This document shows, piece by piece, positions 1 to 64,000 of a stretch of DNA of 64,000 nt. This DNA comes from Myxococcales bacterium. Lineage in GTDB: Bacteria > Myxococcota > Myxococcia > Myxococcales > Anaeromyxobacteraceae. Both the position numbers and the translations under genes were made by a program. Within the stretch, counting starts at the first letter, position 1. Every line of letters starts with the position of its first letter. The stretch covers positions 11,610 to 75,609 of the forward strand of contig JBBQEB010000003.1 in assembly GCA_038320275.1 (NCBI GenBank). The letters are read 5' to 3'. The notes beneath the pieces are model-generated. The model saw only the letters and a list, made by a program, of their open reading frames with translations. It ran no database searches and was not told the origin of the DNA.

Positions 1-1215
1 GCCATGGTCCTCGCTTCCCTCAAGGGGAGCCACGTGCCGCGTTTCGTGGCGGCGGGGGACCTCGCTGCGCAGCCGTACCTCGTCATGGAGCGGGTGGAGG
101 GGCGCCCGCTCTCGGACTGGGCGGAGCGGAGCCCGCTGCCGGTGCCGGAGGTGGCCCAGCGCGGGGCGGCGCTCGCGCTCGCCCTGCACGACCTGCACCT
201 CCAGGAGGCAATCCACCTCGACGTGAAGCCGTCCAACGCGCTGGTGCGCCCCGACGGCGAGGTGGTGCTCATCGACTTCGGCCTCGCCCACCACGCCCAC
301 TACCCGGACCTCCTGGCGGAGGAGATCCGGCACCCGGTGGGCTCGGCTCCCTACATGTCCCCGGAGCAGGTGCTGGGGGTGCGCAGCGATCCGCGCAGCG
401 ACATCTTCGCGCTGGGGGCCGTGCTCTATCAGCTCTCGACCGGAAAGCTGCCGTTCGGCTCGCCGACCTCGCCTGCGGGGCTGCGCAAGCGGCTCTACCG
501 CGACCCGATCCCTCCCCGCACGCTCGAACCTTCCGTCCCCCCCTGGCTGCAGGAGATCATCCTGCGCTGCCTAGAGCCGGATCCCGAACGCCGCTATCCT
601 TCGGCGGCGCAGGTGGCGTTCGATCTCGTCCACCCCGACGGCGTCGCGCTCACCGAGCGCAGCACCCGGCGGCGGCGCAATGCCGGCCTTCGCGAGCTGC
701 TCCTCTGGATCCGCGCCGCCGGGTTCGAGCCCAAGGCCGCGCTCAAGCCCTCCGCGCGCCTCTCCGGGGCCACCATCATCCTCGCCGCCATCGCCACCAC
801 GCACGCCAACGAGGGCCAGGCGGAGGCGCTGCGCGAGACGGTGAAGCGGCTGCTCGCCACCGACGACGAGACGCGCCTCGCCTGCGTCACCGTCATCCGC
901 AACGCGCCGGAGCTGGGCGGGTCCTCCGAGGAAGAAACGGCGACGAGCCAGCGCATCCAGCACATGGTGCTCCTGCGCCACTGGGCGGAGCCGCTCGCGC
1001 TGCGCCAGGGCCGGGTGTCCTTCCACGCGGTGGAGTCGAGCGATCCTGCCGAAGCTCTCCTCGAGTACGCCCGGGCGAACGGCGTCGATCACATCGTGAT
1101 CGGCGGACCGCCGCCCGACATGCCGCTGAAGGGCATTCTGGGGACGGTCTCGACCAAGGTCGCGGTGGAGGCGCCCTGCACCGTGACGATGGTGCGCCCC
1201 CGCGCGAAAGCCTGA
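1..1215 (+). CDS. Ser/Thr protein kinase with C-terminal universal stress protein (USP) domain; 5' end probably outside window
   Basis: HLDVKPSN catalytic loop, DFG, YMSPE, SDIFALG; C-terminal 'VDHIVIG...LGTVSTKV..EAPCTV' USP signature; N-lobe motifs missing, so likely truncated by the window edge. Confidence 0.85.
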   Translation, partial: AMVLASLKGSHVPRFVAAGDLAAQPYLVMERVEGRPLSDWAERSPLPVPEVAQRGAALALALHDLHLQEAIHLDVKPSNALVRPDGEVVLIDFGLAHHAHYPDLLAEEIRHPVGSAPYMSPEQVLGVRSDPRSDIFALGAVLYQLSTGKLPFGSPTSPAGLRKRLYRDPIPPRTLEPSVPPWLQEIILRCLEPDPERRYPSAAQVAFDLVHPDGVALTERSTRRRRNAGLRELLLWIRAAGFEPKAALKPSARLSGATIILAAIATTHANEGQAEALRETVKRLLATDDETRLACVTVIRNAPELGGSSEEETATSQRIQHMVLLRHWAEPLALRQGRVSFHAVESSDPAEALLEYARANGVDHIVIGGPPPDMPLKGILGTVSTKVAVEAPCTVTMVRPRAKA

Positions 1216-1250
1216 TGGTGACGCGGCTGGGATGAGGCGGCCCCGCCTGC

Positions 1251-1294
1251 GAAACGAGAAAGGCCCCTCGCGCCGCGGTTGGCGCGAGGGGCCT
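1251..1294 (-). terminator. Intrinsic terminator hairpin between convergent genes
   Basis: AGGCCCCTCGCGCC / GGCGCGAGGGGCCT inverted repeat (1261-1294), followed on the minus strand by TTCTCGTTTC. Confidence 0.7.
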
Positions 1295-1323
1295 CGAAAG
1301 CCACCGGGATTGCCGGAGCGGCG

Positions 1324-3009
1324 CTACCCTTCGTGGCTCAGGTCGCGATCCTTCGTCTCGGGCATGAAGAGGACGCCGATGACGAAGGTGCCCGCGGCGA
1401 CCACGATGGGGTACCAGAGACCGTAGTAGATGTCGCCGGTGGCGGCCACCATGGCGAAGGCGATGGTGGGCAGGAACCCGCCGAACCAGCCGTTGCCGAT
1501 GTGGTACGGCAGGGACATCGAGGTGTAGCGGATGCGGGCGGGGAACAGCTCGACGAGCCAGGCCGCCATGGGCGCGTACACCATCGTGACGTAGATGACG
1601 AGCAGCCAGAGCAAGAGGATGACGGCGACGTAGTTCACCCTGCTCATGTCAGCCTTCGCCGGATACCCGGCCGCCTTGACCAACTCGCCGGCCTGCTTCT
1701 CGAAAGCAGCGCTCTTCGCCTTGAACTCCGCGGCCGGCATCGACGATCCGCTGAAGCTGGGGATGACGGTGCTGCCGATGCGGACGGAGGCGACCGTGCC
1801 CGCCGGCGCCGATTCGTTGGAGTACGCCACCGAGCGCTTCGCCAGGAACGTCTTGGCGATGTCGCAGGAGCTCGTGAACTTGGCCTTGCCGACCGGGTCG
1901 AACTGGAAGCTGCAGTTCTTGGGGTCGGCCACCACCGTGACGGGATTGGTCGCCTGGGCGTTCGCGAGAGCGGGGTTCGCGTAGCGGGTGATGCCCTTGA
2001 AGATAGGGAAGAGCGTCAGAGCGCCGAGGAGGCACCCCGCCATGATGATGCGCTTGCGGCCGATCCGGTCGGACAGGATGCCGAAGAGGATGAAGAAGGG
2101 CGTCCCGAGGGCGAGGGAGCCGGCGATGAGGAGGTTCGCGGTCTGGGGCTCGATCTTGAGCGTCTGAAGGAGGAAGAAGAGCGCGTAGAATTGGCCCGTG
2201 TACCAGATGACCGCCTGCCCGGCGACGCCACCGAAGAGCACGAGCAGCACGATCTTGAGGTTGCCCCAGCGCAGGAAGGACTCGGTGAGGGGCGCCTTCG
2301 AAGATTTGCCCTCCGCCTTCATGCGCTTGAACACCGGCGACTCGTTGAGCTGAAGCCGGATGTAGACCGACACCGCCAGCAGGAGGACGGAGAGCAGGAA
2401 CGGGATGCGCCAGCCCCAGCTCTCGAAGGCCTCGGTGCCCAGCGCGGTCCGGGTCGTGAGGATCACGAGGAGCGAGATGAAGAGCCCCAGCGTGGCGGTG
2501 GTCTGGATCCAGCTCGTGAACTCGCCGCGGCGGCCGGGCGGCGCGTGCTCGGCGACGTAGGTGGCGGCGCCGCCATACTCGCCGCCGAGCGCGAGGCCCT
2601 GCAAGAGGCGCATGCCGATGAGGATAATGGGGGCCGCGACGCCGATGGTGGCGTGCGAGGGGAGCATGCCCACCACCGCGGTGGAGCCGCCCATGATGAG
2701 GATGGTGATGAGGAAGGTGTGCTTGCGGCCGATCATGTCGCCGAGCCGGCCGAACACGAGCGCGCCGAAGGGCCGGACCGCGAACCCTGCGGCGAAGGCG
2801 AGGAGCGCGAAGATGAACGAGGTGGTCTCGTTCACGGCCGCGAAGAACTGCTTGCTGATGATCGCCGCGAGCGATCCGTAGAGATAGAAGTCGTACCACT
2901 CGAAAACGGTGCCGAGCGAGGAGGCGAAGATGACTTTCTTCTCCTCGGCCGTGATCGCTGCGCGTGGCGCGGGCGACCCCAATTTCGGGGTCGCTGCTGT
3001 CGTGGCCAT
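1324..3009 (-). CDS. MFS transporter, metabolite:H+ symporter (MHS) family
   Basis: ASSLGTVFEWYDFYLY, GDMIGRK, RLLQGLALGGEYGGA, WGWRIPF, ELFPARIRYT; ATG 3009 preceded by GGAGG. Confidence 0.92.
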   Translation of the reverse strand: MATTAATPKLGSPAPRAAITAEEKKVIFASSLGTVFEWYDFYLYGSLAAIISKQFFAAVNETTSFIFALLAFAAGFAVRPFGALVFGRLGDMIGRKHTFLITILIMGGSTAVVGMLPSHATIGVAAPIILIGMRLLQGLALGGEYGGAATYVAEHAPPGRRGEFTSWIQTTATLGLFISLLVILTTRTALGTEAFESWGWRIPFLLSVLLLAVSVYIRLQLNESPVFKRMKAEGKSSKAPLTESFLRWGNLKIVLLVLFGGVAGQAVIWYTGQFYALFFLLQTLKIEPQTANLLIAGSLALGTPFFILFGILSDRIGRKRIIMAGCLLGALTLFPIFKGITRYANPALANAQATNPVTVVADPKNCSFQFDPVGKAKFTSSCDIAKTFLAKRSVAYSNESAPAGTVASVRIGSTVIPSFSGSSMPAAEFKAKSAAFEKQAGELVKAAGYPAKADMSRVNYVAVILLLWLLVIYVTMVYAPMAAWLVELFPARIRYTSMSLPYHIGNGWFGGFLPTIAFAMVAATGDIYYGLWYPIVVAAGTFVIGVLFMPETKDRDLSHEG

Positions 3010-3154
3010 GGTTCTTCCTCCGGACCAGGTGGCGTGCGGGACGGCAATGGACAAATGCGGCGGAGCCACTTGGTACTCTCAGATCGGGGAGCGATGCGAG
3101 GACCCTTTTGGCTCCCCTCGCTTGACTTGTGGTCAATCCCGATTACGCTGCGCG

Positions 3155-4333
3155 TCAATGACCGGTTGCGTCAAGCCGGGCCGGACGCCCCAGACGGAAC
3201 GTCAGGAGCGTGATCGCGAGGAGCGCTCCCTCGACGGCGGCAGCGCCGCCGAAGAGCGGTCCAACGCCTCCCCACCGGTCATACCCGAGCCCTGACAGCC
3301 GGTAACCCAGGGCGTTCCCGCCCCCGAACACCACTGCCGCATAGAGCGCCTGACCTGTGGCCCGGAGGGGTGCGGGCACCAGCGCCGACAGCGCGCGGAC
3401 GCTCGCGCCCCAGAAGACGCCGAACGTGAGCCCGTGGAAGAGCTGGAGGAGGACGATGGCCATCGCGCCGCTCGCGCGAGAGAGAAGCCACCATCGAGCG
3501 GTGCTCCCCGCAAAGGCCAGCGCGAAGAGCGCGCGCGTGCCAACCGCGCGCGCGAGCCGCGGAAAGGCGAGGAGGGCCAGCACCTCCGCGCCCACCCCCG
3601 CGGTCATGGAGAGGCCTGTCACCGACGCAGGCAGCCCGCTGTCGCGCACGAACACGCCGAAGAGCAGGTGGTACGGCGCGCAGGCCGCCCAGTGCACGGC
3701 GCACGCGCCGAGGAGCGGGAGAAGTTGCCGGTCCCGCAGGAGGTCGAGCGCCTCCCGGAGCCGCGGCCTGGCTGGGGCGACGGGTGCGGAGGGGACATCG
3801 CGTGCCGCGACCGCGTACCCGACGGCGCAGGCGGCCATCGCGAGGGGAACGAGCAGGTCCCCCGGACGGTCGCCGCGGAGGGCGAGCGCGATACCGAGCG
3901 ATTGCGCGAGCGCGATGAACCCCAGCGAGCCGAAGACCCGGATGGCGGCGTACGAGAGCCCCGGACGGTCCTTCAGCCACTCGATGCAGATCGAATCGGC
4001 GAGCGGCACCACCGCGCTGGCGGCGAGCGCCTGTGCGAGGAGCACCCCCGCCACCGCGAGCGGCGTGCGAGAGAAGGGCAGGGCCAGTGCAGCCGCCGCC
4101 GAGAGGGCGGTTGCGAGCCGGAGCGCACGCGCCGGGGCGCGCAGCCGATCGGCGAGGCTGGCCCAGGCAAGCGCCACCGGGCCGGTGACCACGGGCCCCA
4201 GCGACTGGACGAGGCCGATCTGATCTCCCGTGAAACCGACGCCGCGAAGGTAGGGCGCGAAGTAGGGCAGGTTCGCGCCCACCGCGCCGTAGTAGAGGAA
4301 ATACAGGACGCGCAGGCGGGTCGCGGGCTGCAT
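3155..4333 (-). CDS. MFS transporter (MFS_1_like, HcaT/nucleoside permease-like)
   Basis: YFLYYGAVG..PYF..YL, RVFGSLGF, QLFHGLTFG, RATGQALY; about 12 hydrophobic segments. Confidence 0.8.
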   Translation of the reverse strand: MQPATRLRVLYFLYYGAVGANLPYFAPYLRGVGFTGDQIGLVQSLGPVVTGPVALAWASLADRLRAPARALRLATALSAAAALALPFSRTPLAVAGVLLAQALAASAVVPLADSICIEWLKDRPGLSYAAIRVFGSLGFIALAQSLGIALALRGDRPGDLLVPLAMAACAVGYAVAARDVPSAPVAPARPRLREALDLLRDRQLLPLLGACAVHWAACAPYHLLFGVFVRDSGLPASVTGLSMTAGVGAEVLALLAFPRLARAVGTRALFALAFAGSTARWWLLSRASGAMAIVLLQLFHGLTFGVFWGASVRALSALVPAPLRATGQALYAAVVFGGGNALGYRLSGLGYDRWGGVGPLFGGAAAVEGALLAITLLTFRLGRPARLDATGH

Positions 4334-4420
4334 GTTCGGCGTGGGTCGTACCACGGCTTCGGGGCGGCAGCCGTCCCGCGCCGCGGGCGCGCGCGCTCGG
4401 GCGGGTTACATCACGCGCCC

Positions 4421-4873
4421 ATGCGACCCGAACACGAGAGCGCGCTCGCGGAGGTGCGCGTCCTCACCCGCCAGGGTGGGCTGCGCGACGGGGTCCTGGC
4501 CGGCGCTGCCGCAGTCCTGCAGCGGCTGCCGCGCTACACCGGCGTGTACCTCTACGCTCTCGAAGGCGACGAGCTCGTCCTGCGCGCGCACGCTGGCCGT
4601 GACACGCAGCACCTGCGCATCCCGGTGGGCCAGGGGCTGTGCGGGCTTTCGGCGCGCACCAAGGGGGTGGTGGTGGTGGACGACGTCACGGCCGACGCGC
4701 GCTACCTCGCCTGCAACGTCGAGACGCGCTCCGAGATCGTGCAGCCCGTCCTGCGCGGCGACCTGTACCTGGCCCAGATCGACGTGGACTCGGACGAGCC
4801 CGGCGCGTTCGGGAGGGAGGACCGGGCCTTCCTCGCCCAGGTGGCCCTGGAGCTCGAGGGGCTGTTCCGTTGA
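4421..4873 (+). CDS. GAF-domain protein, free methionine-R-sulfoxide reductase (MsrC)-like
   Basis: RIPVGQGLCG, YLAC...TRSEIV.P, IDVDS motifs. Confidence 0.75.
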   Translation: MRPEHESALAEVRVLTRQGGLRDGVLAGAAAVLQRLPRYTGVYLYALEGDELVLRAHAGRDTQHLRIPVGQGLCGLSARTKGVVVVDDVTADARYLACNVETRSEIVQPVLRGDLYLAQIDVDSDEPGAFGREDRAFLAQVALELEGLFR

Positions 4874-5916
4874 GCGCGAGCGCGAGCGCGGCCGGGATGG
4901 TGCTCTGCGCCGGCCTCGGCACGCGCCTGCGCCCACTCACCGACCTCCTCCCCAAGCCCGCCGTGCCGCTCTGTGGGCTTCCGCTGGTGCGCTATGCGCT
5001 CGCGCTCCTCGCCGGGGCGGGAGTCGGCCGCGCGCTGGTCAACGTGCATCACCTGCCCGACGCCATGGACGCCTCGGCCCGGGCGTCGGCGCAGGCGCTC
5101 GGCCTCGAGCTCGCGGTGGCGCGCGAGCCGGTCATCACCGGGACGGGCGGCGCCCTGCGAGCGGCGCGCGAGGCGCTCGCGGGCGCGAGCGCGATCGTCG
5201 TGATGAACGGCGACATCCTGTTCGACCTCGACGTGGGGGAAGCGCTGGCGGCGCATCGCGCGTCGGGCGCGCTCGCCACCATGGTGCTCATGCGGATGCC
5301 CGACGGGGCCCGGTACGCCGCCGTGGAGACGGACCCCTCGGGAGCCGTGCGGCGCATCGCGGGGCGCTTCGGCCCAGGTGGGGCAACGCTCCATCCCTGG
5401 CACTTCACCGGCGTTCATGTCGTCTCCTCCGCGCTCCTCGAGCACATCCCCGACAGCCCGCTCGAGCTCGACGTGAACAGGCACGTCTACCCTCCGCTCA
5501 TGGCGAGCGGGCTGGTTCGGGGCCACGTGGTGAACGGCGGCTGGAGCGATCTTGGCACGCCGGCGGACTACCTCGCGGCGAACCGCGACGTGCTCGCGGG
5601 GCGGGTGAAGCTGGGGAGGTTTCCCGGAGCGAGCCCGTTCGCCGGGCTGGTGGAGCACCTCCCGGGAGCGTGGGTCGCGGAGGATGCGGAGGTCGCCGGG
5701 GAGGGGGGCCTGCGTGGCCCGTGCATCGTGCGCGCGGGGGCGCGGGTGGGGGCGGGAGCGGTGGTTGGACCGGGCGCGGTGGTGGGCGAGCGCTGCACGG
5801 TGTCGGCGGGGGCGCGGGTGGAGAACGCGGTCCTGTGGGACGAGACGGAGCTCGCGCGCGGGGAAGCGGTCGTGGGCGCGATCGCCGCCGGCGGGCTTCG
5901 GGTGGGGGCGGGGTAG
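4870..5916 (+). CDS. NDP-sugar pyrophosphorylase / mannose-1-phosphate guanylyltransferase-like nucleotidyltransferase
   Basis: LCAGLGTRLRPLT..LPKP, GTGGA, NGD, WSDLGTP, C-terminal hexapeptide repeats; TTG start overlaps upstream TGA (alternative ATG 4897). Confidence 0.85.
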   Translation: MSASASAAGMVLCAGLGTRLRPLTDLLPKPAVPLCGLPLVRYALALLAGAGVGRALVNVHHLPDAMDASARASAQALGLELAVAREPVITGTGGALRAAREALAGASAIVVMNGDILFDLDVGEALAAHRASGALATMVLMRMPDGARYAAVETDPSGAVRRIAGRFGPGGATLHPWHFTGVHVVSSALLEHIPDSPLELDVNRHVYPPLMASGLVRGHVVNGGWSDLGTPADYLAANRDVLAGRVKLGRFPGASPFAGLVEHLPGAWVAEDAEVAGEGGLRGPCIVRAGARVGAGAVVGPGAVVGERCTVSAGARVENAVLWDETELARGEAVVGAIAAGGLRVGAG

Positions 5917-6036
5917 GGTCGCGGTCGAGGTCGAGGTCGGAGTCGCGGTCGCGGTCAGGGTCGCGGTCGAGGTCGGGGTCGCGGTCGAGGTCGAGGTCGG
6001 GGTCGGGGTCGCGGTCGGGTTCGGCGTCGGGGTCGC
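5917..6036. repeat. Degenerate hexanucleotide tandem repeat GGTCG(C/A/G), about 20 units
   Basis: Read directly; fills the gap between two convergent stop codons. Confidence 0.9.
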
Positions 6037-6042
6037 CCGCTC

Positions 6043-6981
6043 CTATGGCATCACGATCTTCACCGCGGGCCCCGTCCGGATGCGCGCCTGTTCTCGCGCC
6101 TGGTACAGGTCGCCATCGAGCGTGATGCGCACCGCTCCTTCCAGGAGAAGGTCGCGGGTGACCGCGTCCACGGCCAGCGATCTCTTCCACGGGCGGCCGA
6201 AGAAGATGCGCGGCAGCCGCGCCGCCACCTGCAGGGTCGTGCCGGTCACGCCCACGGCGTGGAAGAACCCCGGCTGCTCATCGCAGCGCGCGAGCGGCGC
6301 GAAGCCGAAGCCGATCTCCGGCACGGCGCCGGCGAGCACCGCCAGGTACGGCGCGTCCGGCCACTCGTCGCCGTCTGCCGTCACCCGCAGCCTCTCCCGC
6401 GTCGTGAGCGCCGTGGCGAAGCGCCCGCGCACGAGCGCCGAGCCGATCGCGCGGGCGAGCAGGGCGGCCGCGGTCGATGGCGTGGGCCGGCCGGTCCGGT
6501 AGTACGCGTCGAGGAAGGTGACGACCATCCCCGTGCCGAAGATGAAGCCCAGCAGCGGCGCGCCTCCGTCGAGCTCCACCGAGAGCAGATCCCGCTCGGC
6601 CGTGCGGAGCGGCACGCCGGACCGCCTCCGCTCCAGGATGGCACGCAGGATCGACTCCGGCCCGCCGTGAAGGCCGTGCGCGTCCGCGACGGTGTTCATC
6701 GAGCCGCCGCGCAGGAGCGCCACCGCCGGCAGCGGCCCTCCCGCCGCGGCCCGCGCGAAGGCGGTCAGGACGATGTGCGCGGTGCCGTCCCCCCCGTTGA
6801 TCCCCAGCACGTCCACGTCGCGTGCCCGGAAGCGGCGCACCACCTCCGCCAGCTCCTCGTGCGTGGAGGCGTCCGCCACCTCGCCGTCGTCGCGCAGCAG
6901 GACCCGAAGCCGGCGCGCCGTTCCCGGCGCGCGCTGGTTGCGCCGCGAGCGGGGGTTGTTCACGATGCCGATGCCGGCCAT
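6043..6981 (-). CDS. Diacylglycerol kinase catalytic-domain family lipid kinase
   Basis: IVNNPRS, NGGDGT, LRGGSMN, LDGD motifs. Confidence 0.85.
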   Translation of the reverse strand: MAGIGIVNNPRSRRNQRAPGTARRLRVLLRDDGEVADASTHEELAEVVRRFRARDVDVLGINGGDGTAHIVLTAFARAAAGGPLPAVALLRGGSMNTVADAHGLHGGPESILRAILERRRSGVPLRTAERDLLSVELDGGAPLLGFIFGTGMVVTFLDAYYRTGRPTPSTAAALLARAIGSALVRGRFATALTTRERLRVTADGDEWPDAPYLAVLAGAVPEIGFGFAPLARCDEQPGFFHAVGVTGTTLQVAARLPRIFFGRPWKRSLAVDAVTRDLLLEGAVRITLDGDLYQAREQARIRTGPAVKIVMP

Positions 6982-7079
6982 GGCCGCGGAATGTGGGCCC
7001 CCGGGTCCTCCGGGGTCAACGCCAAAGCGCCGGCTTGTGATCGCGCCTTGCACGGCGGGTGATTAGGAGTACGGCGAAG

Positions 7080-8690
7080 ATGAGCCTCCTCAGGAGACCG
7101 GGCGAGCTCGCCGAGGTGCCGCTCGCGGCCATCCTCCTGGAGGCGCTCCACGAGCGCGCGACGGGCGTGCTCACGATCGAGCACGCAGGCGCGATCTCCC
7201 GCGTCTACCTGTGCGAAGGGCTCACGATCGCGGCCCAGTCGTCCTCAGCGTTCCTCCCGCTTGGCCGCGCGCTGCTGGACGCGGGCCTCATCGACATGGC
7301 GGCGCTGACCGGCAGCCTGGAGGAGCTGGCGCGCACAGGCAGGCCTCAAGGCCTGATCCTGGTGGAGCAGGGGGCCGTCACCGCGCGGCAGGTGGAGGAG
7401 GCGCTGGCAGAGCAACAGGAGCGCTATCTGATGCACGTGGTGGCCCTCGCGCGCGGGACCTTCCGCTTCGACGGAGCGCTGCCGCTTCCGGCCTGGACGG
7501 CGGAGCTCCGCGCTCCGCCGCTGCGCGCCATCGTGCTCGCGCTGGAGACGCCCCAGGCCTTGTCGCTGGTCGTGGCCGCGCTCCAGCCCGTCGCAGGCGA
7601 CGCGGTCGGGCTCACGGCTCGCTACGTGGAGGCGAGCACTTCGTTCGGCTGGAGCCCGGCCGAGGCGGCGCTGGTTGCCAGGATGCAGGATGGAGCCTCC
7701 CTGGACGCGCTCCTGGCTGGGCCCGAGCTCGCGCCCGAGCGCGCACGGGCAGTCGTGGCCGCGCTCCTGCTCCTCGACTTCGCCGCTGCGCGACCGCGGA
7801 CCTCAGGGAGCGTGGCGACGGAGCCCCCGCTCCTGCTCGCTCCTGCCTCGTCCGCTCCGGAGCGCCCGCCCCCGCTGCCGCCCCCCAGGCCGGCAGCGCC
7901 CCCCCACCCCCTCCGCCGGAGCGATCCCGAGGAGGCCCGCCTCCGGCGCCGGCGCCTCCTCGCGACAGGGATGCGGAACACGGGCGTGGGGCCCCTCGCC
8001 GCTCGAGCCTCGCCTCCTCCCGGGCGGCCGCCCGGCCCGGAGCTCGAGCCCGCCCGGCCCGTACCCGCCGCGGTCCCCCCGAGCGCGCCAGCGCCGGACG
8101 ATGCCGAGCTGGAAGCGCGGCGCGCCTACGCGGCCGCCGCCCCGCGCGCCCGCTCGGAGGACTTCTTCGAGCGGCTCGGGCTCGACCGCTCTGCCTCGCG
8201 CGAGGCGGCGAAGGCCGCCTACTTCAAGCTCGCGAAGACGTTGCACCCCGACCGCTTCGCGTCGCCCGCGCTGGCCGACCTGGCCCCCGGCGCGCGCGAG
8301 CTCTTCGCCGCGCTCAACGAAGCCTACGAGGTCCTCTCCGACGACCTTCGCAGGGGCGAATACCTCCTCCGGCAGGGCGCGGAGGCGAAGGCGGGCGCGC
8401 GCGCGTCGGAGGAGCTCGAGCGGGCCGAGGCGTGCCTGCGCACGGGCGACCTCGCGCGGGCCCGCCGCCACTGCGAGGCCGCCCTTCGCGCCGATCCGCG
8501 CCCGGAGGTGCAGGCGGCGCTCGCGTGGGTGCTCGCCGCCGATCCGCGCACCTCCGACCGGCGGCGGGCCCGGGAGCTTGCCTCCGCGGCCTTGAAAGCC
8601 GGCCCCAACGATCGAGCCCGTGCCGTGCTGGCTCAGCTCGCCCGTGACGAGGGCGGCGAGGATCCGCTGCGTGGACGGCGCGAGCCTTGA
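7080..8690 (+). CDS. DUF4388-like N-terminal domain, J domain and TPR protein (myxobacterial type)
   Basis: TGVLTIE/G..LVEQG N-domain, Pro-rich linker, DFFERLGL...AYFKLAKTLHPDRF...NEAYEVLSD J domain, TPR-like helices; AGGAG RBS. Confidence 0.8.
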   Translation: MSLLRRPGELAEVPLAAILLEALHERATGVLTIEHAGAISRVYLCEGLTIAAQSSSAFLPLGRALLDAGLIDMAALTGSLEELARTGRPQGLILVEQGAVTARQVEEALAEQQERYLMHVVALARGTFRFDGALPLPAWTAELRAPPLRAIVLALETPQALSLVVAALQPVAGDAVGLTARYVEASTSFGWSPAEAALVARMQDGASLDALLAGPELAPERARAVVAALLLLDFAAARPRTSGSVATEPPLLLAPASSAPERPPPLPPPRPAAPPHPLRRSDPEEARLRRRRLLATGMRNTGVGPLAARASPPPGRPPGPELEPARPVPAAVPPSAPAPDDAELEARRAYAAAAPRARSEDFFERLGLDRSASREAAKAAYFKLAKTLHPDRFASPALADLAPGARELFAALNEAYEVLSDDLRRGEYLLRQGAEAKAGARASEELERAEACLRTGDLARARRHCEAALRADPRPEVQAALAWVLAADPRTSDRRRARELASAALKAGPNDRARAVLAQLARDEGGEDPLRGRREP

Positions 8691-8708
8691 CCCGCACCGC
8701 GATCCGGG

Positions 8709-10175
8709 GTGACGATCCGGCGGTCGGTCCCTCTCCCGAAAGGCGCCTTGGCGACGAAGCTGCTCCTCGTGGACGGTGACGCCCCGGCGCTGCGCGCCAC
8801 CGAGCTCGTGCTGCAGCGGGCCGGTTACACCGTTGCGACCGCCAAGGACGGCGCGGAGGCGCTGAAGTGCTGCCGGGAGCTGCGGCCCAGGCTGGTCATC
8901 GCCGAGGCCACCTTGCCCGGCGGTGGCGGGCTCGAGCTGCGGCAGGGCATCCAGGCCGACGAGGGGCTCGCCGGGACGCGGCTCCTCCTGCTCACCAGCG
9001 CCGTCGCACCGGCGATCCGGGCGCGCGCCGTGGAGCTCGGCGTGCCCGTCCTCGACAGGGAAGGCTCCCCGGAGGAGCTCGTCGCGCGCGTGAGGGAGCT
9101 CTTGCAGGAGGGGGAGGGCCATGGCCCCGAGCGCGCCGGCCCTGCTGGCGGTCCAGAGTGGGCTGGGCTGTCGCGCATGCTCCCGCCTGGCGACACCGTC
9201 GTCGGGATCGATTACGCGCTGCTTGCGGAGCGGCTCGCCGAGATCCCCGACGACGACGACGCGGTGCTGAAGCTCATCGACGGGCGGAGATCGCTCGGGG
9301 CGATCCTCGAGAGGAGCGGTGGCGCCGATGGCGAAGCCGGGCGCGTCCTGGCCCGCCTCTTCCAGGAGGGGCTCATCCGGCCGGTGGCGAAGGATGATGC
9401 ACCGCCGGCCCCCGCGCCGGACATCGAGGCGCCGGCGTGGTTCGGCGCTCCCTCCGTCGGAGCCCTTCCGCCGCCGTTGCCGATCCCGCCCGCGATCGGC
9501 GAGCCGGAGCCGGAGCCGGCCGCCGGACCGCGCATCGTGCGCTTCCCGCCCCCGGCGCGCTCTCGCCGCCCGGCGATGGCGTCCGCCGAGCTCCGGTCGG
9601 CGCTCGCCGCGGTGGAGCAAGCGGCCGACGCGAACGCCGCGCGGCGCGCCGAGGAGCGGCGAGGCGCTGCCGAGGTCCGCGCGCGCGCTGCCCGGCCGCG
9701 CTCGCGGCGCTCCCTCCTCCTGCTGTTGGCCGTCCCAGCGCTCGCCGTCGTGGGCTGGAGGGCCCTCGGCCCCCGCGGCGCACCCGATCCCGAGCCGGCC
9801 GGCGCCGCTCCTGCGGGCGAGGACGCGTACCTCGCCGCGCTCGCGTCCGCGCAGCGCCACCAGGGGGCGGGCGCGTACGACAGCGCGGCCGCCGCCTACC
9901 GTCGAGCGCTCTCCGTCCACGAGACGAGCACCGCCTTCGCCGGCCTCGGGCGCGCCCTGCTGGCGGGCGGCCAGCCCGAGCCGGCGCTGGAGGCGCTTCG
10001 CCGCGCGGTCGAAGTCGACGCCCGCAACGGCGACGCCTGGATGGCCCTCGCCGAGCTCCAGCTCGCGCGAGGCCGCAGCGGTGAGGCGCGCGGCGCGTAC
10101 GAGCGCTGCCTCGCGGCCGATCCGCAGGGCGCGCGCGCGGAGGACGCGCGGGCGGCGCTCGCACATCTTAAGTAG
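8709..10175 (+). CDS. Atypical receiver-domain protein with TM segment and C-terminal TPRs
   Basis: N-terminal REC fold (LLLVDGD..., LVIAEATLP), hydrophobic segment LLLLLAVPALAVVGW, TPR repeats; start uncertain. Confidence 0.7.
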   Translation: MTIRRSVPLPKGALATKLLLVDGDAPALRATELVLQRAGYTVATAKDGAEALKCCRELRPRLVIAEATLPGGGGLELRQGIQADEGLAGTRLLLLTSAVAPAIRARAVELGVPVLDREGSPEELVARVRELLQEGEGHGPERAGPAGGPEWAGLSRMLPPGDTVVGIDYALLAERLAEIPDDDDAVLKLIDGRRSLGAILERSGGADGEAGRVLARLFQEGLIRPVAKDDAPPAPAPDIEAPAWFGAPSVGALPPPLPIPPAIGEPEPEPAAGPRIVRFPPPARSRRPAMASAELRSALAAVEQAADANAARRAEERRGAAEVRARAARPRSRRSLLLLLAVPALAVVGWRALGPRGAPDPEPAGAAPAGEDAYLAALASAQRHQGAGAYDSAAAAYRRALSVHETSTAFAGLGRALLAGGQPEPALEALRRAVEVDARNGDAWMALAELQLARGRSGEARGAYERCLAADPQGARAEDARAALAHLK

Positions 10176-10180
10176 CCTCC

Positions 10181-11182
10181 GTGCTGGTCCTCGGGATCGA
10201 GACGTCGTGCGACGAGACCGCAGCCGCCGTGGTGCAGGACGGGCGGCGGGCGCTCTCGGACGTGGTGGCGACGCAGATCGAGCTTCACCGCAAGTGGGGC
10301 GGCGTCGTGCCCGAGCTCGCCAGCCGCAACCACGTCATGCAGGTGCTGCCGGTGGTGGACGAGGCGCTCGCCCGGGCAGGCATTCGCCCTCCGGAGCTCT
10401 ACGGTCTCGCGGTCACCAGCGGGCCGGGCCTGGTGGGAGCGCTGCTCGTGGGGGTGCAGGTGGCGAAGGCGCTCGCGCTCGCATGGGACAAGCCGCTCGC
10501 GCGGGTGAACCACCTCGAGGGTCACCTCCTCGCCACCTTCCTCGCCGAGGACGCGCCCGCCTTTCCGTTCCTGGGACTGGTCGTCTCGGGTGGGCACACG
10601 TCCCTCTACGCGGCCGAGGCGCCCGGCCGGTATCGCCTTCTCGGCGCCACGCGCGACGACGCGGCCGGGGAGGCGTTCGACAAGGGTGCCAAGCTGCTCG
10701 GGCTGCCCTATCCCGGCGGCGTCGCCATCGACCGCCTGGCGAAGGAGGGCGACGGCAGTGCCGTGCGCTTCCCGCGCGCGGTCGTGCGGGGGAGCGAGCT
10801 CGCCTTCAGCTTCTCGGGCCTCAAGACCGCGCTCCTCCATCACGTCCGCAAGCACGGCGTTCCGGCCGGGCAAGGGCTCGCGGACCTCTGTGCCAGCTAC
10901 CAGGAGGCCATCGTGGGGGCGCTGGTGGCGAAGCTGTTCCGTGCCGCGCGCACCCTGCAGATGGAGCGCATCGTCCTCTCCGGCGGCGTGGCCGCCAACA
11001 GCCGGCTGCGCGCCGCCGTGGTCGAGCGCGCGGCGGAGTACGAGGGCGTGCGCGTCTTCCTTCCGCCGGCGAAGCTCTGCACGGACAACGCGGCCATGAT
11101 CGCGGTGGCGGGTACGCACGCGCTGCTCCGGGGCGAGCGCGCCGGCGCGGGGCTGGCTGCGGACGCCTCCTGGCGGCTGTGA
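10181..11182 (+). CDS. tsaD: tRNA N6-adenosine threonylcarbamoyltransferase
   Basis: LGIETSCDET, GGVVPELASRNH, NHLEGH, VSGGHT, DDAAGEAFDK, CTDNAAMIA. Confidence 0.97.
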   Translation: MLVLGIETSCDETAAAVVQDGRRALSDVVATQIELHRKWGGVVPELASRNHVMQVLPVVDEALARAGIRPPELYGLAVTSGPGLVGALLVGVQVAKALALAWDKPLARVNHLEGHLLATFLAEDAPAFPFLGLVVSGGHTSLYAAEAPGRYRLLGATRDDAAGEAFDKGAKLLGLPYPGGVAIDRLAKEGDGSAVRFPRAVVRGSELAFSFSGLKTALLHHVRKHGVPAGQGLADLCASYQEAIVGALVAKLFRAARTLQMERIVLSGGVAANSRLRAAVVERAAEYEGVRVFLPPAKLCTDNAAMIAVAGTHALLRGERAGAGLAADASWRL

Positions 11183-12027
11183 TGGCGACGGCCGCCTACC
11201 CGTCGCCCAAGGCGCTGCTCGATCGCTACGGGCTCCGCGCCAAGAAGAGCTGGGGTCAGAACTTCCTGGGGGACGAGGGGATCCTCGACCACATCGCGGC
11301 GCTGGCGGTGGAGCGCCCAGGCGAGCGCGTGGTGGAGCTGGGCGCCGGGCTCGGCCATCTGACCGCGCGCCTCGTCGCGCGCGGCGCGGTGGTGGTAGCG
11401 GTGGAGCGGGACCGCGACATGGCGGCCGTGCTGCGGGGCGAGCTGGGCGAGCGCGTGACGCTCGTCGAGGCCGACGCCGCGCGCCTCGACTACCGCGCGC
11501 TGGCGGGCGAGGGGGGGCCGATCGCGGTGGTGGGAAACCTGCCGTACCACCTCACGAGCCCCATCCTGTTCGCGCTGCTCGACCAGGCGGAATCCGTGCG
11601 GCGGGCGGTGCTGCTCCTCCAGCGCGAGGTGGCGGAGCGACTCGCGGCGTCGCCGGACACGGAGGCGTGGGGGCTCCTCTCGGTGCTCCTCCAGCAGCGG
11701 GCACACGTCACGGTCGAGCGCCGCGTTCCGCCCGGCGCCTTCCTCCCGCCGCCCAAGGTGGAGAGCGCGGTGGTGCGCATCGCCTTCGGGCCGCCCCGGG
11801 CCGAGATCTCCGACGCGGCGCGCTTCAGGAAACTGGTGAAGGCGGGGTTCAACCAGCGCCGCAAGGTCCTCGCGAACGCGCTGGCGTCGGCCCGCCTGGC
11901 GACGCCGGAGACCCTCGCTCACGCCCTCGAATCCGCCGGTATCGATCCCCGCCGCCGCGGGGAGACGCTCACCGTCGCCGAGTGGGCAGCGCTGGAGCGT
12001 GCCCTTGCATCGGCCGAGGCGCGTTGA
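11182..12027 (+). CDS. rsmA: 16S rRNA dimethyladenosine transferase
   Basis: KKSWGQNFL, ELGAGLG, GNLPYH, QREVAERL, FLPPPKVES. Confidence 0.95.
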   Translation: MATAAYPSPKALLDRYGLRAKKSWGQNFLGDEGILDHIAALAVERPGERVVELGAGLGHLTARLVARGAVVVAVERDRDMAAVLRGELGERVTLVEADAARLDYRALAGEGGPIAVVGNLPYHLTSPILFALLDQAESVRRAVLLLQREVAERLAASPDTEAWGLLSVLLQQRAHVTVERRVPPGAFLPPPKVESAVVRIAFGPPRAEISDAARFRKLVKAGFNQRRKVLANALASARLATPETLAHALESAGIDPRRRGETLTVAEWAALERALASAEAR

Positions 12028-12212
12028 GGCCGCGCGCCGCTGACAGGGTGCGGCTCAGCTTCTCGGCGCCGTTCACGACCTCCCGAACGTCGTGACGCTA
12101 CAGGTCACGCACGGTCGCGGTACACCGCGTGCGGTCATCCCCGAGCGGGTGCTCTTTCCGCCAGGGCGGTCGGGGTGGCACTCTGCCCGCGCCCCTCAGC
12201 CCTGGAACCCGA

Positions 12213-12848
12213 ATGGATCGTCCGCGCTACATCGCCATCGAGGGACCGATCGGCGCCGGCAAGACGACGCTCGCGAACATCCTGGTGGAGAGCCTGGGCG
12301 GCCGGCTCCTGGCGGAATCGGTGGAGGAGAACCCCTTCCTCGCCCGCTTCTACGAGGACAGGCCCAAGTACGCGCTGCAGACGCAGCTCTTCTTCCTGCT
12401 CTCCCGTTTCGGACAGCAGCAGGCGCTCTTCCAGACGGACCTCTTCGCGCAGACGACCGTCGCCGACTACCTGTTCGCGAAGGACCGCATCTTCGCCGCG
12501 CTCAACCTGGAGGGGCACGAGCTCGCGCTCTACGAGCAGGTCTACGCAGCGCTCGGGCCGAGGACGGTGAAGCCAGACCTGGTGATCTACCTGCAAGCCC
12601 GCATCGACGTGCTGCTCGCGCGCATCCGGCGGCGGGGGCGCCACTTCGAGCGCGCCATCGAGCCGGCCTATCTCGAGGGGCTGGCGCGCGCGTATGGCGA
12701 GTTCTTCTTCCACCACGACGACTCGCCGGTGCTGGTGGTGAACACGAGCGACATCGACCTCAGCGGCTCCGCCCCTGACCGCGACGCGCTCCTCGCGGTC
12801 ATCCGGCGCCATCGCTCGGGTGTCCGGCACTACAACCCGGGCGGCTGA
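12213..12848 (+). CDS. Deoxynucleoside kinase
   Basis: [37 protein letters not shown]. Confidence 0.92.
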
Positions 12849-12951
12849 CGAACAGCGGCCCAAGGCCGTGTGGCAGCGGGCGAGGCCGGGGACTACAGAG
12901 CTTTTCTTCCAACGGGTGGGACCCGCTCGCGGGCCTGCACCGGAGGTGAAC

Positions 12952-13872
12952 ATGTCGAAGCAGGCATCCCCCGGGACGCGCAAGCGCCTCAGCATCCCCG
13001 ACCTGCGCAAGATGAAGGCGGCCGGCGAGAAGATCGCCGTCGCGACCGCTTACGACGCCACCATGGCGCGGCTGGTCGACGAGGGAGGCGCCGACGCCAT
13101 CCTGGTGGGCGACTCCCTCGGCATGGTGGTGCAGGGGCACGACTCCACGCTGCCCGTCACGCTGGAGCAGATGATCTACCACTCCGCCTGCGTTCGCCGC
13201 GGGCTGGCCCGCTCCGGCGGGCGCGCGAACCTCACCGTGGACATGCCGTTCGGCAGCTACCAGGCGGGGATCGACGACGCGGTGAAGAGCGCGATGCGGC
13301 TCGTGGCCGAGGGCGGTGCCGAGGGCGTGAAGCTCGAGGGCGGGGGCGAGTACGCGGAGGTCATCGCCCGCATCGTGCGCGCCGGCGTCCCGGTCATGGG
13401 CCACATTGGGCTCACCCCGCAGTCGGTCCATCAGATGGGGGGCTACGTCGTCCAGGGAAAGGACACGGAGAAGGCGCGGCGGCTCCTGCGCGACGCGCGG
13501 GCGCTGGAGGAGGCCGGCTGCTTCGCCCTGGTGCTGGAGTGCATCCCGGCCGAGCTGGCCGGGCTCATCACCGGGCAGCTCTCCATCCCCACCATCGGTA
13601 TCGGCGCGGGCGTGCACTGCGACGGTCAGGTGCTGGTGGTGAACGACCTGCTGGGTCTGGACGGCAGCTTCCGGCCCAAGTTCGTGAAGCGCTTCGCCGA
13701 GCTCGGCCCCAGCATGGCGGCTGCAGTCGCGGCCTACGCCGCGGAGGTGAAGGCGGCAACCTTTCCCGCCGAGGAGCACTCCTTCCACGCGGGGACGCTG
13801 CGCCTCGTCCAGGCCCCGGAGCTCGACCGCAGGCCCGACGTCGATCCGGCGGTCCTGGGCGCGCCCGTGTAA
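12952..13872 (+). CDS. panB: 3-methyl-2-oxobutanoate hydroxymethyltransferase
   Basis: [51 protein letters not shown]. Confidence 0.97.
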
Positions 13873-13910
13873 AAGGCGCCTCACTCGCGCGCACCCCGCG
13901 CGGCCCGAAC

Positions 13911-14765
13911 ATGCCCATCGAGCTCGTCCGAGACCCGCGCGAATGGCAGAGCCGTTGCCTGGAGGCGCGGGCCGCGGGCCGCCGCATCGCGCTCGTGCCC
14001 ACCATGGGCTTCCTCCACGCCGGCCACGCCTCGCTCCTTCGCGGGGCTCGCGAGCGGGCGGGTCCCGGCGGGCTCGCGCTGGCGAGCATCTTCGTGAACC
14101 CGGCGCAGTTCGGGCCAGCCGAGGACCTGACGCAATACCCGCGCGACCTGCCGCGCGACCTCGCCACCTGCGAAGCGGCGGGGGTGGACTGGGTGCTCGC
14201 CCCCGAGCCGGGCGACGTCTACGCGAGCGGCCACGAGACCTGGATCGAGGTGGAGCGCACCGCCCAGGGGCTGTGTGCCGGCACTCGCCCCGGGCACTTC
14301 CGCGGCGTCGCCACGGTCGTCGCCAAGCTCTTCCACCTCTCCGTGCCGCACGTGGCCCTGTTCGGTGAGAAGGACTGGCAGCAGCTCCAGGTGGTGAGAG
14401 CCATGGTCCGCGACCTCGACTTCGCGATCGAGGTCGCCGGGATGCCCATCGTGCGGGAGGCGGATGGGCTCGCGCTCTCCTCCCGGAACGTCTATCTCTC
14501 GCGGGAGGAGCGCGGCCGCGCGCTGGCGCTGTCGAAGGCGCTCCGGCAGGCACAGGTGCGGGCCGCCGGCGGCGAGCGCGAGGCCGCCGTGCTGTCCCGG
14601 GAGGCCCGCGAGGCGCTCGCGCGCGAGGGGGTGGAGGTGGAGTACGTGGAGGTGGTGCATTCCGAGCGGCTGGAGCGCCTGGCGCACGCCGGGCCGGGCA
14701 GCCGCATGCTCGTCGCGGCGCAAGTTGGGCGGACGCGCCTCATCGACAACGTGGAGCTCCCGTGA
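13911..14765 (+). CDS. panC: Pantoate-beta-alanine ligase
   Basis: VPTMGFLHAGH, SIFVNPAQF, RPGHFRGV, FGEKDWQQ, GLALSSRN, RLIDN. Confidence 0.97.
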   Translation: MPIELVRDPREWQSRCLEARAAGRRIALVPTMGFLHAGHASLLRGARERAGPGGLALASIFVNPAQFGPAEDLTQYPRDLPRDLATCEAAGVDWVLAPEPGDVYASGHETWIEVERTAQGLCAGTRPGHFRGVATVVAKLFHLSVPHVALFGEKDWQQLQVVRAMVRDLDFAIEVAGMPIVREADGLALSSRNVYLSREERGRALALSKALRQAQVRAAGGEREAAVLSREAREALAREGVEVEYVEVVHSERLERLAHAGPGSRMLVAAQVGRTRLIDNVELP

Positions 14766-15241
14766 GGGCGAGGGGAGGCGCCGACGACGAGGTGAAGGTG
14801 GTGGCCACCAACCGCCGCGCCCGGTTCGACTACCAGGTCGAGGACACCTACGAGGCCGGCCTCGCCCTCACCGGCTCGGAGGTGAAGTCGCTCCGCGCTG
14901 GCAACATCTCGCTCTCCGACGCCTACGCCCAGCCGCGCGGTGCCGAGCTCTTCCTGCTGAACCTGCGGATCGGCGAGTACGGACCTGCCTCGCTCTTCGG
15001 CCACGCGCCGCTGCGCGAGCGCAGGCTCCTCATGAAGCGGGCGGAGATCGAGAAGATCCGCGGCAAGGTGGAGCAGCGCGGCTACACGCTCGTCCCCCTC
15101 TCCCTCTATTTCAAAGGCGGCTGGGCCAAGGTGGAGCTCGGCCTCGCTCGCGGGCGCACGCACGAGGACCGCCGGGAGGCCATCGCCGAGCGCGAGACCA
15201 AGCGCGAGATGGACCGCGCCATGTCGAAGCGGCGGAAGTGA
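14762..15241 (+). CDS. smpB: SsrA-binding protein
   Basis: NRRARFDY, EAGLALTGSEVKSLR, GYTLVPLSLYFK, DRREAI. Confidence 0.96.
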   Translation: MRARGGADDEVKVVATNRRARFDYQVEDTYEAGLALTGSEVKSLRAGNISLSDAYAQPRGAELFLLNLRIGEYGPASLFGHAPLRERRLLMKRAEIEKIRGKVEQRGYTLVPLSLYFKGGWAKVELGLARGRTHEDRREAIAERETKREMDRAMSKRRK

Positions 15242-15346
15242 GCGGCCGTCCCGCGATCAGGGGTCATACGCGGGGTACGTGAAGGCACACATCGGCCGCT
15301 CCACCCGCTTCTGCTAGGCTGCCCGCGATTTCCACCGAGAGGCAGG

Positions 15347-16258
15347 ATGTTCGACCGCGTCACGCTCAAGAGGGATTTGGTGGACGCGGGGGGAAGGCTC
15401 CTCGCGCGCCGTGGCGCCGTCCTGTCCCTCGGGGCCGTGCTCGAGGCCGCTCAGCGCACCGCCCCGCCGCCTCGGGTCGAGCCGCTCTCCGCGACCGCCC
15501 TGGCGGCCGGGGTCCGCGCGCAGCTCGACGCGCCGGTCTACCGGGCGCTCTTCCGGGATCGGCCGATGAAGGAGCGCGTCGAGCGCACCATCCTGGCGGC
15601 CCGGCTCCCCGCCTCGCTCACCGGAGAGCTCGCCGAGAGGGAGCGGTCGGACCCTGCGCGCCAGCGGCACGGCGTGGCGACGGCGGCCATCGCGGTGCGG
15701 ATGCTCCTGGGCGCGGTCGGCGAGCGCCCCGGACTGGCCGATCTGGCCGCCGCGGGGCTCCTGCACGACCTCGGCATGCGCCACATCCCTCCCCACCTCG
15801 CGGGCAACGACGACGCGCTCGACCCGGCGGAGATCGCCGAGGTGGCCTCCCATCCGCTCCTCGGCGGCTGGCACCTGGCCCTCCAGCTCGGGCCGCACCC
15901 GGCCGTCGACGCCGCCCTGTGGCATCACTGGCGCAACGGAAAGGGCTATCCCAGCCTCGCTCGCCCGCCCACGCGCATGGTGGAGGTGGTGAGCGTCGCC
16001 AGCGCCTTCGCGGCGCTCACCCAGGCCCGGGCCTTCCGCGCGGGCGTGTACGACGCCCGCGGCGCAGTGGACCTCCTCATCGAAGAGGGCGCCCTGGATC
16101 GCTTCGACCTCGTCACGGTGAAGCTGCTCGTGCACGCGCTGCGCGGTGGGAAGGGCGAGGTCCGGGAGGTGAAGTTTGGACGGCCGCGGCTGGGCAACAG
16201 CCCGAAGGCGAGCAGCCACACGGTCATCCAGCTCGATCCCCGCAAGGCGACCGGTTAG
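15347..16258 (+). CDS. HD-GYP-like domain protein with degenerate active site
   Basis: GLLHDLG, HP..G, HHWRNGKGYP; C-terminal Asp residues replaced (VASAFAAL). Confidence 0.75.
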   Translation: MFDRVTLKRDLVDAGGRLLARRGAVLSLGAVLEAAQRTAPPPRVEPLSATALAAGVRAQLDAPVYRALFRDRPMKERVERTILAARLPASLTGELAERERSDPARQRHGVATAAIAVRMLLGAVGERPGLADLAAAGLLHDLGMRHIPPHLAGNDDALDPAEIAEVASHPLLGGWHLALQLGPHPAVDAALWHHWRNGKGYPSLARPPTRMVEVVSVASAFAALTQARAFRAGVYDARGAVDLLIEEGALDRFDLVTVKLLVHALRGGKGEVREVKFGRPRLGNSPKASSHTVIQLDPRKATG

Positions 16259-16274
16259 CGACGCCGCTCGGCGC

Positions 16275-17483
16275 TCACCCGCCGGCGCCCTGCCACCACT
16301 CGAAGGTGCGCCCCAGCGGGTCGTTCGGGCCGAAGACGACGAGGTACGCAGCAGCATCGTAAGCGAGGAAGGCCGGGCGCCCGCGCGCCACCGTGCCGAG
16401 CTGGTGGAGCTGGCGCCAGGTGCCGGTGTTGAAGTAGCAACCCGGCTTCCCGTTCACGAGCCCGAGCGGCGTCATGCCGGCGAAGTGGGTGTGCCCGTTC
16501 ACGGCGAAGCGCAGCCCGCGGTGCTCGCGGGACTCCAGCGCGCGCAGGGCGCTCCGCGCGAAGCGGGCGTCGAGGAGCCGCATGAGCAGGTAGTAGAGCT
16601 GGGTGAGCCGCGGCTCGTCGCGCGGCTTGCCGCGCCCGGAAAGCGCGAGGAGGAGCTTCACGCGCTGGGCGAAGTCGAGCTTCAGCCTCCGGTGGTGGTC
16701 GGCCATCCAGTGGCGCACCCAGCCGTTCTCGAGGAACTCGTCCACGAGCTCCCGCCACACGCGGTTCACGACCCGGGAGAGGTGCGCCGGCTCTCCTCTC
16801 GCGAGGCCGCGCACCCAGCCCGGAACCGCCAGGACGGGGCGCACGTCGTCGATGTCGTCGAGGCGCGGGTCGGGAAGCTCGAGGTGGCGCCGGATCTCCG
16901 AGGGGAAGCGCACGATGAGCTCCGACGCGATGACGTCGCCGAGCGGGGCGGAGCCGTCGGACTCGTGGCAGAGAGGGTCCACGGTGTGGCCGTGGTAGGC
17001 GAGCACGCCCTCGGGCTCGAACACGCGCACCGCCGGGAAGGGCGCCGTACCTCCGCTCATGCCGAGCGCCGCCCGGACGGCCGCCCGCGCTGCGGGGGCG
17101 TGCAGGAGCAGCCGGTCGTGGTTGCCCAGCACGTACTCGATCTCCAGCGCGCCCGTTTCCACCTTGCGGCGCATGGCCTCGAAGAAGGGGCGGTCGGCTT
17201 CGATGGTCGCGTCGATCACGCGCTTCACCTGCGCGGCCAGCTCGGGGGAGGGCTCGTGGTACGGCCGCACCGTGCAGCCCAGCCACTCCGGAGCGCGGAC
17301 GAGGTCGAAGATGTCGCCGAGCAGGCAGAGCCGGATCGGCGCGCCGGGGCTGCCGCCCTCGATGCGAGACCAGAGCCGCCCGAACTGCGCCGCGCGCGCG
17401 ACGGGCGTGGGCGCGCCGGTGCGGAGGTGAAGGTCGGAGACGAAGACGAGCATCGGGCGCGGGAGGCGCCCCGCCGGGATCAT
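16275..17483 (-). CDS. Calcineurin-like metallophosphoesterase (LpxH-like superfamily)
   Basis: SDLH, GDIFD, GNHD, HGH, GHTH, NTGTW. Confidence 0.85.
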   Translation of the reverse strand: MIPAGRLPRPMLVFVSDLHLRTGAPTPVARAAQFGRLWSRIEGGSPGAPIRLCLLGDIFDLVRAPEWLGCTVRPYHEPSPELAAQVKRVIDATIEADRPFFEAMRRKVETGALEIEYVLGNHDRLLLHAPAARAAVRAALGMSGGTAPFPAVRVFEPEGVLAYHGHTVDPLCHESDGSAPLGDVIASELIVRFPSEIRRHLELPDPRLDDIDDVRPVLAVPGWVRGLARGEPAHLSRVVNRVWRELVDEFLENGWVRHWMADHHRRLKLDFAQRVKLLLALSGRGKPRDEPRLTQLYYLLMRLLDARFARSALRALESREHRGLRFAVNGHTHFAGMTPLGLVNGKPGCYFNTGTWRQLHQLGTVARGRPAFLAYDAAAYLVVFGPNDPLGRTFEWWQGAGG

Positions 17484-17825
17484 CTATCCCGGCGCGAGCC
17501 CCGAAGCGCGGCGCAGGGTGTCCCAGCTGTAGATCCCGCTGTCGTGTCCATCCGACCAGCCGATCTTCAGCGCGTAATTCCCGACCGCGTCCAGCCTGAG
17601 CGGGCGGATGTCGGAGGGGATGGTGGCCGGATCGAGGAGCTTCTTGCCCGTGCCCTCCTCGATGCAGCTCGCGCATGGACAGGCGTCGCGCAGCCCGAGG
17701 GCGGTGAGAGTCACGGTGGGTCCCGCCGGCCAGGAGATGCGCAGCGCGCCGTTCTCGACGACGTCGATGGTCTCCGGCGGGTCGCTCTGGGTCTTGCGGA
17801 GCTGCACGCGGTCGAGGAGGCCCAT
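17484..17825 (-). CDS. DUF971 / GBBH-like N-terminal domain protein
   Basis: LRDACPCASC, VGNYALKIGWSDGHDSGIYSWDTL. Confidence 0.88.
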   Translation of the reverse strand: MGLLDRVQLRKTQSDPPETIDVVENGALRISWPAGPTVTLTALGLRDACPCASCIEEGTGKKLLDPATIPSDIRPLRLDAVGNYALKIGWSDGHDSGIYSWDTLRRASGLAPG

Positions 17826-17857
17826 GGCGGCTTCGATGCCGGCGTGCGGCGCTCGTG

Positions 17858-18604
17858 TCAAGGCGAAGGGTCGTCCCCACAGAGCCCGGTGAGCAGGCTG
17901 GACCTGTCCTCCAGCGGCGCCGTGCAGGGATGTCCGTCGCAGGTGAAGAGCGCCGCCCCCGCGAGCGAGCTCCCCAGGCGCAGGATGGTGGAGGAGCGGG
18001 TGCCGTAACCACGCTCCTCCAGGTGGACGCACACGGCGTCGCGCCGGCCCTCGCCGTGCACCGTCAGAAGCTCCCGCAGTGAAGAGGTGTCCGTCCGGAG
18101 CGGCCAGCGGGCGCGCACGAGCTCTCCGCGCGGCCCGCTCCCGTCGAACGACTCCTCGGTCACCACGTGGAGGCCCGGGGAGAGGTCGAGGGCTCCGCTC
18201 GCCGCGCCGTCCGACCAGAGGACGAAGGCGCGCTCGGCGTCGGCGACGAGGAGGTGAAAGGGGTTGTAGCTCGCAGGGTCGAGCCCGCTCCAGGCGGCCC
18301 GGGCCGCCTCTGCGCTGGGCGCCTCCAGAGCGCGCGGGACGAGCTCGCCGCGGGAGCGCCGAGACGGGTCGGGGTAGCCCTCTCCGCCGGCGCGATTGGT
18401 GACGGCGGCGAAGACCCCGCACGCGGAAACGCCGATCCACGTCCCGCCCCCGACGAGATCGCGTGGCGACGCGTGGCGAGGACCGAGAACCGGGGAGCGA
18501 AGGGCCCAGCCCTCGGCCGCGCGGGCCAGCCGCTCGTCGCGGTTGGCCGCGACCACGAGCGGCCAGCGCCTCTCCACGGCGTAGGCGACGGCGAGAGTGC
18601 ACAT
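17858..18604 (-). CDS. NRDE/TANGO2 family protein
   Basis: N-terminal MCT, AANRDE, GGTWIG, VTNR, SRGELV, YNPFHL, YGTRSST. Confidence 0.92.
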   Translation of the reverse strand: MCTLAVAYAVERRWPLVVAANRDERLARAAEGWALRSPVLGPRHASPRDLVGGGTWIGVSACGVFAAVTNRAGGEGYPDPSRRSRGELVPRALEAPSAEAARAAWSGLDPASYNPFHLLVADAERAFVLWSDGAASGALDLSPGLHVVTEESFDGSGPRGELVRARWPLRTDTSSLRELLTVHGEGRRDAVCVHLEERGYGTRSSTILRLGSSLAGAALFTCDGHPCTAPLEDRSSLLTGLCGDDPSP

Positions 18605-18740
18605 GGACGGAAGGGATCTGGTCCACCGGACGCGAGAGCGCCCCTCTTCCGCGACGGATCGCGAGGGAGGGGCGCCGGTCCGGCCGCAGCCGGGTGTCTT
18701 CGGGGCTGGGCGGGGGCTCGGGCGTGGGCTTATGCGGGCC

Positions 18741-20528
18741 TCAGGCGCCGACCGCGCCGTCCACCTTCTTCAGCAGCGTCTGGCGCTGTGCCTCGAGCGC
18801 CTTGGGCATGGTCTTGCCCAGCTTCTCGAACCACTCCGCCTGGGACTCGAGCTCGTGCTTCCACTCCTTCATGTCAATCTGGGTGGCGGCGGCGACGTCC
18901 GCGCCCTCGAGGCCGCGCACGTCGAGGTCCTTCTCGCCCGGCGTGAACCCGAGCACAGTCTCCTTCGCGCCGGCCTTCCCGGTGCAGCGGCCGAGCATCC
19001 ACTGCAGCACGCGCATGTTCTCGCCGTAGCCCGGCCAGAGGAACTTGCCGTCGGCGTTCTTCCGGAACCAGTTCACGAGGAAGATCTTGGGCGGCTTCGG
19101 GATCTTGCTCTCCATCTCGAGCCAGTGGCCGAGATAGCTGCCCATGTCGTACCCACAGAAGGGCAGCATGGCCATCGGGTCGCGGCGCACCACGCCCACC
19201 GCGCCCGTCGCGGCGGCGGTGGTCTCCGAGCCCATGGTGGCGCCCAGGTAGACGCCGTGCGTCCAGTCGAACGACTGGAGCACGAGCGGCACCGTGGTGG
19301 AGCGGCGGCCGCCGAAGATGATGGCGCTGATGGGAACGCCCTTGGGGTCATCTGCGAAGCGCGACAGCGCAGGGTTGTTCTGCATGGGCGCGGTGAAGCG
19401 GCTGTTCGGGTGAGCAGCCTTCTCCGTGGAGCCCTTCTTCCAGGGCCTGCCCTGCCAGTCGATGAGCTCGGCGGGGGGCTCCGTGTCCATGCCCTCCCAC
19501 CAGACGTCGCCGTCCGGGGTGCGCGCCACGTTCGTGTAGAGCGTGTCCTTGCGGATCGAGTCCATCGCGTTGGGGTTCGTCTTCCGGTTCGTCCCGGGCG
19601 CGACGCCGAAGTAGCCGAACTCGGGGTTCACCGCCCAGAGCCGGCCGTCCTCGCCCACGCGCATCCAGGCGATGTCGTCGCCCACCGTGCGGATCTTCCA
19701 GCCGCCCAGCTCCTTGGGCGGGATCATCATGGCGAAGTTGGTCTTGCCGCAGGCAGACGGGAACGCGCCCGCCACGTAGTGCAGCTCGCCCTCCGGGCTC
19801 TCCGCCTCGAGGATGAGCATGTGCTCCGCGAGCCAGCCCTCGTTCCTGGCGAGGTAGGAGGCGATGCGGAGCGCGAGGCACTTCTTGCCGAGGAGGGCGT
19901 TGCCGCCGTAGCCCGAGCCCACCGACCAGATGGTGTTGTCCTGAGGGAAGTGGCAGATGAAGCGGCGCTCGGGGTTGCAGTCCGCCACCGAGTGGAGGCC
20001 CTTGTTGAAGTCGTTCCGGTCGCCCAGGCGATCGAGCGCGATCTTCCCCATGCGCGTCATGATCCCCATGTTGATGGCCACGTACACGGAGTCGGTGATC
20101 TCGATGCCGACCTTGGAGGCGGGCGAGCCAGCCGGGCCCATGACGTAAGGGATGACGTACATCGTGCGGCCCTTCATGGCGCCGTCGTAGATGGCGGCGA
20201 GCTTCGCGTACGCATCCTTGGGCGCCATCCAGTTGTTCGTCGGCCCCGCTTCCTCCTTGGTGGGCGTGCAGATGAAGGTGAGATGCTCCACGCGCGCCAC
20301 GTCGCTCGGATTCGAGTGGTGGAAGTAGCAGCCCGGCAGCTTCTGCTGATCGAGAGGGATGAGCGACTTCGACGACACCGCCTCCTCGATGAGCCGCTTC
20401 TTCTCCTCCGCCGAGCCGTCGCACCAGTAGACGCGGTCGGGCTTGAGCATCTTCGCGCTCTCATCTACCCAGGCGCGCAGGTACGGGTTGGTCGTGGGCG
20501 ACGAATTCACCTCAGCGGGCGCTCGCAT
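18741..20528 (-). CDS. pckG: Phosphoenolpyruvate carboxykinase (GTP)
   Basis: SGYGGNALLGKKC, FPSACGKTN, VGDDIAW, HPNSRF, DPMAMLPFCGY, WPGYGEN. Confidence 0.96.
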   Translation of the reverse strand: MRAPAEVNSSPTTNPYLRAWVDESAKMLKPDRVYWCDGSAEEKKRLIEEAVSSKSLIPLDQQKLPGCYFHHSNPSDVARVEHLTFICTPTKEEAGPTNNWMAPKDAYAKLAAIYDGAMKGRTMYVIPYVMGPAGSPASKVGIEITDSVYVAINMGIMTRMGKIALDRLGDRNDFNKGLHSVADCNPERRFICHFPQDNTIWSVGSGYGGNALLGKKCLALRIASYLARNEGWLAEHMLILEAESPEGELHYVAGAFPSACGKTNFAMMIPPKELGGWKIRTVGDDIAWMRVGEDGRLWAVNPEFGYFGVAPGTNRKTNPNAMDSIRKDTLYTNVARTPDGDVWWEGMDTEPPAELIDWQGRPWKKGSTEKAAHPNSRFTAPMQNNPALSRFADDPKGVPISAIIFGGRRSTTVPLVLQSFDWTHGVYLGATMGSETTAAATGAVGVVRRDPMAMLPFCGYDMGSYLGHWLEMESKIPKPPKIFLVNWFRKNADGKFLWPGYGENMRVLQWMLGRCTGKAGAKETVLGFTPGEKDLDVRGLEGADVAAATQIDMKEWKHELESQAEWFEKLGKTMPKALEAQRQTLLKKVDGAVGA

Positions 20529-20682
20529 GCGGATACCTCGAAAGGAAGAAGGTGGGGTTGGAAGGTTAGCGGAGCGGCGTGGGTCGCGCCACGGGGGACG
20601 AGTTGTCACAGCCCCTGTCGGAGCCCGCTGGAGAACGAGGTCGAGCGGGCCGCTCACGCCCGCACGCCCTATCTTTCCGGGC

Positions 20683-22350
20683 ATGAACCGCAACGTGCAC
20701 GGCCCCCGCATCGACAAGGACGGAACCACGTTTTCACTGTGGGCCCCGAAGCTGACGGGCTTGCGCTTGCGGGTGAACGATCGGGAGTTCCCACTCGCGA
20801 GAGAGGGCGGCTGGTGGTCGGCGACCGTCCCTGGGGCGGGCCCGGGCGACCGCTATGCGTTCCTCCTGCCGGACGGCCGGGCGCTCCCAGACCCCGCCTC
20901 GCGGCGCCAGCCTGAAGGCGTACACGGTCCGTCCGAGCTGTGGGATCCGTCGCGACACCGATGGCAGCACGCGTTCTCGGGCCTGCCGCTCGAGGAGCTC
21001 GTGCTCTACGAGCTGCACGTCGGCACCTTCACCGCGAAGGGCACGCTCGACGCGGCTGCCGCCCGGCTCTCCGACCTCGCCGATCTCGGTGTCACCTGCG
21101 TGGAGCTCCTTCCCGTCCAGCCGTTCCCGGGCACGCGAAACTGGGGCTACGACGGCGTCGCCCTGCACGGCGTCCAGGAGTCCTACGGTGGTCCGGAGGC
21201 GCTGCAGTGCTTCGTCGACGCCGCCCACGCGCACGGCCTCGCCGTGTGCCTCGACGTCGTCTACAACCACCTCGGACCGGAGGGAAACTACCTGCCGGTG
21301 TGGGGTCCGTACTTCACCGACCGTCATCGGTCGCCCTGGGGCGACGGCGTGAACTACGACGGCGAGGACGCTCGGCCGGTGCGGGACTTCGCGATCCAGG
21401 CGGCGCTCTCCTGGGCGCGCGACTTCAGGGTCGACGCGCTCCGACTCGACGCGGTCCACGCCATCCCGGACGACAGCCCCCGTCACCTGGTGGGCGAGCT
21501 CTGCGACGCGGTGCGCGACTTCGCCCACGAGAGCGGCCGGCAGATCCACGTGATCGCCGAGAGCGACCTCGAGGACCGCAAGGTGGTCGATCCGCCGCCT
21601 GGTGGCTGGGGCTGCTCGGCCATGTGGGCTGACGATTTCCACCACGCCGTGCATGCGCTCCTCACCGGCGAGCGCCGGTCGTTCTACGAGGACTTCGACG
21701 GCGGGGTCCCCCAACTCGCGAAGGCGCTTGCGGAGGGCTTCGTGTTCCACGGTGAGCGGTCGCGCTTCCGCAAGATGCCGTGGGGCACGGGCACGCAGGG
21801 GCTCGCGCCGGCGCGATTCGTATTCTGTGTCCAGAACCACGACCAGGTGGGCAACCGTCCGGCCGGAGAGCGAATCCCGTCCATCGTCCCGCCGGAGGCC
21901 CTCTTTCCCATCGGGACGCTGGTGGTGCTCGGCTCGGGGCTGCCGCTGCTCTTCATGGGGGAGGAATACGGGGAGACGAATCCCTTCCTGTATTTCACAG
22001 GTCACGGCGACCCGGAGCTGGCGAAGGCGGTCAGCGAGGGCCGGAAGGCGGAGTACATCGCCGACGCCGGGCCCCAGGGCGTGCCCGATCCGCAGGAGGA
22101 GTCGACCTTCCGCCGGTCCGTGCTGACGCACGCGCGCGATGGCGCGCACGGGGCCCTGTGGCGGCATTACCGCGACATGCTCCACCTCCGGCGAAAGCAC
22201 GCGCGCACGATCGGAAAGGTCTGGCCCGAGGTGACGGTCCTGGGCACCTCGCTCGCCATGAAGCGGCCGGGGCTCGAGGTGGCGGTGAACCTCGGCAAGG
22301 AGCCCGCGGGCGGGCTCCCGGCGTGGGGCTGGCGGGTGAAGGAAGGCTGA
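20683..22350 (+). CDS. treZ: Malto-oligosyltrehalose trehalohydrolase (GH13)
   Basis: DPASRRQPEGVHGPS, YELHVGTFT, RNWGYDGV, DVVYNHLGPEGNYL, RLDAVH, QNHDQVGNR. Confidence 0.92.
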   Translation: MNRNVHGPRIDKDGTTFSLWAPKLTGLRLRVNDREFPLAREGGWWSATVPGAGPGDRYAFLLPDGRALPDPASRRQPEGVHGPSELWDPSRHRWQHAFSGLPLEELVLYELHVGTFTAKGTLDAAAARLSDLADLGVTCVELLPVQPFPGTRNWGYDGVALHGVQESYGGPEALQCFVDAAHAHGLAVCLDVVYNHLGPEGNYLPVWGPYFTDRHRSPWGDGVNYDGEDARPVRDFAIQAALSWARDFRVDALRLDAVHAIPDDSPRHLVGELCDAVRDFAHESGRQIHVIAESDLEDRKVVDPPPGGWGCSAMWADDFHHAVHALLTGERRSFYEDFDGGVPQLAKALAEGFVFHGERSRFRKMPWGTGTQGLAPARFVFCVQNHDQVGNRPAGERIPSIVPPEALFPIGTLVVLGSGLPLLFMGEEYGETNPFLYFTGHGDPELAKAVSEGRKAEYIADAGPQGVPDPQEESTFRRSVLTHARDGAHGALWRHYRDMLHLRRKHARTIGKVWPEVTVLGTSLAMKRPGLEVAVNLGKEPAGGLPAWGWRVKEG

Positions 22351-22366
22351 CCGGAGCGGCGGTCCG

Positions 22367-23992
22367 TCAGCCCTCCCCGCCTTCGAGCTTGCGGCGCAGG
22401 AGATCTCCCAGCGTCCCGAACCCCTTGCCCTTTCCCTGGGGAGCGCTCTTGCGCATGTACTCCTGGGCGTCGGCGCGCTCGGCGGCCTGCTCGGCTCCCG
22501 TCTTCGAGAGCCGGATCCGGCCCAGCTCGTCGATGGCCGACACGAGGCAGGTGACCTCGTCGCCGGGCTTGAAGGTCCGGCGCAGGTCGGCGCCGCGCGG
22601 CGTGCCGCTCTCGCTCGCCGGGACGAGCCCTCGTCCTCCGGCGAAGCGCACGAAGATCCCGAACGTTTCCACCTTGTCGACGCTCGCCTTCACCACGTCG
22701 CCCACGCGCGGGGGCGGCGGGGGAGCAGTGGGCACCGGCCGCGGCGTGCCGGTCGCGTCCGCGGCGCCGGCTGCGGGCGCCACCGGCTCGGGCCGCGGCG
22801 TCAGGGTCTTCACGGAGAGGGCGATGCGCTGGCCCTTCTTCGAGTCCTCGTCGATGCGGAGGACCTGGACCTTCACCGCGTCGCCGGCCTTCAGCAGATC
22901 GCCCGGCTTGGAGACGCGGTCCCACGCCAGCTCGGAGACGTGCACCAGCCCCTCGATGCCGCCGATGTCGACGAACGCGCCGTAGTCCGGCACGCTCGAC
23001 ACCACCCCGTCGAAGGTGGAGCCCTCGGCGAGCGCCTCCCGCGTCTTCCGCGCGCGCTCCGTCCGCTCCTCCTCCAGGAGCGCGCGCCGCGACAGCACCG
23101 CGTCGCGCCCGTCGGTGCGCTGCACCTTGAACTGGAGCTTCTGACCCACGAACGCGCTGGCGTCGCCGACGAAACGGACGTCAATCTGGGAGATGGGGCA
23201 GAAGGCGCGCTGGCCCATCACCTCCACCTCGAGGCCGCCCTTGTTGACGGCCTTCACAACCCCCTCCACCGGAAGCCCAGCCTCCGCGGCCTGCACGAGC
23301 GCCTCGCGATCGCGGTGGGACTTCGAGGCGCCGCGGCCCTTCGACACGAGGACGCCGCGATCGCCGCCCTTCACCACCACGCCGTCGATGATGTCGCCCA
23401 CCCGGGCGTGCACCTCGCCAGCGTCGTCCTGGAGCTCGAGGAGCTCGATCATCCCCTCCGCGGTGCCCGAGCCGAGCTCGAGGAAGGCGACGTCGTGGCC
23501 GATCTGCAGGATCTTGCCGGCGACCTTGTCGCCCACCTTGAACCGCTGGCGCTCCGCGCCTCCCGTCCCTGCCAGGAGGTCGGCGAACGAGCCCTCTTCC
23601 GGAACGGGTGCTTCGAGCGCCGGCGGCGGCGCGCCCGCGGGCTGCGGCCCTGCGTCGGGAGGGCTGGCCTCGCGCGGGCCCCGCTCACCGCGATCGTCTC
23701 GCCGGAGGGGACGGTCTCCCGAGGGCCGGTCGCGGCCGCGCCCACCACCGCCGGCTCCGAAGCCTCCCGGCCCGCGCGGGGGCGGTCGGCCGCCGCCGGG
23801 ACGCGCGCCGCCCGGTCCGGGCGCTCCTCCGCCGAGGCCACGCTCGTCGGCGACGCGCTGCCAGAGGGGCCGGGTGTCGCGCGGGGCGACAGGCGGCTTC
23901 GCCTCGGCCTCCGGGGCGGGGGACAGCGGCGTCACCTGGCCCTTGTGGATGACGATGGGGCCTTCGGATCCAGGCTTCTTCTCTTCGGACAT
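22367..23992 (-). CDS. Multi-S1-domain RNA-binding protein (RpsA paralogue) with Pro/Gly/Arg-rich N-terminus
   Basis: About four S1 repeats (AFCPISQID, YGAFVDIGGIEGLVHVSEL), C-terminal FGTLGDLLR. Confidence 0.85.
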   Translation of the reverse strand: MSEEKKPGSEGPIVIHKGQVTPLSPAPEAEAKPPVAPRDTRPLWQRVADERGLGGGAPGPGGARPGGGRPPPRGPGGFGAGGGGRGRDRPSGDRPLRRDDRGERGPREASPPDAGPQPAGAPPPALEAPVPEEGSFADLLAGTGGAERQRFKVGDKVAGKILQIGHDVAFLELGSGTAEGMIELLELQDDAGEVHARVGDIIDGVVVKGGDRGVLVSKGRGASKSHRDREALVQAAEAGLPVEGVVKAVNKGGLEVEVMGQRAFCPISQIDVRFVGDASAFVGQKLQFKVQRTDGRDAVLSRRALLEEERTERARKTREALAEGSTFDGVVSSVPDYGAFVDIGGIEGLVHVSELAWDRVSKPGDLLKAGDAVKVQVLRIDEDSKKGQRIALSVKTLTPRPEPVAPAAGAADATGTPRPVPTAPPPPPRVGDVVKASVDKVETFGIFVRFAGGRGLVPASESGTPRGADLRRTFKPGDEVTCLVSAIDELGRIRLSKTGAEQAAERADAQEYMRKSAPQGKGKGFGTLGDLLRRKLEGGEG

Positions 23993-24082
23993 GAGGGCGC
24001 GGTTTATACCAGAGGCAGCGTGGACGGGCGACGCCCGCGCGCCCGCCGCCTGGAGGGGGGGGCCAAGAGGGGGAGGCGAGTC

Positions 24083-24427
24083 ATGGCCGGTCGGGTGGTG
24101 ATCTTCGTCACGGGCGGCGCCCCCGCCGCTCTCGCGCTCGCGGGATCGTGCGCGGCGACGGCTGCGTCGCTGGGCGATCGGGTGGACGTCTTTCTCTTCG
24201 GCACCGCGGTCCGCGCACTGGTGGACGCGCACGGCGATCCGGAAGGTCCGGGCGCGCTGTTGCGTGACGTCCGGAAGAGCGGGGGATGCCGGCTGCTCGG
24301 CTGCAGCGCGAGCGTGGTGGAGGACAAGGTGCCGCTCGCCGCAGCGGAGGTGGCCCTCGATGCGGTGGTGGGGTGGCCGACGGTGGTCGAGTGGAGCCGA
24401 GGGGTGGTAGACCGATTCTTTTTCTAG
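24083..24427 (+). CDS. DsrE/DsrF-like small protein
   Basis: AATAASLGDRVDVFLF...LLGCSAS...VVGW pattern. Confidence 0.65.
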   Translation: MAGRVVIFVTGGAPAALALAGSCAATAASLGDRVDVFLFGTAVRALVDAHGDPEGPGALLRDVRKSGGCRLLGCSASVVEDKVPLAAAEVALDAVVGWPTVVEWSRGVVDRFFF

Positions 24428-24497
24428 GCGTCTCGCGCCGCGCGGGAAGAGCCGCGCGCCGGCGGCCGTTCACGAGGCGCCCTTCTCACGGTGGTCC

Positions 24498-25733
24498 ATG
24501 GTCAACCTGTCGATCGATCCCCCTCCCTTTTCCGGGCGAAGCCGCGGGGGCGAGGGCTCCGGCGCACTGCGCAGCCTCGTCATCCTGGTGGTGACGCTCC
24601 TCATCGGAGGCGCGGGTGGCTTCATCCTGGGCCGAAAGACGGCTCATGGGCCGGACGGCTCCCGGCCGGCCGAAGTCGCCCGGGCGCCGGGCGGGGAACG
24701 GACCGCGGCTGCGCCGTCCCCCTCTTCCCTGTCGTCGTCCGCCCCGGCGGGCAGGGGGACCACGGGCGCGCCGGACCAGGCCTCGCAGAACGACGTCCCG
24801 GGCAGTTCCGGCGCCGCGCATGGCTCTGTCGCCGGTGGCATGGCTGCCCAGCCCCCCGCCTCCGCGACGCCGCCGGGCGCGCCGCAAGGCCCGCTCGTCC
24901 GACGCATCGCCGTCGTGCTTCGCGGCCCGCTGGAGGAGAGCGTCAACGCGGCGCTGTCGCCCGCTGAAAGGTCCTGGGGGCCCCAGCTCACGCAGGTGAT
25001 GAACCGCATCCTCGTCTGGAACATGCAGATCGGCCGCGACGCGAGAAAGGGCGACCGGCTGGAGGTTCTCTACGAGCTCCCCACCGCCCGTCCGTCCGAG
25101 GTGCAAACCTTCGGGGAGTCCGGCCCCTCCACCAAGGAGCCCATTCTCCTCGCGCTCCGCTACGGCTCTCAGAAGCTCGGCAAGCTCCTCACCGCCTACC
25201 GCTTCAAACCGGAGGGCGCCCCCTTCGCCCGCTACTACACGGCGGAGGGGAACGAGGTGGAGGAGCACCTGGTCGACAGCCCCATCGAAGGCTACGAGCA
25301 GATCACCTCGCTCCTGCGTGACGGCCGCAAGCACAAGGGCGTGGACTTCAAGACCCCGGTGGGCACCGCCGTGAAATCGCCCTTCGACGGTCAGATCACG
25401 CGCCGGAACTGGCACTTCTCCGCGAACGGAAATTGCATCGAGGTGGCGGACGCGAGGACCGGCCGGCGCGCAATCTTCCTCCATCTGGAGGCGGCGCCGA
25501 AGGAGATGCAGCCTGGGCGCAAGGTGCGGAAGGGCGAGGTGATCGCCAAGTCGGGGAACAGCGGGCACTCCACCGCGCCGCATCTGCACTACCAGCTCGA
25601 GGAGGCCGGCGGAAAGGTCCTCGATCCTTTCGCCGTGCTCCCCACGAACCGACTGTCGCTGGAGGGCAAGGCGAAGAGCGCGTTCGAGGAGGAGAGGAAG
25701 CGGCTCGATCCGATGCTCGTCGCGGGGCGGTGA
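24498..25733 (+). CDS. M23 family metallopeptidase (peptidoglycan endopeptidase), membrane-anchored
   Basis: N-terminal TM; HKGVDF (HxxxD), SGNSGHSTAPHLHY (HxH). Confidence 0.9.
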   Translation: MVNLSIDPPPFSGRSRGGEGSGALRSLVILVVTLLIGGAGGFILGRKTAHGPDGSRPAEVARAPGGERTAAAPSPSSLSSSAPAGRGTTGAPDQASQNDVPGSSGAAHGSVAGGMAAQPPASATPPGAPQGPLVRRIAVVLRGPLEESVNAALSPAERSWGPQLTQVMNRILVWNMQIGRDARKGDRLEVLYELPTARPSEVQTFGESGPSTKEPILLALRYGSQKLGKLLTAYRFKPEGAPFARYYTAEGNEVEEHLVDSPIEGYEQITSLLRDGRKHKGVDFKTPVGTAVKSPFDGQITRRNWHFSANGNCIEVADARTGRRAIFLHLEAAPKEMQPGRKVRKGEVIAKSGNSGHSTAPHLHYQLEEAGGKVLDPFAVLPTNRLSLEGKAKSAFEEERKRLDPMLVAGR

Positions 25734-25834
25734 AGCGGCGGCCCCGCGCGTTCGCGGGTGGCTGCGCGTCGTCGCGCGAACGGCGCGAGCCGACCGCCCG
25801 GATGCCGGGGTCTGACGTCGCGCCCTCGCGCGTG

Positions 25835-25874
25835 ACCGAAACGAAACGAGCCGCCCATCGCGGGGCGGCTCGTT
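25835..25874 (-). terminator. Intrinsic terminator downstream of citrate synthase
   Basis: AACGAGCCGCCC / GGGCGGCTCGTT hairpin (25845-25874) with T-rich tail on the minus strand. Confidence 0.7.
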
Positions 25875-25897
25875 CACTTCACTTCACTTCACTTCAC
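25873..25897. repeat. (TTCAC)x5 microsatellite
   Basis: Read directly. Confidence 0.9.
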
Positions 25898-25913
25898 GTC
25901 GCGGCGGGGCAGG

Positions 25914-27251
25914 CTACATCTTCCTCCCACCCGCGGCGGCCCACTCCTCCAGCATGGCCGTGGTGACCGACTTCGGGCGCTCGAGCGCGAAGCCCAGGGC
26001 GCGATCCCACACGATGTTCGCGAGCACGCCCAGGGCGCGGCCGACGCCGAACAGGACGGTGTAGAAGTCCCACTCGCGGACGCCGTAGTGCCACTGGATG
26101 ACGCCCGAGTGCGCGTCGACGTTGGGCCATGGGTTCTTCGTCTTGCCGTGCTCGGTGAGGACGCCCGGCGCGACCTTGTAGATCATGTTCACGAGCTTGA
26201 AGAGAGGATCGTCGGGCAGGTGCTTCTGGGCGTACTCGTTCTGGGCCGTGAAGCGGGGGTCCGTCTTGCGCAGCACCGCGTGCCCGTAGCCCGGCACCAC
26301 CTGGCCCGCCTTCAGCGTGTCCCAGAGGAACGCCTTCAGCTCCTCCTCGGAGGGGATCTTCCCACCGAGCTTCTTCATGACGTTCTGGATCCAGCTCAGC
26401 ACCTCCTGGTTGGCCAGACCGTGGAGCGGTCCCGCGAGGCCGTTGAGCCCCGCCGAGAAGGAGTAGTACGCGTCGGAGAGCGCCGAGGCCACGAGGTGCG
26501 TGGCGTGCGCCGACACGTTGCCCGACTCGTGGTCCGAGTGGAGGATGAAGTACATGCGGGCGAGGTCGTCATACGGCGAGGCGACGCCCATCATGTGCGC
26601 GAAGTTGCCGCCCCAATCGAGATTGGCGTCCGGCTCGATGTGCACGTCGCCCTTGTACTTCATGCGGTAGATGTAGGCGGCGACGACCGGCAGCTTCGCC
26701 AGCAGGTTCATCGCGTCCTCGTACATGGGGTCCCAGTAGTCGGTCTTCTTCATCCCCTCCGCGTACCGCTTTGCGAAGACCGACTCGCGCTGCATGGCCA
26801 GCACGGCCGTGGAGAACATGGTCATGGGATGCGTGTCGCGCGGGAGCGCGCGCAGCATGTCATGGACGTATCTCGGGACCGTCGATCGGGACCGCCAGTC
26901 CTGGATCACCTCCTGCGTGTCGGCGTCGGTGGGGATGTCGCCGGTGAGCAGGAAGTAGAAGAAGGACTCGACGGCGGGCTGCTCCGCCTTCCCGATGCGG
27001 GGCAGGGCGGCGAACGTCTCGGGGATGGTCTTCCCGCGGAAGCGGATGCCTTCCTGGGGATCGAGATACGAGATGTCGGTGACGAGGCAGTGGACGTCGC
27101 GCGCGCCGCCGAGCGCCTGGCCGATGTTGACCTGGTCGATGACGACATCCGCGAAGTCCTTGTTCAGCTTCGCGATGCGCGGGCGGAATGCCTCGATCTT
27201 CTCGAACAGCTTGGACTTGAGGGCAGTGGTCCTCGGCTTCGCGTCGGCCAT
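25914..27251 (-). CDS. gltA: Citrate (Si)-synthase, eukaryote-like type
   Basis: EGIRFRG, HSDHESGNVSAH, GLAGPLHGLANQEVL, PGYGHAVLRKTDPRF, KNPWPNVDAHSG, ERPKS. Confidence 0.95.
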   Translation of the reverse strand: MADAKPRTTALKSKLFEKIEAFRPRIAKLNKDFADVVIDQVNIGQALGGARDVHCLVTDISYLDPQEGIRFRGKTIPETFAALPRIGKAEQPAVESFFYFLLTGDIPTDADTQEVIQDWRSRSTVPRYVHDMLRALPRDTHPMTMFSTAVLAMQRESVFAKRYAEGMKKTDYWDPMYEDAMNLLAKLPVVAAYIYRMKYKGDVHIEPDANLDWGGNFAHMMGVASPYDDLARMYFILHSDHESGNVSAHATHLVASALSDAYYSFSAGLNGLAGPLHGLANQEVLSWIQNVMKKLGGKIPSEEELKAFLWDTLKAGQVVPGYGHAVLRKTDPRFTAQNEYAQKHLPDDPLFKLVNMIYKVAPGVLTEHGKTKNPWPNVDAHSGVIQWHYGVREWDFYTVLFGVGRALGVLANIVWDRALGFALERPKSVTTAMLEEWAAAGGRKM

Positions 27252-27403
27252 GCAGACACCCGGAGCTACGAAAGGGGGAAAATGCGAGCGCAGCGGTGGA
27301 ACCGGAAGGCGAAATCCTACCTGTGCCCATCGTCCAAAGGCAATCGCGCCACACCACCCAGAGTGGGGGCTGTGGCCGGGCCTTCACGCACCTGCTGCGA
27401 GGC

Positions 27404-27850
27404 TCAGCGCCGTCCTCCGTGCAGCGCCGCAACCACCTGGGCGGCGAGGATGCCCGGATCCAGCACCGGCTCCGGGCGGAGGATCTCTTCCGGGGCGGGC
27501 GCTCCCGGGACCTTTGCCGGGCGCCGCTTGGGGTTGCGTGCGCTCGCGCCGGCGCGGCAGGTGCGACACCACGGCTGGTTGCGGATGGCGCCGTCGGCCA
27601 TCTTGCGCAGGCCAAAAAGCGAGAGCGGCTGCACCTTGCGGCACTTGAGGCAGAGCAAGGTGATGAACACCTCGTTGCCCTCGCAGTCGAATACAGTCGA
27701 TCGGCGGCGCCTGGGCCGAGGCTGACGCAGCGTGCGCGGTGGACCGGCCCCCTGGGGACTGGGGCTGTGAGAGGCTGAGGGGACTGCCGGCTCCGGAGAC
27801 GGCGCAGCGGGGCGCGCCAGAGCGGTGGCGAGCATGAGCTTCCTGGCCAT
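27404..27850 (-). CDS. Small basic hypothetical protein with putative C4 zinc finger
   Basis: CLKC...CRTC with core FGLRKMADGAIRNQPWC; GAGG upstream of ATG. Confidence 0.7.
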   Translation of the reverse strand: MARKLMLATALARPAAPSPEPAVPSASHSPSPQGAGPPRTLRQPRPRRRRSTVFDCEGNEVFITLLCLKCRKVQPLSLFGLRKMADGAIRNQPWCRTCRAGASARNPKRRPAKVPGAPAPEEILRPEPVLDPGILAAQVVAALHGGRR

Positions 27851-28049
27851 GTGTTCACGTACCTCGCGTGAGGTGGCTCCGGCGAGGAGCCGCCGGAGGA
27901 AGAACGGTAGCGGGGAGGTCTGACAGCGCTTCCCGCCGGCCTCGGCCGCCGTTTCGCCGCCGCAAACGGGACGCCGTTCTTCCGCCGCTCCGCCGGGATG
28001 CGCCACCACCGCTGGCCATCCCGGCCGGCGCCCCGCGATCAGGCCCCGC

Positions 28050-30914
<2,865 letters not shown>

Positions 30915-31065
30915 GGGTGGCCTCCGGGCGCATGTATGTACGTCACTGCGGGGGACGCGCAAGCGACAGGACGGGGGCCGCGCGACCGTGCCGCGGGGCT
31001 CGGTCCGGGGGGCGGCGGCCCGCCTTCACACAGCGCCCCCACAGGGCCAGGATCGGCTCGTGCCC

Positions 31066-31518
31066 ATGATCAGCCGCGAGGATCTGGTGGAGCGACTCGC
31101 GCAAGCGCTCTCCCGGCGCCCCGAGATCCTCGAGGCCTACCTCTTCGGCTCGCAGGCTCGCAGGCTCGCAGGCTCGCAGGCGCGCGGGGACGCCCAGCCG
31201 CACAGCGACGTGGACGTGGCCGTCTACCTCGACGTCACGCGGGTCCTCGAGGCGCTTTTCGGCGAGGACGCGTCCGTCGCGGCGGACCTCATGAAGGCGC
31301 TCGGTCGCAACGACGTGGACGTGGTCGTGCTGAACCGCGCCCCGCCGCTGCTCTACCACCGCGTGCTCCGCGACGGGGTGCGGCTCTTCTCGCAGGACCT
31401 CGCCGCCACCAAGCGGCGCGAGGGGCAGGCGCCGTCGAGGTGGTGCGACTGGGTGCCGCAGCAGGAGAAGATCGATCGCGCGCTGGGGTTCACGACGGGG
31501 CGGGACGGGCTCAGATGA
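31066..31518 (+). CDS. mntA: MntA-type minimal nucleotidyltransferase antitoxin (type VII TA)
   Basis: AYLFGS..RG....SDVDVAV, VDVVVLNRAPPLL; overlaps downstream HEPN gene (ATGA). Confidence 0.85.
   Translation: MISREDLVERLAQALSRRPEILEAYLFGSQARRLAGSQARGDAQPHSDVDVAVYLDVTRVLEALFGEDASVAADLMKALGRNDVDVVVLNRAPPLLYHRVLRDGVRLFSQDLAATKRREGQAPSRWCDWVPQQEKIDRALGFTTGRDGLR
31147..31181 (+). repeat. 8-bp tandem repeat GGCTCGCA x4 inside mntA
   Basis: Four perfect units at 31147-31178 plus a partial GGC. Confidence 0.95.
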
Positions 31519-31949
31519 GCCCCGGCCGGATCGACCGCGACCTCGTCCGGAGGCAGCTCGCGGCGATGCAGGAGGCAGTGTCCAGGCTGCGGAAGTACGC
31601 GGGAAAGCCCGTCGAGGCGCTCGCAGGCCCGGGGGACCACCTCTGGGCTGTGGAGCGCGGGCTGCAGCTCTGCGCGCAGAACGCGCTCGACCTCGCGACG
31701 CACATCACCGCGAGCGCAGGGCGCGACGCGCCGGACTCCGCGAGCGCGATCGACGGCCTCGCCGACCTCGGCGTGGTGACGCCCGAGCTCGCGGCCCGTT
31801 TCCGGGGCGTCGCGGGTTTCCGGACCGCCCTCGTGCACGCCTATCTCCGGGTGGACCCGCTGCGCGTGCACGCCGCGCTGAACGAGCGGCTGGAGGACTT
31901 CGCCGAGCTTGCGCGGCGGGTCGAGGCGCACGTGGAGAGGGCAGCCTGA
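31515..31949 (+). CDS. hepT: HepT-type HEPN RNase toxin (DUF86)
   Basis: AVERGLQLCAQNALDLATH, GFRTALVHAY (RxxxxH-Y). Confidence 0.85.
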   Translation: MSPGRIDRDLVRRQLAAMQEAVSRLRKYAGKPVEALAGPGDHLWAVERGLQLCAQNALDLATHITASAGRDAPDSASAIDGLADLGVVTPELAARFRGVAGFRTALVHAYLRVDPLRVHAALNERLEDFAELARRVEAHVERAA

Positions 31950-32017
31950 GCTCGCCAGCTCCCCTGGCCTCATGAGAGACGAAGCCTGGTCGACGCCACG
32001 AGCCGGCGTTCGACGGC

Positions 32018-33229
32018 TCACGCCACCCAGTAGAAGCGGCTCCAGGCGATGAAGAGCGCTGCCTGCACGGTGGAGAACACCACCAGCACCGGCCTGTCGA
32101 CGCGGTCGCGCGCGCCTCCTTCCGCCAGCAGCGCAAAGGCGGGAAAGACCACGAGGAGGAGCCTCGTCGCGGACATGAGCGTGCCGGAGAGCAGGATGGG
32201 GGCGAGGGAGAGGAGCGCGTAGGTGCCGAGGGCATAGCGGCGGCGCACCACGAGCCCCGTGCCCAGGACGAGGAAGAGCGCCACGCAGGCGAGCTCGATG
32301 GTGCCCATCTTCTCGTGCCAGGCGGAAGGGTGGAGGAGGGTGCGCCAGGGCGCAGTGAAGGTGCGGCCCCAGGCCGCCTGGGCGCGGAACGCCGCATCGG
32401 GGATGCCGGTGCGAAGCGCGAGGTGGAGCGCATGCACCCCCAGGCCTGCGGGGGCGGCGAGCACCGCGAGCGATGCCATTGCAGCACCGGGCGCAGCCGT
32501 CGACGGGATACCGCCCGCGGGGAGCTCCCCGCGGCGAGCCTGCCACGCGACGATGGCGAGCGCCGGAGCGATGAGGACGCCGGTGGGACGGGTGAGGCCG
32601 AGGAGGAAGGCGAAGGCGGCCGCCCAGCCAAAGCGGCCCCGTCCGGCGAGGAGGAAGGTGAGCGCGGAGAGGAGCAGGAACAGCGATTCGGAGTACGCGC
32701 AGGACAGGAAGAAGCCCGCCGGGTAGGCCAGCATGTAGAGGACGGTTCGCCGCGCCACGCGCTCGTCGCTCCAGGCGTCCTTCACCGTGAGGAACACGGC
32801 GGAGAGTCCGCCCACCGCGCACAGGTTGGCGATCGCGAGCGCGACCAGGTAGTGGCCCGTCTCGCCCTGCCAGCTCCGTGGGAGGAGCGCGCTTCCGGCG
32901 CGAATGAGAGACGCGTAGAGCGGGAAGAAGGCGAGGTTCGACTGCTCCGCCGCCAGGTTGGCGGTGGGCCGGTAGCCGTGCATGGCGAGGTCGAGATACC
33001 AGGACGTGTCATATCGGCCCCACACGTCCAGCGCGGCGACCGGCACGCGGCTCCACCCTCGCACGGCGCCCACCGGGTCGAAGTAGGTCCAGCTCGGCGC
33101 GAGCTGTGACCCGAGCCAGGCTGCAGCGAGCAGCGCGGCGCGCGAGACGAGGAAGGGCAGGAGCACGGCGCGCCCGAGGAGCTCCGCGGCCCCGAGGGCA
33201 CGCCAGGCCCGTCGGGTGGCGGCGTCCAT
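32018..33229 (-). CDS. GT-C membrane mannosyltransferase, PIG-V/Gpi18-like
   Basis: WGRYDTSWYLDLA..GY, AFFPLY, YPAGFFLSCAYSESLFL, TRPTG, R..LVVFP. Confidence 0.8.
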   Translation of the reverse strand: MDAATRRAWRALGAAELLGRAVLLPFLVSRAALLAAAWLGSQLAPSWTYFDPVGAVRGWSRVPVAALDVWGRYDTSWYLDLAMHGYRPTANLAAEQSNLAFFPLYASLIRAGSALLPRSWQGETGHYLVALAIANLCAVGGLSAVFLTVKDAWSDERVARRTVLYMLAYPAGFFLSCAYSESLFLLLSALTFLLAGRGRFGWAAAFAFLLGLTRPTGVLIAPALAIVAWQARRGELPAGGIPSTAAPGAAMASLAVLAAPAGLGVHALHLALRTGIPDAAFRAQAAWGRTFTAPWRTLLHPSAWHEKMGTIELACVALFLVLGTGLVVRRRYALGTYALLSLAPILLSGTLMSATRLLLVVFPAFALLAEGGARDRVDRPVLVVFSTVQAALFIAWSRFYWVA

Positions 33230-33415
33230 GGGGGCATGGTTGTAGCAGAGTGCGGGGTCGGCAGAACGACCCCCGCTCTCCGCCTCGCGTCGTCGGCTCC
33301 GCTGTGAGACGCGCGATCGCGGCCAGGGCGGCGGCCGCGAGAGGCGGGCGCAGGAGGAGCCTGCGCCGGCCCACCCGCCCGCGTACACCCATCGTCCTCT
33401 CCCAAGGAGACGACG

Positions 33416-34906
33416 ATGCCCGCTCCCGCCACTCCCCAGAGCTCCTCCCTCGCCCTGCTCACCGATTTGTACGAGCTCACCATGGCGGCGGCGGCCTGGA
33501 AGAGCGGCATCACCACCCACGAAGCGGCCTTCACGCTCTACTTCCGCAACAGTCCATTTCACGGAGGGTTCACCATCGCCGCGGGGCTCGAGCCGGTGGT
33601 GGAGTACATCGAGGGCTACCGCTTCGACGCGAGCGATCTCGAGTTCCTGGCCGAGCAGCGCGACGCACGTGGAGCTCCGCTCTTCGACCGCCCCTTCCTC
33701 GACCACCTGCGCGACCTGCCGATGGGCATCGATGTGGATGCCGTGCCGGAGGGAACGGCCGTGTTCCCCTGGGAGCCGGTGGTGCGGGTCAAGGGGCCCA
33801 TCATCCCCTGCATGCTGCTGGAGACGCCCCTCCTCACCCTCACCAATTTCCAGACGCTGGTGGCCACCAAGGCGGCGCGCATCTCCATCGCCGCCCGCGG
33901 CGAGCCGGTGCTGGAGCTCGGGCTCCGGCGAGCCCAGGGTTTCGACGGCGGCCTCTCCGCTGCACGCGCGGCCTACCTGGGCGGCTGCTCGGCGACGTCG
34001 AACGTCCTCGCCGGCAAACGCTATGGCATCCCGGTGAAGGGCACCCATTCGCACGCCTGGGTGATGCTCTTCGACGACGAGCGGGCGGCGTTCCAGGCCT
34101 ACGCCGAGGCCATGCCCGGCAACTGCGTGCTCCTCGTCGATACCTACGACACGCTCGAAGGCGTCGATCACGCCATCGAGACCGGGCGCTGGCTGCGCGC
34201 CCACGGCGGCGAGCTCACCGGAATCCGCCTCGACTCGGGCGACCTCGCCTGGCTGTCCCAGGAGGCGCGGCGCCGGCTCGACGCGTCGGGCTTCGAGCGC
34301 ACCACCATCCTGGCGTCGAACGAGCTCGACGAGACCATCATCGAAAGCCTGCGTGAGCAGGGCGCGCGCATCGCCGTGTGGGGCGTGGGGACGCGGCTCG
34401 TGACGGGCGCCTCGGACGCCGCGCTGGGCGGCGTGTACAAGCTGGGCGCGGTCCGGCGGGAGGGCGGCGCCTGGAGCCACCGGGTGAAGCTCTCGGAGCA
34501 GTCGGCCAAGACGAGCGTGCCAGGCATCCTCCAGGTGCGCCGCTACCGCCGCGGCGGGGAGAACCTGGCCGACGTGATCTATGACGAGCTCTTAGGAATG
34601 CCGGAGGCAGCCGTTCTCGTGGACCCGCTCGACCCCACGCGTCGGCGCGCGGTCCCCCGGGGCGTGGAGGGGCAGGATCTGCTCGTCCCGATCTTCCGCG
34701 GTGGAAAGCGCGTGTACGACCCGCCTCCGCTCGCGTCCTCGCGCGCCCACGCGCAGGAGGAGCTCGGCCAGTTGCACCCTGGCGTGAAGCGCTTCGTGAA
34801 TCCTCACCAGTATCCGGTGGGGCTGGAGCGCGGGCTCTTCGACCTGCGCACCCGGCTCATCCTGGAGGCGAGAGGCCACGAGGGCCTGATAGCGGAGACC
34901 ACTTGA
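33416..34906 (+). CDS. pncB: Nicotinate phosphoribosyltransferase
   Basis: LLTDLYELTM, ELGLRRAQG, TSNV, GTHSHAW, LVDTYDT, GIRLDSGD, LGGVYKL; AAGGAG RBS. Confidence 0.96.
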   Translation: MPAPATPQSSSLALLTDLYELTMAAAAWKSGITTHEAAFTLYFRNSPFHGGFTIAAGLEPVVEYIEGYRFDASDLEFLAEQRDARGAPLFDRPFLDHLRDLPMGIDVDAVPEGTAVFPWEPVVRVKGPIIPCMLLETPLLTLTNFQTLVATKAARISIAARGEPVLELGLRRAQGFDGGLSAARAAYLGGCSATSNVLAGKRYGIPVKGTHSHAWVMLFDDERAAFQAYAEAMPGNCVLLVDTYDTLEGVDHAIETGRWLRAHGGELTGIRLDSGDLAWLSQEARRRLDASGFERTTILASNELDETIIESLREQGARIAVWGVGTRLVTGASDAALGGVYKLGAVRREGGAWSHRVKLSEQSAKTSVPGILQVRRYRRGGENLADVIYDELLGMPEAAVLVDPLDPTRRRAVPRGVEGQDLLVPIFRGGKRVYDPPPLASSRAHAQEELGQLHPGVKRFVNPHQYPVGLERGLFDLRTRLILEARGHEGLIAETT

Positions 34907-35257
34907 TCTGATCCCTGCTGCGGCGCACGCTGCCTGCCTGCGCCGGGCAGACTCGTCGGTTCGCTGCTCGACGTACCTTCCAGGTACGCCTCCGCTGCTC
35001 CCTCCTCGTGTGCCCGGCTCATCGACGGGATCGTGTTCCTCGCGACGGGCTCAGAGCGGAGACCACTTGATACGATCCCTGCTGCGGCGCACGCTGCCTG
35101 CCTGCGCCGGGCAGACTCGTCAGTCCGCTGCTCGACGTACCTTTCAGGTACGCCTCCGCTGCTCCCTCCTCGTGTGCCCGGCTCGCCGACGGCATCGTGT
35201 GCCTCGCGACGGGCTCATATCAAGTGGGCTCCGCTGTCAGACCAAGTGGGCTCCGCT
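34891..35257. mobile_element. Two copies of a ~180-bp MITE-like element with terminal inverted repeats, apparently nested
   Basis: 164-bp direct repeat (34891, 35055); left end AGCGGAGACCACTTGAT; right ends ATCAAGTGGGCTCCGCT (35219-35235) and CAAGTGGGCTCCGCT (35243-35257); internal CGTACC..GGTACG hairpin. Confidence 0.7.
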
Positions 35258-35264
35258 GTGACTG

Positions 35265-35300
35265 AAAAGAAAAGGCCGGCTCCCTCGCAGGAACCGGCCC
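35265..35300 (-). terminator. Intrinsic terminator
   Basis: GGCCGG...CCGGCC stem followed by a T-rich tail on the minus strand. Confidence 0.75.
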
Positions 35301-35326
35301 TCCCAACGACGCGGCGTGAAGCCGGA

Positions 35327-35737
35327 TTACATGCCGGCGTCGGCGGTGGTCTTGTGGCTGTGCTTCTTGGCCTTGCTGTGCTTCTTGGTCTTCTTGGTGG
35401 TGGTGGTGGTGGAGGTCGCGGTGTCGGAAGCAGAGCCCGAGCCGCCCATCGAGCCAGAGCCCATCGAGCCGCTGGTGGACGTCCCGCTGGTGCCCGCCGC
35501 GCCGCCCGCGCCGCCGGTGGTGCCGCTGGAGGAGCCGCCCATGGAGCCGCCGCCCATCGCGCCGGAGTTGCCCGAGGAACCGCCCCCCATCGCGCCGCTG
35601 GACCCGCTGCCCGTCGAGCCGCTGGCACCACCCGCGGCGCCGCCGCTGCTGCCGCCCGACCCGCCACCGCTCTGGGCAAACGCCGGGGCCGAGGCCATGA
35701 GGAACATCGACGCCACGATCACGCTGAGCTTACGCAT
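35327..35737 (-). CDS. Secreted low-complexity Gly/Ser-rich protein with Lys/His tail
   Basis: Signal peptide MRKLSVIVASMFLMASAPAFA; AAGGAG RBS; own terminator. Confidence 0.75.
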   Translation of the reverse strand: MRKLSVIVASMFLMASAPAFAQSGGGSGGSSGGAAGGASGSTGSGSSGAMGGGSSGNSGAMGGGSMGGSSSGTTGGAGGAAGTSGTSTSGSMGSGSMGGSGSASDTATSTTTTTKKTKKHSKAKKHSHKTTADAGM

Positions 35738-35788
35738 TGGTGAACTCCTTTTGGGGCGGGAGGAACATCCCGCGATGCCATGTGGGAT

Positions 35789-35804
35789 AGCAGGACACAT
35801 GCCA
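35789..35804 (-). promoter_or_regulatory. Putative sigma54 (-24/-12) promoter
   Basis: Minus strand TGGCATG-TGTC-CTGCT; GG and GC 10 nt apart; about 50 bp upstream of the Gly/Ser-rich gene. Confidence 0.6.
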
Positions 35805-35996
35805 AAAAGGCCTGGCTGCTCGTCGAGCAGGAACGTGGCCGAAGTTCAGGCACATGGCAGAAAACGAGGGAATCGTGCGGCCCTCACGGGTGGGGAGGGG
35901 TGGGACAAGGCGCCGCAGGGTCGGTGACAACCTCCCCGGTGCTCGAGGTTCCCTGCCGCTGAACTCACACTCTCACGCGTGGCCGGTCACCCAAGA

Positions 35997-36920
35997 TCAC
36001 GCCATTGCCGGCGCGGCCACGACCGTGTTCCGTCCGTTCTGCTTCGCCCGGTAGAGCGCCCGGTCGGCTGCCGCGAGGATCTGCACCTCGGTGCGCCCGG
36101 GCTCGAAGGGCGTGAGGCTGGAAGACACCGTCACGCCGACGCTCACCGTCACCGCGATCTCGACCCCCTCGAACGCGCAGCGCGAGCGCTCGACCGCCCG
36201 CCGCACGCGCTCGGCGAGAGCCTTCGCCCCTACGAGACCGGTCTCCCGCGACAGCACCACGAACTCCTCGCCGCCGAAGCGGGCCACCACGTCCTCCTTG
36301 CGCACCGCCCCCTGGATCACGAAGGCCGTGGTCTTGAGCGCCTCGTCGCCCGCAAGGTGGCCGTGCTCGTCGTTCACCCGCTTGAAATGGTCGATGTCGA
36401 CGAGGAGCAGGGAGAGGGCGCGGCCGTGGCGCTGCGAGGCGCCGAGCTCGCTCGCGAGGCGCTCCATGAAGTGGCGCCGGTTGTAGAGCCCGGTGAGAGG
36501 TTCGTGCAGCGCGCCCTGCGAAAGCTTCCGCTGGTAGTCCGCCTCCACCTCGTCGAAGAGCACGAACTTGAAGGTGGTGTGCGCGCCGAGCTGGAATCTC
36601 GCGCCATCCTGGAGGATCGCCTCGCCCACCCGCTTGCCCTCCACGAAGGTCCCGTTGGCGCTCCCGAGGTCCGCGAGCCGCGCCGAACCGCGCTCGGCGG
36701 AGAGGGTGGCGTGCTTGCGCGACACGCCGTCGTCATGGACGTGCACGTCCGCGTCGGCGCGGCGCCCGATGAGCAGCTCCCGGCCAGGCGGCAGCGCGAA
36801 GACCTCGCCGAACTGAGGTCCGGAGAGGACGACGAGGTACGGCTGCTTCGTCGCTGGACCCTCCGCCCGCGGGGGCGTGGTGAAGGTCGGGTCGAGCTGT
36901 TCCTGGGTGCGGCGCGCCAT
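35997..36920 (-). CDS. FHA-GGDEF diguanylate cyclase
   Basis: IGR..SRKHA..DLGSANGT (FHA); LTGLYNRR, DIDHFK, RKED I-site, RFGGEEF. Confidence 0.93.
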   Translation of the reverse strand: MARRTQEQLDPTFTTPPRAEGPATKQPYLVVLSGPQFGEVFALPPGRELLIGRRADADVHVHDDGVSRKHATLSAERGSARLADLGSANGTFVEGKRVGEAILQDGARFQLGAHTTFKFVLFDEVEADYQRKLSQGALHEPLTGLYNRRHFMERLASELGASQRHGRALSLLLVDIDHFKRVNDEHGHLAGDEALKTTAFVIQGAVRKEDVVARFGGEEFVVLSRETGLVGAKALAERVRRAVERSRCAFEGVEIAVTVSVGVTVSSSLTPFEPGRTEVQILAAADRALYRAKQNGRNTVVAAPAMA

Positions 36921-37016
36921 CGCGAGGAGTCTACCTCACCGGGCCCCCGGCGCAGGGCCATGGTCGAGCGACGGGACTGTGGGGGGGCAAAGCGCCCGCC
37001 GCGAACCCGTCACCGC

Positions 37017-37463
37017 TCAGGAGGCGCTGGCCGCCCGCGGCCCATCGTGCCCCTCGATGAAGGCGTGGAGCTGGCCGATGAGCCACTCCTTCTCCTCGAG
37101 CATGAGCCCGATGAGATCGCGCATCGACACCACGCCCAGCACCTCTCCTCCTTCCGCGACGAGGAGGTGGCGGGTGGTGTGGTCGCGCATGAGCGCCGTG
37201 CAGGCCACGTCGGTGGTGCCCGGCGTCACCGTGGGGACGTCCGCGCGCATCGCCTCGCCGATGGCGAGGTTCGACCCGCTACCCGAAGCGACCACCGATG
37301 CCACCAGGTCGCGCTCCGTGACGAGCCCCACCACCTTGCCGCCCCGGCGAACCGCCACCGAGCCGATGCGCCGCTCCACCATGAGCCGGGCCGCGTCGGC
37401 ACAGGGCGACTCTGCTTCCAGGACCACGAGCGTGCGCGTCACGTGCCTCTCGATGCTCGCCAT
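37017..37463 (-). CDS. CBS-pair protein
   Basis: VGLVTERDL, RHLLV..GVVSMRDL; GGAGG RBS. Confidence 0.88.
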   Translation of the reverse strand: MASIERHVTRTLVVLEAESPCADAARLMVERRIGSVAVRRGGKVVGLVTERDLVASVVASGSGSNLAIGEAMRADVPTVTPGTTDVACTALMRDHTTRHLLVAEGGEVLGVVSMRDLIGLMLEEKEWLIGQLHAFIEGHDGPRAASAS

Positions 37464-37591
37464 GTGAGACCTCCCCGCGTGCGTGTGTGTAGCGTACGCA
37501 CGCGGCCGGCCACCTTCCCAGCCGGTGGCGCGGGCCAGATGGGTTTCCCGCGGTGCGTCACCGGCGGCTCCTCGACCTGCGACGCGGCGGG

Positions 37592-38539
37592 TCAGCGCGC
37601 CACCGGCGCGGCGGCCGCCGCTGCCGGAGCCGCCGCCGAGCGAGAGTCACCTGCCTCCCTCCGCACCGCGATGACCGCGTTCGGGATCTCCCATGCGAGC
37701 CCGACAGCCTCGCCCTCGCCCGAGGCGCGCTCCAGGGCGCCGAGCCGCTCCACGTCGCGCCCTCCAGCGCGCACGAAGAGCTGCGCCTCCGGCCCCCCCT
37801 CCACGTACATGGCGCGGCGCAGGTCGATGGGCGCCGCGAGCAGCGCGTCCACGAGGTCGTGCACCGGCCAGGGCGCGCGCGCGTGCATGAAGAGGATGCG
37901 CCCGGCGCCGTCGATGCCGACCGCTGCGGTGCTCCTGCGCTTGGTGTCCGGCGCCCACACGTTCTTGCGCTCGCAGGAGACGAGCCGGATGGACTGGATG
38001 AGGGTGCCGTAGCCCGAAGCCAGCGCATCCATGTCGCCACACTCGGCGTCGAGGATGCGCGCCGGCGGCAGCCCGGGCCGGAGCGGGTCGAAGGCGAGCA
38101 CCGCCTTGAAGCGAGCGCTCCGGCGCGGGTTGTTCTGGTGCTCCCGCGTCCGCATGAGGCCGAGATTGGTGAGGCCGTCGGTCTGGAACATGCCGGCGTT
38201 GATGGCGGCCACCGCGCCGGTGGCAAGGGCCCAGCGCTTCACGGTGCGTGGACGCGCATCGCTTGCCGAGGCGTTGGCCAGCCGCAGCTCGAACCGGGCC
38301 GGGTCGAGCCGCGCGACCCACACGCGCGCATCGCCCGGAGAAGGTGCCGGACCGCGAAACGTGCCGACCTCGAGACCCGCTTCCAGGGAAGTCCAGGTTC
38401 CCTCCGGAGGGAGCGACGCCGCGGGGGCATCCTCGGCCACCTCCACCGGAGCCTGCGCGGGCTTGCTCTGCTGGCGGTCGCACGAGGCGAGCAGCGTCAG
38501 GGCAACGGCCGTGGAGGCGAGCCGGGAGGGATGGTGCAC
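37592..38539 (-). CDS. Phosphodiester glycosidase (NAGPA-like) family lipoprotein
   Basis: Lipobox LLASC; AAINAGMF, AVGID..G, AMYVEGG, IPNAV. Confidence 0.7.
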   Translation of the reverse strand: MHHPSRLASTAVALTLLASCDRQQSKPAQAPVEVAEDAPAASLPPEGTWTSLEAGLEVGTFRGPAPSPGDARVWVARLDPARFELRLANASASDARPRTVKRWALATGAVAAINAGMFQTDGLTNLGLMRTREHQNNPRRSARFKAVLAFDPLRPGLPPARILDAECGDMDALASGYGTLIQSIRLVSCERKNVWAPDTKRRSTAAVGIDGAGRILFMHARAPWPVHDLVDALLAAPIDLRRAMYVEGGPEAQLFVRAGGRDVERLGALERASGEGEAVGLAWEIPNAVIAVRREAGDSRSAAAPAAAAAAPVAR

Positions 38540-38653
38540 GGCCGGCCAGTATACCAAGCCGGTCGAGGCCCCGATCCCCGCCGCCCGGCGTCGCGACTCT
38601 CCATCAGCACCCGCGATGAGCGGATCACCCGCGGTGCCTGGCGGCGTCGCCGC

Positions 38654-39742
38654 TCAGGGCGCCGCCTCCTGCGAGCTCCAGGCCGCCGTGTCGTCGACCT
38701 GCTGGGCCAACCAGTCGTGGAGGCTCACGCCGACCGTGTAGCTGGCGGGGCGCCGGAGCAACGTGTGGCCAGCCCCCGCCACGAAATAGTGCTTCACGTT
38801 GGGTTGCGGATCCATGACCCGGTGCGCCGTGTCGAAGAGCGCGCCCGTGAAGGTGTCGGGCGAGATCAGGAAGAACAGAGGGATGGTGGTGTCGTGCACG
38901 TAGGAGAGCAGGGACATGCGATCCTTCGGGTACTTGCGCGCGGCGGCGGCGAAGGCCTGGCCGAGGTCCGTCTTGCACTCCGGGCAAACGGAGGCGAGCG
39001 TGGAGTAGAGCCCCCAGGAGACGTCGAACGCGTCGGCCTGCGCGCGTCCGATCTCCGAGGCGAGGAGGGGCGGCCCGGAGTCGTCCACCACATACGAGGG
39101 CACGTGGGGCCAGTACGCCCGGAACGTGTCGTAGTTCGCGAGGGTGCCGAAGCCCCCCGCCGACGTGCCGCTCAGGACCACCTTGCCCGGTAGAGGAAAG
39201 GTGGGGGCGAGTCGCTTCATGAACGCGGCGAAGTTCTGGTGGCCGACGTGGTGGAAGGCGCGGGTGTCCGTCGCTGCGCCGCCCGGGAGCGTGACGGTGT
39301 ACTGGGTCACCCGGTCGCCGGTGTGGACGTCGCCCGTGCAGTAGGGCACGTACACGAGCGTCCAGTCGCGAAAGGGATTGGCCGGGTCGGCGCGATCGAG
39401 CACACCGGTGAACGTCGCGGACTGAAGCGCCTGGAACTGAGCCTGGCCGAAGGGGCCCGGCGTCGTGATGAAGCCGGGCACGAAGCAGGTGCCGTAGGTC
39501 CAGCAGGCGCCGCCCCCCTCCAGGAAGACGAAGAGGTTTCCGCTGTCGCCGGGTGAGATGCCGATGCCGGTGGGCGATCCGTCCCCGCAGGCGCTGTCCG
39601 GAAAGTCGATCCAGGTCCAGGCGTTCTTCGCGAGGGCGCTGGCGGGAATGGCTTCGCCCATGGGCGGCGGGGTCGAGTCGCTCGATCCCCCGCAGGCGAG
39701 GAGCAGGGACAGGGTTGCGGCTGCGAGCGAACGGTGACGCAA
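38654..39742 (-). CDS. Pectinacetylesterase/Notum-like lipoprotein esterase
   Basis: Lipobox LLAC; CGDGSPTG, LEGGGACW, YVPYCTGDVH, GTSAGGFG. Confidence 0.85.
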   Translation of the reverse strand: MRHRSLAAATLSLLLACGGSSDSTPPPMGEAIPASALAKNAWTWIDFPDSACGDGSPTGIGISPGDSGNLFVFLEGGGACWTYGTCFVPGFITTPGPFGQAQFQALQSATFTGVLDRADPANPFRDWTLVYVPYCTGDVHTGDRVTQYTVTLPGGAATDTRAFHHVGHQNFAAFMKRLAPTFPLPGKVVLSGTSAGGFGTLANYDTFRAYWPHVPSYVVDDSGPPLLASEIGRAQADAFDVSWGLYSTLASVCPECKTDLGQAFAAAARKYPKDRMSLLSYVHDTTIPLFFLISPDTFTGALFDTAHRVMDPQPNVKHYFVAGAGHTLLRRPASYTVGVSLHDWLAQQVDDTAAWSSQEAAP

Positions 39743-39831
39743 GGTGAGGACCTCCTCGGTGAAACGCGGGGCCTCGAATGTAGGCCGTGGGTTCCGCCGC
39801 CGCCCGTCCGGCCGGGGAGTAGCATCGCCCC

Positions 39832-40623
39832 ATGCGCTCAGGGCCAGGTCGAGGTTTCCGCCGCAGGCTCGCCGTGGCGCTTCTCGCCCTGGCGTTCCTC
39901 GCGCCAGCCAGACCCGCCGAGGCCCGGCGGCGGCTCCCTCGCAAGGCGCATCCGGAGGGCAGCCTCGTGCTCGAGGGCAGGCCGACGCGCGTTCGCTGGA
40001 CCGATGGCGACACCTTCAAGGTCCTCGATGGCCCGTTCGGTGGACTGCTCACGCGGCTCGACGGTTACAACACGCTCGAGAGCTATGGGCCGGTGCACCG
40101 CTGGGGACGGTGGTCGCCCCCCGAGCTGCTGGCCCTGGCGCAGGAGGCGACGCGCTTCGCCGCCGCGGGCTCCTGGCACTGCACCAGCGCGGGCGCCGCC
40201 GACCGCTACCACCGACTGCTGGTGCGCTGTCCGGATGCGGCGCGCGCGCTCGTGCGCACGGGGCTCGCGATGGTCTATGCCGTCGACGCGGAAGCGAGGC
40301 CCGAGCTGCTCGCCGCGCAGCGGGATGCGCAGCGTGAGGGGCGAGGCATGTGGGCGAAGGGCGTGCCGCGCGGCATCGTGACGAACCTTCACTCGATCGT
40401 CGAGAACGGGGGAGAGGGCGCCTACGACCGCGTCGCGGACACGCGCACCGGACGTGCGATCGCCCGCCCGCACGAGCACGCGTACGCGATGTGCTCGGAG
40501 GTGTGTCAGGCCACCGAGGGCGACACGAGCTGCATGGTGTACGTCCCCTTCGAGCGCCGCTACCGCAACAAGCCGCCCTGCCTGCAGGGATCACCGGCGC
40601 GGCGGAAGCGGCAGGAGCGCTGA
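39832..40623 (+). CDS. Secreted thermonuclease (SNase-like) family protein
   Basis: Signal peptide; TDGDTF, RL.GYNTLE, DRYHRLL, LVRTGLA, AQREGRGMW. Confidence 0.75.
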   Translation: MRSGPGRGFRRRLAVALLALAFLAPARPAEARRRLPRKAHPEGSLVLEGRPTRVRWTDGDTFKVLDGPFGGLLTRLDGYNTLESYGPVHRWGRWSPPELLALAQEATRFAAAGSWHCTSAGAADRYHRLLVRCPDAARALVRTGLAMVYAVDAEARPELLAAQRDAQREGRGMWAKGVPRGIVTNLHSIVENGGEGAYDRVADTRTGRAIARPHEHAYAMCSEVCQATEGDTSCMVYVPFERRYRNKPPCLQGSPARRKRQER

Positions 40624-41493
40624 CGTCGTGCGCAGCTTCTCCGCCCAGGCAGGATGTCGCGACAGCATCCGACGATCCATCCACGGGATGCTCACGCCGA
40701 GGAACAGCGCGGAGATGGCGACGGCGCCGACGCCGCTCCACCACCACGAAGGGGCCGCGGCGAGCCCGAAGAAGAAGACACCCCACCAGAAGAGCACCTC
40801 GCCGAAGTAGTTGGGGTGCCGCGACAGGCGCCAGAGGCCGCTGTCGAGCACCGCCTCCGGATCTCGCCGGGTCCGGGTGAAGGCGCGGAGCTGCCGGTCG
40901 GCGAGCCACTCCACCATGACGGCCGCCGAGGTCACCACCGCCGCGGCGAGGTCGAGCAGGCCAAGCCGGCGCCCGGCCAAGGCGAGCGCCGGGTAGAGCG
41001 GCAGGAGGCCCAGGAACACCCAGACCGTCGGCATGAGGTGGATCGAGACGAGGCTCGCGGGCCAGTAGAGCCGGCCCGTCCTGGCGCGGATCTCCCGGTA
41101 TCGAAAGTCCTCGTCCTCGAGCCCGCGCCAGCGGAGGAGCTGGTTTCCGGTGAGTCGCGCGCCCCAGGCGATCACCAGCGCGAGCACGAGGAGCTGGCGC
41201 AGGCCCGGACCGCCAGGGCGGAGCGCTGCCCAGTAGAGCGCGATGGGGAGGGGGGCCACGCTCCAGTACGGGTCGTACACGCTGGAGTTGTCGTGACGGA
41301 CGCTGAAGAGGAAGACGACGCCGGTGGCGGCGAGATCGGCCACCGCCGCGGCGAGGATGGGGTGCCGGCCGCGCTGCGTGAGGCCGGCCGCGAGCCCCGC
41401 CAGGAGCGCCGCGCCGTAAGCCAGCGCGAGGACCCCCCGGCCGCGCCTGCCGGCCGCATCAGCCTCCCCAGGTTCCGCGCTGCGCCCGCTCAT
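40591..41493 (-). CDS. DUF1295 membrane protein (steroid 5-alpha-reductase-like superfamily)
   Basis: NSSVYDPYWS, WGARL, EDFRY, ADRQL..F, GLWRLSRHPNYFGE. Confidence 0.88.
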   Translation of the reverse strand: MSGRSAEPGEADAAGRRGRGVLALAYGAALLAGLAAGLTQRGRHPILAAAVADLAATGVVFLFSVRHDNSSVYDPYWSVAPLPIALYWAALRPGGPGLRQLLVLALVIAWGARLTGNQLLRWRGLEDEDFRYREIRARTGRLYWPASLVSIHLMPTVWVFLGLLPLYPALALAGRRLGLLDLAAAVVTSAAVMVEWLADRQLRAFTRTRRDPEAVLDSGLWRLSRHPNYFGEVLFWWGVFFFGLAAAPSWWWSGVGAVAISALFLGVSIPWMDRRMLSRHPAWAEKLRTTSALLPLPPRR

Positions 41494-42275
41494 CCGTAGA
41501 GCCCGCGCGTCGCTCGCCCCATGAGCCGCACGGACGCCCGGCGGGTGAGCACCCGCCCGAAGAGGAAGGCGGTGATCCTGTTGAGCGCGCCGGGGATGGT
41601 CACCGGGCCGTGCCCCAGCCGCCGCAGCGCGCGCTCCGCCACCGCGTCCGGCTCCATGATGGGGACGCTCCGCTTCGGCTTCGACGCGAGGTAGGCAGGG
41701 GTCCGCACCGGCCCGGCGCGGCAGGCGAGGACGTCCACCCCGCGCTCCGCCAGCTCCACCCAGAGCCCCTCCGCCAGCACGAGGTCGAAAGCTTTGGACG
41801 CGGCGTAGGACGCCACGTAAGCGGTGCCCTGGCCTCCCGCCAAGGACGCCATGAGGAGGATTCCCCCGCGCCCGCGCGCCGCCAGCCGGGCGCCCAGGAG
41901 GTAGCAGAGCACCACCGGACCGCGGCAGTTCACCTCCACCACGCGCAGGTGAGCCTCGAGCGGCGCATCGAGGAAGGGGCCGATGGCCGAGGCAGCCGCG
42001 TTGTAGACGAGCAGGCCCAGGTCGAGCCCGTCCACGAGGGCTGCAGCGCGCCCGGCGAGATCGGGCGCGGCGAGGTCGAGCGCAGCCGTGCGCACCTCCA
42101 CCCCGTGCTTCGCCCGCAGCCGGGCCGCCAGCGCCTCCAGTGGCCCCGCCCGGCGGGCGACGAGCAGGAGGTTCAGTCCGCGGCCGGCGAGGAGCCGCGC
42201 GAAGGACTCGCCCAGACCCTCGGAGGCACCGGCGACGAGCGCCCAGGGGCCATAGCGATCCGCGAACGCGCTCAC
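41490..42275 (-). CDS. Short-chain dehydrogenase/reductase, 17beta-HSD/KAR-like
   Basis: YGPWALVAGASEGLG, LLVARR, YNAA, YAASKA; GTG start overlaps upstream TGA. Confidence 0.88.
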   Translation of the reverse strand: MSAFADRYGPWALVAGASEGLGESFARLLAGRGLNLLLVARRAGPLEALAARLRAKHGVEVRTAALDLAAPDLAGRAAALVDGLDLGLLVYNAAASAIGPFLDAPLEAHLRVVEVNCRGPVVLCYLLGARLAARGRGGILLMASLAGGQGTAYVASYAASKAFDLVLAEGLWVELAERGVDVLACRAGPVRTPAYLASKPKRSVPIMEPDAVAERALRRLGHGPVTIPGALNRITAFLFGRVLTRRASVRLMGRATRGLYG

Positions 42276-42808
42276 GCCGCCTCCAGGCCGGCAGCGCCCG
42301 CCGCCGGCTCCGTGAACGGATGGTGCGAGCGCGTCACCCGCCAGAGCACGAGGAAGGGCACCAGCAGCCAGGCGGCGTTCGAACCGATCGTCGCCCACGG
42401 GTTCGGCGCGGCATGCACACCCTTCACCTCGTCGAAGAGGATGATGAAGACGTTCGTGAACATCATCGCCGCCCACAGGATGCTCGGCGTCCGGATCCAG
42501 TCGCGTCCACGCGCGTAGGCGAACAGCGCCGCCGCGTAGAAGGGGCCGAAGACGCAAACGTCGAGCCAGATGGTGGCGCGGTACCAGGCCGGGCGGGCGA
42601 GCAGCAGCGGGTCCCAGGTGCGCTCGTACCAGTGGATGAGCCGCAGGGCCGCCGCCGGCGGCCACACTGGCTGGGTGAAGTGGGCCGGGTCAGCGATGAC
42701 GATCTGCTCCAGGCTCACCACGTAGGAGATGAAGAACAGGTTCACCGCGAAGAACGCCAGCAACGCCACGTCCAGCGGTCGGCGCGAGAGCGGGATGGGG
42801 CGGCGCAT
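42272..42808 (-). CDS. EXPERA-domain membrane protein (EBP/TMEM97-like)
   Basis: Four TM segments; WDPLLLARPAWY...LDVCVFGPFY, NAAWLLVPF. Confidence 0.75.
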   Translation of the reverse strand: MRRPIPLSRRPLDVALLAFFAVNLFFISYVVSLEQIVIADPAHFTQPVWPPAAALRLIHWYERTWDPLLLARPAWYRATIWLDVCVFGPFYAAALFAYARGRDWIRTPSILWAAMMFTNVFIILFDEVKGVHAAPNPWATIGSNAAWLLVPFLVLWRVTRSHHPFTEPAAGAAGLEAA

Positions 42809-42858
42809 GGGCGCCAGGGTAGCGCGGATCTGCGCACGAGGCGCGCACGATGGAGGAC

Positions 42859-43583
42859 GAGGCTCGGGGGGAGGACGAGGCTCAGGGAAGGGCGAGGCTC
42901 ACGGGGAGAACGAGCGAAGCGACGCAGCCGCGAACTGAGGTTGAAGGGACGACGCGGCTCACACGGGAGAACGAGGCTCACGGGAGAACGAGCGAAGGGC
43001 CCGTGCGTCCTGAGGAAGCGGAGCGCCCGGCCTGCGGACGGAACCGCTCCGGGGTCGGACCGCGTGCACGGTCCGTGACGCGGCAATCCAGCCGGGCAGG
43101 CATCGCCGCCCTGCGCGGCACGAAGGCCGTGCCAGCGGGGCCGCGCGCTCCGGCCGCCGCCCGTCAGGAGCCAGCCCGGAAGGCCGTCGCGGAGAGAGGA
43201 AGGAGGCACGGGCCCGAAGCGATGCAGCCGCGAGCCGAGGCTCACGGGAGAACGAGGCTCACGGGAGAACGAGCGAAGGGCCCGTGCGTCCTGAGGAAGC
43301 GGAGCGCCCGGCCTGCGGACGGAACCGCTCCAGGGTCGGACCGCGTGCACGGTCCGTGACGCGGCAATCCAGCCGGGCAGGCATCGCCGCCCTGCGCGGC
43401 ACGAAGGCCGTGCCAGCGGGGCCGCGCGCTCCTGCCGCCGTCCGTCAGGGCCAGCCCGGAAGGCCGTCGCGGAGCGACGAAGGAAGCACGGGCCCGAAGC
43501 GATGCAACGGCGAGCCGAGGGGCCAGCCCGGAAGGCCGTCGCGGAGCGAGGAAGGAAGCACGGGCCCGAAGCGGTGCAGCCGC
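42859..43583. repeat. Composite intergenic repeat: 281-bp tandem duplication with nested 17-bp and ~70-bp units
   Basis: 42962-43242 repeated at 43243-~43521; GAGGCTCACGGGAGAAC-like units; GCCAGCCCGGAAGGCCGTCGCGGAG... three times. Confidence 0.9.
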
Positions 43584-43634
43584 CATGGAATGCGTTCCAC
43601 GAGCACAGGGGCGAGGAGTAAGGTCCCGCCCTCG

Positions 43635-44834
43635 ATGGCACCCGATCCCCGCCGCCTCCGCATTGCCTTCGTCATCGACATCTTCGATGGCGTGAAGACC
43701 GGCGGCGTCATCTCCGCCCAGCGCTTCGTGGCCGGGCTGCGCGAGCGGCACGACGTGGAGGTCATCACCACCGGCCCCGCAGGGCCCGGGCGGACCGAGC
43801 TGCCCGCCTTGCATCCACCCATCTTCCGCAAGCTCATGCGGGAGATGGGCTTCGTGTTCGCCCGCCCCCGCCGCCAGGTGCTGGAGGCCGCCTTCCGGCG
43901 CGCCGACCTCGTGCACGTCCAGTTCCCCTTCCTGCTCGGGATGCGCGCGGCCGCGCTCGCTCGCCGGATGGGAAAGCCGCTCGTCGCCGGGTTCCACGTT
44001 CAGCCCGAGAACATGCTGCGAAACGTCGGGCTGCCCTCGGAAGGCGCGCTGGTGGAGGGGCTCTACCGGCTCTTTTGCGCGCGCCTCTTCGACCTCGCCG
44101 ACGCGGTGGTCTGCCCGAGCGCCTTCGCCAGGGACGAGCTCGTGCGGCGCGGGCTCCGCGTCCCGGCAGAGGTCGTCTCGAACGGCATCGACCCCAGGTT
44201 CACGCCCGGGCCAGCCCCCGAGGTCGCGGAAACCGGCGGCGAGGTCCTCGTCCTCTCCGTCGGCCGGCTCGCCCGCGAGAAGAGGCACGACGTCCTCATC
44301 GAGGGGATCCGCCGCTCGCGCCACGCCGGCCGGGTGAGGCTCGTGGTGACCGGGCGCGGGCCAGAGGAGGCGCGGGTACGCGCCCTCGCGGCGACCCTGC
44401 CACTCCCAGCCCAGGTCACCTTCGTCACCGACGACGAGCTGCTCCGGCTCCTGCGCGCGGCGGACCTCCTCGTCCACGCCTCCGAGGTGGAGCTGGAGGG
44501 GATGGCGGTGCTGGAGGCGATGGGCTGCGGGACGCCCGCGCTCGTCGCGGATGCTCCGGCCAGCGCTTCCCCCTCCCTGGCGGCGGGGCCAGACTTCCTC
44601 TTCCGCCCCGGCGACGCCGGCGACCTCGCCGCGAAGCTCGACCACCTCCTCGACGACCCCGCCGCGCTCCCCGCGGCGCGCGCGCGCTGCCTCGAGCGCG
44701 CGCCCGCCTTCGCGCTGTCCGCCTGCGTCGCGAAGCTGGAGGCGCTCTACCTGCGCGTCGCCTCCGGGGAGGGGGTCAGCCCCCCGTCGGCCGCTCGCGC
44801 CGGACGATCCAGAGCGCCGCCGGCAGGGCGGTGA
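43635..44834 (+). CDS. GT4 glycosyltransferase, cholesterol alpha-glucosyltransferase-like
   Basis: ADLVHVQFPFLL, GFHVQPEN, CPSAF, SNGIDPRF, VGRLAREK, ELEGMAVLEAM. Confidence 0.8.
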   Translation: MAPDPRRLRIAFVIDIFDGVKTGGVISAQRFVAGLRERHDVEVITTGPAGPGRTELPALHPPIFRKLMREMGFVFARPRRQVLEAAFRRADLVHVQFPFLLGMRAAALARRMGKPLVAGFHVQPENMLRNVGLPSEGALVEGLYRLFCARLFDLADAVVCPSAFARDELVRRGLRVPAEVVSNGIDPRFTPGPAPEVAETGGEVLVLSVGRLAREKRHDVLIEGIRRSRHAGRVRLVVTGRGPEEARVRALAATLPLPAQVTFVTDDELLRLLRAADLLVHASEVELEGMAVLEAMGCGTPALVADAPASASPSLAAGPDFLFRPGDAGDLAAKLDHLLDDPAALPAARARCLERAPAFALSACVAKLEALYLRVASGEGVSPPSAARAGRSRAPPAGR

Positions 44835-47064
44835 AGTCGGCCAGCATGGCGAGGAGGAAGGCCGCCGAGGTCACGACGCCGAACTGGCGCAGCGGGGGGA
44901 AGCTCGAAGCGGCGAGCCCCAGGAATCCGGCCGCGTTGATGAGGGTCGCGAAGACGATCGGGCGCCCCGACACCCGCAGCGTGTGCCGCAGCGCCGGCTC
45001 GAGCGATCGCGCGCCCTCCCGCTCCGCCTCGCCCAGGTGGTGGAAGAAGTGGATCTGGTCGTTCTCGGTGGTGCCGAGCACCGTGGTGGCGATGAGGATG
45101 GTGGCCACGTTCAGGCTCGCGCCCACGAGCCGCATGCCGAGGAAGGTCGCGAGGATGGCGAAGAGGGACGGGATCATCGCCATGAGCCGCGCGCTCGGGC
45201 TCCTGAAGACGAAGAGGAAGGCGACGAAGATGAGCGCCGCGGTGATGGCAAAGCTCTGCGTCAAGGTGGGGACGAGGCTCGCCCCCACCTTGGCCTGCAC
45301 CATCGACTCGCCCACCACCTGCATCGAGGCGCCGCGAAAGGCCGGGTCCCCCGCCACGGTGCGCTCCCACGCGTCGGAGAGAGCGCGCGCGATGGCCCGA
45401 TAGCCGACTTCGTCCCCGCCTCCGCGGAAGGTGACGGTGACCTGAGCGTTGGAGAGCGTCCCCACGTCGAGGAAGCCGCGCAGCTCCGGCTCGGACAGCA
45501 AGAGCCCCTCCACGTCGGCGGCGAGCGCCGCGAAGACCTCGGGATCCTGGGTGAGGCGGTCGCCCTGCCCCGCCAGGTAGCCGCGCAGTCGAAGGAAGGT
45601 GGTGGGCCCGACCACCGCGTTCACCCCGGGCAGCGTCTCCACCGCCGTCGTGAAGCGGTCGAGACCCCGCAGCACCTCCGGGTCGGCGGCGGCTCCCGGC
45701 GGCGTCTTCACCCAGACGCGCGCCACGTCGAGCCCGGACACGTGCTCCCGGAAGAAGAGCATGTCGCGGTGGATGGCGAGCGAGGGGTCGACGTAATCGA
45801 GAGCGTCCACCCCGACGCGCATGGGGGCGAGCCGCCCCGGGATGCCGAGGAGCGCCGCCAACCCGGCGGCCGACAGGGCGAGCGCGCCGACGAGCAGCGG
45901 CCAGCGCAGCCTGTACGTCAGGCGGGGCAGCGCGTCGGCGGCGCGGTCGTAGAGAGCGCTCCGCACCTGCACCGCGCGCCGGGTGGGCGTCCGGAGCACC
46001 TTCTGCAGCGCTGGAAAGAGCGTGAGCGCGACCACCCAGGCGATGGCGAGCCCTGCCGCGGTCCAGAGGCCCATCTCGCGCACCGGCCGGATCTTGGAGA
46101 CGCCGAGCGCGCCGAAGCCCAGCACCGCCGCGACTGCGGAGGCGGTCACCGGCAGCGCCTTGTTGGCGAGCGCCCAGGCCTGGTGCGCGTCCGTCGAGGT
46201 GCCCTCCGGCTGGTCGACGAACCGCGAGTGCAGGTAGACCAGGGTGGCGAGCGTCGTCACGAGGATGGTGAGGGGCACCAGCGCGGAGACGACGGTGAAG
46301 GAGAAGCCGAGGAGCCGGCCCACCCCCACGCCCAGCGCCACCGACGCCCCGAGCGCGAGCAGGATGGCGAGGAGCGAGCGCGGGGAGCGGTAGAGGTAGA
46401 GCGACAGCACGACCACGAGGAGCCCGAAGAGCGGGAACGAACGCACCGACGCGCTGCCCGAGGCGTGCTCGATCCAGGACTCGACGTAGGGCGCGCCGAC
46501 CTTGCGAAGCTCGCGCAGGCTCCCCCGCGGCGCCCGCGCCAGGGCAGCGTCGATCTGCGCCAGCACCTCGTCGCGCTCGCGGGCGCCGTGCACGTCGAGC
46601 CCGACCGGGATTCCGTGGAAGTGGTCGCCGACGAGTCCCTGCCGCCGGAAGAAATCCGCCCCGGTGGCGAAGCGGCGAAAGGCGGCGGCGCCCTCCGGCG
46701 TGGGCGCAAAGCCGGGGTGAGCCCGGCGGTAGACGTCGAGCGCCGAGTAGGGATGCGCGCGCGCCACGCTCCGCAGCGCGGCCTCGACGCCCTCGAGGTC
46801 GCGCAGCACCTCCGGGCGCCAGGGGTCGTCCGCCTCGAGGAGCAGGATGACCAGCGCGCCCTCCGGGAAGACGGTCTGGAACTCGCGGGTCGCGACGACA
46901 TCGGGATCGGAGGGGACCACCAGACGGTCGATCCCGCTCTCGGAAGCGATGCGCGTCGCGAGCAGGGCGGCCGCCGGCACGAGCAGCGCGTAGGCCACCA
47001 GGATGGGAAACCGGGCCGCGACGACGGCGCGGAAGACGCGCTCGAGCGGGGAGGGGGCGGGCAC
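44776..47064 (-). CDS. MMPL/RND family lipid transporter (BstA/HpnN-like)
   Basis: Two TM bundles separated by periplasmic domains; ATTVLGTTENDQIHF, GRPIVFATL, FPPLRQFG, ADFTALPA. Confidence 0.88.
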   Translation of the reverse strand: MPAPSPLERVFRAVVAARFPILVAYALLVPAAALLATRIASESGIDRLVVPSDPDVVATREFQTVFPEGALVILLLEADDPWRPEVLRDLEGVEAALRSVARAHPYSALDVYRRAHPGFAPTPEGAAAFRRFATGADFFRRQGLVGDHFHGIPVGLDVHGARERDEVLAQIDAALARAPRGSLRELRKVGAPYVESWIEHASGSASVRSFPLFGLLVVVLSLYLYRSPRSLLAILLALGASVALGVGVGRLLGFSFTVVSALVPLTILVTTLATLVYLHSRFVDQPEGTSTDAHQAWALANKALPVTASAVAAVLGFGALGVSKIRPVREMGLWTAAGLAIAWVVALTLFPALQKVLRTPTRRAVQVRSALYDRAADALPRLTYRLRWPLLVGALALSAAGLAALLGIPGRLAPMRVGVDALDYVDPSLAIHRDMLFFREHVSGLDVARVWVKTPPGAAADPEVLRGLDRFTTAVETLPGVNAVVGPTTFLRLRGYLAGQGDRLTQDPEVFAALAADVEGLLLSEPELRGFLDVGTLSNAQVTVTFRGGGDEVGYRAIARALSDAWERTVAGDPAFRGASMQVVGESMVQAKVGASLVPTLTQSFAITAALIFVAFLFVFRSPSARLMAMIPSLFAILATFLGMRLVGASLNVATILIATTVLGTTENDQIHFFHHLGEAEREGARSLEPALRHTLRVSGRPIVFATLINAAGFLGLAASSFPPLRQFGVVTSAAFLLAMLADFTALPAALWIVRRERPTGG

Positions 47065-47128
47065 GGGCGAAGGGTATACCCGGCCACAGCTCGTTGCGGG
47101 AGAAGGGGCTCCGAGGCATGGTGCGCGG

Positions 47129-48001
47129 ATGACGACCGCGCTCGCCACCGCACTCGCAGCCCTGCTCGCCGCCGCGCCCGCCGCCGGCTCCTCGAAGCCG
47201 GCCAAGCCCGCCAAGGCCATCGTGCCCCAGCTCACGACCATCGTGGCCTGTGCTCCGGGGTACCCCGGCACCACCGCCGAGGCCCAGCCCGGCATGAACG
47301 CCTTCGCCGCGGCCGTGTCGAAGGCCGTTGGCCTACCGCCCACCTCGGTGAAGGCGCTCTACGTCCCCAGCGAGAAAGCCGGGCTCGCCCGCATGCAGCA
47401 GCCGGACGTCGGGGTCGCGCTGGTGACGCTTCCGTTCTACGTGGCGCACGCGGCCGAGCTCCGGCTCCAGCCGCAGCTCACCGTCGAGAACGAGGGCCGC
47501 GGGCCCTCCGAGAGCTGGACCTTGGTGGCCCGGAAGGGCGCGTTGAAGGACGCGGCCGGGCTCGCCGGCTTTCGCATCGAGTCCATCGCTGGCTACGCGC
47601 CCGGGTTCGTGCGGGCCGCGCTGGCCGGCTGGGGCGCGGTGCCGAAGGAGGTCCCCATCGCGCCCACCCGCAAGGTGCTCACCTCGCTGCGCCAGGCGGC
47701 CGGGGGCGAGAAGGTGGCCGTGCTGCTCGACGCAGGCCAGGCAGCCTCGCTCGCGAGCCTGCCCTTCGCGGGCGAGCTGGAGGTGGTGGCGAAGTCGGAG
47801 CCGCTGCCAGCCGCCCTGGTGTGCGTCCTCACGCCGAGGATGAAGCCCTCCAAGTTCCGGCCGCTGAGCGGTGCGATGCTGCGCGTGGCGGGCGATCCCG
47901 AGGGGGCGGCCGCGCTGAAGGGCATCCGCATGGTGCGCTTCGCGCCCCTCGACGCCGCCGTGCACGCCTCGCTGAGCAAGGTCATGGAAGCCTCGCGTTG
48001 A
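47129..48001 (+). CDS. Periplasmic substrate-binding protein, PhnD-like fold (BstB-like)
   Basis: Signal peptide; CAPGYPGTT..AQP.M; divergent from the MMPL gene across 64 bp. Confidence 0.65.
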   Translation: MTTALATALAALLAAAPAAGSSKPAKPAKAIVPQLTTIVACAPGYPGTTAEAQPGMNAFAAAVSKAVGLPPTSVKALYVPSEKAGLARMQQPDVGVALVTLPFYVAHAAELRLQPQLTVENEGRGPSESWTLVARKGALKDAAGLAGFRIESIAGYAPGFVRAALAGWGAVPKEVPIAPTRKVLTSLRQAAGGEKVAVLLDAGQAASLASLPFAGELEVVAKSEPLPAALVCVLTPRMKPSKFRPLSGAMLRVAGDPEGAAALKGIRMVRFAPLDAAVHASLSKVMEASR

Positions 48002-48798
48002 ACGGGAGGTGGGTGGCCCCGCTGACCGCGCTCGCCCTGGCGCTGGGCTGCGCGCACGCGCTTCCGCCAGCGCGGCCCGAGCCCGCGGCCGCGGCTCCTG
48101 CCGCGGGAGGCAGCGCCTCGGAGCTCCTGGCCCGCGCCGAGGCGCGCTGGGCGGGGCGGCCCGATCCGGCCGCGGTGGGCGAGGCGGAGGAGCTGTACCT
48201 GGCCGCGGCCCGGGCGGATCCACGGGCGACGGGGGGCCTCGCCGGAGCGGTGAAGGTGAAGGCCTGGCGCGCGGAACGCGAGCGCGACGACGCGCGCCGC
48301 GCTGCCCTGGCGGAGGGCGCAGTGGAGGCCGGGCAGTGGTGCGAGGCGCGAGCGCCTGCGAGCGCGGAGTGCGCCTATGCGCTCGCGATCGGGCTCGGCC
48401 TGCAGGCGCGGGAGCGGCGGGGAACGGCGCTCGATGGCCTGAAGCTCATGGTTGCGAAGCTCCGTCAGGCAGAGGCGGCCGACCCGAGGCTGGACCGGGC
48501 CGGGCCTGCGCGCGTGCTGGCTCAGGTGCTGGCGCAGGCGCCGGGCTGGCCGCTCGGGCCCGGCGACACGGACGCGGCGGTGGAGGCGGCACGCCGGGCC
48601 GTGTCGCTCTTCCCCGACCACCCGCCCAACCAGCTCGCGCTGGCGCTCGCGCTCCAGAAGAACGACGAGCCCGGCGTCGCGCGCGCGGCGGCGGAGCGCG
48701 CGGTGGCGCTCGCGCGGGCGGCCCGGGACGAGCCCGACGCTGCAGGGTGGATCGAGGAGGGGCTGCGGCTCGCCGGCGGAGGGACGGACGAGAGCTGA
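47998..48798 (+). CDS. TPR lipoprotein, TatT/BstC-like
   Basis: Lipobox LALGC; all-helical; AGPARVLA.V...APGWPLGPGD; TTG start overlaps upstream stop. Confidence 0.7.
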   Translation: MNGRWVAPLTALALALGCAHALPPARPEPAAAAPAAGGSASELLARAEARWAGRPDPAAVGEAEELYLAAARADPRATGGLAGAVKVKAWRAERERDDARRAALAEGAVEAGQWCEARAPASAECAYALAIGLGLQARERRGTALDGLKLMVAKLRQAEAADPRLDRAGPARVLAQVLAQAPGWPLGPGDTDAAVEAARRAVSLFPDHPPNQLALALALQKNDEPGVARAAAERAVALARAARDEPDAAGWIEEGLRLAGGGTDES

Positions 48799-48811
48799 CA
48801 GCGGTGTTAGC

Positions 48812-49615
48812 TCAGCTCACGCTCTCCGCGCTGTAGCGCGCCAGGAGCCCCGACCGCACCGCGCCGCGGTGGATTCGGACGAAGAAGAGGCAGGCGAGCG
48901 CGATGTACCCAGCGGCGAGGGCCGCTCCGGCCCCGAGCGCGGCAAAGGAGATGGGCTGGCCCGCCACCGCTGCGCGCAGCCCCTCGAAGACGTACGAGGG
49001 CGGCAGCGCCCGACCGACGAGCTGCATCCAGCGCGGCAGCGTGGCGAGCGGGTAGAACACCCCGGCGAAGGGGGAGAGCAGTGCGGGGATGGGCCAGACC
49101 AGCCACTCCGAGGCCGGCCCGAGCCGCAGCACGAGCGCGCTCGCGAAGACGCCGAGCGCGATGCCGAAGAGGAAGAGCACGGCGAGGAAGGGCGCGAGCC
49201 CGAAGCCAACGGTCGAGTAGGAGAGCCCGAAGACCCCCGCCGCGAGCGCGAGCATGACCCCGAGGCCGACCAGGCTCGTCACCACGCTGGAGGCGACCAG
49301 GCCGGCCAGGTATTCACCGATGGTGATCGGGCTCGCGAAGAGGTTGAACAGGTTCCGCGACCAGACGTCCTCGAAGAAAGCCATGGTCACGCCCTGCATG
49401 ACCCGGCCAAAGAAATCCCACAGCAGGATGGCGCCCAGGAGCGTGGGGACGAAGCGGACGGTGGACGAGGCGATCGCGTCCAGGTAGCGGGTGATGAAGC
49501 CCCACAGGACGACGTCGATGGCGACCCAGGCGAAGAGCGGCACCAGCCGCGCAGGGCTGCTGCGGAGCAGATAGGCCTGCCGCAGCAGGATGGCGCCGGT
49601 GCGTTTCAGTCGCAT
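48812..49615 (-). CDS. ABC-2 type permease with no adjacent ATPase
   Basis: FFEDVWSRNL.NLFASP, GVFYPLATLP.W, LPPSYVFEG; about six TM segments. Confidence 0.85.
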   Translation of the reverse strand: MRLKRTGAILLRQAYLLRSSPARLVPLFAWVAIDVVLWGFITRYLDAIASSTVRFVPTLLGAILLWDFFGRVMQGVTMAFFEDVWSRNLFNLFASPITIGEYLAGLVASSVVTSLVGLGVMLALAAGVFGLSYSTVGFGLAPFLAVLFLFGIALGVFASALVLRLGPASEWLVWPIPALLSPFAGVFYPLATLPRWMQLVGRALPPSYVFEGLRAAVAGQPISFAALGAGAALAAGYIALACLFFVRIHRGAVRSGLLARYSAESVS

Positions 49616-51270
49616 GTGCGGGCCGACCTCTCGCCCGACGGCGCCGGGCTCGGGTCGCGCTCGCTCACGCCGTACTTCCGCAGCTTCCCCTGAAGCGTGG
49701 TGGGCTTGAGGCCGAGGAGCGCGGCCGCGCCCTGCGGGCCGTACACTCTGCCGCCGCTCGCGGTCAGCGCGTGGCCGAGGAGCTGCCGCACCTGCTCGTC
49801 GAAGCGCCCCGGGGCGCCCTCCGCGCTCCGCTCCGCGCCGGGACCTCCGCCACCTCCAGCGCGGCCGCCACCCAGAGCTTCGCCGGGTTCGGCCCGCCCG
49901 CGGCCCGGGGAGGGGAGCACGAGCTCGTCTCCCGGCGAGAGGATGAGCGCTCTCTGCAGGTAGTTCTCCAGCTCGCGCACGTTCCCGGGCCATTCGAGCG
50001 CCTCCAGCAACGGCCATGCGTCCTCGGAGACCCGGGGCGGCCGCCGGTGCATGAGCGCAGCGTGCCGGGCGAGGAAGTAGGACGCGAGCGGCCGGATCTC
50101 CGCCCGCCGGGCCCGGAGGGGGGGAAGTTCCAGCGGAAAGACCGCCAGGCGATAGTACAGGTCCGAGCGAAACGTGCCCGCCGCGACCATCGCCTCGAGG
50201 TCGCGGTTCGTCGCCGCGACCACGCGAACGTCCACCTGGACGGAGCCCCCGCCGCCCACGCGCTGGATCTCGCGCTCCTGCAGGACGCGCAGGAGCCGCA
50301 CCTGCACCGATGGGGGTGCATCGCCCACCTCGTCGAGGAAGAGGGTCCCTCCCTCGGCCTGCTCGAAGCGCCCTGAGCGCCTCCGCACCGCTCCGGTGAA
50401 TGCGCCCTTCTCGTGCCCGAAGAGCTCGCTCTCGATGAGGCTGTCCGGCACCGCGCCCAGGTTCACCACCACGAAAGGCGCGCCGAACCGTGGAGACAGG
50501 TCGTGCACCATCCGTGCGAGCCCCTCCTTCCCGGTCCCCGTCTCGCCGCGGATGAGCACGGTCGTCATCGACGGCGCCACCAGCCGCACCCGCTCGAGGA
50601 CCCCCTTCATGCTCGGGCCCTCCGCGACGTAGCGCGCGTCGCGCTTCATCTGCCGGAGCTCCTCCTTGAGGAGCGTGTTCTCGCGGTCGAGGAGGCGGTT
50701 CAGGCGATGCACCTCCTCCACCATCAAGCTGTTGTGGAGGGCGATCGCGACGAGGTGCGCCACCTGCCGCGCCACCTGGAAGCAGCACTCGAGGAGCCCT
50801 TGCCGTGGGGGATGCGCAATGTCGAGCGCGCCCAGCGCCTCGCCCTCGAAGATCAGCGGAAAGGAGACGAGCGAGCCGTAGCCCAGCTCCGCCAGCCGGG
50901 GCTCCTCGCGAAAGCGCGGCCGATCCGCCAGGATCGGGTCCACGATGGTCGGCCGCCGCTCGGCGAGGGCGAGGCCTGCCGCCGAGCCAGCCAGCTCGAA
51001 GGTCCTGCCCACCTCGGTGGCCGGGTGGCGGGGATCGGAGACGAGCGCCACTCTCGCGGTGCCGGGCTCCCCCTCGACGAGGCGGTGGATCGCGACGCGG
51101 GTCGTCCCGAACCGCCGGTTGAGAAGGCGGCCGGTGCGCTCGAGCACTGCCTGCAGGTCGACCGTGGAGAGGACGGCCTCGATGGCCTCCTCGACGATGC
51201 GCTGGTGCGGATCGTGGGCGGGATGAAGGACGGGGACATCACTGGGGAGAATGGGCAGGGGGAGGGGCAT
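49606..51270 (-). CDS. GAF-domain sigma54-dependent transcriptional activator (FhlA/NorR architecture)
   Basis: GAF domain, GETGTGKE, ESELFGHEKGAFTGA, LFLDEVG, WPGNVREL, Fis-type HTH AAALLGLKPTTL. Confidence 0.92.
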   Translation of the reverse strand: MPLPLPILPSDVPVLHPAHDPHQRIVEEAIEAVLSTVDLQAVLERTGRLLNRRFGTTRVAIHRLVEGEPGTARVALVSDPRHPATEVGRTFELAGSAAGLALAERRPTIVDPILADRPRFREEPRLAELGYGSLVSFPLIFEGEALGALDIAHPPRQGLLECCFQVARQVAHLVAIALHNSLMVEEVHRLNRLLDRENTLLKEELRQMKRDARYVAEGPSMKGVLERVRLVAPSMTTVLIRGETGTGKEGLARMVHDLSPRFGAPFVVVNLGAVPDSLIESELFGHEKGAFTGAVRRRSGRFEQAEGGTLFLDEVGDAPPSVQVRLLRVLQEREIQRVGGGGSVQVDVRVVAATNRDLEAMVAAGTFRSDLYYRLAVFPLELPPLRARRAEIRPLASYFLARHAALMHRRPPRVSEDAWPLLEALEWPGNVRELENYLQRALILSPGDELVLPSPGRGRAEPGEALGGGRAGGGGGPGAERSAEGAPGRFDEQVRQLLGHALTASGGRVYGPQGAAALLGLKPTTLQGKLRKYGVSERDPSPAPSGERSARTCD

Positions 51271-51298
51271 GGTCGGTTCCTCGGTCCCGGCAAGGCGG

Positions 51299-51354
51299 CA
51301 CCCAAATGCCGTTGTCACCCAAATACGGTTGCCAGCGCCACCGGAATATGGGTG
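51299..51354. promoter_or_regulatory. Three imperfect palindromes CACCC-N6-GGGTG, putative activator binding sites
   Basis: CACCCaaatgcCGTTG (51299), CACCCaaatacGGTTG (51316), CACCGgaatatGGGTG (51339). Confidence 0.6.
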
Positions 51355-51403
51355 CAAGCGCGGAGGATGGCTTCAAGCGCTTGGAATCTCGACCGTCGGG
51401 GTA

Positions 51404-51419
51404 TGGCACGACCCTCGCT
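51404..51419 (+). promoter_or_regulatory. sigma54 (-24/-12) promoter of the hemerythrin/nos transcription unit
   Basis: TGGCACG-ACCC-TCGCT; one mismatch to TGGCACG-N4-TTGC; adjacent to a sigma54 activator gene. Confidence 0.78.
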
Positions 51420-51484
51420 TGCGAGTCCTCCACCGCCTTCCGCGCACGCCCGTTTCTGGCAGCGACCGCACCGGAGAACCGCAA

Positions 51485-52081
51485 ATGGATGCCATCGAGA
51501 CGTTGATGAACGAGCACCGCCTCATCGAGTCGGCATGCGGCGCGCTCACGGCCTTCGCTGACGAGGCCCGCCGCGCGAGCGCCGACGACAAGGCCGAGCT
51601 CGCGCGCTTCGTGACCTTCATCCGCGAATTCGCCGACGGACACCATCACGGGAAGGAGGAGGACATCCTCTTCGCAGCCATGATCGATGCGGGCTTCTCT
51701 CGCCAGGCCGGCCCGGTCGCCGTGATGCTCATGGAGCACGACCAAGGCCGCGCCTACATCCGCGCGCTCGGCGAGCTCGCAGTGAAGCAGGAGCCCTGGA
51801 GCTCGGAGGACCGCCAGCAGCTCGCCGGGGCGGCGCGCGGCTACGAGCAACTCCTTCGCGCCCACATCCACAAGGAAGACGTGATCCTCTATCCGATGGC
51901 CTGTCAGCGGCTCCCGCCCGAAGCGCTGGCCCGGGTCGATGCGGCTTGCGCCGCCTACGATGCGAAGCACGCCGCGAGCGACGGCGACCGGCTCGAGAAC
52001 CTCGCTGGCGAGCTCCTCGGGCGACACTCCAGTCCTGGCCGCGACGGGCCGGCTGCTCATCGCGTCGGGGGCTGCTGCTGA
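51485..52081 (+). CDS. Hemerythrin/HHE-domain protein
   Basis: NEHRLI, HHGKEEDILF, MEHDQGR, HIHKEDVILYP; GGAG RBS. Confidence 0.9.
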   Translation: MDAIETLMNEHRLIESACGALTAFADEARRASADDKAELARFVTFIREFADGHHHGKEEDILFAAMIDAGFSRQAGPVAVMLMEHDQGRAYIRALGELAVKQEPWSSEDRQQLAGAARGYEQLLRAHIHKEDVILYPMACQRLPPEALARVDAACAAYDAKHAASDGDRLENLAGELLGRHSSPGRDGPAAHRVGGCC

Positions 52082-52174
52082 TGCGACGCGGCGCATCCTG
52101 GGGGGGCGCGCGTCCTTCTGCCTCGCCCCTCAAGAGACGGCCGAACTCTCCGTAAAGGGCCCAGGCTCCCCGCA

Positions 52175-54136
52175 ATGTCCGTCCGCACTCGGCTCCCATC
52201 GCTGGAGGACTGGAAGCGACAGGTGAAATGCCAGGTCGGCTGCCCGGTCGAGACGGACGCCGGTCGATACGTGCAGCTCATCGCCGAAGGGCGCGACGAG
52301 GAGGCCTACCTCGTCGCCCGCGCGCCGAACCCTCTCGCCTCCGTGTGCGGTCGCGTCTGCGCCGCGCCGTGTGAGGACGCCTGCCGGCGGGGCAGCGTGG
52401 ACGCTCCCATCACCATTCGCGCCCTGAAGCGCACCGTCACCGAGAAGTTCGGCGTCGAGTCGATGCGGCCCGACACGCAGGACTCCCTGCTTCACGCGCT
52501 GGTGCGGGAGGGGAATCGCTACGCGGGTCACCTGCCGGTCCATCCGATCGATCCCGCCGCGGCGCCCAACCCGGCGCGTCGAAAGGTGGCGGTGGTGGGC
52601 TCCGGCCCGGCCGGCCTGGCCGCCGCTCACGACTTGGCCCTCCTCGGGTACGCCGTGACGTTGTTCGAGGGCTCGGACGAGCCCGGCGGCATGCTGCGCC
52701 ACGGCATCCCCGAGTACCGCCTGCCGCGCAGTCTGCTCCGGGCCGAGATCGACAAGATCCTCGCCCTGGGCGTCACCCTCGAGACGAAGCGTCCGCTCTT
52801 GCCCGGCTTCGGGCTGGCCGAGCTCCGCCTCGCCGGCTTCGAGGCGTTTTTCCTCTCCGTGGGCGTGCAGCAGGGGCGCGATCTGCAGGCGCCGGGGGTC
52901 GAGCTCGACGGCGTGGTGAAGGCTGTCGATTACCTGCTCAACGCGAACCGCGGCTTCCGCATGGACCTCGGGCGCCGGGTGGTCGTCATCGGCGGGGGCT
53001 TCGTCGCCTTCGACGCGGCCCGGACTGCCATCCGCGCCGCGCGCGACGACACCCCCTCAGCCCCGCCGGAGCTTCAAGGGGAATCCGATGCGCGCATGAA
53101 GGAAGCGATGGACTCGGCGCGCGAGGCGCTCCGCGGCGGGGCGAGTGAAGTCACCATCGTCTCCCTGGAATCCTTCGCCGAGATGCCCGTGCTCCGCACC
53201 GCGCAGGGGCACGAGGAGCTGGAGCAGGCGCAGCTCGAGGGCGTCTCGTTCAAGCCGCGGCGCGGGCCGAGGCGCTTTCTGGGCGAGGGGCACCTCCGCG
53301 CGGTGGAGCTGCGGCGGGTCACCTCGGTCTTCGACGCGAACGGCCGCTTCGCCCCACAGTACGACGACGCGGACGTGGAGACGCTCGAGGCGGATGCCTG
53401 CATCCTCGCCATCGGCCAGAAGCCGGATCTCGCCTTCCTGACGCCGGAGGATGGCGTCGCGCTCACTCCAGGAGGGACGATCCGGGTCGATCCGGAGACG
53501 CTCGCCACGAGCGCGGCCGGCGTGTTCGCGGGCGGGGACGTCGCCTTCGGGCCGCGCAACCTCATCGAGGCCGTCGCGAACGGGAAGAGGGCGGCGCGGT
53601 CCATCCACCGCCACCTGACGCCCGACCGGGCTCGCCTCGAGTCGGTGATCGACGTCGAGAAGCTCCCTACCCGCACCTATCGCATGATCGCCGGGTTCGA
53701 GCTGCTCGACCGGGAGAGCCCGCCCACGCTCCCGCTCGATCGCCGCACCGGCATCGCCGAGGTGGAGAGCGGCTTCTCGGACCTGGAGGCGAGGCAGCAG
53801 GCGGCGCGCTGCCTCGTCTGCCACGTGCAGACGATCTACGACCCGGAGAAGTGCGTCCTCTGCAACCGCTGCGTGGACGTCTGCCCCGAGTACTGCCTGG
53901 CGCTGGTGCCGCTCGAGGAGCTCGAGCTGCCGGAGGAGGAGCGCGCCGCCCTCGTCGCTGCCGCCGAGGCCGGCGGCTTCCCACTCTCCGCCATGATCAA
54001 GGACGACACGGCCTGCATCCGCTGTGGCCTGTGCGCGATCCGCTGCCCGACCGACGCCATGACCATGGAGCGCTTCACCATCACCGAGCGCTGGGCCCCC
54101 GCAGGCGGGGAGCCCGGCCGGAGGGATTCCGCATGA
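52175..54136 (+). CDS. GltD/Nfn large-subunit-like FAD/NAD(P)H oxidoreductase with N- and C-terminal 4Fe-4S domains
   Basis: CQVGCP, CGRVCAAPCEDAC, GSGPAG, GIPEYRLP, GGGFVAFD, FAGGD, CVLCNRCVDVCP, CIRCGLCAIRCP. Confidence 0.9.
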   Translation: MSVRTRLPSLEDWKRQVKCQVGCPVETDAGRYVQLIAEGRDEEAYLVARAPNPLASVCGRVCAAPCEDACRRGSVDAPITIRALKRTVTEKFGVESMRPDTQDSLLHALVREGNRYAGHLPVHPIDPAAAPNPARRKVAVVGSGPAGLAAAHDLALLGYAVTLFEGSDEPGGMLRHGIPEYRLPRSLLRAEIDKILALGVTLETKRPLLPGFGLAELRLAGFEAFFLSVGVQQGRDLQAPGVELDGVVKAVDYLLNANRGFRMDLGRRVVVIGGGFVAFDAARTAIRAARDDTPSAPPELQGESDARMKEAMDSAREALRGGASEVTIVSLESFAEMPVLRTAQGHEELEQAQLEGVSFKPRRGPRRFLGEGHLRAVELRRVTSVFDANGRFAPQYDDADVETLEADACILAIGQKPDLAFLTPEDGVALTPGGTIRVDPETLATSAAGVFAGGDVAFGPRNLIEAVANGKRAARSIHRHLTPDRARLESVIDVEKLPTRTYRMIAGFELLDRESPPTLPLDRRTGIAEVESGFSDLEARQQAARCLVCHVQTIYDPEKCVLCNRCVDVCPEYCLALVPLEELELPEEERAALVAAAEAGGFPLSAMIKDDTACIRCGLCAIRCPTDAMTMERFTITERWAPAGGEPGRRDSA

Positions 54137-54639
54137 GCGTTCGCCCCGACCGGCGCGAGTTCCTGAAGCGGGTAGGGATCGGCGTGGGAGTGGCCGCGAT
54201 GTGCGGGCAAGGCGCTGCGGCGCTGCGCTCCCTCGTGCCCAACGTCTCCTACGACGCCCCCACCACGGTCAAGATCGGCCCTCCGGCGGAGTACCCGGAG
54301 GGCATGAAATTCCTTCCCGAGCAGCGCCTCTTCGTCTTCCGACAGGGTCCGGTGTTCCACGCCATCTCCGCGGTCTGTACGCACCTCGGGTGCACCGTGC
54401 GAGCCGAGGCGCTGTCCAACGTGGAGACGCGCCAGGTGGGCGGCTCCCCGGTGAAGCTCACCCACCGCTTCCTCTGCCCCTGTCACGGGTCGCGCTACGA
54501 GGGCGACGGCGAGAACGTGGCCGGCCCCGCGCCGCGCCCGCTCGCCTGGTACGAGCTCTCCATCGCGACCGACGACGGCCAGCTCGTCGTCGATCTCGCG
54601 AAACCGGTGGAGCGCAGCTTTCGCCTCACCGTCGCCTGA
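54133..54639 (+). CDS. Rieske 2Fe-2S protein
   Basis: Tat motif DRREFLK; CTHLGC and CPCHGS. Confidence 0.93.
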   Translation: MSVRPDRREFLKRVGIGVGVAAMCGQGAAALRSLVPNVSYDAPTTVKIGPPAEYPEGMKFLPEQRLFVFRQGPVFHAISAVCTHLGCTVRAEALSNVETRQVGGSPVKLTHRFLCPCHGSRYEGDGENVAGPAPRPLAWYELSIATDDGQLVVDLAKPVERSFRLTVA

Positions 54640-54648
54640 GGAGCCGCC

Positions 54649-56004
54649 ATGGCCATCTCTCCCGAGGGTCCGGAGGTGCAGCCCAAGAGCGCTCCCGGAG
54701 TGCATCCGAGGCCGCTGTGGAGCCTCCGGCCCGCGTCCGACCGCGAGGCAGGCGACGCGGTGGTGGCGAACTTCCTCCTCCACTGGTTCCCTGTACGCGC
54801 CCTCGCGGACTCGCTCCGCTGGCGCTACTCGCTCTGGCTCGGGACGATCTCCGCGGCGCTCCTGGCGCTGCTCGTCCTCTCGGGCCTGCCGCTCCTTTTC
54901 CTGCACGTGCCCTCCGTCGAGCGCGCCTACGGCTCGGTGAAGGACATCGAGAACGTCGTCACCTTCGGGTCCTGGATCCGCTCCGTTCACCGCCTCTCCG
55001 CTCATTTCATGGTGGCGGTGGTCTTCCTGCACCTGGCGCGCGTCTTCCTCACCGGCGCGTACAAGAATGGGGTGGGGCGGGGGCAGCGCCGGGAGTGGAA
55101 CTGGGTCCTGGGCGTCCTCATGTTCCTGGTGACGCTCTTTCTCAGCTTCACCGGTTACCTCCTGCCCTGGGATCAGCTCGCGTACTGGGCGGTGACGGTG
55201 GGCACCAACATCGCCTCGGCGGTGCCGCTCGTCGGCGAGACCGTGCGCGAGCTCATGCTGGGCGGCCGCACCATCGACCAGCCCACCCTGACGCGCTTCG
55301 AGATGTTGCACGTCATCGTGCTCCCGGGCTTGCTGGCGGTGCTGTTCGCCTACCACATGTGGCGCATCCGAAAGGACGGCGGGCTCGCCAGCGCCGATGG
55401 CGCCGCCCTGCTGCCCGCGGCCGCGCCCGTCTCCGCCGCCGAGCGGGCCACGAAGACGTACACGCTGCTCGGTGTGGCGCGCGGCCAAGGGCCCCGCATC
55501 CGCGCCACCTCGCTCGAGCGCCCGGACGTCTCCGTGAGCTCGGTGCCCGACCTCACCCGGCGCATCGCCATCGTGATGCTGGGCACGTTCGCGGTGCTCT
55601 CCATCCTGGCGGTGTTCATCCACTCTCCGCTCGAGGAGCCGGCCAACGCCCTCGTCACGCCCAACCCCGCCAAGGCACCCTGGTACTTCCTCTGGCTGCA
55701 GGAGATCGTCACCGACACGACCATCCATCTCGGCTCCTTCACCATCAACGGCGCCTTCGTGGGCGGGGTCGTCCTTCCCGGGCTCCTCGTCGGGCTGATG
55801 CTGGTCTGGCCCTGGCTCGACCGGAGCCCGGCCGCGGCCGCCGGGCGCTGGTTCCCCCGCAGCCGGCGCACCCAGAACGTCGTGTTTCTCGCTCTCGTCG
55901 CGGTGGTCATCGTCCTCACCCTCATCGGCACGTTCGCGCGCGGCCCCTACTGGCGGCTCTACTGGCCCTGGCAGAGCTGGCCCGACATGCCGACCCGGTT
56001 CTGA
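54649..56004 (+). CDS. Cytochrome b of a Rieske/cytb complex (b and subunit IV fused)
   Basis: RSVHR..AH....FLHLARVF, FTGYLLPWDQLAYWA, LH....YH, KAPWYFL (PEWY equivalent). Confidence 0.92.
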   Translation: MAISPEGPEVQPKSAPGVHPRPLWSLRPASDREAGDAVVANFLLHWFPVRALADSLRWRYSLWLGTISAALLALLVLSGLPLLFLHVPSVERAYGSVKDIENVVTFGSWIRSVHRLSAHFMVAVVFLHLARVFLTGAYKNGVGRGQRREWNWVLGVLMFLVTLFLSFTGYLLPWDQLAYWAVTVGTNIASAVPLVGETVRELMLGGRTIDQPTLTRFEMLHVIVLPGLLAVLFAYHMWRIRKDGGLASADGAALLPAAAPVSAAERATKTYTLLGVARGQGPRIRATSLERPDVSVSSVPDLTRRIAIVMLGTFAVLSILAVFIHSPLEEPANALVTPNPAKAPWYFLWLQEIVTDTTIHLGSFTINGAFVGGVVLPGLLVGLMLVWPWLDRSPAAAAGRWFPRSRRTQNVVFLALVAVVIVLTLIGTFARGPYWRLYWPWQSWPDMPTRF

Positions 56005-56005
56005 C

Positions 56006-57271
56006 ATGGAACGGCGCACGATCTTTCCCGAAGCTCCCCGCGACCGGCTGCTGCTCGCCATGGTCGGACTCGTCCTCGTCGTCTCCACGGCGCTCTTCGT
56101 CTGGAGCGACCACGCCAAGGACTGGCGCTGGTACCAGGCGGAGTTCCGCAAGCGCGTGGCGGAGAAATTCGGCCAGGAGAAGGCCTCCACCGTCCCGGCG
56201 GGCATGAAGCAGCTCTGGGCGGCTGACCTGCGCCGGGCCGATCGCTGCGTCACCTGTCATCAGGCCACCGCCTGGAAGGGCTTCGAGGCGGCCGAGGAGC
56301 CCTTCCGCACGCACCCGCAGGAGGTGCTGCGGACGCACCCGGTCGAGCGGTTCGGCTGCACCGCCTGCCACGGGGGGGAAGGCTTCGCGGTCACCTCGGA
56401 GGACGCGCACGGCCCCACCCCGCACTGGGAGGAGCCGGTGCTCGGCACGACGCTCGGCGAGGCCTACTCCCTCGTGGGCGACAAGGGCGCCCTGCTGCAG
56501 ATGAACTGCAATATCTGCCACCGCTATGACCGCGAGACGAAGGGGGCCGCGGCCATCAACCTCGCGAAGAGGCTGGTGCGGGAGAAGGGCTGCCGCGCCT
56601 GCCACGTGGTGAACGGGCGTGGCGGCTCCATCGGGCCTGACCTCACCGAGGTGGGAGACAAGGCGCCCGAGCAGTACGACTACTCCCGCCTGCTCGGGCA
56701 GAAGACCTCGTACGCCTGGCACGTCGCCCACATCAAGGAGCCGAAGGCCGTCGTCCCCGACACGGTGATGCCGACCTTCGGCTTCTCCACCGCCGAGGCG
56801 CAGGCGCTCGCCATGCTCGTCATGTCCTGGCGGCGCGAGGCGCTCCCCGCCGCGTACCTGGCGGGCGCGCCCCGTGGGGAGCCGCAGACGGCGCGTGAGG
56901 TCGAGGAGGAGGCCATGATGAAGACAGGGCCGGGCGCCTGGTTCGTGAAGACGGGCTGCTACATCTGCCACAACGTCTCCTCGCTCGGAGTGAAGAGCCC
57001 GGCACAGATCGGCCCCGATCTCTCGCTGGCGGTGGAGGACGTGCAAGCGCGCTTTGGGCGCACCCTCGACGACTTCCTCGACACGCCCACCGGAACCATG
57101 TCCGTGGTGCTGTCGAGACAGATCATTCTCAGCAAGGACGAGAAGAAGGTCGCGGTGGGGAAGATCCGCGAGGCGTACGCCGAGTACCAGAAGCAGAAGG
57201 GCAAGGCCGCCGGTTCTGGGGCCACGAAGCGACCGGGCGACGAGCCCGCCCACGAGAGGAAGACCCCATGA
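56006..57271 (+). CDS. Membrane-anchored pentahaem cytochrome c
   Basis: N-terminal TM; five CxxCH motifs (CVTCH, CTACH, CNICH, CRACH, CYICH). Confidence 0.9.
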   Translation: MERRTIFPEAPRDRLLLAMVGLVLVVSTALFVWSDHAKDWRWYQAEFRKRVAEKFGQEKASTVPAGMKQLWAADLRRADRCVTCHQATAWKGFEAAEEPFRTHPQEVLRTHPVERFGCTACHGGEGFAVTSEDAHGPTPHWEEPVLGTTLGEAYSLVGDKGALLQMNCNICHRYDRETKGAAAINLAKRLVREKGCRACHVVNGRGGSIGPDLTEVGDKAPEQYDYSRLLGQKTSYAWHVAHIKEPKAVVPDTVMPTFGFSTAEAQALAMLVMSWRREALPAAYLAGAPRGEPQTAREVEEEAMMKTGPGAWFVKTGCYICHNVSSLGVKSPAQIGPDLSLAVEDVQARFGRTLDDFLDTPTGTMSVVLSRQIILSKDEKKVAVGKIREAYAEYQKQKGKAAGSGATKRPGDEPAHERKTP

Positions 57272-59130
57272 CCCAGAAGAGCACGCTCACCTGGACGGCG
57301 CTGGCGGCAGCGGGGATCCTGGCCGCGGGCTGCGCACCCTCAAAGCCGAAGAACACGCAGCAGGCCCGCGCCGGCGCGTCGGACATCAGCGTCGCGGCGG
57401 AGAAGACCTACGTCCCGCCGGGCGATCTCGACGAGTACTACATGTTCTCGTCAGGCGGGCACTCCGGGCAGATCTTCGTCTTCGGCCTGCCGTCCATGCG
57501 CCACCTCACCACCATCCCGGTGTTCACGCCCTATCCCGGCGTCGGCTACGGCTTCGACGACGACTCGAAGAAGATGCTGGGAGAGTACACCTGGGGCGAC
57601 GCCCACCATCCCGCGCTCTCGGAGACGAACGGCGACTACGACGGCCGCTGGCTCTTCATCAACGAGATGAACGGCCGGGTGGCGCGCATCGACCTGCGCG
57701 ACTTCAAGACGAAGCAGATCCTGGGCCCGGTGCCGAACATCTCCGGCAACCACGGCTCGGCCTTCGTCACGCCCAACACCGAGTACGCGATGATGTCCTC
57801 GCGCTTCTCGGTCCCCATCCCGCTCGGCACCTATGCGTCGATGGACAAGTACGCGAGCGAGTTCAAGGGCATCATCGCCGGCGTGAAGATCGACCCCAAG
57901 AGCGGGGAGATGTCGCTCGGCTGGGAGATCGTGACGCCGCCCTTCGACTGGGACCTGGGCGACGCCGGCAAGGGACCGTCCGACGGCTGGATGTTCTTCA
58001 CCTGCTACAACTCCGAGCGCGCGATCGGGAAGCTGGAGGTGACCGCCTCGCAGCGGGACCGCGACTACATCGCGGCGGTGAACTGGCGGGTGGCCGAGAA
58101 GGCGATCCAGGAGGGGAAGGGCAAGGACATCGGCGGCGCCAAGGTGCTGAACCCGCGCGACGTGCCGGGGCTCATGTACCTCATGCCGTGCGGCAAGTCC
58201 CCGCACGGCGTGGACGTGACGCCGGACGGCAAGTGGATCATCGGGTCGGGCAAGCTGCAGGGGGTCACCACCGCCTTCAACTTCGAGAAGGTCCAGACCG
58301 CCATCAAGAACAAGGACTTCACCGGCGACGAAGACGGGATCCCGGTGCTCAAGTACGAGTCCATCAAGGACGCCGAGGTCCCGGTGGGGCTGGGGCCGCT
58401 CCACACCCAGTTCGGCGGCGACGGCTACGCCTATACCTCCCTCTTCGTGGACAGCGCGGTGGCGAAGTGGAAGCTCGGCACCTGGGAGGTGGTGGACAGG
58501 ATCCCGGTCTCGTACTCGATCGGCCACCTCGCCGCCGCCGAGGGCGACAGCGCGCACCCGAAGGGCAAGTACCTCGTCGCGCTCAACAAGCTCTCGCACG
58601 GCCGGCACCTGTCGGTGGGTCCCTCGCAGCCGGAGAGCTCGCAGCTCATCGACATCACCGGCGAGAAGATGAAGCTCCTCTACGACGCCTTCACCGAGCC
58701 CGAACCGCACTACGCGCAGATCATCAAGGCCGACAAGCTCCACCCGATCGAGGTCTATCCCAAGGAGGAGAATCACCACCCGCTCGCGGTCTGGGACGTG
58801 AAGGACGCCGGCACGAAGCGCGACGGCACCAAGGTGGTGGTGAAGGTGGTGTTGGTGCGCTCCAGCATCACCCCGGCGGCAGTGGAGGTGAACCAGGGCG
58901 ATACCGTCACGTTCGCCATCACCAACATCGAGCAGACCACCGACGAGCTGCACGGCTTCGGCTTGCTCGGCTACAACAAGAACCTGGTCATCGACCCGGG
59001 CGAGACGAAGACCCTCACCATCGTGGCGGACAAGGCGGGAGTCTATCCGTACTACTGCACCAACTTCTGCTCCGCGCTCCACCAGGAGATGCAGGGTTAT
59101 CTCGTCGTGAAGCCCAAGGCGAAGAGGTGA
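57268..59130 (+). CDS. nosZ: Nitrous-oxide reductase, clade II (Sec/lipoprotein signal)
   Basis: SGGHSGQ, WGDAHHP, GNHG, SPHG, LGPLH, IGH, EPHY (CuZ); CTNFCSALHQEM (CuA); no Tat RR motif. Confidence 0.97.
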   Translation: MTQKSTLTWTALAAAGILAAGCAPSKPKNTQQARAGASDISVAAEKTYVPPGDLDEYYMFSSGGHSGQIFVFGLPSMRHLTTIPVFTPYPGVGYGFDDDSKKMLGEYTWGDAHHPALSETNGDYDGRWLFINEMNGRVARIDLRDFKTKQILGPVPNISGNHGSAFVTPNTEYAMMSSRFSVPIPLGTYASMDKYASEFKGIIAGVKIDPKSGEMSLGWEIVTPPFDWDLGDAGKGPSDGWMFFTCYNSERAIGKLEVTASQRDRDYIAAVNWRVAEKAIQEGKGKDIGGAKVLNPRDVPGLMYLMPCGKSPHGVDVTPDGKWIIGSGKLQGVTTAFNFEKVQTAIKNKDFTGDEDGIPVLKYESIKDAEVPVGLGPLHTQFGGDGYAYTSLFVDSAVAKWKLGTWEVVDRIPVSYSIGHLAAAEGDSAHPKGKYLVALNKLSHGRHLSVGPSQPESSQLIDITGEKMKLLYDAFTEPEPHYAQIIKADKLHPIEVYPKEENHHPLAVWDVKDAGTKRDGTKVVVKVVLVRSSITPAAVEVNQGDTVTFAITNIEQTTDELHGFGLLGYNKNLVIDPGETKTLTIVADKAGVYPYYCTNFCSALHQEMQGYLVVKPKAKR

Positions 59131-59149
59131 CGGGCTCTGGGAGCACCAC

Positions 59150-59797
59150 GTGACGGGGGAGATCTGGGAGCGGGAGAACCGGTTGCTCCAGGCGCCGGTG
59201 GGCGCCGCGCCGCGCGGGGCGCTCGTCGTCGCGGCCTTGCTCCTGGTTGCAAGCCTGGCGACGCCACTCTGGAACATGACCATGTTCGCGCCTCAATACC
59301 AGGACGGCCTGCGGCTCGAGATCCGCAGTTCCGGGCTGGTCGGGGGCAACCGCGGCCAGGACCTGAAGGAGATCAATCTCCTCAATCACTACATTGGGAT
59401 GCACGAGCTGGCGCAGGAAAACTTCACCGAGTTCCTGTGGATGCCCTTCATCATGGGCGTGCTCGCGCTGCTCATGCTGCGGGCCGCGGCCTTCGGTACG
59501 GTCGGGCACATCGTCGATGCGACGGTGCTGTTCGTGTACTTCGGCCTCTTCGCGCTCTGGTCCTTCGGGCACAAGATGTGGGCGTACGGGCACGAGCTCG
59601 ACCCGACCGCTCCGGTGAAGGTCCCCGGCTTCATGCCTCCGATGTTCGGCCGCTCCCAGCTCGCCAACTTCGAGGTGTACTCGTACCCCGGCCCCGGCAG
59701 CTACGCCTTCCTCGGCGTCGGCCTGGCGCTCCTCGTGGCTCTCGCGCTGGGCTGGCGCGCGGCGCGGGCCACGACGTCCAGGGCGCCGGCGAGGTAG
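59150..59797 (+). CDS. nosB: NosB-like membrane protein of clade II nos clusters
   Basis: APQYQDGL, INLLNHYIGM, YGHELDPTAP, PPMFG..QLANF; four TM segments; directly after nosZ. Confidence 0.8.
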   Translation: MTGEIWERENRLLQAPVGAAPRGALVVAALLLVASLATPLWNMTMFAPQYQDGLRLEIRSSGLVGGNRGQDLKEINLLNHYIGMHELAQENFTEFLWMPFIMGVLALLMLRAAAFGTVGHIVDATVLFVYFGLFALWSFGHKMWAYGHELDPTAPVKVPGFMPPMFGRSQLANFEVYSYPGPGSYAFLGVGLALLVALALGWRAARATTSRAPAR

Positions 59798-59799
59798 CG

Positions 59800-61179
59800 G
59801 TGGCGCTCGCACCGGCGCTGCTCGCGCTGGCCGCCGCGGCGGCGGCGGGCGACATGGCTACCGAAGCGCCGGGCGCACTGGAGGCGAGGTCCCCGCCCGC
59901 GGAGACGTCGCCGCTGCAGGCGCTCATCGACCGCGCCCCGGCGGGCTCGACTGTGACCGTGGAACCGGGCACCTACGCGGGGGCGCTCGTCATCGACCGG
60001 CCCCTGCGCCTCGTCGGACGAGGCCGCCCGCGGCTGCTCGGCGCGGGGCAGGGAAGCGTGGTGCGCATCCGCGCTCCCGACGTGACGGTGGAGGGCTTCG
60101 ACGTCGATGGCCTCGGGCTCGGCGATCTCGGGCGCGACTCCTCCGGCGTGCACGTGGCCGCGCTGCGCGCGATCGTGCGTGACGTCCGCATCGAGCGGAC
60201 GCTCTACGGCGTTTACCTGCGCCAGGCGCACGGCGCGCGCGTCGAGCGCTGCGTCATCCGGGGGATGCGGGAGAAGGAGGCGGGCGAGAAGGGCTCCGGG
60301 ATCCACGTCTGGAACACGGAAGGGTTCACGCTCGACGGGAACCAGATCTCGGACGTTCGCGACGGCTTCTACATTCAGTCGTCGAACCACGGCATCATCC
60401 GGCGCAACGTGGCCCGCGACCTCCGCTACGGCATCCACTACATGTACGCCGACGACAACGCGTTCGAGGACAATCTGTTCGAGCGCAGCGACGCGGGGGG
60501 CGTGCTCATGCACTCGCGGCGCATCGCCTTCCGGCGCAACCAGTTTCTCCACAATCGCGGGCCCTCCTCGGTGGGGCTCCTGTTCAAGTCGTGCGACGAC
60601 TCGGTGGCCGAGGACAACCTCCTCGCCGACAACGCGCGCGGCATCTTCATCGAGGGCTCCTACCGCGACATCTTCCGGCGGAACGTGATCGCCGAGTCGG
60701 ACATCGCCATCGTCCTCTTCGACTCCTGTGGCGGGGTGACGTTCGAGGGAAACGCTTTCCTCGCCAACCTGACCCCGCTCACGCTCGTCGGCCGGCGCAC
60801 CGACACGATCTTCGACGGGAACTACTGGTCGTCCAACGACGCGCCCGACCTCGACGGCGACGGCATCTCCGACCAGCCCTACGTCCTGGGGAGCCTCTTC
60901 GATCACCTGCGTGGCAACCTCACCGCGGCCGACCTCCTCGCCCAGAGCCCCGCCGCCCTGGCCCTGGTCGCCGCGGAGCGCGCCTTCCCCGTGCTGCACC
61001 CGATCCTCGCCGCCGACCACCGCCCGCTGGCGCGGCCTCCCTCGCTGCGCGACGTCCCGCGCCCGGCGCGGCGGCCCCGCTCGGCCAGCGTCGCGGGGGG
61101 CCTCCTCTCCGCTGGCCTCCTCCTGGCGGCGGTGGCGGGGTCCATCCTCGCCCGCAAGGCGCGGCGGAGGGGGGCGTGA
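59800..61179 (+). CDS. nosD: Nitrous oxide reductase maturation protein
   Basis: beta-helix repeats, GIHVWN, RYGIHYMY, GNYWS....DLDGDGISDQPY. Confidence 0.92.
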   Translation: MALAPALLALAAAAAAGDMATEAPGALEARSPPAETSPLQALIDRAPAGSTVTVEPGTYAGALVIDRPLRLVGRGRPRLLGAGQGSVVRIRAPDVTVEGFDVDGLGLGDLGRDSSGVHVAALRAIVRDVRIERTLYGVYLRQAHGARVERCVIRGMREKEAGEKGSGIHVWNTEGFTLDGNQISDVRDGFYIQSSNHGIIRRNVARDLRYGIHYMYADDNAFEDNLFERSDAGGVLMHSRRIAFRRNQFLHNRGPSSVGLLFKSCDDSVAEDNLLADNARGIFIEGSYRDIFRRNVIAESDIAIVLFDSCGGVTFEGNAFLANLTPLTLVGRRTDTIFDGNYWSSNDAPDLDGDGISDQPYVLGSLFDHLRGNLTAADLLAQSPAALALVAAERAFPVLHPILAADHRPLARPPSLRDVPRPARRPRSASVAGGLLSAGLLLAAVAGSILARKARRRGA

Positions 61180-62075
61180 TCCGCTTCGAGGTTTTCTCGA
61201 AGCGGTATGGCGCTCACCTCGCCGTGGCGGGGCTGACGTTCGCGACGAGAGCGGGCGAGATCGTTGCCCTCCTCGGCCCCAATGGCTCGGGGAAGACGAC
61301 CTCCCTCAAGGCGGCTGCGGGGCTCGTGCGGCCGAGCTCCGGTGCGGTGCGCGTCGGGGAGGACGACCTCCCGGCGAGCGACCCCGCGGCCCGGCGCGCG
61401 CTCTCCTTCCTGCCGCAGAAAGTCTCCTTCCCGGAGGCGCTCACCGGACGCGAGGTGGTCGAGTTCTACCGGCGGCTCCGCGGCGTGGGCGCGGAGAGCG
61501 CCGAGGCGGTGCTGCGCGTCGCGGCGCTCGACGGGGCCGCCCGCCGTGCGGTGGGGACGTACTCCGGCGGCATGGTGCAGCGGCTCGGGCTGGCGGTGGC
61601 TGCATTGCCCGACGCGCCGCTCCTCCTGCTGGACGAGCCGACCTCGTCGCTCGATGCGCAGGGCCTCGCCGCCTTCCACGAGCTCGCCGAGGCGCGGCGG
61701 CGCAGCGGCGGCACGGTGGTCTTCAGCTCCCACCAGCTCTCCGACGTGGAGCGGCTCGCCGATCGGGTCGCCATCCTCGTCGCGGGCCGGCTGGTGGCGG
61801 TGCTCTCCCGCGCCGAGCTGTCCGACCGGCTGGCCGAGCGCGGCGTGCTGCGGGCGCGACTCGAGTCGAGCCCCGCAGGGCTCCTCGAGCGCGTGAGGGC
61901 TGCCGCGCCGGGGTCATCGCTGCGGGGGGACGAGCTCACGGTGCCGGGGCCGCCACGCGCCCGGGCGGAGGCGCTCGAGGCCGTGCAGGCTTCCGGCGCC
62001 CGCATCCGAGGGCTCACCGCCGAGGAAGGCAGGCTCGACCTGCTCTACGGCGACCTCGCCGGGAAGGTCGCGTGA
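61176..62075 (+). CDS. nosF: ABC ATPase
   Basis: GPNGSGKT, YSGGMVQR, LLLDEPT; nos context. Confidence 0.88.
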   Translation: MIRFEVFSKRYGAHLAVAGLTFATRAGEIVALLGPNGSGKTTSLKAAAGLVRPSSGAVRVGEDDLPASDPAARRALSFLPQKVSFPEALTGREVVEFYRRLRGVGAESAEAVLRVAALDGAARRAVGTYSGGMVQRLGLAVAALPDAPLLLLDEPTSSLDAQGLAAFHELAEARRRSGGTVVFSSHQLSDVERLADRVAILVAGRLVAVLSRAELSDRLAERGVLRARLESSPAGLLERVRAAAPGSSLRGDELTVPGPPRARAEALEAVQASGARIRGLTAEEGRLDLLYGDLAGKVA

Positions 62076-62533
62076 GGGCGGCAGGGGCGGTCGGCGCCGC
62101 GCTGGGCGCAGTCGTGATCCTCGCCTGCTCGCGCGGGACCCCCGGACCCGCGCCGCTCGACACGCGCGTCGAGGCTTGCGCCCGCTGCCGCATGGCCGTC
62201 TCCGACGCGCGCTTCGCGGCGCAGCTCGTGGCGCCCTCCGAGGAGCCCCGGTTCTTCGACGACGTGGGCTGCTTGCGCGATTTCCTGCGCGACGCACGGA
62301 ACCCTCCCCGCGGAGCGACCGCCTTCGTGGCCGACCACCGCACCCGCGCCTGGGTCCCCGCGGCGGTCGCCGTCTACACGCTAGCGCCGTCGATCGACAC
62401 TCCCATGGCCTCCCACCTCCTCGCCCACGCCGATGACGCCTCGCGCGACGCCGATCCGGCCGCGCGCGCCGGCAGGCGGCTCACCGCGGGCGAGGTCTTC
62501 GGGCCGTCCGCCCTGCCCCCGGCGCGCCCATGA
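62072..62533 (+). CDS. nosL: Copper chaperone lipoprotein
   Basis: Lipobox ILAC; CARCRM, FDDVGC, TPMAS. Confidence 0.88.
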   Translation: MRAAGAVGAALGAVVILACSRGTPGPAPLDTRVEACARCRMAVSDARFAAQLVAPSEEPRFFDDVGCLRDFLRDARNPPRGATAFVADHRTRAWVPAAVAVYTLAPSIDTPMASHLLAHADDASRDADPAARAGRRLTAGEVFGPSALPPARP

Positions 62534-63369
62534 GTCGCCCGGGCGTCCTCCTCCTGGTGGCTCGGCAGGAGCTCCTGCTCGCGGTGCGCTCGCGCTGGAC
62601 GCAGATCTTCGCCGCCGTGTTCGCGGTGCTGGCGGTGGGTGTGGCCGGGTCCGGGTACGTTCTCTCCGGAGGGAGCGGCTTCCAGGACTTCGCCCGCACC
62701 AGCGCTTCGCTGATTCAGCTCGTGGTGCTGGTCGTCCCGCTCGCCGCCCTGCTCATGGGCGTGCTCGCCCTCGCGCCGGAGCGCGGCGCGGCCGAGATCC
62801 TCTTCGCGCAGCCGGTGTCGCGCGGAGCCATCCTGGTCGGGCGACTGCTGGGCCTGTTCGCCGCGCTGGGACTGGCCGAGCTGGCTGGCTTCGGGCTCGC
62901 CGGGGTGCTGGTCTTCGCCGGGGCGGGCGACGAGGGGGCAGGAGGATACGCGCTCATCGTCCTGGGCGCTGTGCTGCTCACCGCGGCCTCGCTGTCGATC
63001 GCGGCTCTCCTGGCGGCGGCGGCGGTGGGCCGGAAGCGGCAGCGCGCGCTCGCGGCGGCGGTGGTGGTCTGGCTCTCCGCGTCGGTGCTCGTCGATCTGG
63101 CGGCGCTTGGGGCCGCCTCCCTCCTTCCGTCCGCCATCGCGTCGCGGGTGCTGGTCCTCTCCGTCATCGTGAACCCCGCCTCGGCGGTCCGGACGGGAGC
63201 GCTGCTGGCGGTGGAGGGCACCGCCGCCTTTGGCGCGTCCTCCCTCGCCCTGCTGCGGTTCACGGGTGGCGAGGCGGGCGCCGCGCTCTGGCTGGGGGGC
63301 TCCTTGCTGGGCTGGATCGTCTTGCCCGCGCTGGCCGCCTCGCGGCGCCTGGCGAGGGTGGATCTGTGA
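62530..63369 (+). CDS. nosY: ABC permease
   Basis: ERGAAEILFAQPVSR, NP...R motif; about six TM segments; nos context. Confidence 0.85.
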   Translation: MSRPGVLLLVARQELLLAVRSRWTQIFAAVFAVLAVGVAGSGYVLSGGSGFQDFARTSASLIQLVVLVVPLAALLMGVLALAPERGAAEILFAQPVSRGAILVGRLLGLFAALGLAELAGFGLAGVLVFAGAGDEGAGGYALIVLGAVLLTAASLSIAALLAAAAVGRKRQRALAAAVVVWLSASVLVDLAALGAASLLPSAIASRVLVLSVIVNPASAVRTGALLAVEGTAAFGASSLALLRFTGGEAGAALWLGGSLLGWIVLPALAASRRLARVDL

Positions 63370-63549
63370 CCCGGGCGCGGACTCCTGCTCCTCGCGGACG
63401 GATCGCGGCGGCGGCTCGACGGACCAACGGGTCACGCTCGTTCGCCGGCTCTGGCTTCGCTCGGCTCGATGCGACGCTCCGTTCCCCGCCGCCCTACGCT
63501 CCGGGCCGGAGTGCCGAAGGTGGCCGAGCTCGAGGAATCAGGGCGGTAA

Positions 63550-64000
63550 TCACGGCCGCGGCCCTTCCCAGGGCTCGCCGCACAGGGACCAGCGCAGGGC
63601 GGGCGCCGTGCCGACGACGCCGAGGAAGCCGCCGTGGACGCAGCGCAGGTGGTGGAAGGCGCAGAGCGCGGCGAGGTTCTCCGGGTCGTCGTCACCGCCG
63701 TGGGAGCGGAAGAGCACGTGGTGAGCGTGCGCCGCCCGGTGGCTGCAGCCGGGCACCTGGCACTCGCCCCGGTCGCGGTCGCGCGCCTTCCTGGAACGGG
63801 TGCGGGCGACCTTCACGGCGCGGCGCCAGGTGTCCACGAAGTGCTGGGCCAGCAGCCCGAGGCAGGTTCCGGTGGAGAGCGGCGCACCGAGGTGCTGCCG
63901 GAGGGAATGGACCACCGAGGCGAGCAGGGATGCGATGCGGAGCGGCAAGGGCACCCGGATGGCTCGCCGCGCACGCAGCTGCCGCTCGGCCTCGCCCTCC
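63550..64000 (-). CDS. HNH endonuclease, C-terminal part (5' end outside window)
   Basis: RDRGECQVPGCS...HAHHVLFRSHGG....ENLAALCAFHH. Confidence 0.8.
   Translation of the reverse strand, partial: EGEAERQLRARRAIRVPLPLRIASLLASVVHSLRQHLGAPLSTGTCLGLLAQHFVDTWRRAVKVARTRSRKARDRDRGECQVPGCSHRAAHAHHVLFRSHGGDDDPENLAALCAFHHLRCVHGGFLGVVGTAPALRWSLCGEPWEGPRP

Follow-up and report, generated by a model that had tools for sequence, protein, structure and literature searches.

Rieske/cytochrome b complexes that carry NAD(P) oxidoreductase subunits are known from anammox bacteria, and those compared here are Kuste4569-4574 and Kustd1480-1485 of Kuenenia stuttgartiensis (Kartal et al. 2013, as cited in Hauser et al. 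2025, PMC12954380); in the sections of PMC12954380 that treat them, the subunits are proposed to bifurcate electrons. Furthermore, Rieske, cytochrome b, and cytochrome c genes are drawn in some clade II nos clusters, as published figure legends document (PMC11096178, PMC11237620, PMC13122619). Both points had served as premises for a sequence-only reading of the window, i.e., the whole stretch of 64,000 nucleotides analyzed, and both hold. A further likeness is offered by cytochrome b 'subfamily G', short b6-like proteins that are found together with large NAD(P)-binding Fe-S oxidoreductases of the cytoplasm (Dibrova et al. 2013, 2017; PMC5600118); the examples given in the relevant part of PMC5600118 are planctomycetes and 'many other cases', with no mention of nos clusters. 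In Wolinella, according to excerpts of the literature on it, the electron supply of a clade II NosZ with NosB likewise depends on a Rieske/cytochrome bc complex. However, a NosGH menaquinol dehydrogenase module is named there as well, whereas no NosG or NosH was found here, and the present nos operon itself contains the Rieske and cytochrome b genes together with a flavoprotein gene.

At 52175-59130 of the window, open reading frames and Pfam/NCBIfam scans place five tightly packed genes for a flavoprotein, a Rieske protein, a cytochrome b, a pentahaem cytochrome c, and NosZ. This confirms the array as first read, and the intergenic gaps calculated from the coordinates (-4, 9, 1, and -4 bp) reproduce the earlier values exactly. 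Genes for a nosB-like protein and for nosD, F, L, and Y follow nosZ.

49606..51357, minus strand: sigma-54-dependent activator with a GAF sensor, NorR/NifA-like (Pfam GAF, Sigma54_activat, AAA_lid_14)
51404..51418, plus strand: candidate sigma-54 (-24/-12) promoter-like motif, TGGCACGACCCTCGC, one mismatch to the consensus
51485..52081, plus strand: hemerythrin-domain protein, YtfE/RIC/DnrN-like di-iron (Pfam Hemerythrin, E 2.7e-21)
52175..54136, plus strand: flavoprotein of 653 aa (Pfam Fer4_20, Pyr_redox_2, C-terminal 2x[4Fe-4S])
54133..54639, plus strand: Rieske [2Fe-2S] subunit (Pfam Rieske); the ATG at 54133 gives MSVRPDRREFLK
54649..56004, plus strand: fused cytochrome b6-like/subunit IV-like protein (Pfam Cytochrome_B and Cytochrom_B_C)
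56006..57271, plus strand: pentahaem cytochrome c (five CXXCH; Pfam Cytochrom_C)
57268..59130, plus strand: clade II NosZ (TIGR04246)
59150..59797, plus strand: NosB-like membrane protein (position directly 3' of nosZ; four predicted TM helices)
59794..61179, start approximate, plus strand: NosD (Pfam NosD and Beta_helix)
61176..62075, start a GTG overlapping the nosD stop, plus strand: NosF, ABC ATPase (Pfam ABC_tran)
62072..62533, start approximate, plus strand: NosL (Pfam NosL, E 3.3e-4, under the gathering score)
62530..63369, plus strand: NosY, ABC-2 permease (Pfam ABC2_membrane_2; seven predicted TM helices)

Clade II nos clusters of this Anaeromyxobacter type are reportedly found in the work of Sanford et al. 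2012. Published figures already depict the gene order ('Fe-S, Rieske (S/Rs), cy-b, cy-c, nosZ, nosB...'), and they represent the same cluster type as the one described here. In the figure legends of PMC11096178, PMC11237620, and PMC13122619, the first gene is labelled only as an iron-sulfur protein, with neither a reading as an NAD(P)H flavoprotein nor a comparison with anammox. A published analysis of the nos-cluster flavoprotein was not found within this literature as far as its cluster drawings extend, which say only 'Fe-S'; the flavoprotein itself is unstudied there, and the locus had fairly been called little-characterised.

The arrangement of flavoprotein, Rieske, cytochrome b, cytochrome c, and nosZ genes is conserved far beyond chance. 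Among the best 80 of 170 loci found with flavoprotein relatives, and wherever enough downstream DNA was present, the Rieske gene occurred in 74/74, cytochrome b in 67/67, the pentahaem cytochrome c in 60/60, and nosZ in 51/51 cases. One locus, L021, runs for 531 nt past the flavoprotein gene to the contig end and contains no Rieske-like sequence. The same gene order was found in Acidobacteriota and in Anaeromyxobacter, cultured strains included; Anaeromyxobacter soli SG29 and strain PSR-1 carry flavoprotein orthologues that are 75-77% identical, and the arrangement is common to many soil N2O consumers. In a sample of 301 Myxococcota genomes, 61 encode NosZ, and 15 of these hold an orthologous flavoprotein (at least 71% identity) approximately 5 kb from nosZ with cytochrome b in between. 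For the other 46, all ten sampled nosZ loci were without a Rieske, cytochrome b, or flavoprotein gene; the neighbours of nine of these ten were scanned with Pfam, which returned small cytochromes c at five loci and a NosZ with a fused cytochrome c domain at one. Ten paralogous flavoproteins (39-44% identity) adjoin Rieske and cytochrome b genes with no nosZ match in the fetched DNA; eight of the ten also have a gene for a cytc5-like multihaem c, and three of the ten are followed by a molybdopterin oxidoreductase. Since the flavoprotein is absent from ten Rieske-less nosZ loci and present at ten nosZ-less Rieske/cytochrome b loci, it co-varies with the Rieske and cytochrome b genes and not with nosZ. 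Within this cytochrome b family the flavoprotein is optional: 35 of the 45 fetched cytochrome b loci have no same-strand flavoprotein gene within 3.5 kb.

With the anammox systems, the locus shares an operon that combines a GltD/NfnB-like FAD/Fe-S NAD(P) protein in which about four Fe-S sites lead to the FAD, a Rieske protein, a b6-like cytochrome b with subunit IV, and a membrane-anchored multihaem cytochrome c. The terminal enzyme here is NosZ, whereas it is an HAO-like octahaem protein in anammox, and the cytochrome c carries five haems instead of six or eight. Here, b6 and subunit IV are fused, subunit IV has three helices rather than five, and the cysteine for haem ci/cN is missing; the anammox cytochrome b and reductase were compared without direct sequence alignment. 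The hosts differ as well: the present one is a myxobacterium that uses menaquinone, lacks an anammoxosome, and is probably an organotroph.

The flavoprotein is a soluble FAD/Fe-S protein of the GltD/NfnB type, in which a hydrophobic-segment scan found no such segment. An Fe-S domain at the N-terminus is followed by FAD and NAD(H) Rossmann folds and, at the C-terminus, by a 2x[4Fe-4S] ferredoxin domain that has extra conserved Cys; 17 cysteines are invariant among 66 orthologues, and 16-17 are retained in the ten paralogues. Its best solved relatives are 9bov_A (E 2.5e-70), NfnB, and GltD, and a Foldseek search with its structure model (pLDDT 69, moderate confidence) gave NfnABC, StnABC, and NfnI-L as top matches. 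NfnABC (9bov/9bp5) is the nearest solved relative of both the flavoprotein and the anammox reductase. With the flavin-based electron-bifurcating enzymes NfnAB, NfnABC, and StnABC and with GltD, the small subunit of glutamate synthase, it has in common the Fer4_20 plus FAD/NAD(P) fold and, in the N-terminal Fe-S domain, the invariant ligands Cys and Glu. However, the present protein lacks both an Nfn-type partner (A, B, or C) and a large subunit of glutamate synthase, contains the additional C-terminal ferredoxin domain, and is encoded inside a membrane Rieske/cytochrome b operon. At the nucleotide site, the Y-R-R that binds NADPH in NfnI-L is replaced by S-L-E, and the loss of this arginine pair favours NAD(H) over NADP(H), judged by sequence. 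Of the NAD(P)H flavo-Fe-S protein proposed earlier, the fold and the Fe-S domains stand, and the nucleotide is more likely NAD(H).

The Rieske N-terminus carries a twin-arginine RREFLK of the Tat type, and 60 of 74 orthologue matches contain an RR-x-F motif. The motifs CTHLGC and CPCHGSRY are kept in 74/74 orthologues and the tyrosine in 72/74. Among solved structures, 9rk4 (E 8.5e-19) and 9rk3 (7.1e-18) are nearest, and every b6f and bc1 Rieske protein ranks behind them; the two are Kuste4569 and Kustd1480, the anammox Rieske proteins from complexes bearing an NAD(P) reductase, and the Ser/Tyr pair is shared with them. The serine of CPCHGS raises the Rieske potential. It occurs in 74/74 orthologues and in 10/10 paralogous flavoprotein-linked modules, vs 18/35 Rieske proteins from loci with no nearby flavoprotein; as the genomes compared are related, an association of this serine with flavoprotein-linked Rieske proteins is suggestive only.

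Cytochrome b has seven predicted TM helices, four invariant haem-ligand histidines (H114, H128, H221, and H236), and cytochrome b6 as its best solved relative; NCBIfam matches to ExtP and ExtQ both stayed under the cut-off. By alignment by eye, W63 occupies the position of the b6 ci cysteine. An invariant His45 and a WRIRKDGG motif are positional counterparts of residues that serve an additional haem b in AlphaFold3 models of the anammox complexes, but they are not specific: His45 also aligned in 26 of the 35 cytochrome b loci with no nearby flavoprotein. No natural fusion of cytochrome b with the flavoprotein occurred among 14 longer cytochrome b relatives, which is weak evidence.

The pentahaem cytochrome c has its CXXCH motifs at residues 81, 118, 168, 196, and 318, with five also in 59/59 orthologues, and is anchored to the membrane by one N-terminal TM helix (residues 15-33); Pfam Cytochrome_C7 was listed for it with no qualifying stretch. 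It is the likely wire from the Rieske protein to NosZ. The latter is a Sec-dependent clade II enzyme (TIGR04246, 912 bits vs a cut-off of 625) and the sole NosZ in the assembly. No Pfam or NCBIfam model matched the NosB-like protein, which is named for where it stands and for being conserved there in related loci; NosL, too, is conserved at its own position in related loci.

The reported absence of nosR, nosX, nosG, and nosH was borne out by family scans of the 44-64 kb part of the window. No ApbE or FMN_bind was found anywhere in the assembly (343 contigs, 90.7% complete), and NapH and NapG gave no match over the cut-off there. One NapH-like Fer4_5 protein is encoded without linkage to the operon, on a separate contig where genes for an esterase and an MFS transporter flank it. 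Five near-complete relatives also have Fer4_5 proteins; those that share a contig with nosZ are separated from it by more than 250 kb, and the rest are on different contigs. The assembly contains futalosine-pathway genes for menaquinone, complex I NuoH, and one cytochrome b only, that of the nos operon, with no UbiG match over the cut-off. The host is a menaquinone-using soil myxobacterium and probably an organotroph.

Tentatively, and with considerable reserve, we favour the operon as encoding a private, anammox-like N2O-respiratory complex in which menaquinol is oxidized, one electron passing to NosZ and the other towards NAD+. A b6f-like core, made up of the fused b6/subunit IV and the Rieske protein exported by Tat, would oxidize menaquinol at a periplasmic Qo site, and the electron of the Rieske branch would travel on the periplasmic side through the membrane-anchored pentahaem cytochrome c to NosZ. 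On the cytoplasmic side, the flavoprotein, with its FAD, about four [4Fe-4S] clusters, and pyridine-nucleotide site, would be wired to the b haems. The very favourable high-potential branch to N2O could then let the second quinol electron reach NAD+ by way of both b haems and the Fe-S chain, a mode modelled on the proposal for the anammox complexes. The NADH formed would be re-oxidized by complex I, and, if true, more protons would be moved per electron than in an ordinary Q cycle. The sequences show the genes present, their cofactor motifs, the predicted topology, the conserved module, and the co-variation of the flavoprotein with the Rieske and cytochrome b genes; that the flavoprotein binds cytochrome b, which way the electrons flow, that NAD(H) is the nucleotide used, and that energy is conserved are inferred. 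Bifurcation had been suggested from the outset; the link between the flavoprotein and the Rieske/cytochrome b complex is strengthened by the co-variation, the anammox-like Rieske protein (9rk4/9rk3), and the bifurcating Nfn/Stn relatives, and the sequence favours NAD(H) as the nucleotide.

The anatomy fits electron entry from NADH equally well, an option that the sequence-only reading had listed too. With NAD(P)H as the donor, the flavoprotein would pass electrons along its Fe-S chain to the n-side haem b or to Qi, menaquinone would be reduced there and the quinol oxidized at Qo, and the complex would work as an NAD(P)H:cytochrome c/NosZ oxidoreductase, with complex I bypassed. For a host that is probably an NADH-producing organotroph, with this as the sole Rieske/cytochrome b complex in its assembly, such a self-contained line from donor to NosZ would be useful. 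We nevertheless regard it as rather unlikely, since fewer protons would be moved per electron than by complex I, which is present, plus a Q cycle, and the same proton-yield argument is made against this direction for anammox in the relevant section of PMC12954380. Moreover, the potential-raising Rieske serine is universal in flavoprotein-linked modules, as expected for a low-potential b branch and unneeded for simple feeding. On the other hand, it is not evident why an organotroph that has complex I should need NADH from quinol, which speaks against the NAD+-reducing mode.

Distinctly less probable is a flavoprotein that belongs to the complex as a redox valve or sensor, either taking electrons off the b haems once the quinone pool becomes over-reduced or keeping NosZ catalytically competent from a low potential, in the manner of NosR. 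Because nosR, nosX, nosG, and nosH were not found, some replacement would be expected, and the protein is optional in the cytochrome b family (35/45 loci, see above). However, the same module stands beside molybdoenzymes with no nosZ match nearby, a family distribution that NosZ-specific upkeep fails to explain, and a protein with FAD and about four clusters in series has the typical build of a catalytic electron wire. That the flavoprotein is instead a co-transcribed, unassociated soluble oxidoreductase (e.g., ferredoxin- or NAD(P)H-dependent, acting on another substrate) beside an ordinary Q cycle to NosZ is very unlikely: GltD/NfnB modules do serve many different enzymes, and its binding to the complex is deduced, but it adjoins Rieske/cytochrome b in 74/74 orthologous and 10/10 paralogous loci across two phyla and differing terminal enzymes, is missing from the ten sampled nos clusters that are devoid of Rieske/cytochrome b, overlaps the Rieske start with its stop in the window, and has homologues that co-migrate with anammox complexes in the accounts that PMC12954380 and PMC5600118 give of them.

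Counted against the preferred bifurcating complex were the lack of a cytochrome b-flavoprotein fusion among the 14 longer cytochrome b relatives, the lack of a haem ci cysteine, the fused three-helix subunit IV, the unspecific His45 and WRIRKDGG motif, locus L021, and the pLDDT of 69.

Upstream, the hemerythrin gene is the first on the operon strand. Its mechanical reading frame begins at 51251, the in-frame ATG at 51485 directly precedes the domain, and the protein has weak NCBIfam matches to YtfE, RIC, and DnrN. The motif TGGCACGACCCTCGC lies 67 nt upstream of this ATG; motifs with up to two mismatches to the consensus occur 29 times in the window vs 52 expected, which is not above chance, and the candidate promoter at 51404..51418 is only a lead. 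The divergent activator, with an uncertain start codon and NCBIfam matches to NifA, FhlA, and NorR that are all under the cut-off, is the probable regulator of the nos operon.

The nos cluster opens with five genes on the forward strand that overlap or abut, with spacings of −4, 9, 1 and −4 nt. This gene content and these gaps were already described in the sequence-only reading and were confirmed by open reading frames and Pfam/NCBIfam models, as was every other point it had observed. The G+C content of the window is approximately 72%, and the five genes are:

52175–54136, + strand, flavoprotein of 653 aa with Fer4_20, a Pyr_redox_2 FAD/NAD(P) fold and a C-terminal 4Fe-4S dicluster (Pfam/NCBIfam)
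54133–54639, + strand, Rieske protein (Pfam/NCBIfam)
54649–56004, + strand, cytochrome b with a b6-like N-terminal domain joined to a subunit IV/petD-like C-terminal domain (Pfam/NCBIfam)
56006–57271, + strand, cytochrome c with five CXXCH motifs (Pfam/NCBIfam and motif count)
57268–59130, + strand, NosZ (Pfam/NCBIfam)

NosZ scored 912 bits against the Sec-dependent (clade II) model TIGR04246 and 424 bits against the TAT-type model TIGR04244, i.e., above and below the cut-off of 625, respectively. At a distance of 19 nt past nosZ follows a gene for a NosB-like protein of 215 aa with four predicted transmembrane helices, which matched no Pfam or NCBIfam model, while its position is kept in related loci. 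The maturation genes for NosD, NosF (ABC_tran), NosL and NosY (ABC2_membrane_2) lie further downstream and were assigned by Pfam, with a weak match for NosL. The signal peptide of NosZ (window 57268–57340) terminates in L-A-A-G-C, a weak candidate for a lipobox. By a simple pattern search, only 7 of 57 orthologues have a similar Cys motif upstream, and thus lipidation of NosZ, if real, is not general.

In a hydropathy scan, the flavoprotein showed neither a membrane segment nor a signal-like one, cytochrome b showed seven helices (4+3) and the cytochrome c a single N-terminal anchor; the Rieske N-terminus carries the twin-arginine motif RREFLK. Based on these features, a three-layer arrangement is predicted that consists of a cytoplasmic flavoprotein, a membrane-embedded cytochrome b and a periplasmic layer with the Rieske head, five c haems and NosZ. 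Both Rieske cluster-binding boxes, CTHLGC and CPCHGSRY, are present and kept in all 74 orthologues. In cytochrome b, H114, H128, H221 and H236 are invariant among 59 sequences, and we take these, by homology to b6, to be the ligands of two b haems on helices B and D. The canonical Qo-site motif P-E-W-Y occurs as the variant A-P-W-Y, of which P344, W345 and Y346 are invariant. The Cys for haem ci/cn is absent, and an invariant Trp (W63), located before L-G, was aligned by eye to its position in b6.

The flavoprotein had been proposed to be an NAD(P)H-dependent flavo-Fe-S protein. The fold part of this assignment stands, as Fer4_20 and two Rossmann folds were found, Foldseek returned Nfn, Stn, GltD and DPD as top matches, and G142, G144 and G147 of the FAD motif GxGxxG as well as G273–275 of a second GGG motif are invariant. 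The basic pair expected for NADPH was not found. The Y-R-R of Pyrococcus furiosus NfnI-L, whose Arg pair binds the 2′-phosphate of NADPH, aligns to S-L-E in the window flavoprotein. This motif recurs as VT[IV]VSLE in 71 of the 80 orthologue matches and as VSIVSLE in one more, and its Glu is shared by 11 of 11 sequences when paralogues are included. By the usual rule for Rossmann folds, the replacement favours NAD(H) over NADP(H). Seventeen Cys residues are invariant among 66 orthologues, and ten paralogues keep six N-terminal Cys, Glu67 and 10–11 C-terminal Cys, which should suffice for about four [4Fe-4S] clusters. Residues 546–550 (window 53810–53825) form a CXXCH-like sequence, CLVCH, which is invariant in the nos-linked copies, and both of its Cys occur in all paralogues. 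An assignment as haem c site was rejected, as an export signal is absent and the His is found in only 1 of 11 sequences with the paralogues included; together with Cys574, the two Cys may coordinate a further metal or Fe-S site in addition to the usual pair of ferredoxin clusters.

To assess how far this arrangement is kept, relatives of the flavoprotein were sought in one genome per prokaryotic species, which led to 170 relatives, of which the 80 best loci (69–79% identity) were retained. These 80 belong to Anaeromyxobacter and other Anaeromyxobacteraceae, including the cultured A. soli SG29 and strain PSR-1, as well as to the Acidobacteriota groups Thermoanaerobaculia, Vicinamibacterales and Holophagales. 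Wherever the fetched sequence left room, the flavoprotein gene was followed by those for the Rieske protein (74/74 loci), cytochrome b (67/67), the pentahaem cytochrome c (60/60) and NosZ (51/51). A distance filter flagged 7 of the 74 loci; the Rieske match overlapped the flavoprotein match in five of these, and the flavoprotein match was partial in two. The sole exception to the synteny is a locus from a Holophagales MAG (L021), in which the 531 nt from the flavoprotein gene to the contig end (10954–11484) contain no Rieske-like sequence; a rearrangement or a fault in the assembly might account for this.

To see what the flavoprotein occurs with, a sample of 301 genomes from Myxococcota, the phylum of the window, was searched, of which 61 encode NosZ (among them the unpublished G196). 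An orthologous flavoprotein with at least 71% identity was found in 15 of the 61, and in all 15 its gene shares a contig with nosZ at a distance of approximately 5 kb, with that of the orthologous cytochrome b in between. Ten of the other 46 nosZ loci were fetched with 14–16 kb each, and genes for Rieske protein, cytochrome b and flavoprotein were absent from all of them. In the nine of these ten that were scanned with Pfam, small mono- or dihaem cytochromes c were located beside nosZ in five, and in one a cytochrome c domain was fused to NosZ. Four Myxococcota genomes harbor a tandem pair of NosZ-like genes, one of which is divergent (approximately 390–430 bits). The pairs are located at:

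G032:C5:2689803-2693872
G024:C6:528179-532221
G108:C527:5336-9398
G068:C44:318770-322830

L096 (from G032), the only tandem locus that was scanned with Pfam, carries a cytochrome c domain at the C-terminus of the other NosZ copy.

Five paralogues of the flavoprotein (40–44% identity) directly adjoin Rieske and cytochrome b genes, with no nosZ match in the fetched DNA. A set of 40 further cytochrome b loci, picked across the identity range, provided five more modules in which the flavoprotein gene stands next to Rieske, cytochrome b and multihaem cytochrome c genes. A cytc5-like multihaem cytochrome c was found in 8 of these 10 paralogous modules, and in 3 of the 10, from other Myxococcota, the gene that follows encodes a molybdopterin oxidoreductase and not NosZ (fetched loci L099:6705-15592, L100:1194-9582 and L101:721-9850). 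Thus, the unit is the flavoprotein plus Rieske/cytochrome b, with NosZ as one of several attached terminal enzymes. The flavoprotein itself is an optional addition within this cytochrome b family, as 35 of the 45 fetched cytochrome b loci lack it on the same strand within 3.5 kb. The flavoprotein/Rieske/cytochrome b/multihaem unit is found beside molybdoenzymes as well, which suggests a family of modules whose terminal enzymes can be exchanged, and a general respiratory module. The general pattern of b6-like cytochromes b co-occurring with NAD(P)-binding Fe-S proteins was already noted by Dibrova et al. (PMC5600118). Among 14 longer cytochrome b relatives, fusions to Rieske or cytochrome c domains were found and none to a flavoprotein domain, which is weak evidence.

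The closest structural counterparts are found in anammox bacteria. In a comparison of the Rieske protein with all solved structures, 9rk4 (E-value 8.5e-19) and 9rk3 (7.1e-18) ranked ahead of every b6f or bc1 Rieske protein. These structures represent Kuste4569 and Kustd1480, the Rieske subunits of two Kuenenia NAD(P)-oxidoreductase complexes, for which potentials of +303 and +335 mV were measured, respectively (Hauser et al. 2025, PMC12954380). The Ser/Tyr pair that raises the potential of the anammox proteins is kept in the window (CPCHGSRY); all 74 orthologues have the Ser, and 72 of them the Tyr. The Ser also occurs in 10 of the 10 paralogous flavoprotein-linked modules versus 18 of the 35 loci without a nearby flavoprotein, an enrichment that is suggestive rather than a test, because the genomes are related. 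Both systems combine a GltD/NfnB-like FAD/NAD(P) Fe-S protein with Rieske protein, cytochrome b and multihaem cytochrome c in one operon. The predicted number of about four Fe-S clusters, counted in the window from sequence only, equals that modelled for the anammox subunits in PMC12954380.

Several differences were found as well. The b6 and subunit IV parts are fused in the window (4+3 helices), whereas the anammox subunit IV is described with five helices (PMC12954380). W63 stands where the haem ci/cN Cys of b6 was aligned, and the window cytochrome carries five c haems in contrast to six or eight in anammox. His45 and the sequence WRIRKDGG of the window cytochrome b occupy the same position as the residues with which AlphaFold3 placed an extra haem b in the models of the anammox complexes (PMC12954380), where an N-terminal His of cytochrome b is proposed as a ligand of this haem at the dimer interface. 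His45 is invariant among the orthologues, but a His is also aligned in 26 of the 35 cytochrome b loci without a nearby flavoprotein, and the anammox proteins were compared by position only. Both features are common in such loci, and they were therefore rejected as a specific marker of an extra haem. The anammox comparison as a whole rests on the solved structures and PMC12954380; for the anammox cytochrome b and reductase sequences, the best 120 matches of a protein search contained only close orthologues, and Atlas yielded only generic FAD-oxidoreductase clusters.

With regards to the host, no nosR, nosX, nosG or nosH was detected within the scanned 44–64 kb of the window, in agreement with the sequence-only reading. 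The nos cluster contains no membrane Fer4_5 protein, neither NosR with FMN_bind nor a NapG/NapH-like pair. In the whole assembly, which is 90.7% complete, ApbE and the FMN_bind domain were not found, NapH and NapG gave no match above the cut-off, and one NapH-like Fer4_5 protein is encoded elsewhere, unlinked to the nos cluster. The assembly carries genes of the futalosine pathway for menaquinone and NuoH of complex I, while UbiG gave no match above the cut-off. It contains one NosZ copy, and its only bc-type cytochrome b is the nos-linked one. On this gene content, the Rieske/cytochrome b complex of this menaquinone organism is dedicated to the nos operon, so that electron transfer from quinol to cytochrome c in general must run over a different system.

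Taken together, the flavoprotein is probably a true functional partner, forming the cytoplasmic module of the NosZ-dedicated Rieske/cytochrome b complex. Co-folding of a cytochrome b dimer (residues 35–451, two copies) with the C-terminal domain of the flavoprotein (residues 490–653), based on custom alignments, scored 0.10 and 0.00, where the mark is 0.32, and counts neither for nor against binding. Two other readings are less likely, namely that the flavoprotein serves as a valve or in a NosR-like maintenance role, which is unlikely, or that it has no association with the membrane complex at all, which is more improbable still. Both lose ground since the flavoprotein stays with Rieske/cytochrome b genes across phyla and different terminal enzymes.

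Within that complex, bifurcation at the Qo site is tentatively favoured as the mode of operation, for which we rely on a Rieske protein of the high-potential type, the resemblance of the flavoprotein to Nfn and the energetic reasoning put forward for anammox in PMC12954380. The first electron of menaquinol would pass via the Rieske protein and the pentahaem cytochrome to NosZ, and the second via the two b haems, the Fe-S chain and FAD to NAD+. The high-potential branch to NosZ would provide the pull, with which the Qo site could drive the second electron onward via the b haems and approximately four Fe-S clusters, yielding NADH. With re-oxidation of this NADH by complex I, about twice as many protons would be moved per electron as in an ordinary Q cycle. 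The complete picture of a bifurcating menaquinol:N2O/NAD+ oxidoreductase, as one branch of a flavoprotein-bearing Rieske/cytochrome b family whose other branches work with molybdoenzymes (Myxococcota) or HAO-like proteins (anammox), is more speculative than the bifurcation step by itself. The main rival is reverse flow, in which NAD(P)H would feed the b haems or the Qi site; the anatomy fits it equally well, and it is considered somewhat less probable than bifurcation at the Qo site.

NosZ is the sole biological sink known for N2O in the literature sampled, and Anaeromyxobacter and Acidobacteriota, the groups with this cluster, are described as common soil N2O reducers in PMC13122619. The cluster type has been drawn in papers as ‘Fe-S, Rieske, cy-b, cy-c’. 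In our limited full-text literature search, the nos-linked ‘Fe-S’ gene was in no paper recognised as that of an Nfn/GltD-type NAD(H) flavoprotein, nor was the anammox comparison made. What appears new is a nos-linked case of the known NAD(P)-reductase-bearing Rieske/cytochrome b complexes. As its hosts are cultivable bacteria, the question of bifurcation can be put to the test. If NosZ is fed by a complex that trades electrons with NAD(H) as well, N2O respiration in these organisms would differ in energy yield and in redox control from the textbook chain of bc1, cytochrome c and NosZ. High growth yields have been reported for some clade II N2O reducers, and the bifurcating reading, if true, could explain them. 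A complex of this kind would also provide a second, independent system for the anammox bifurcation hypothesis, with cultivable, faster-growing hosts and a simple terminal reaction, in which this long-standing question could be tested directly.

Upstream of the operon (49606–52081), a gene for a hemerythrin/RIC-like protein and a divergent gene for a sigma-54 activator with a GAF domain (NorR/NifA-like) were found. A candidate sigma-54-like motif, TGGCACGACCCTCGC, with one mismatch to the consensus, is located 67 nt before the hemerythrin ATG (51485). The pair of regulator and hemerythrin also occurs in the closest relative (L049), and in another fetched locus (L089) a sigma-54 activator and a hemerythrin flank a different nosZ type.
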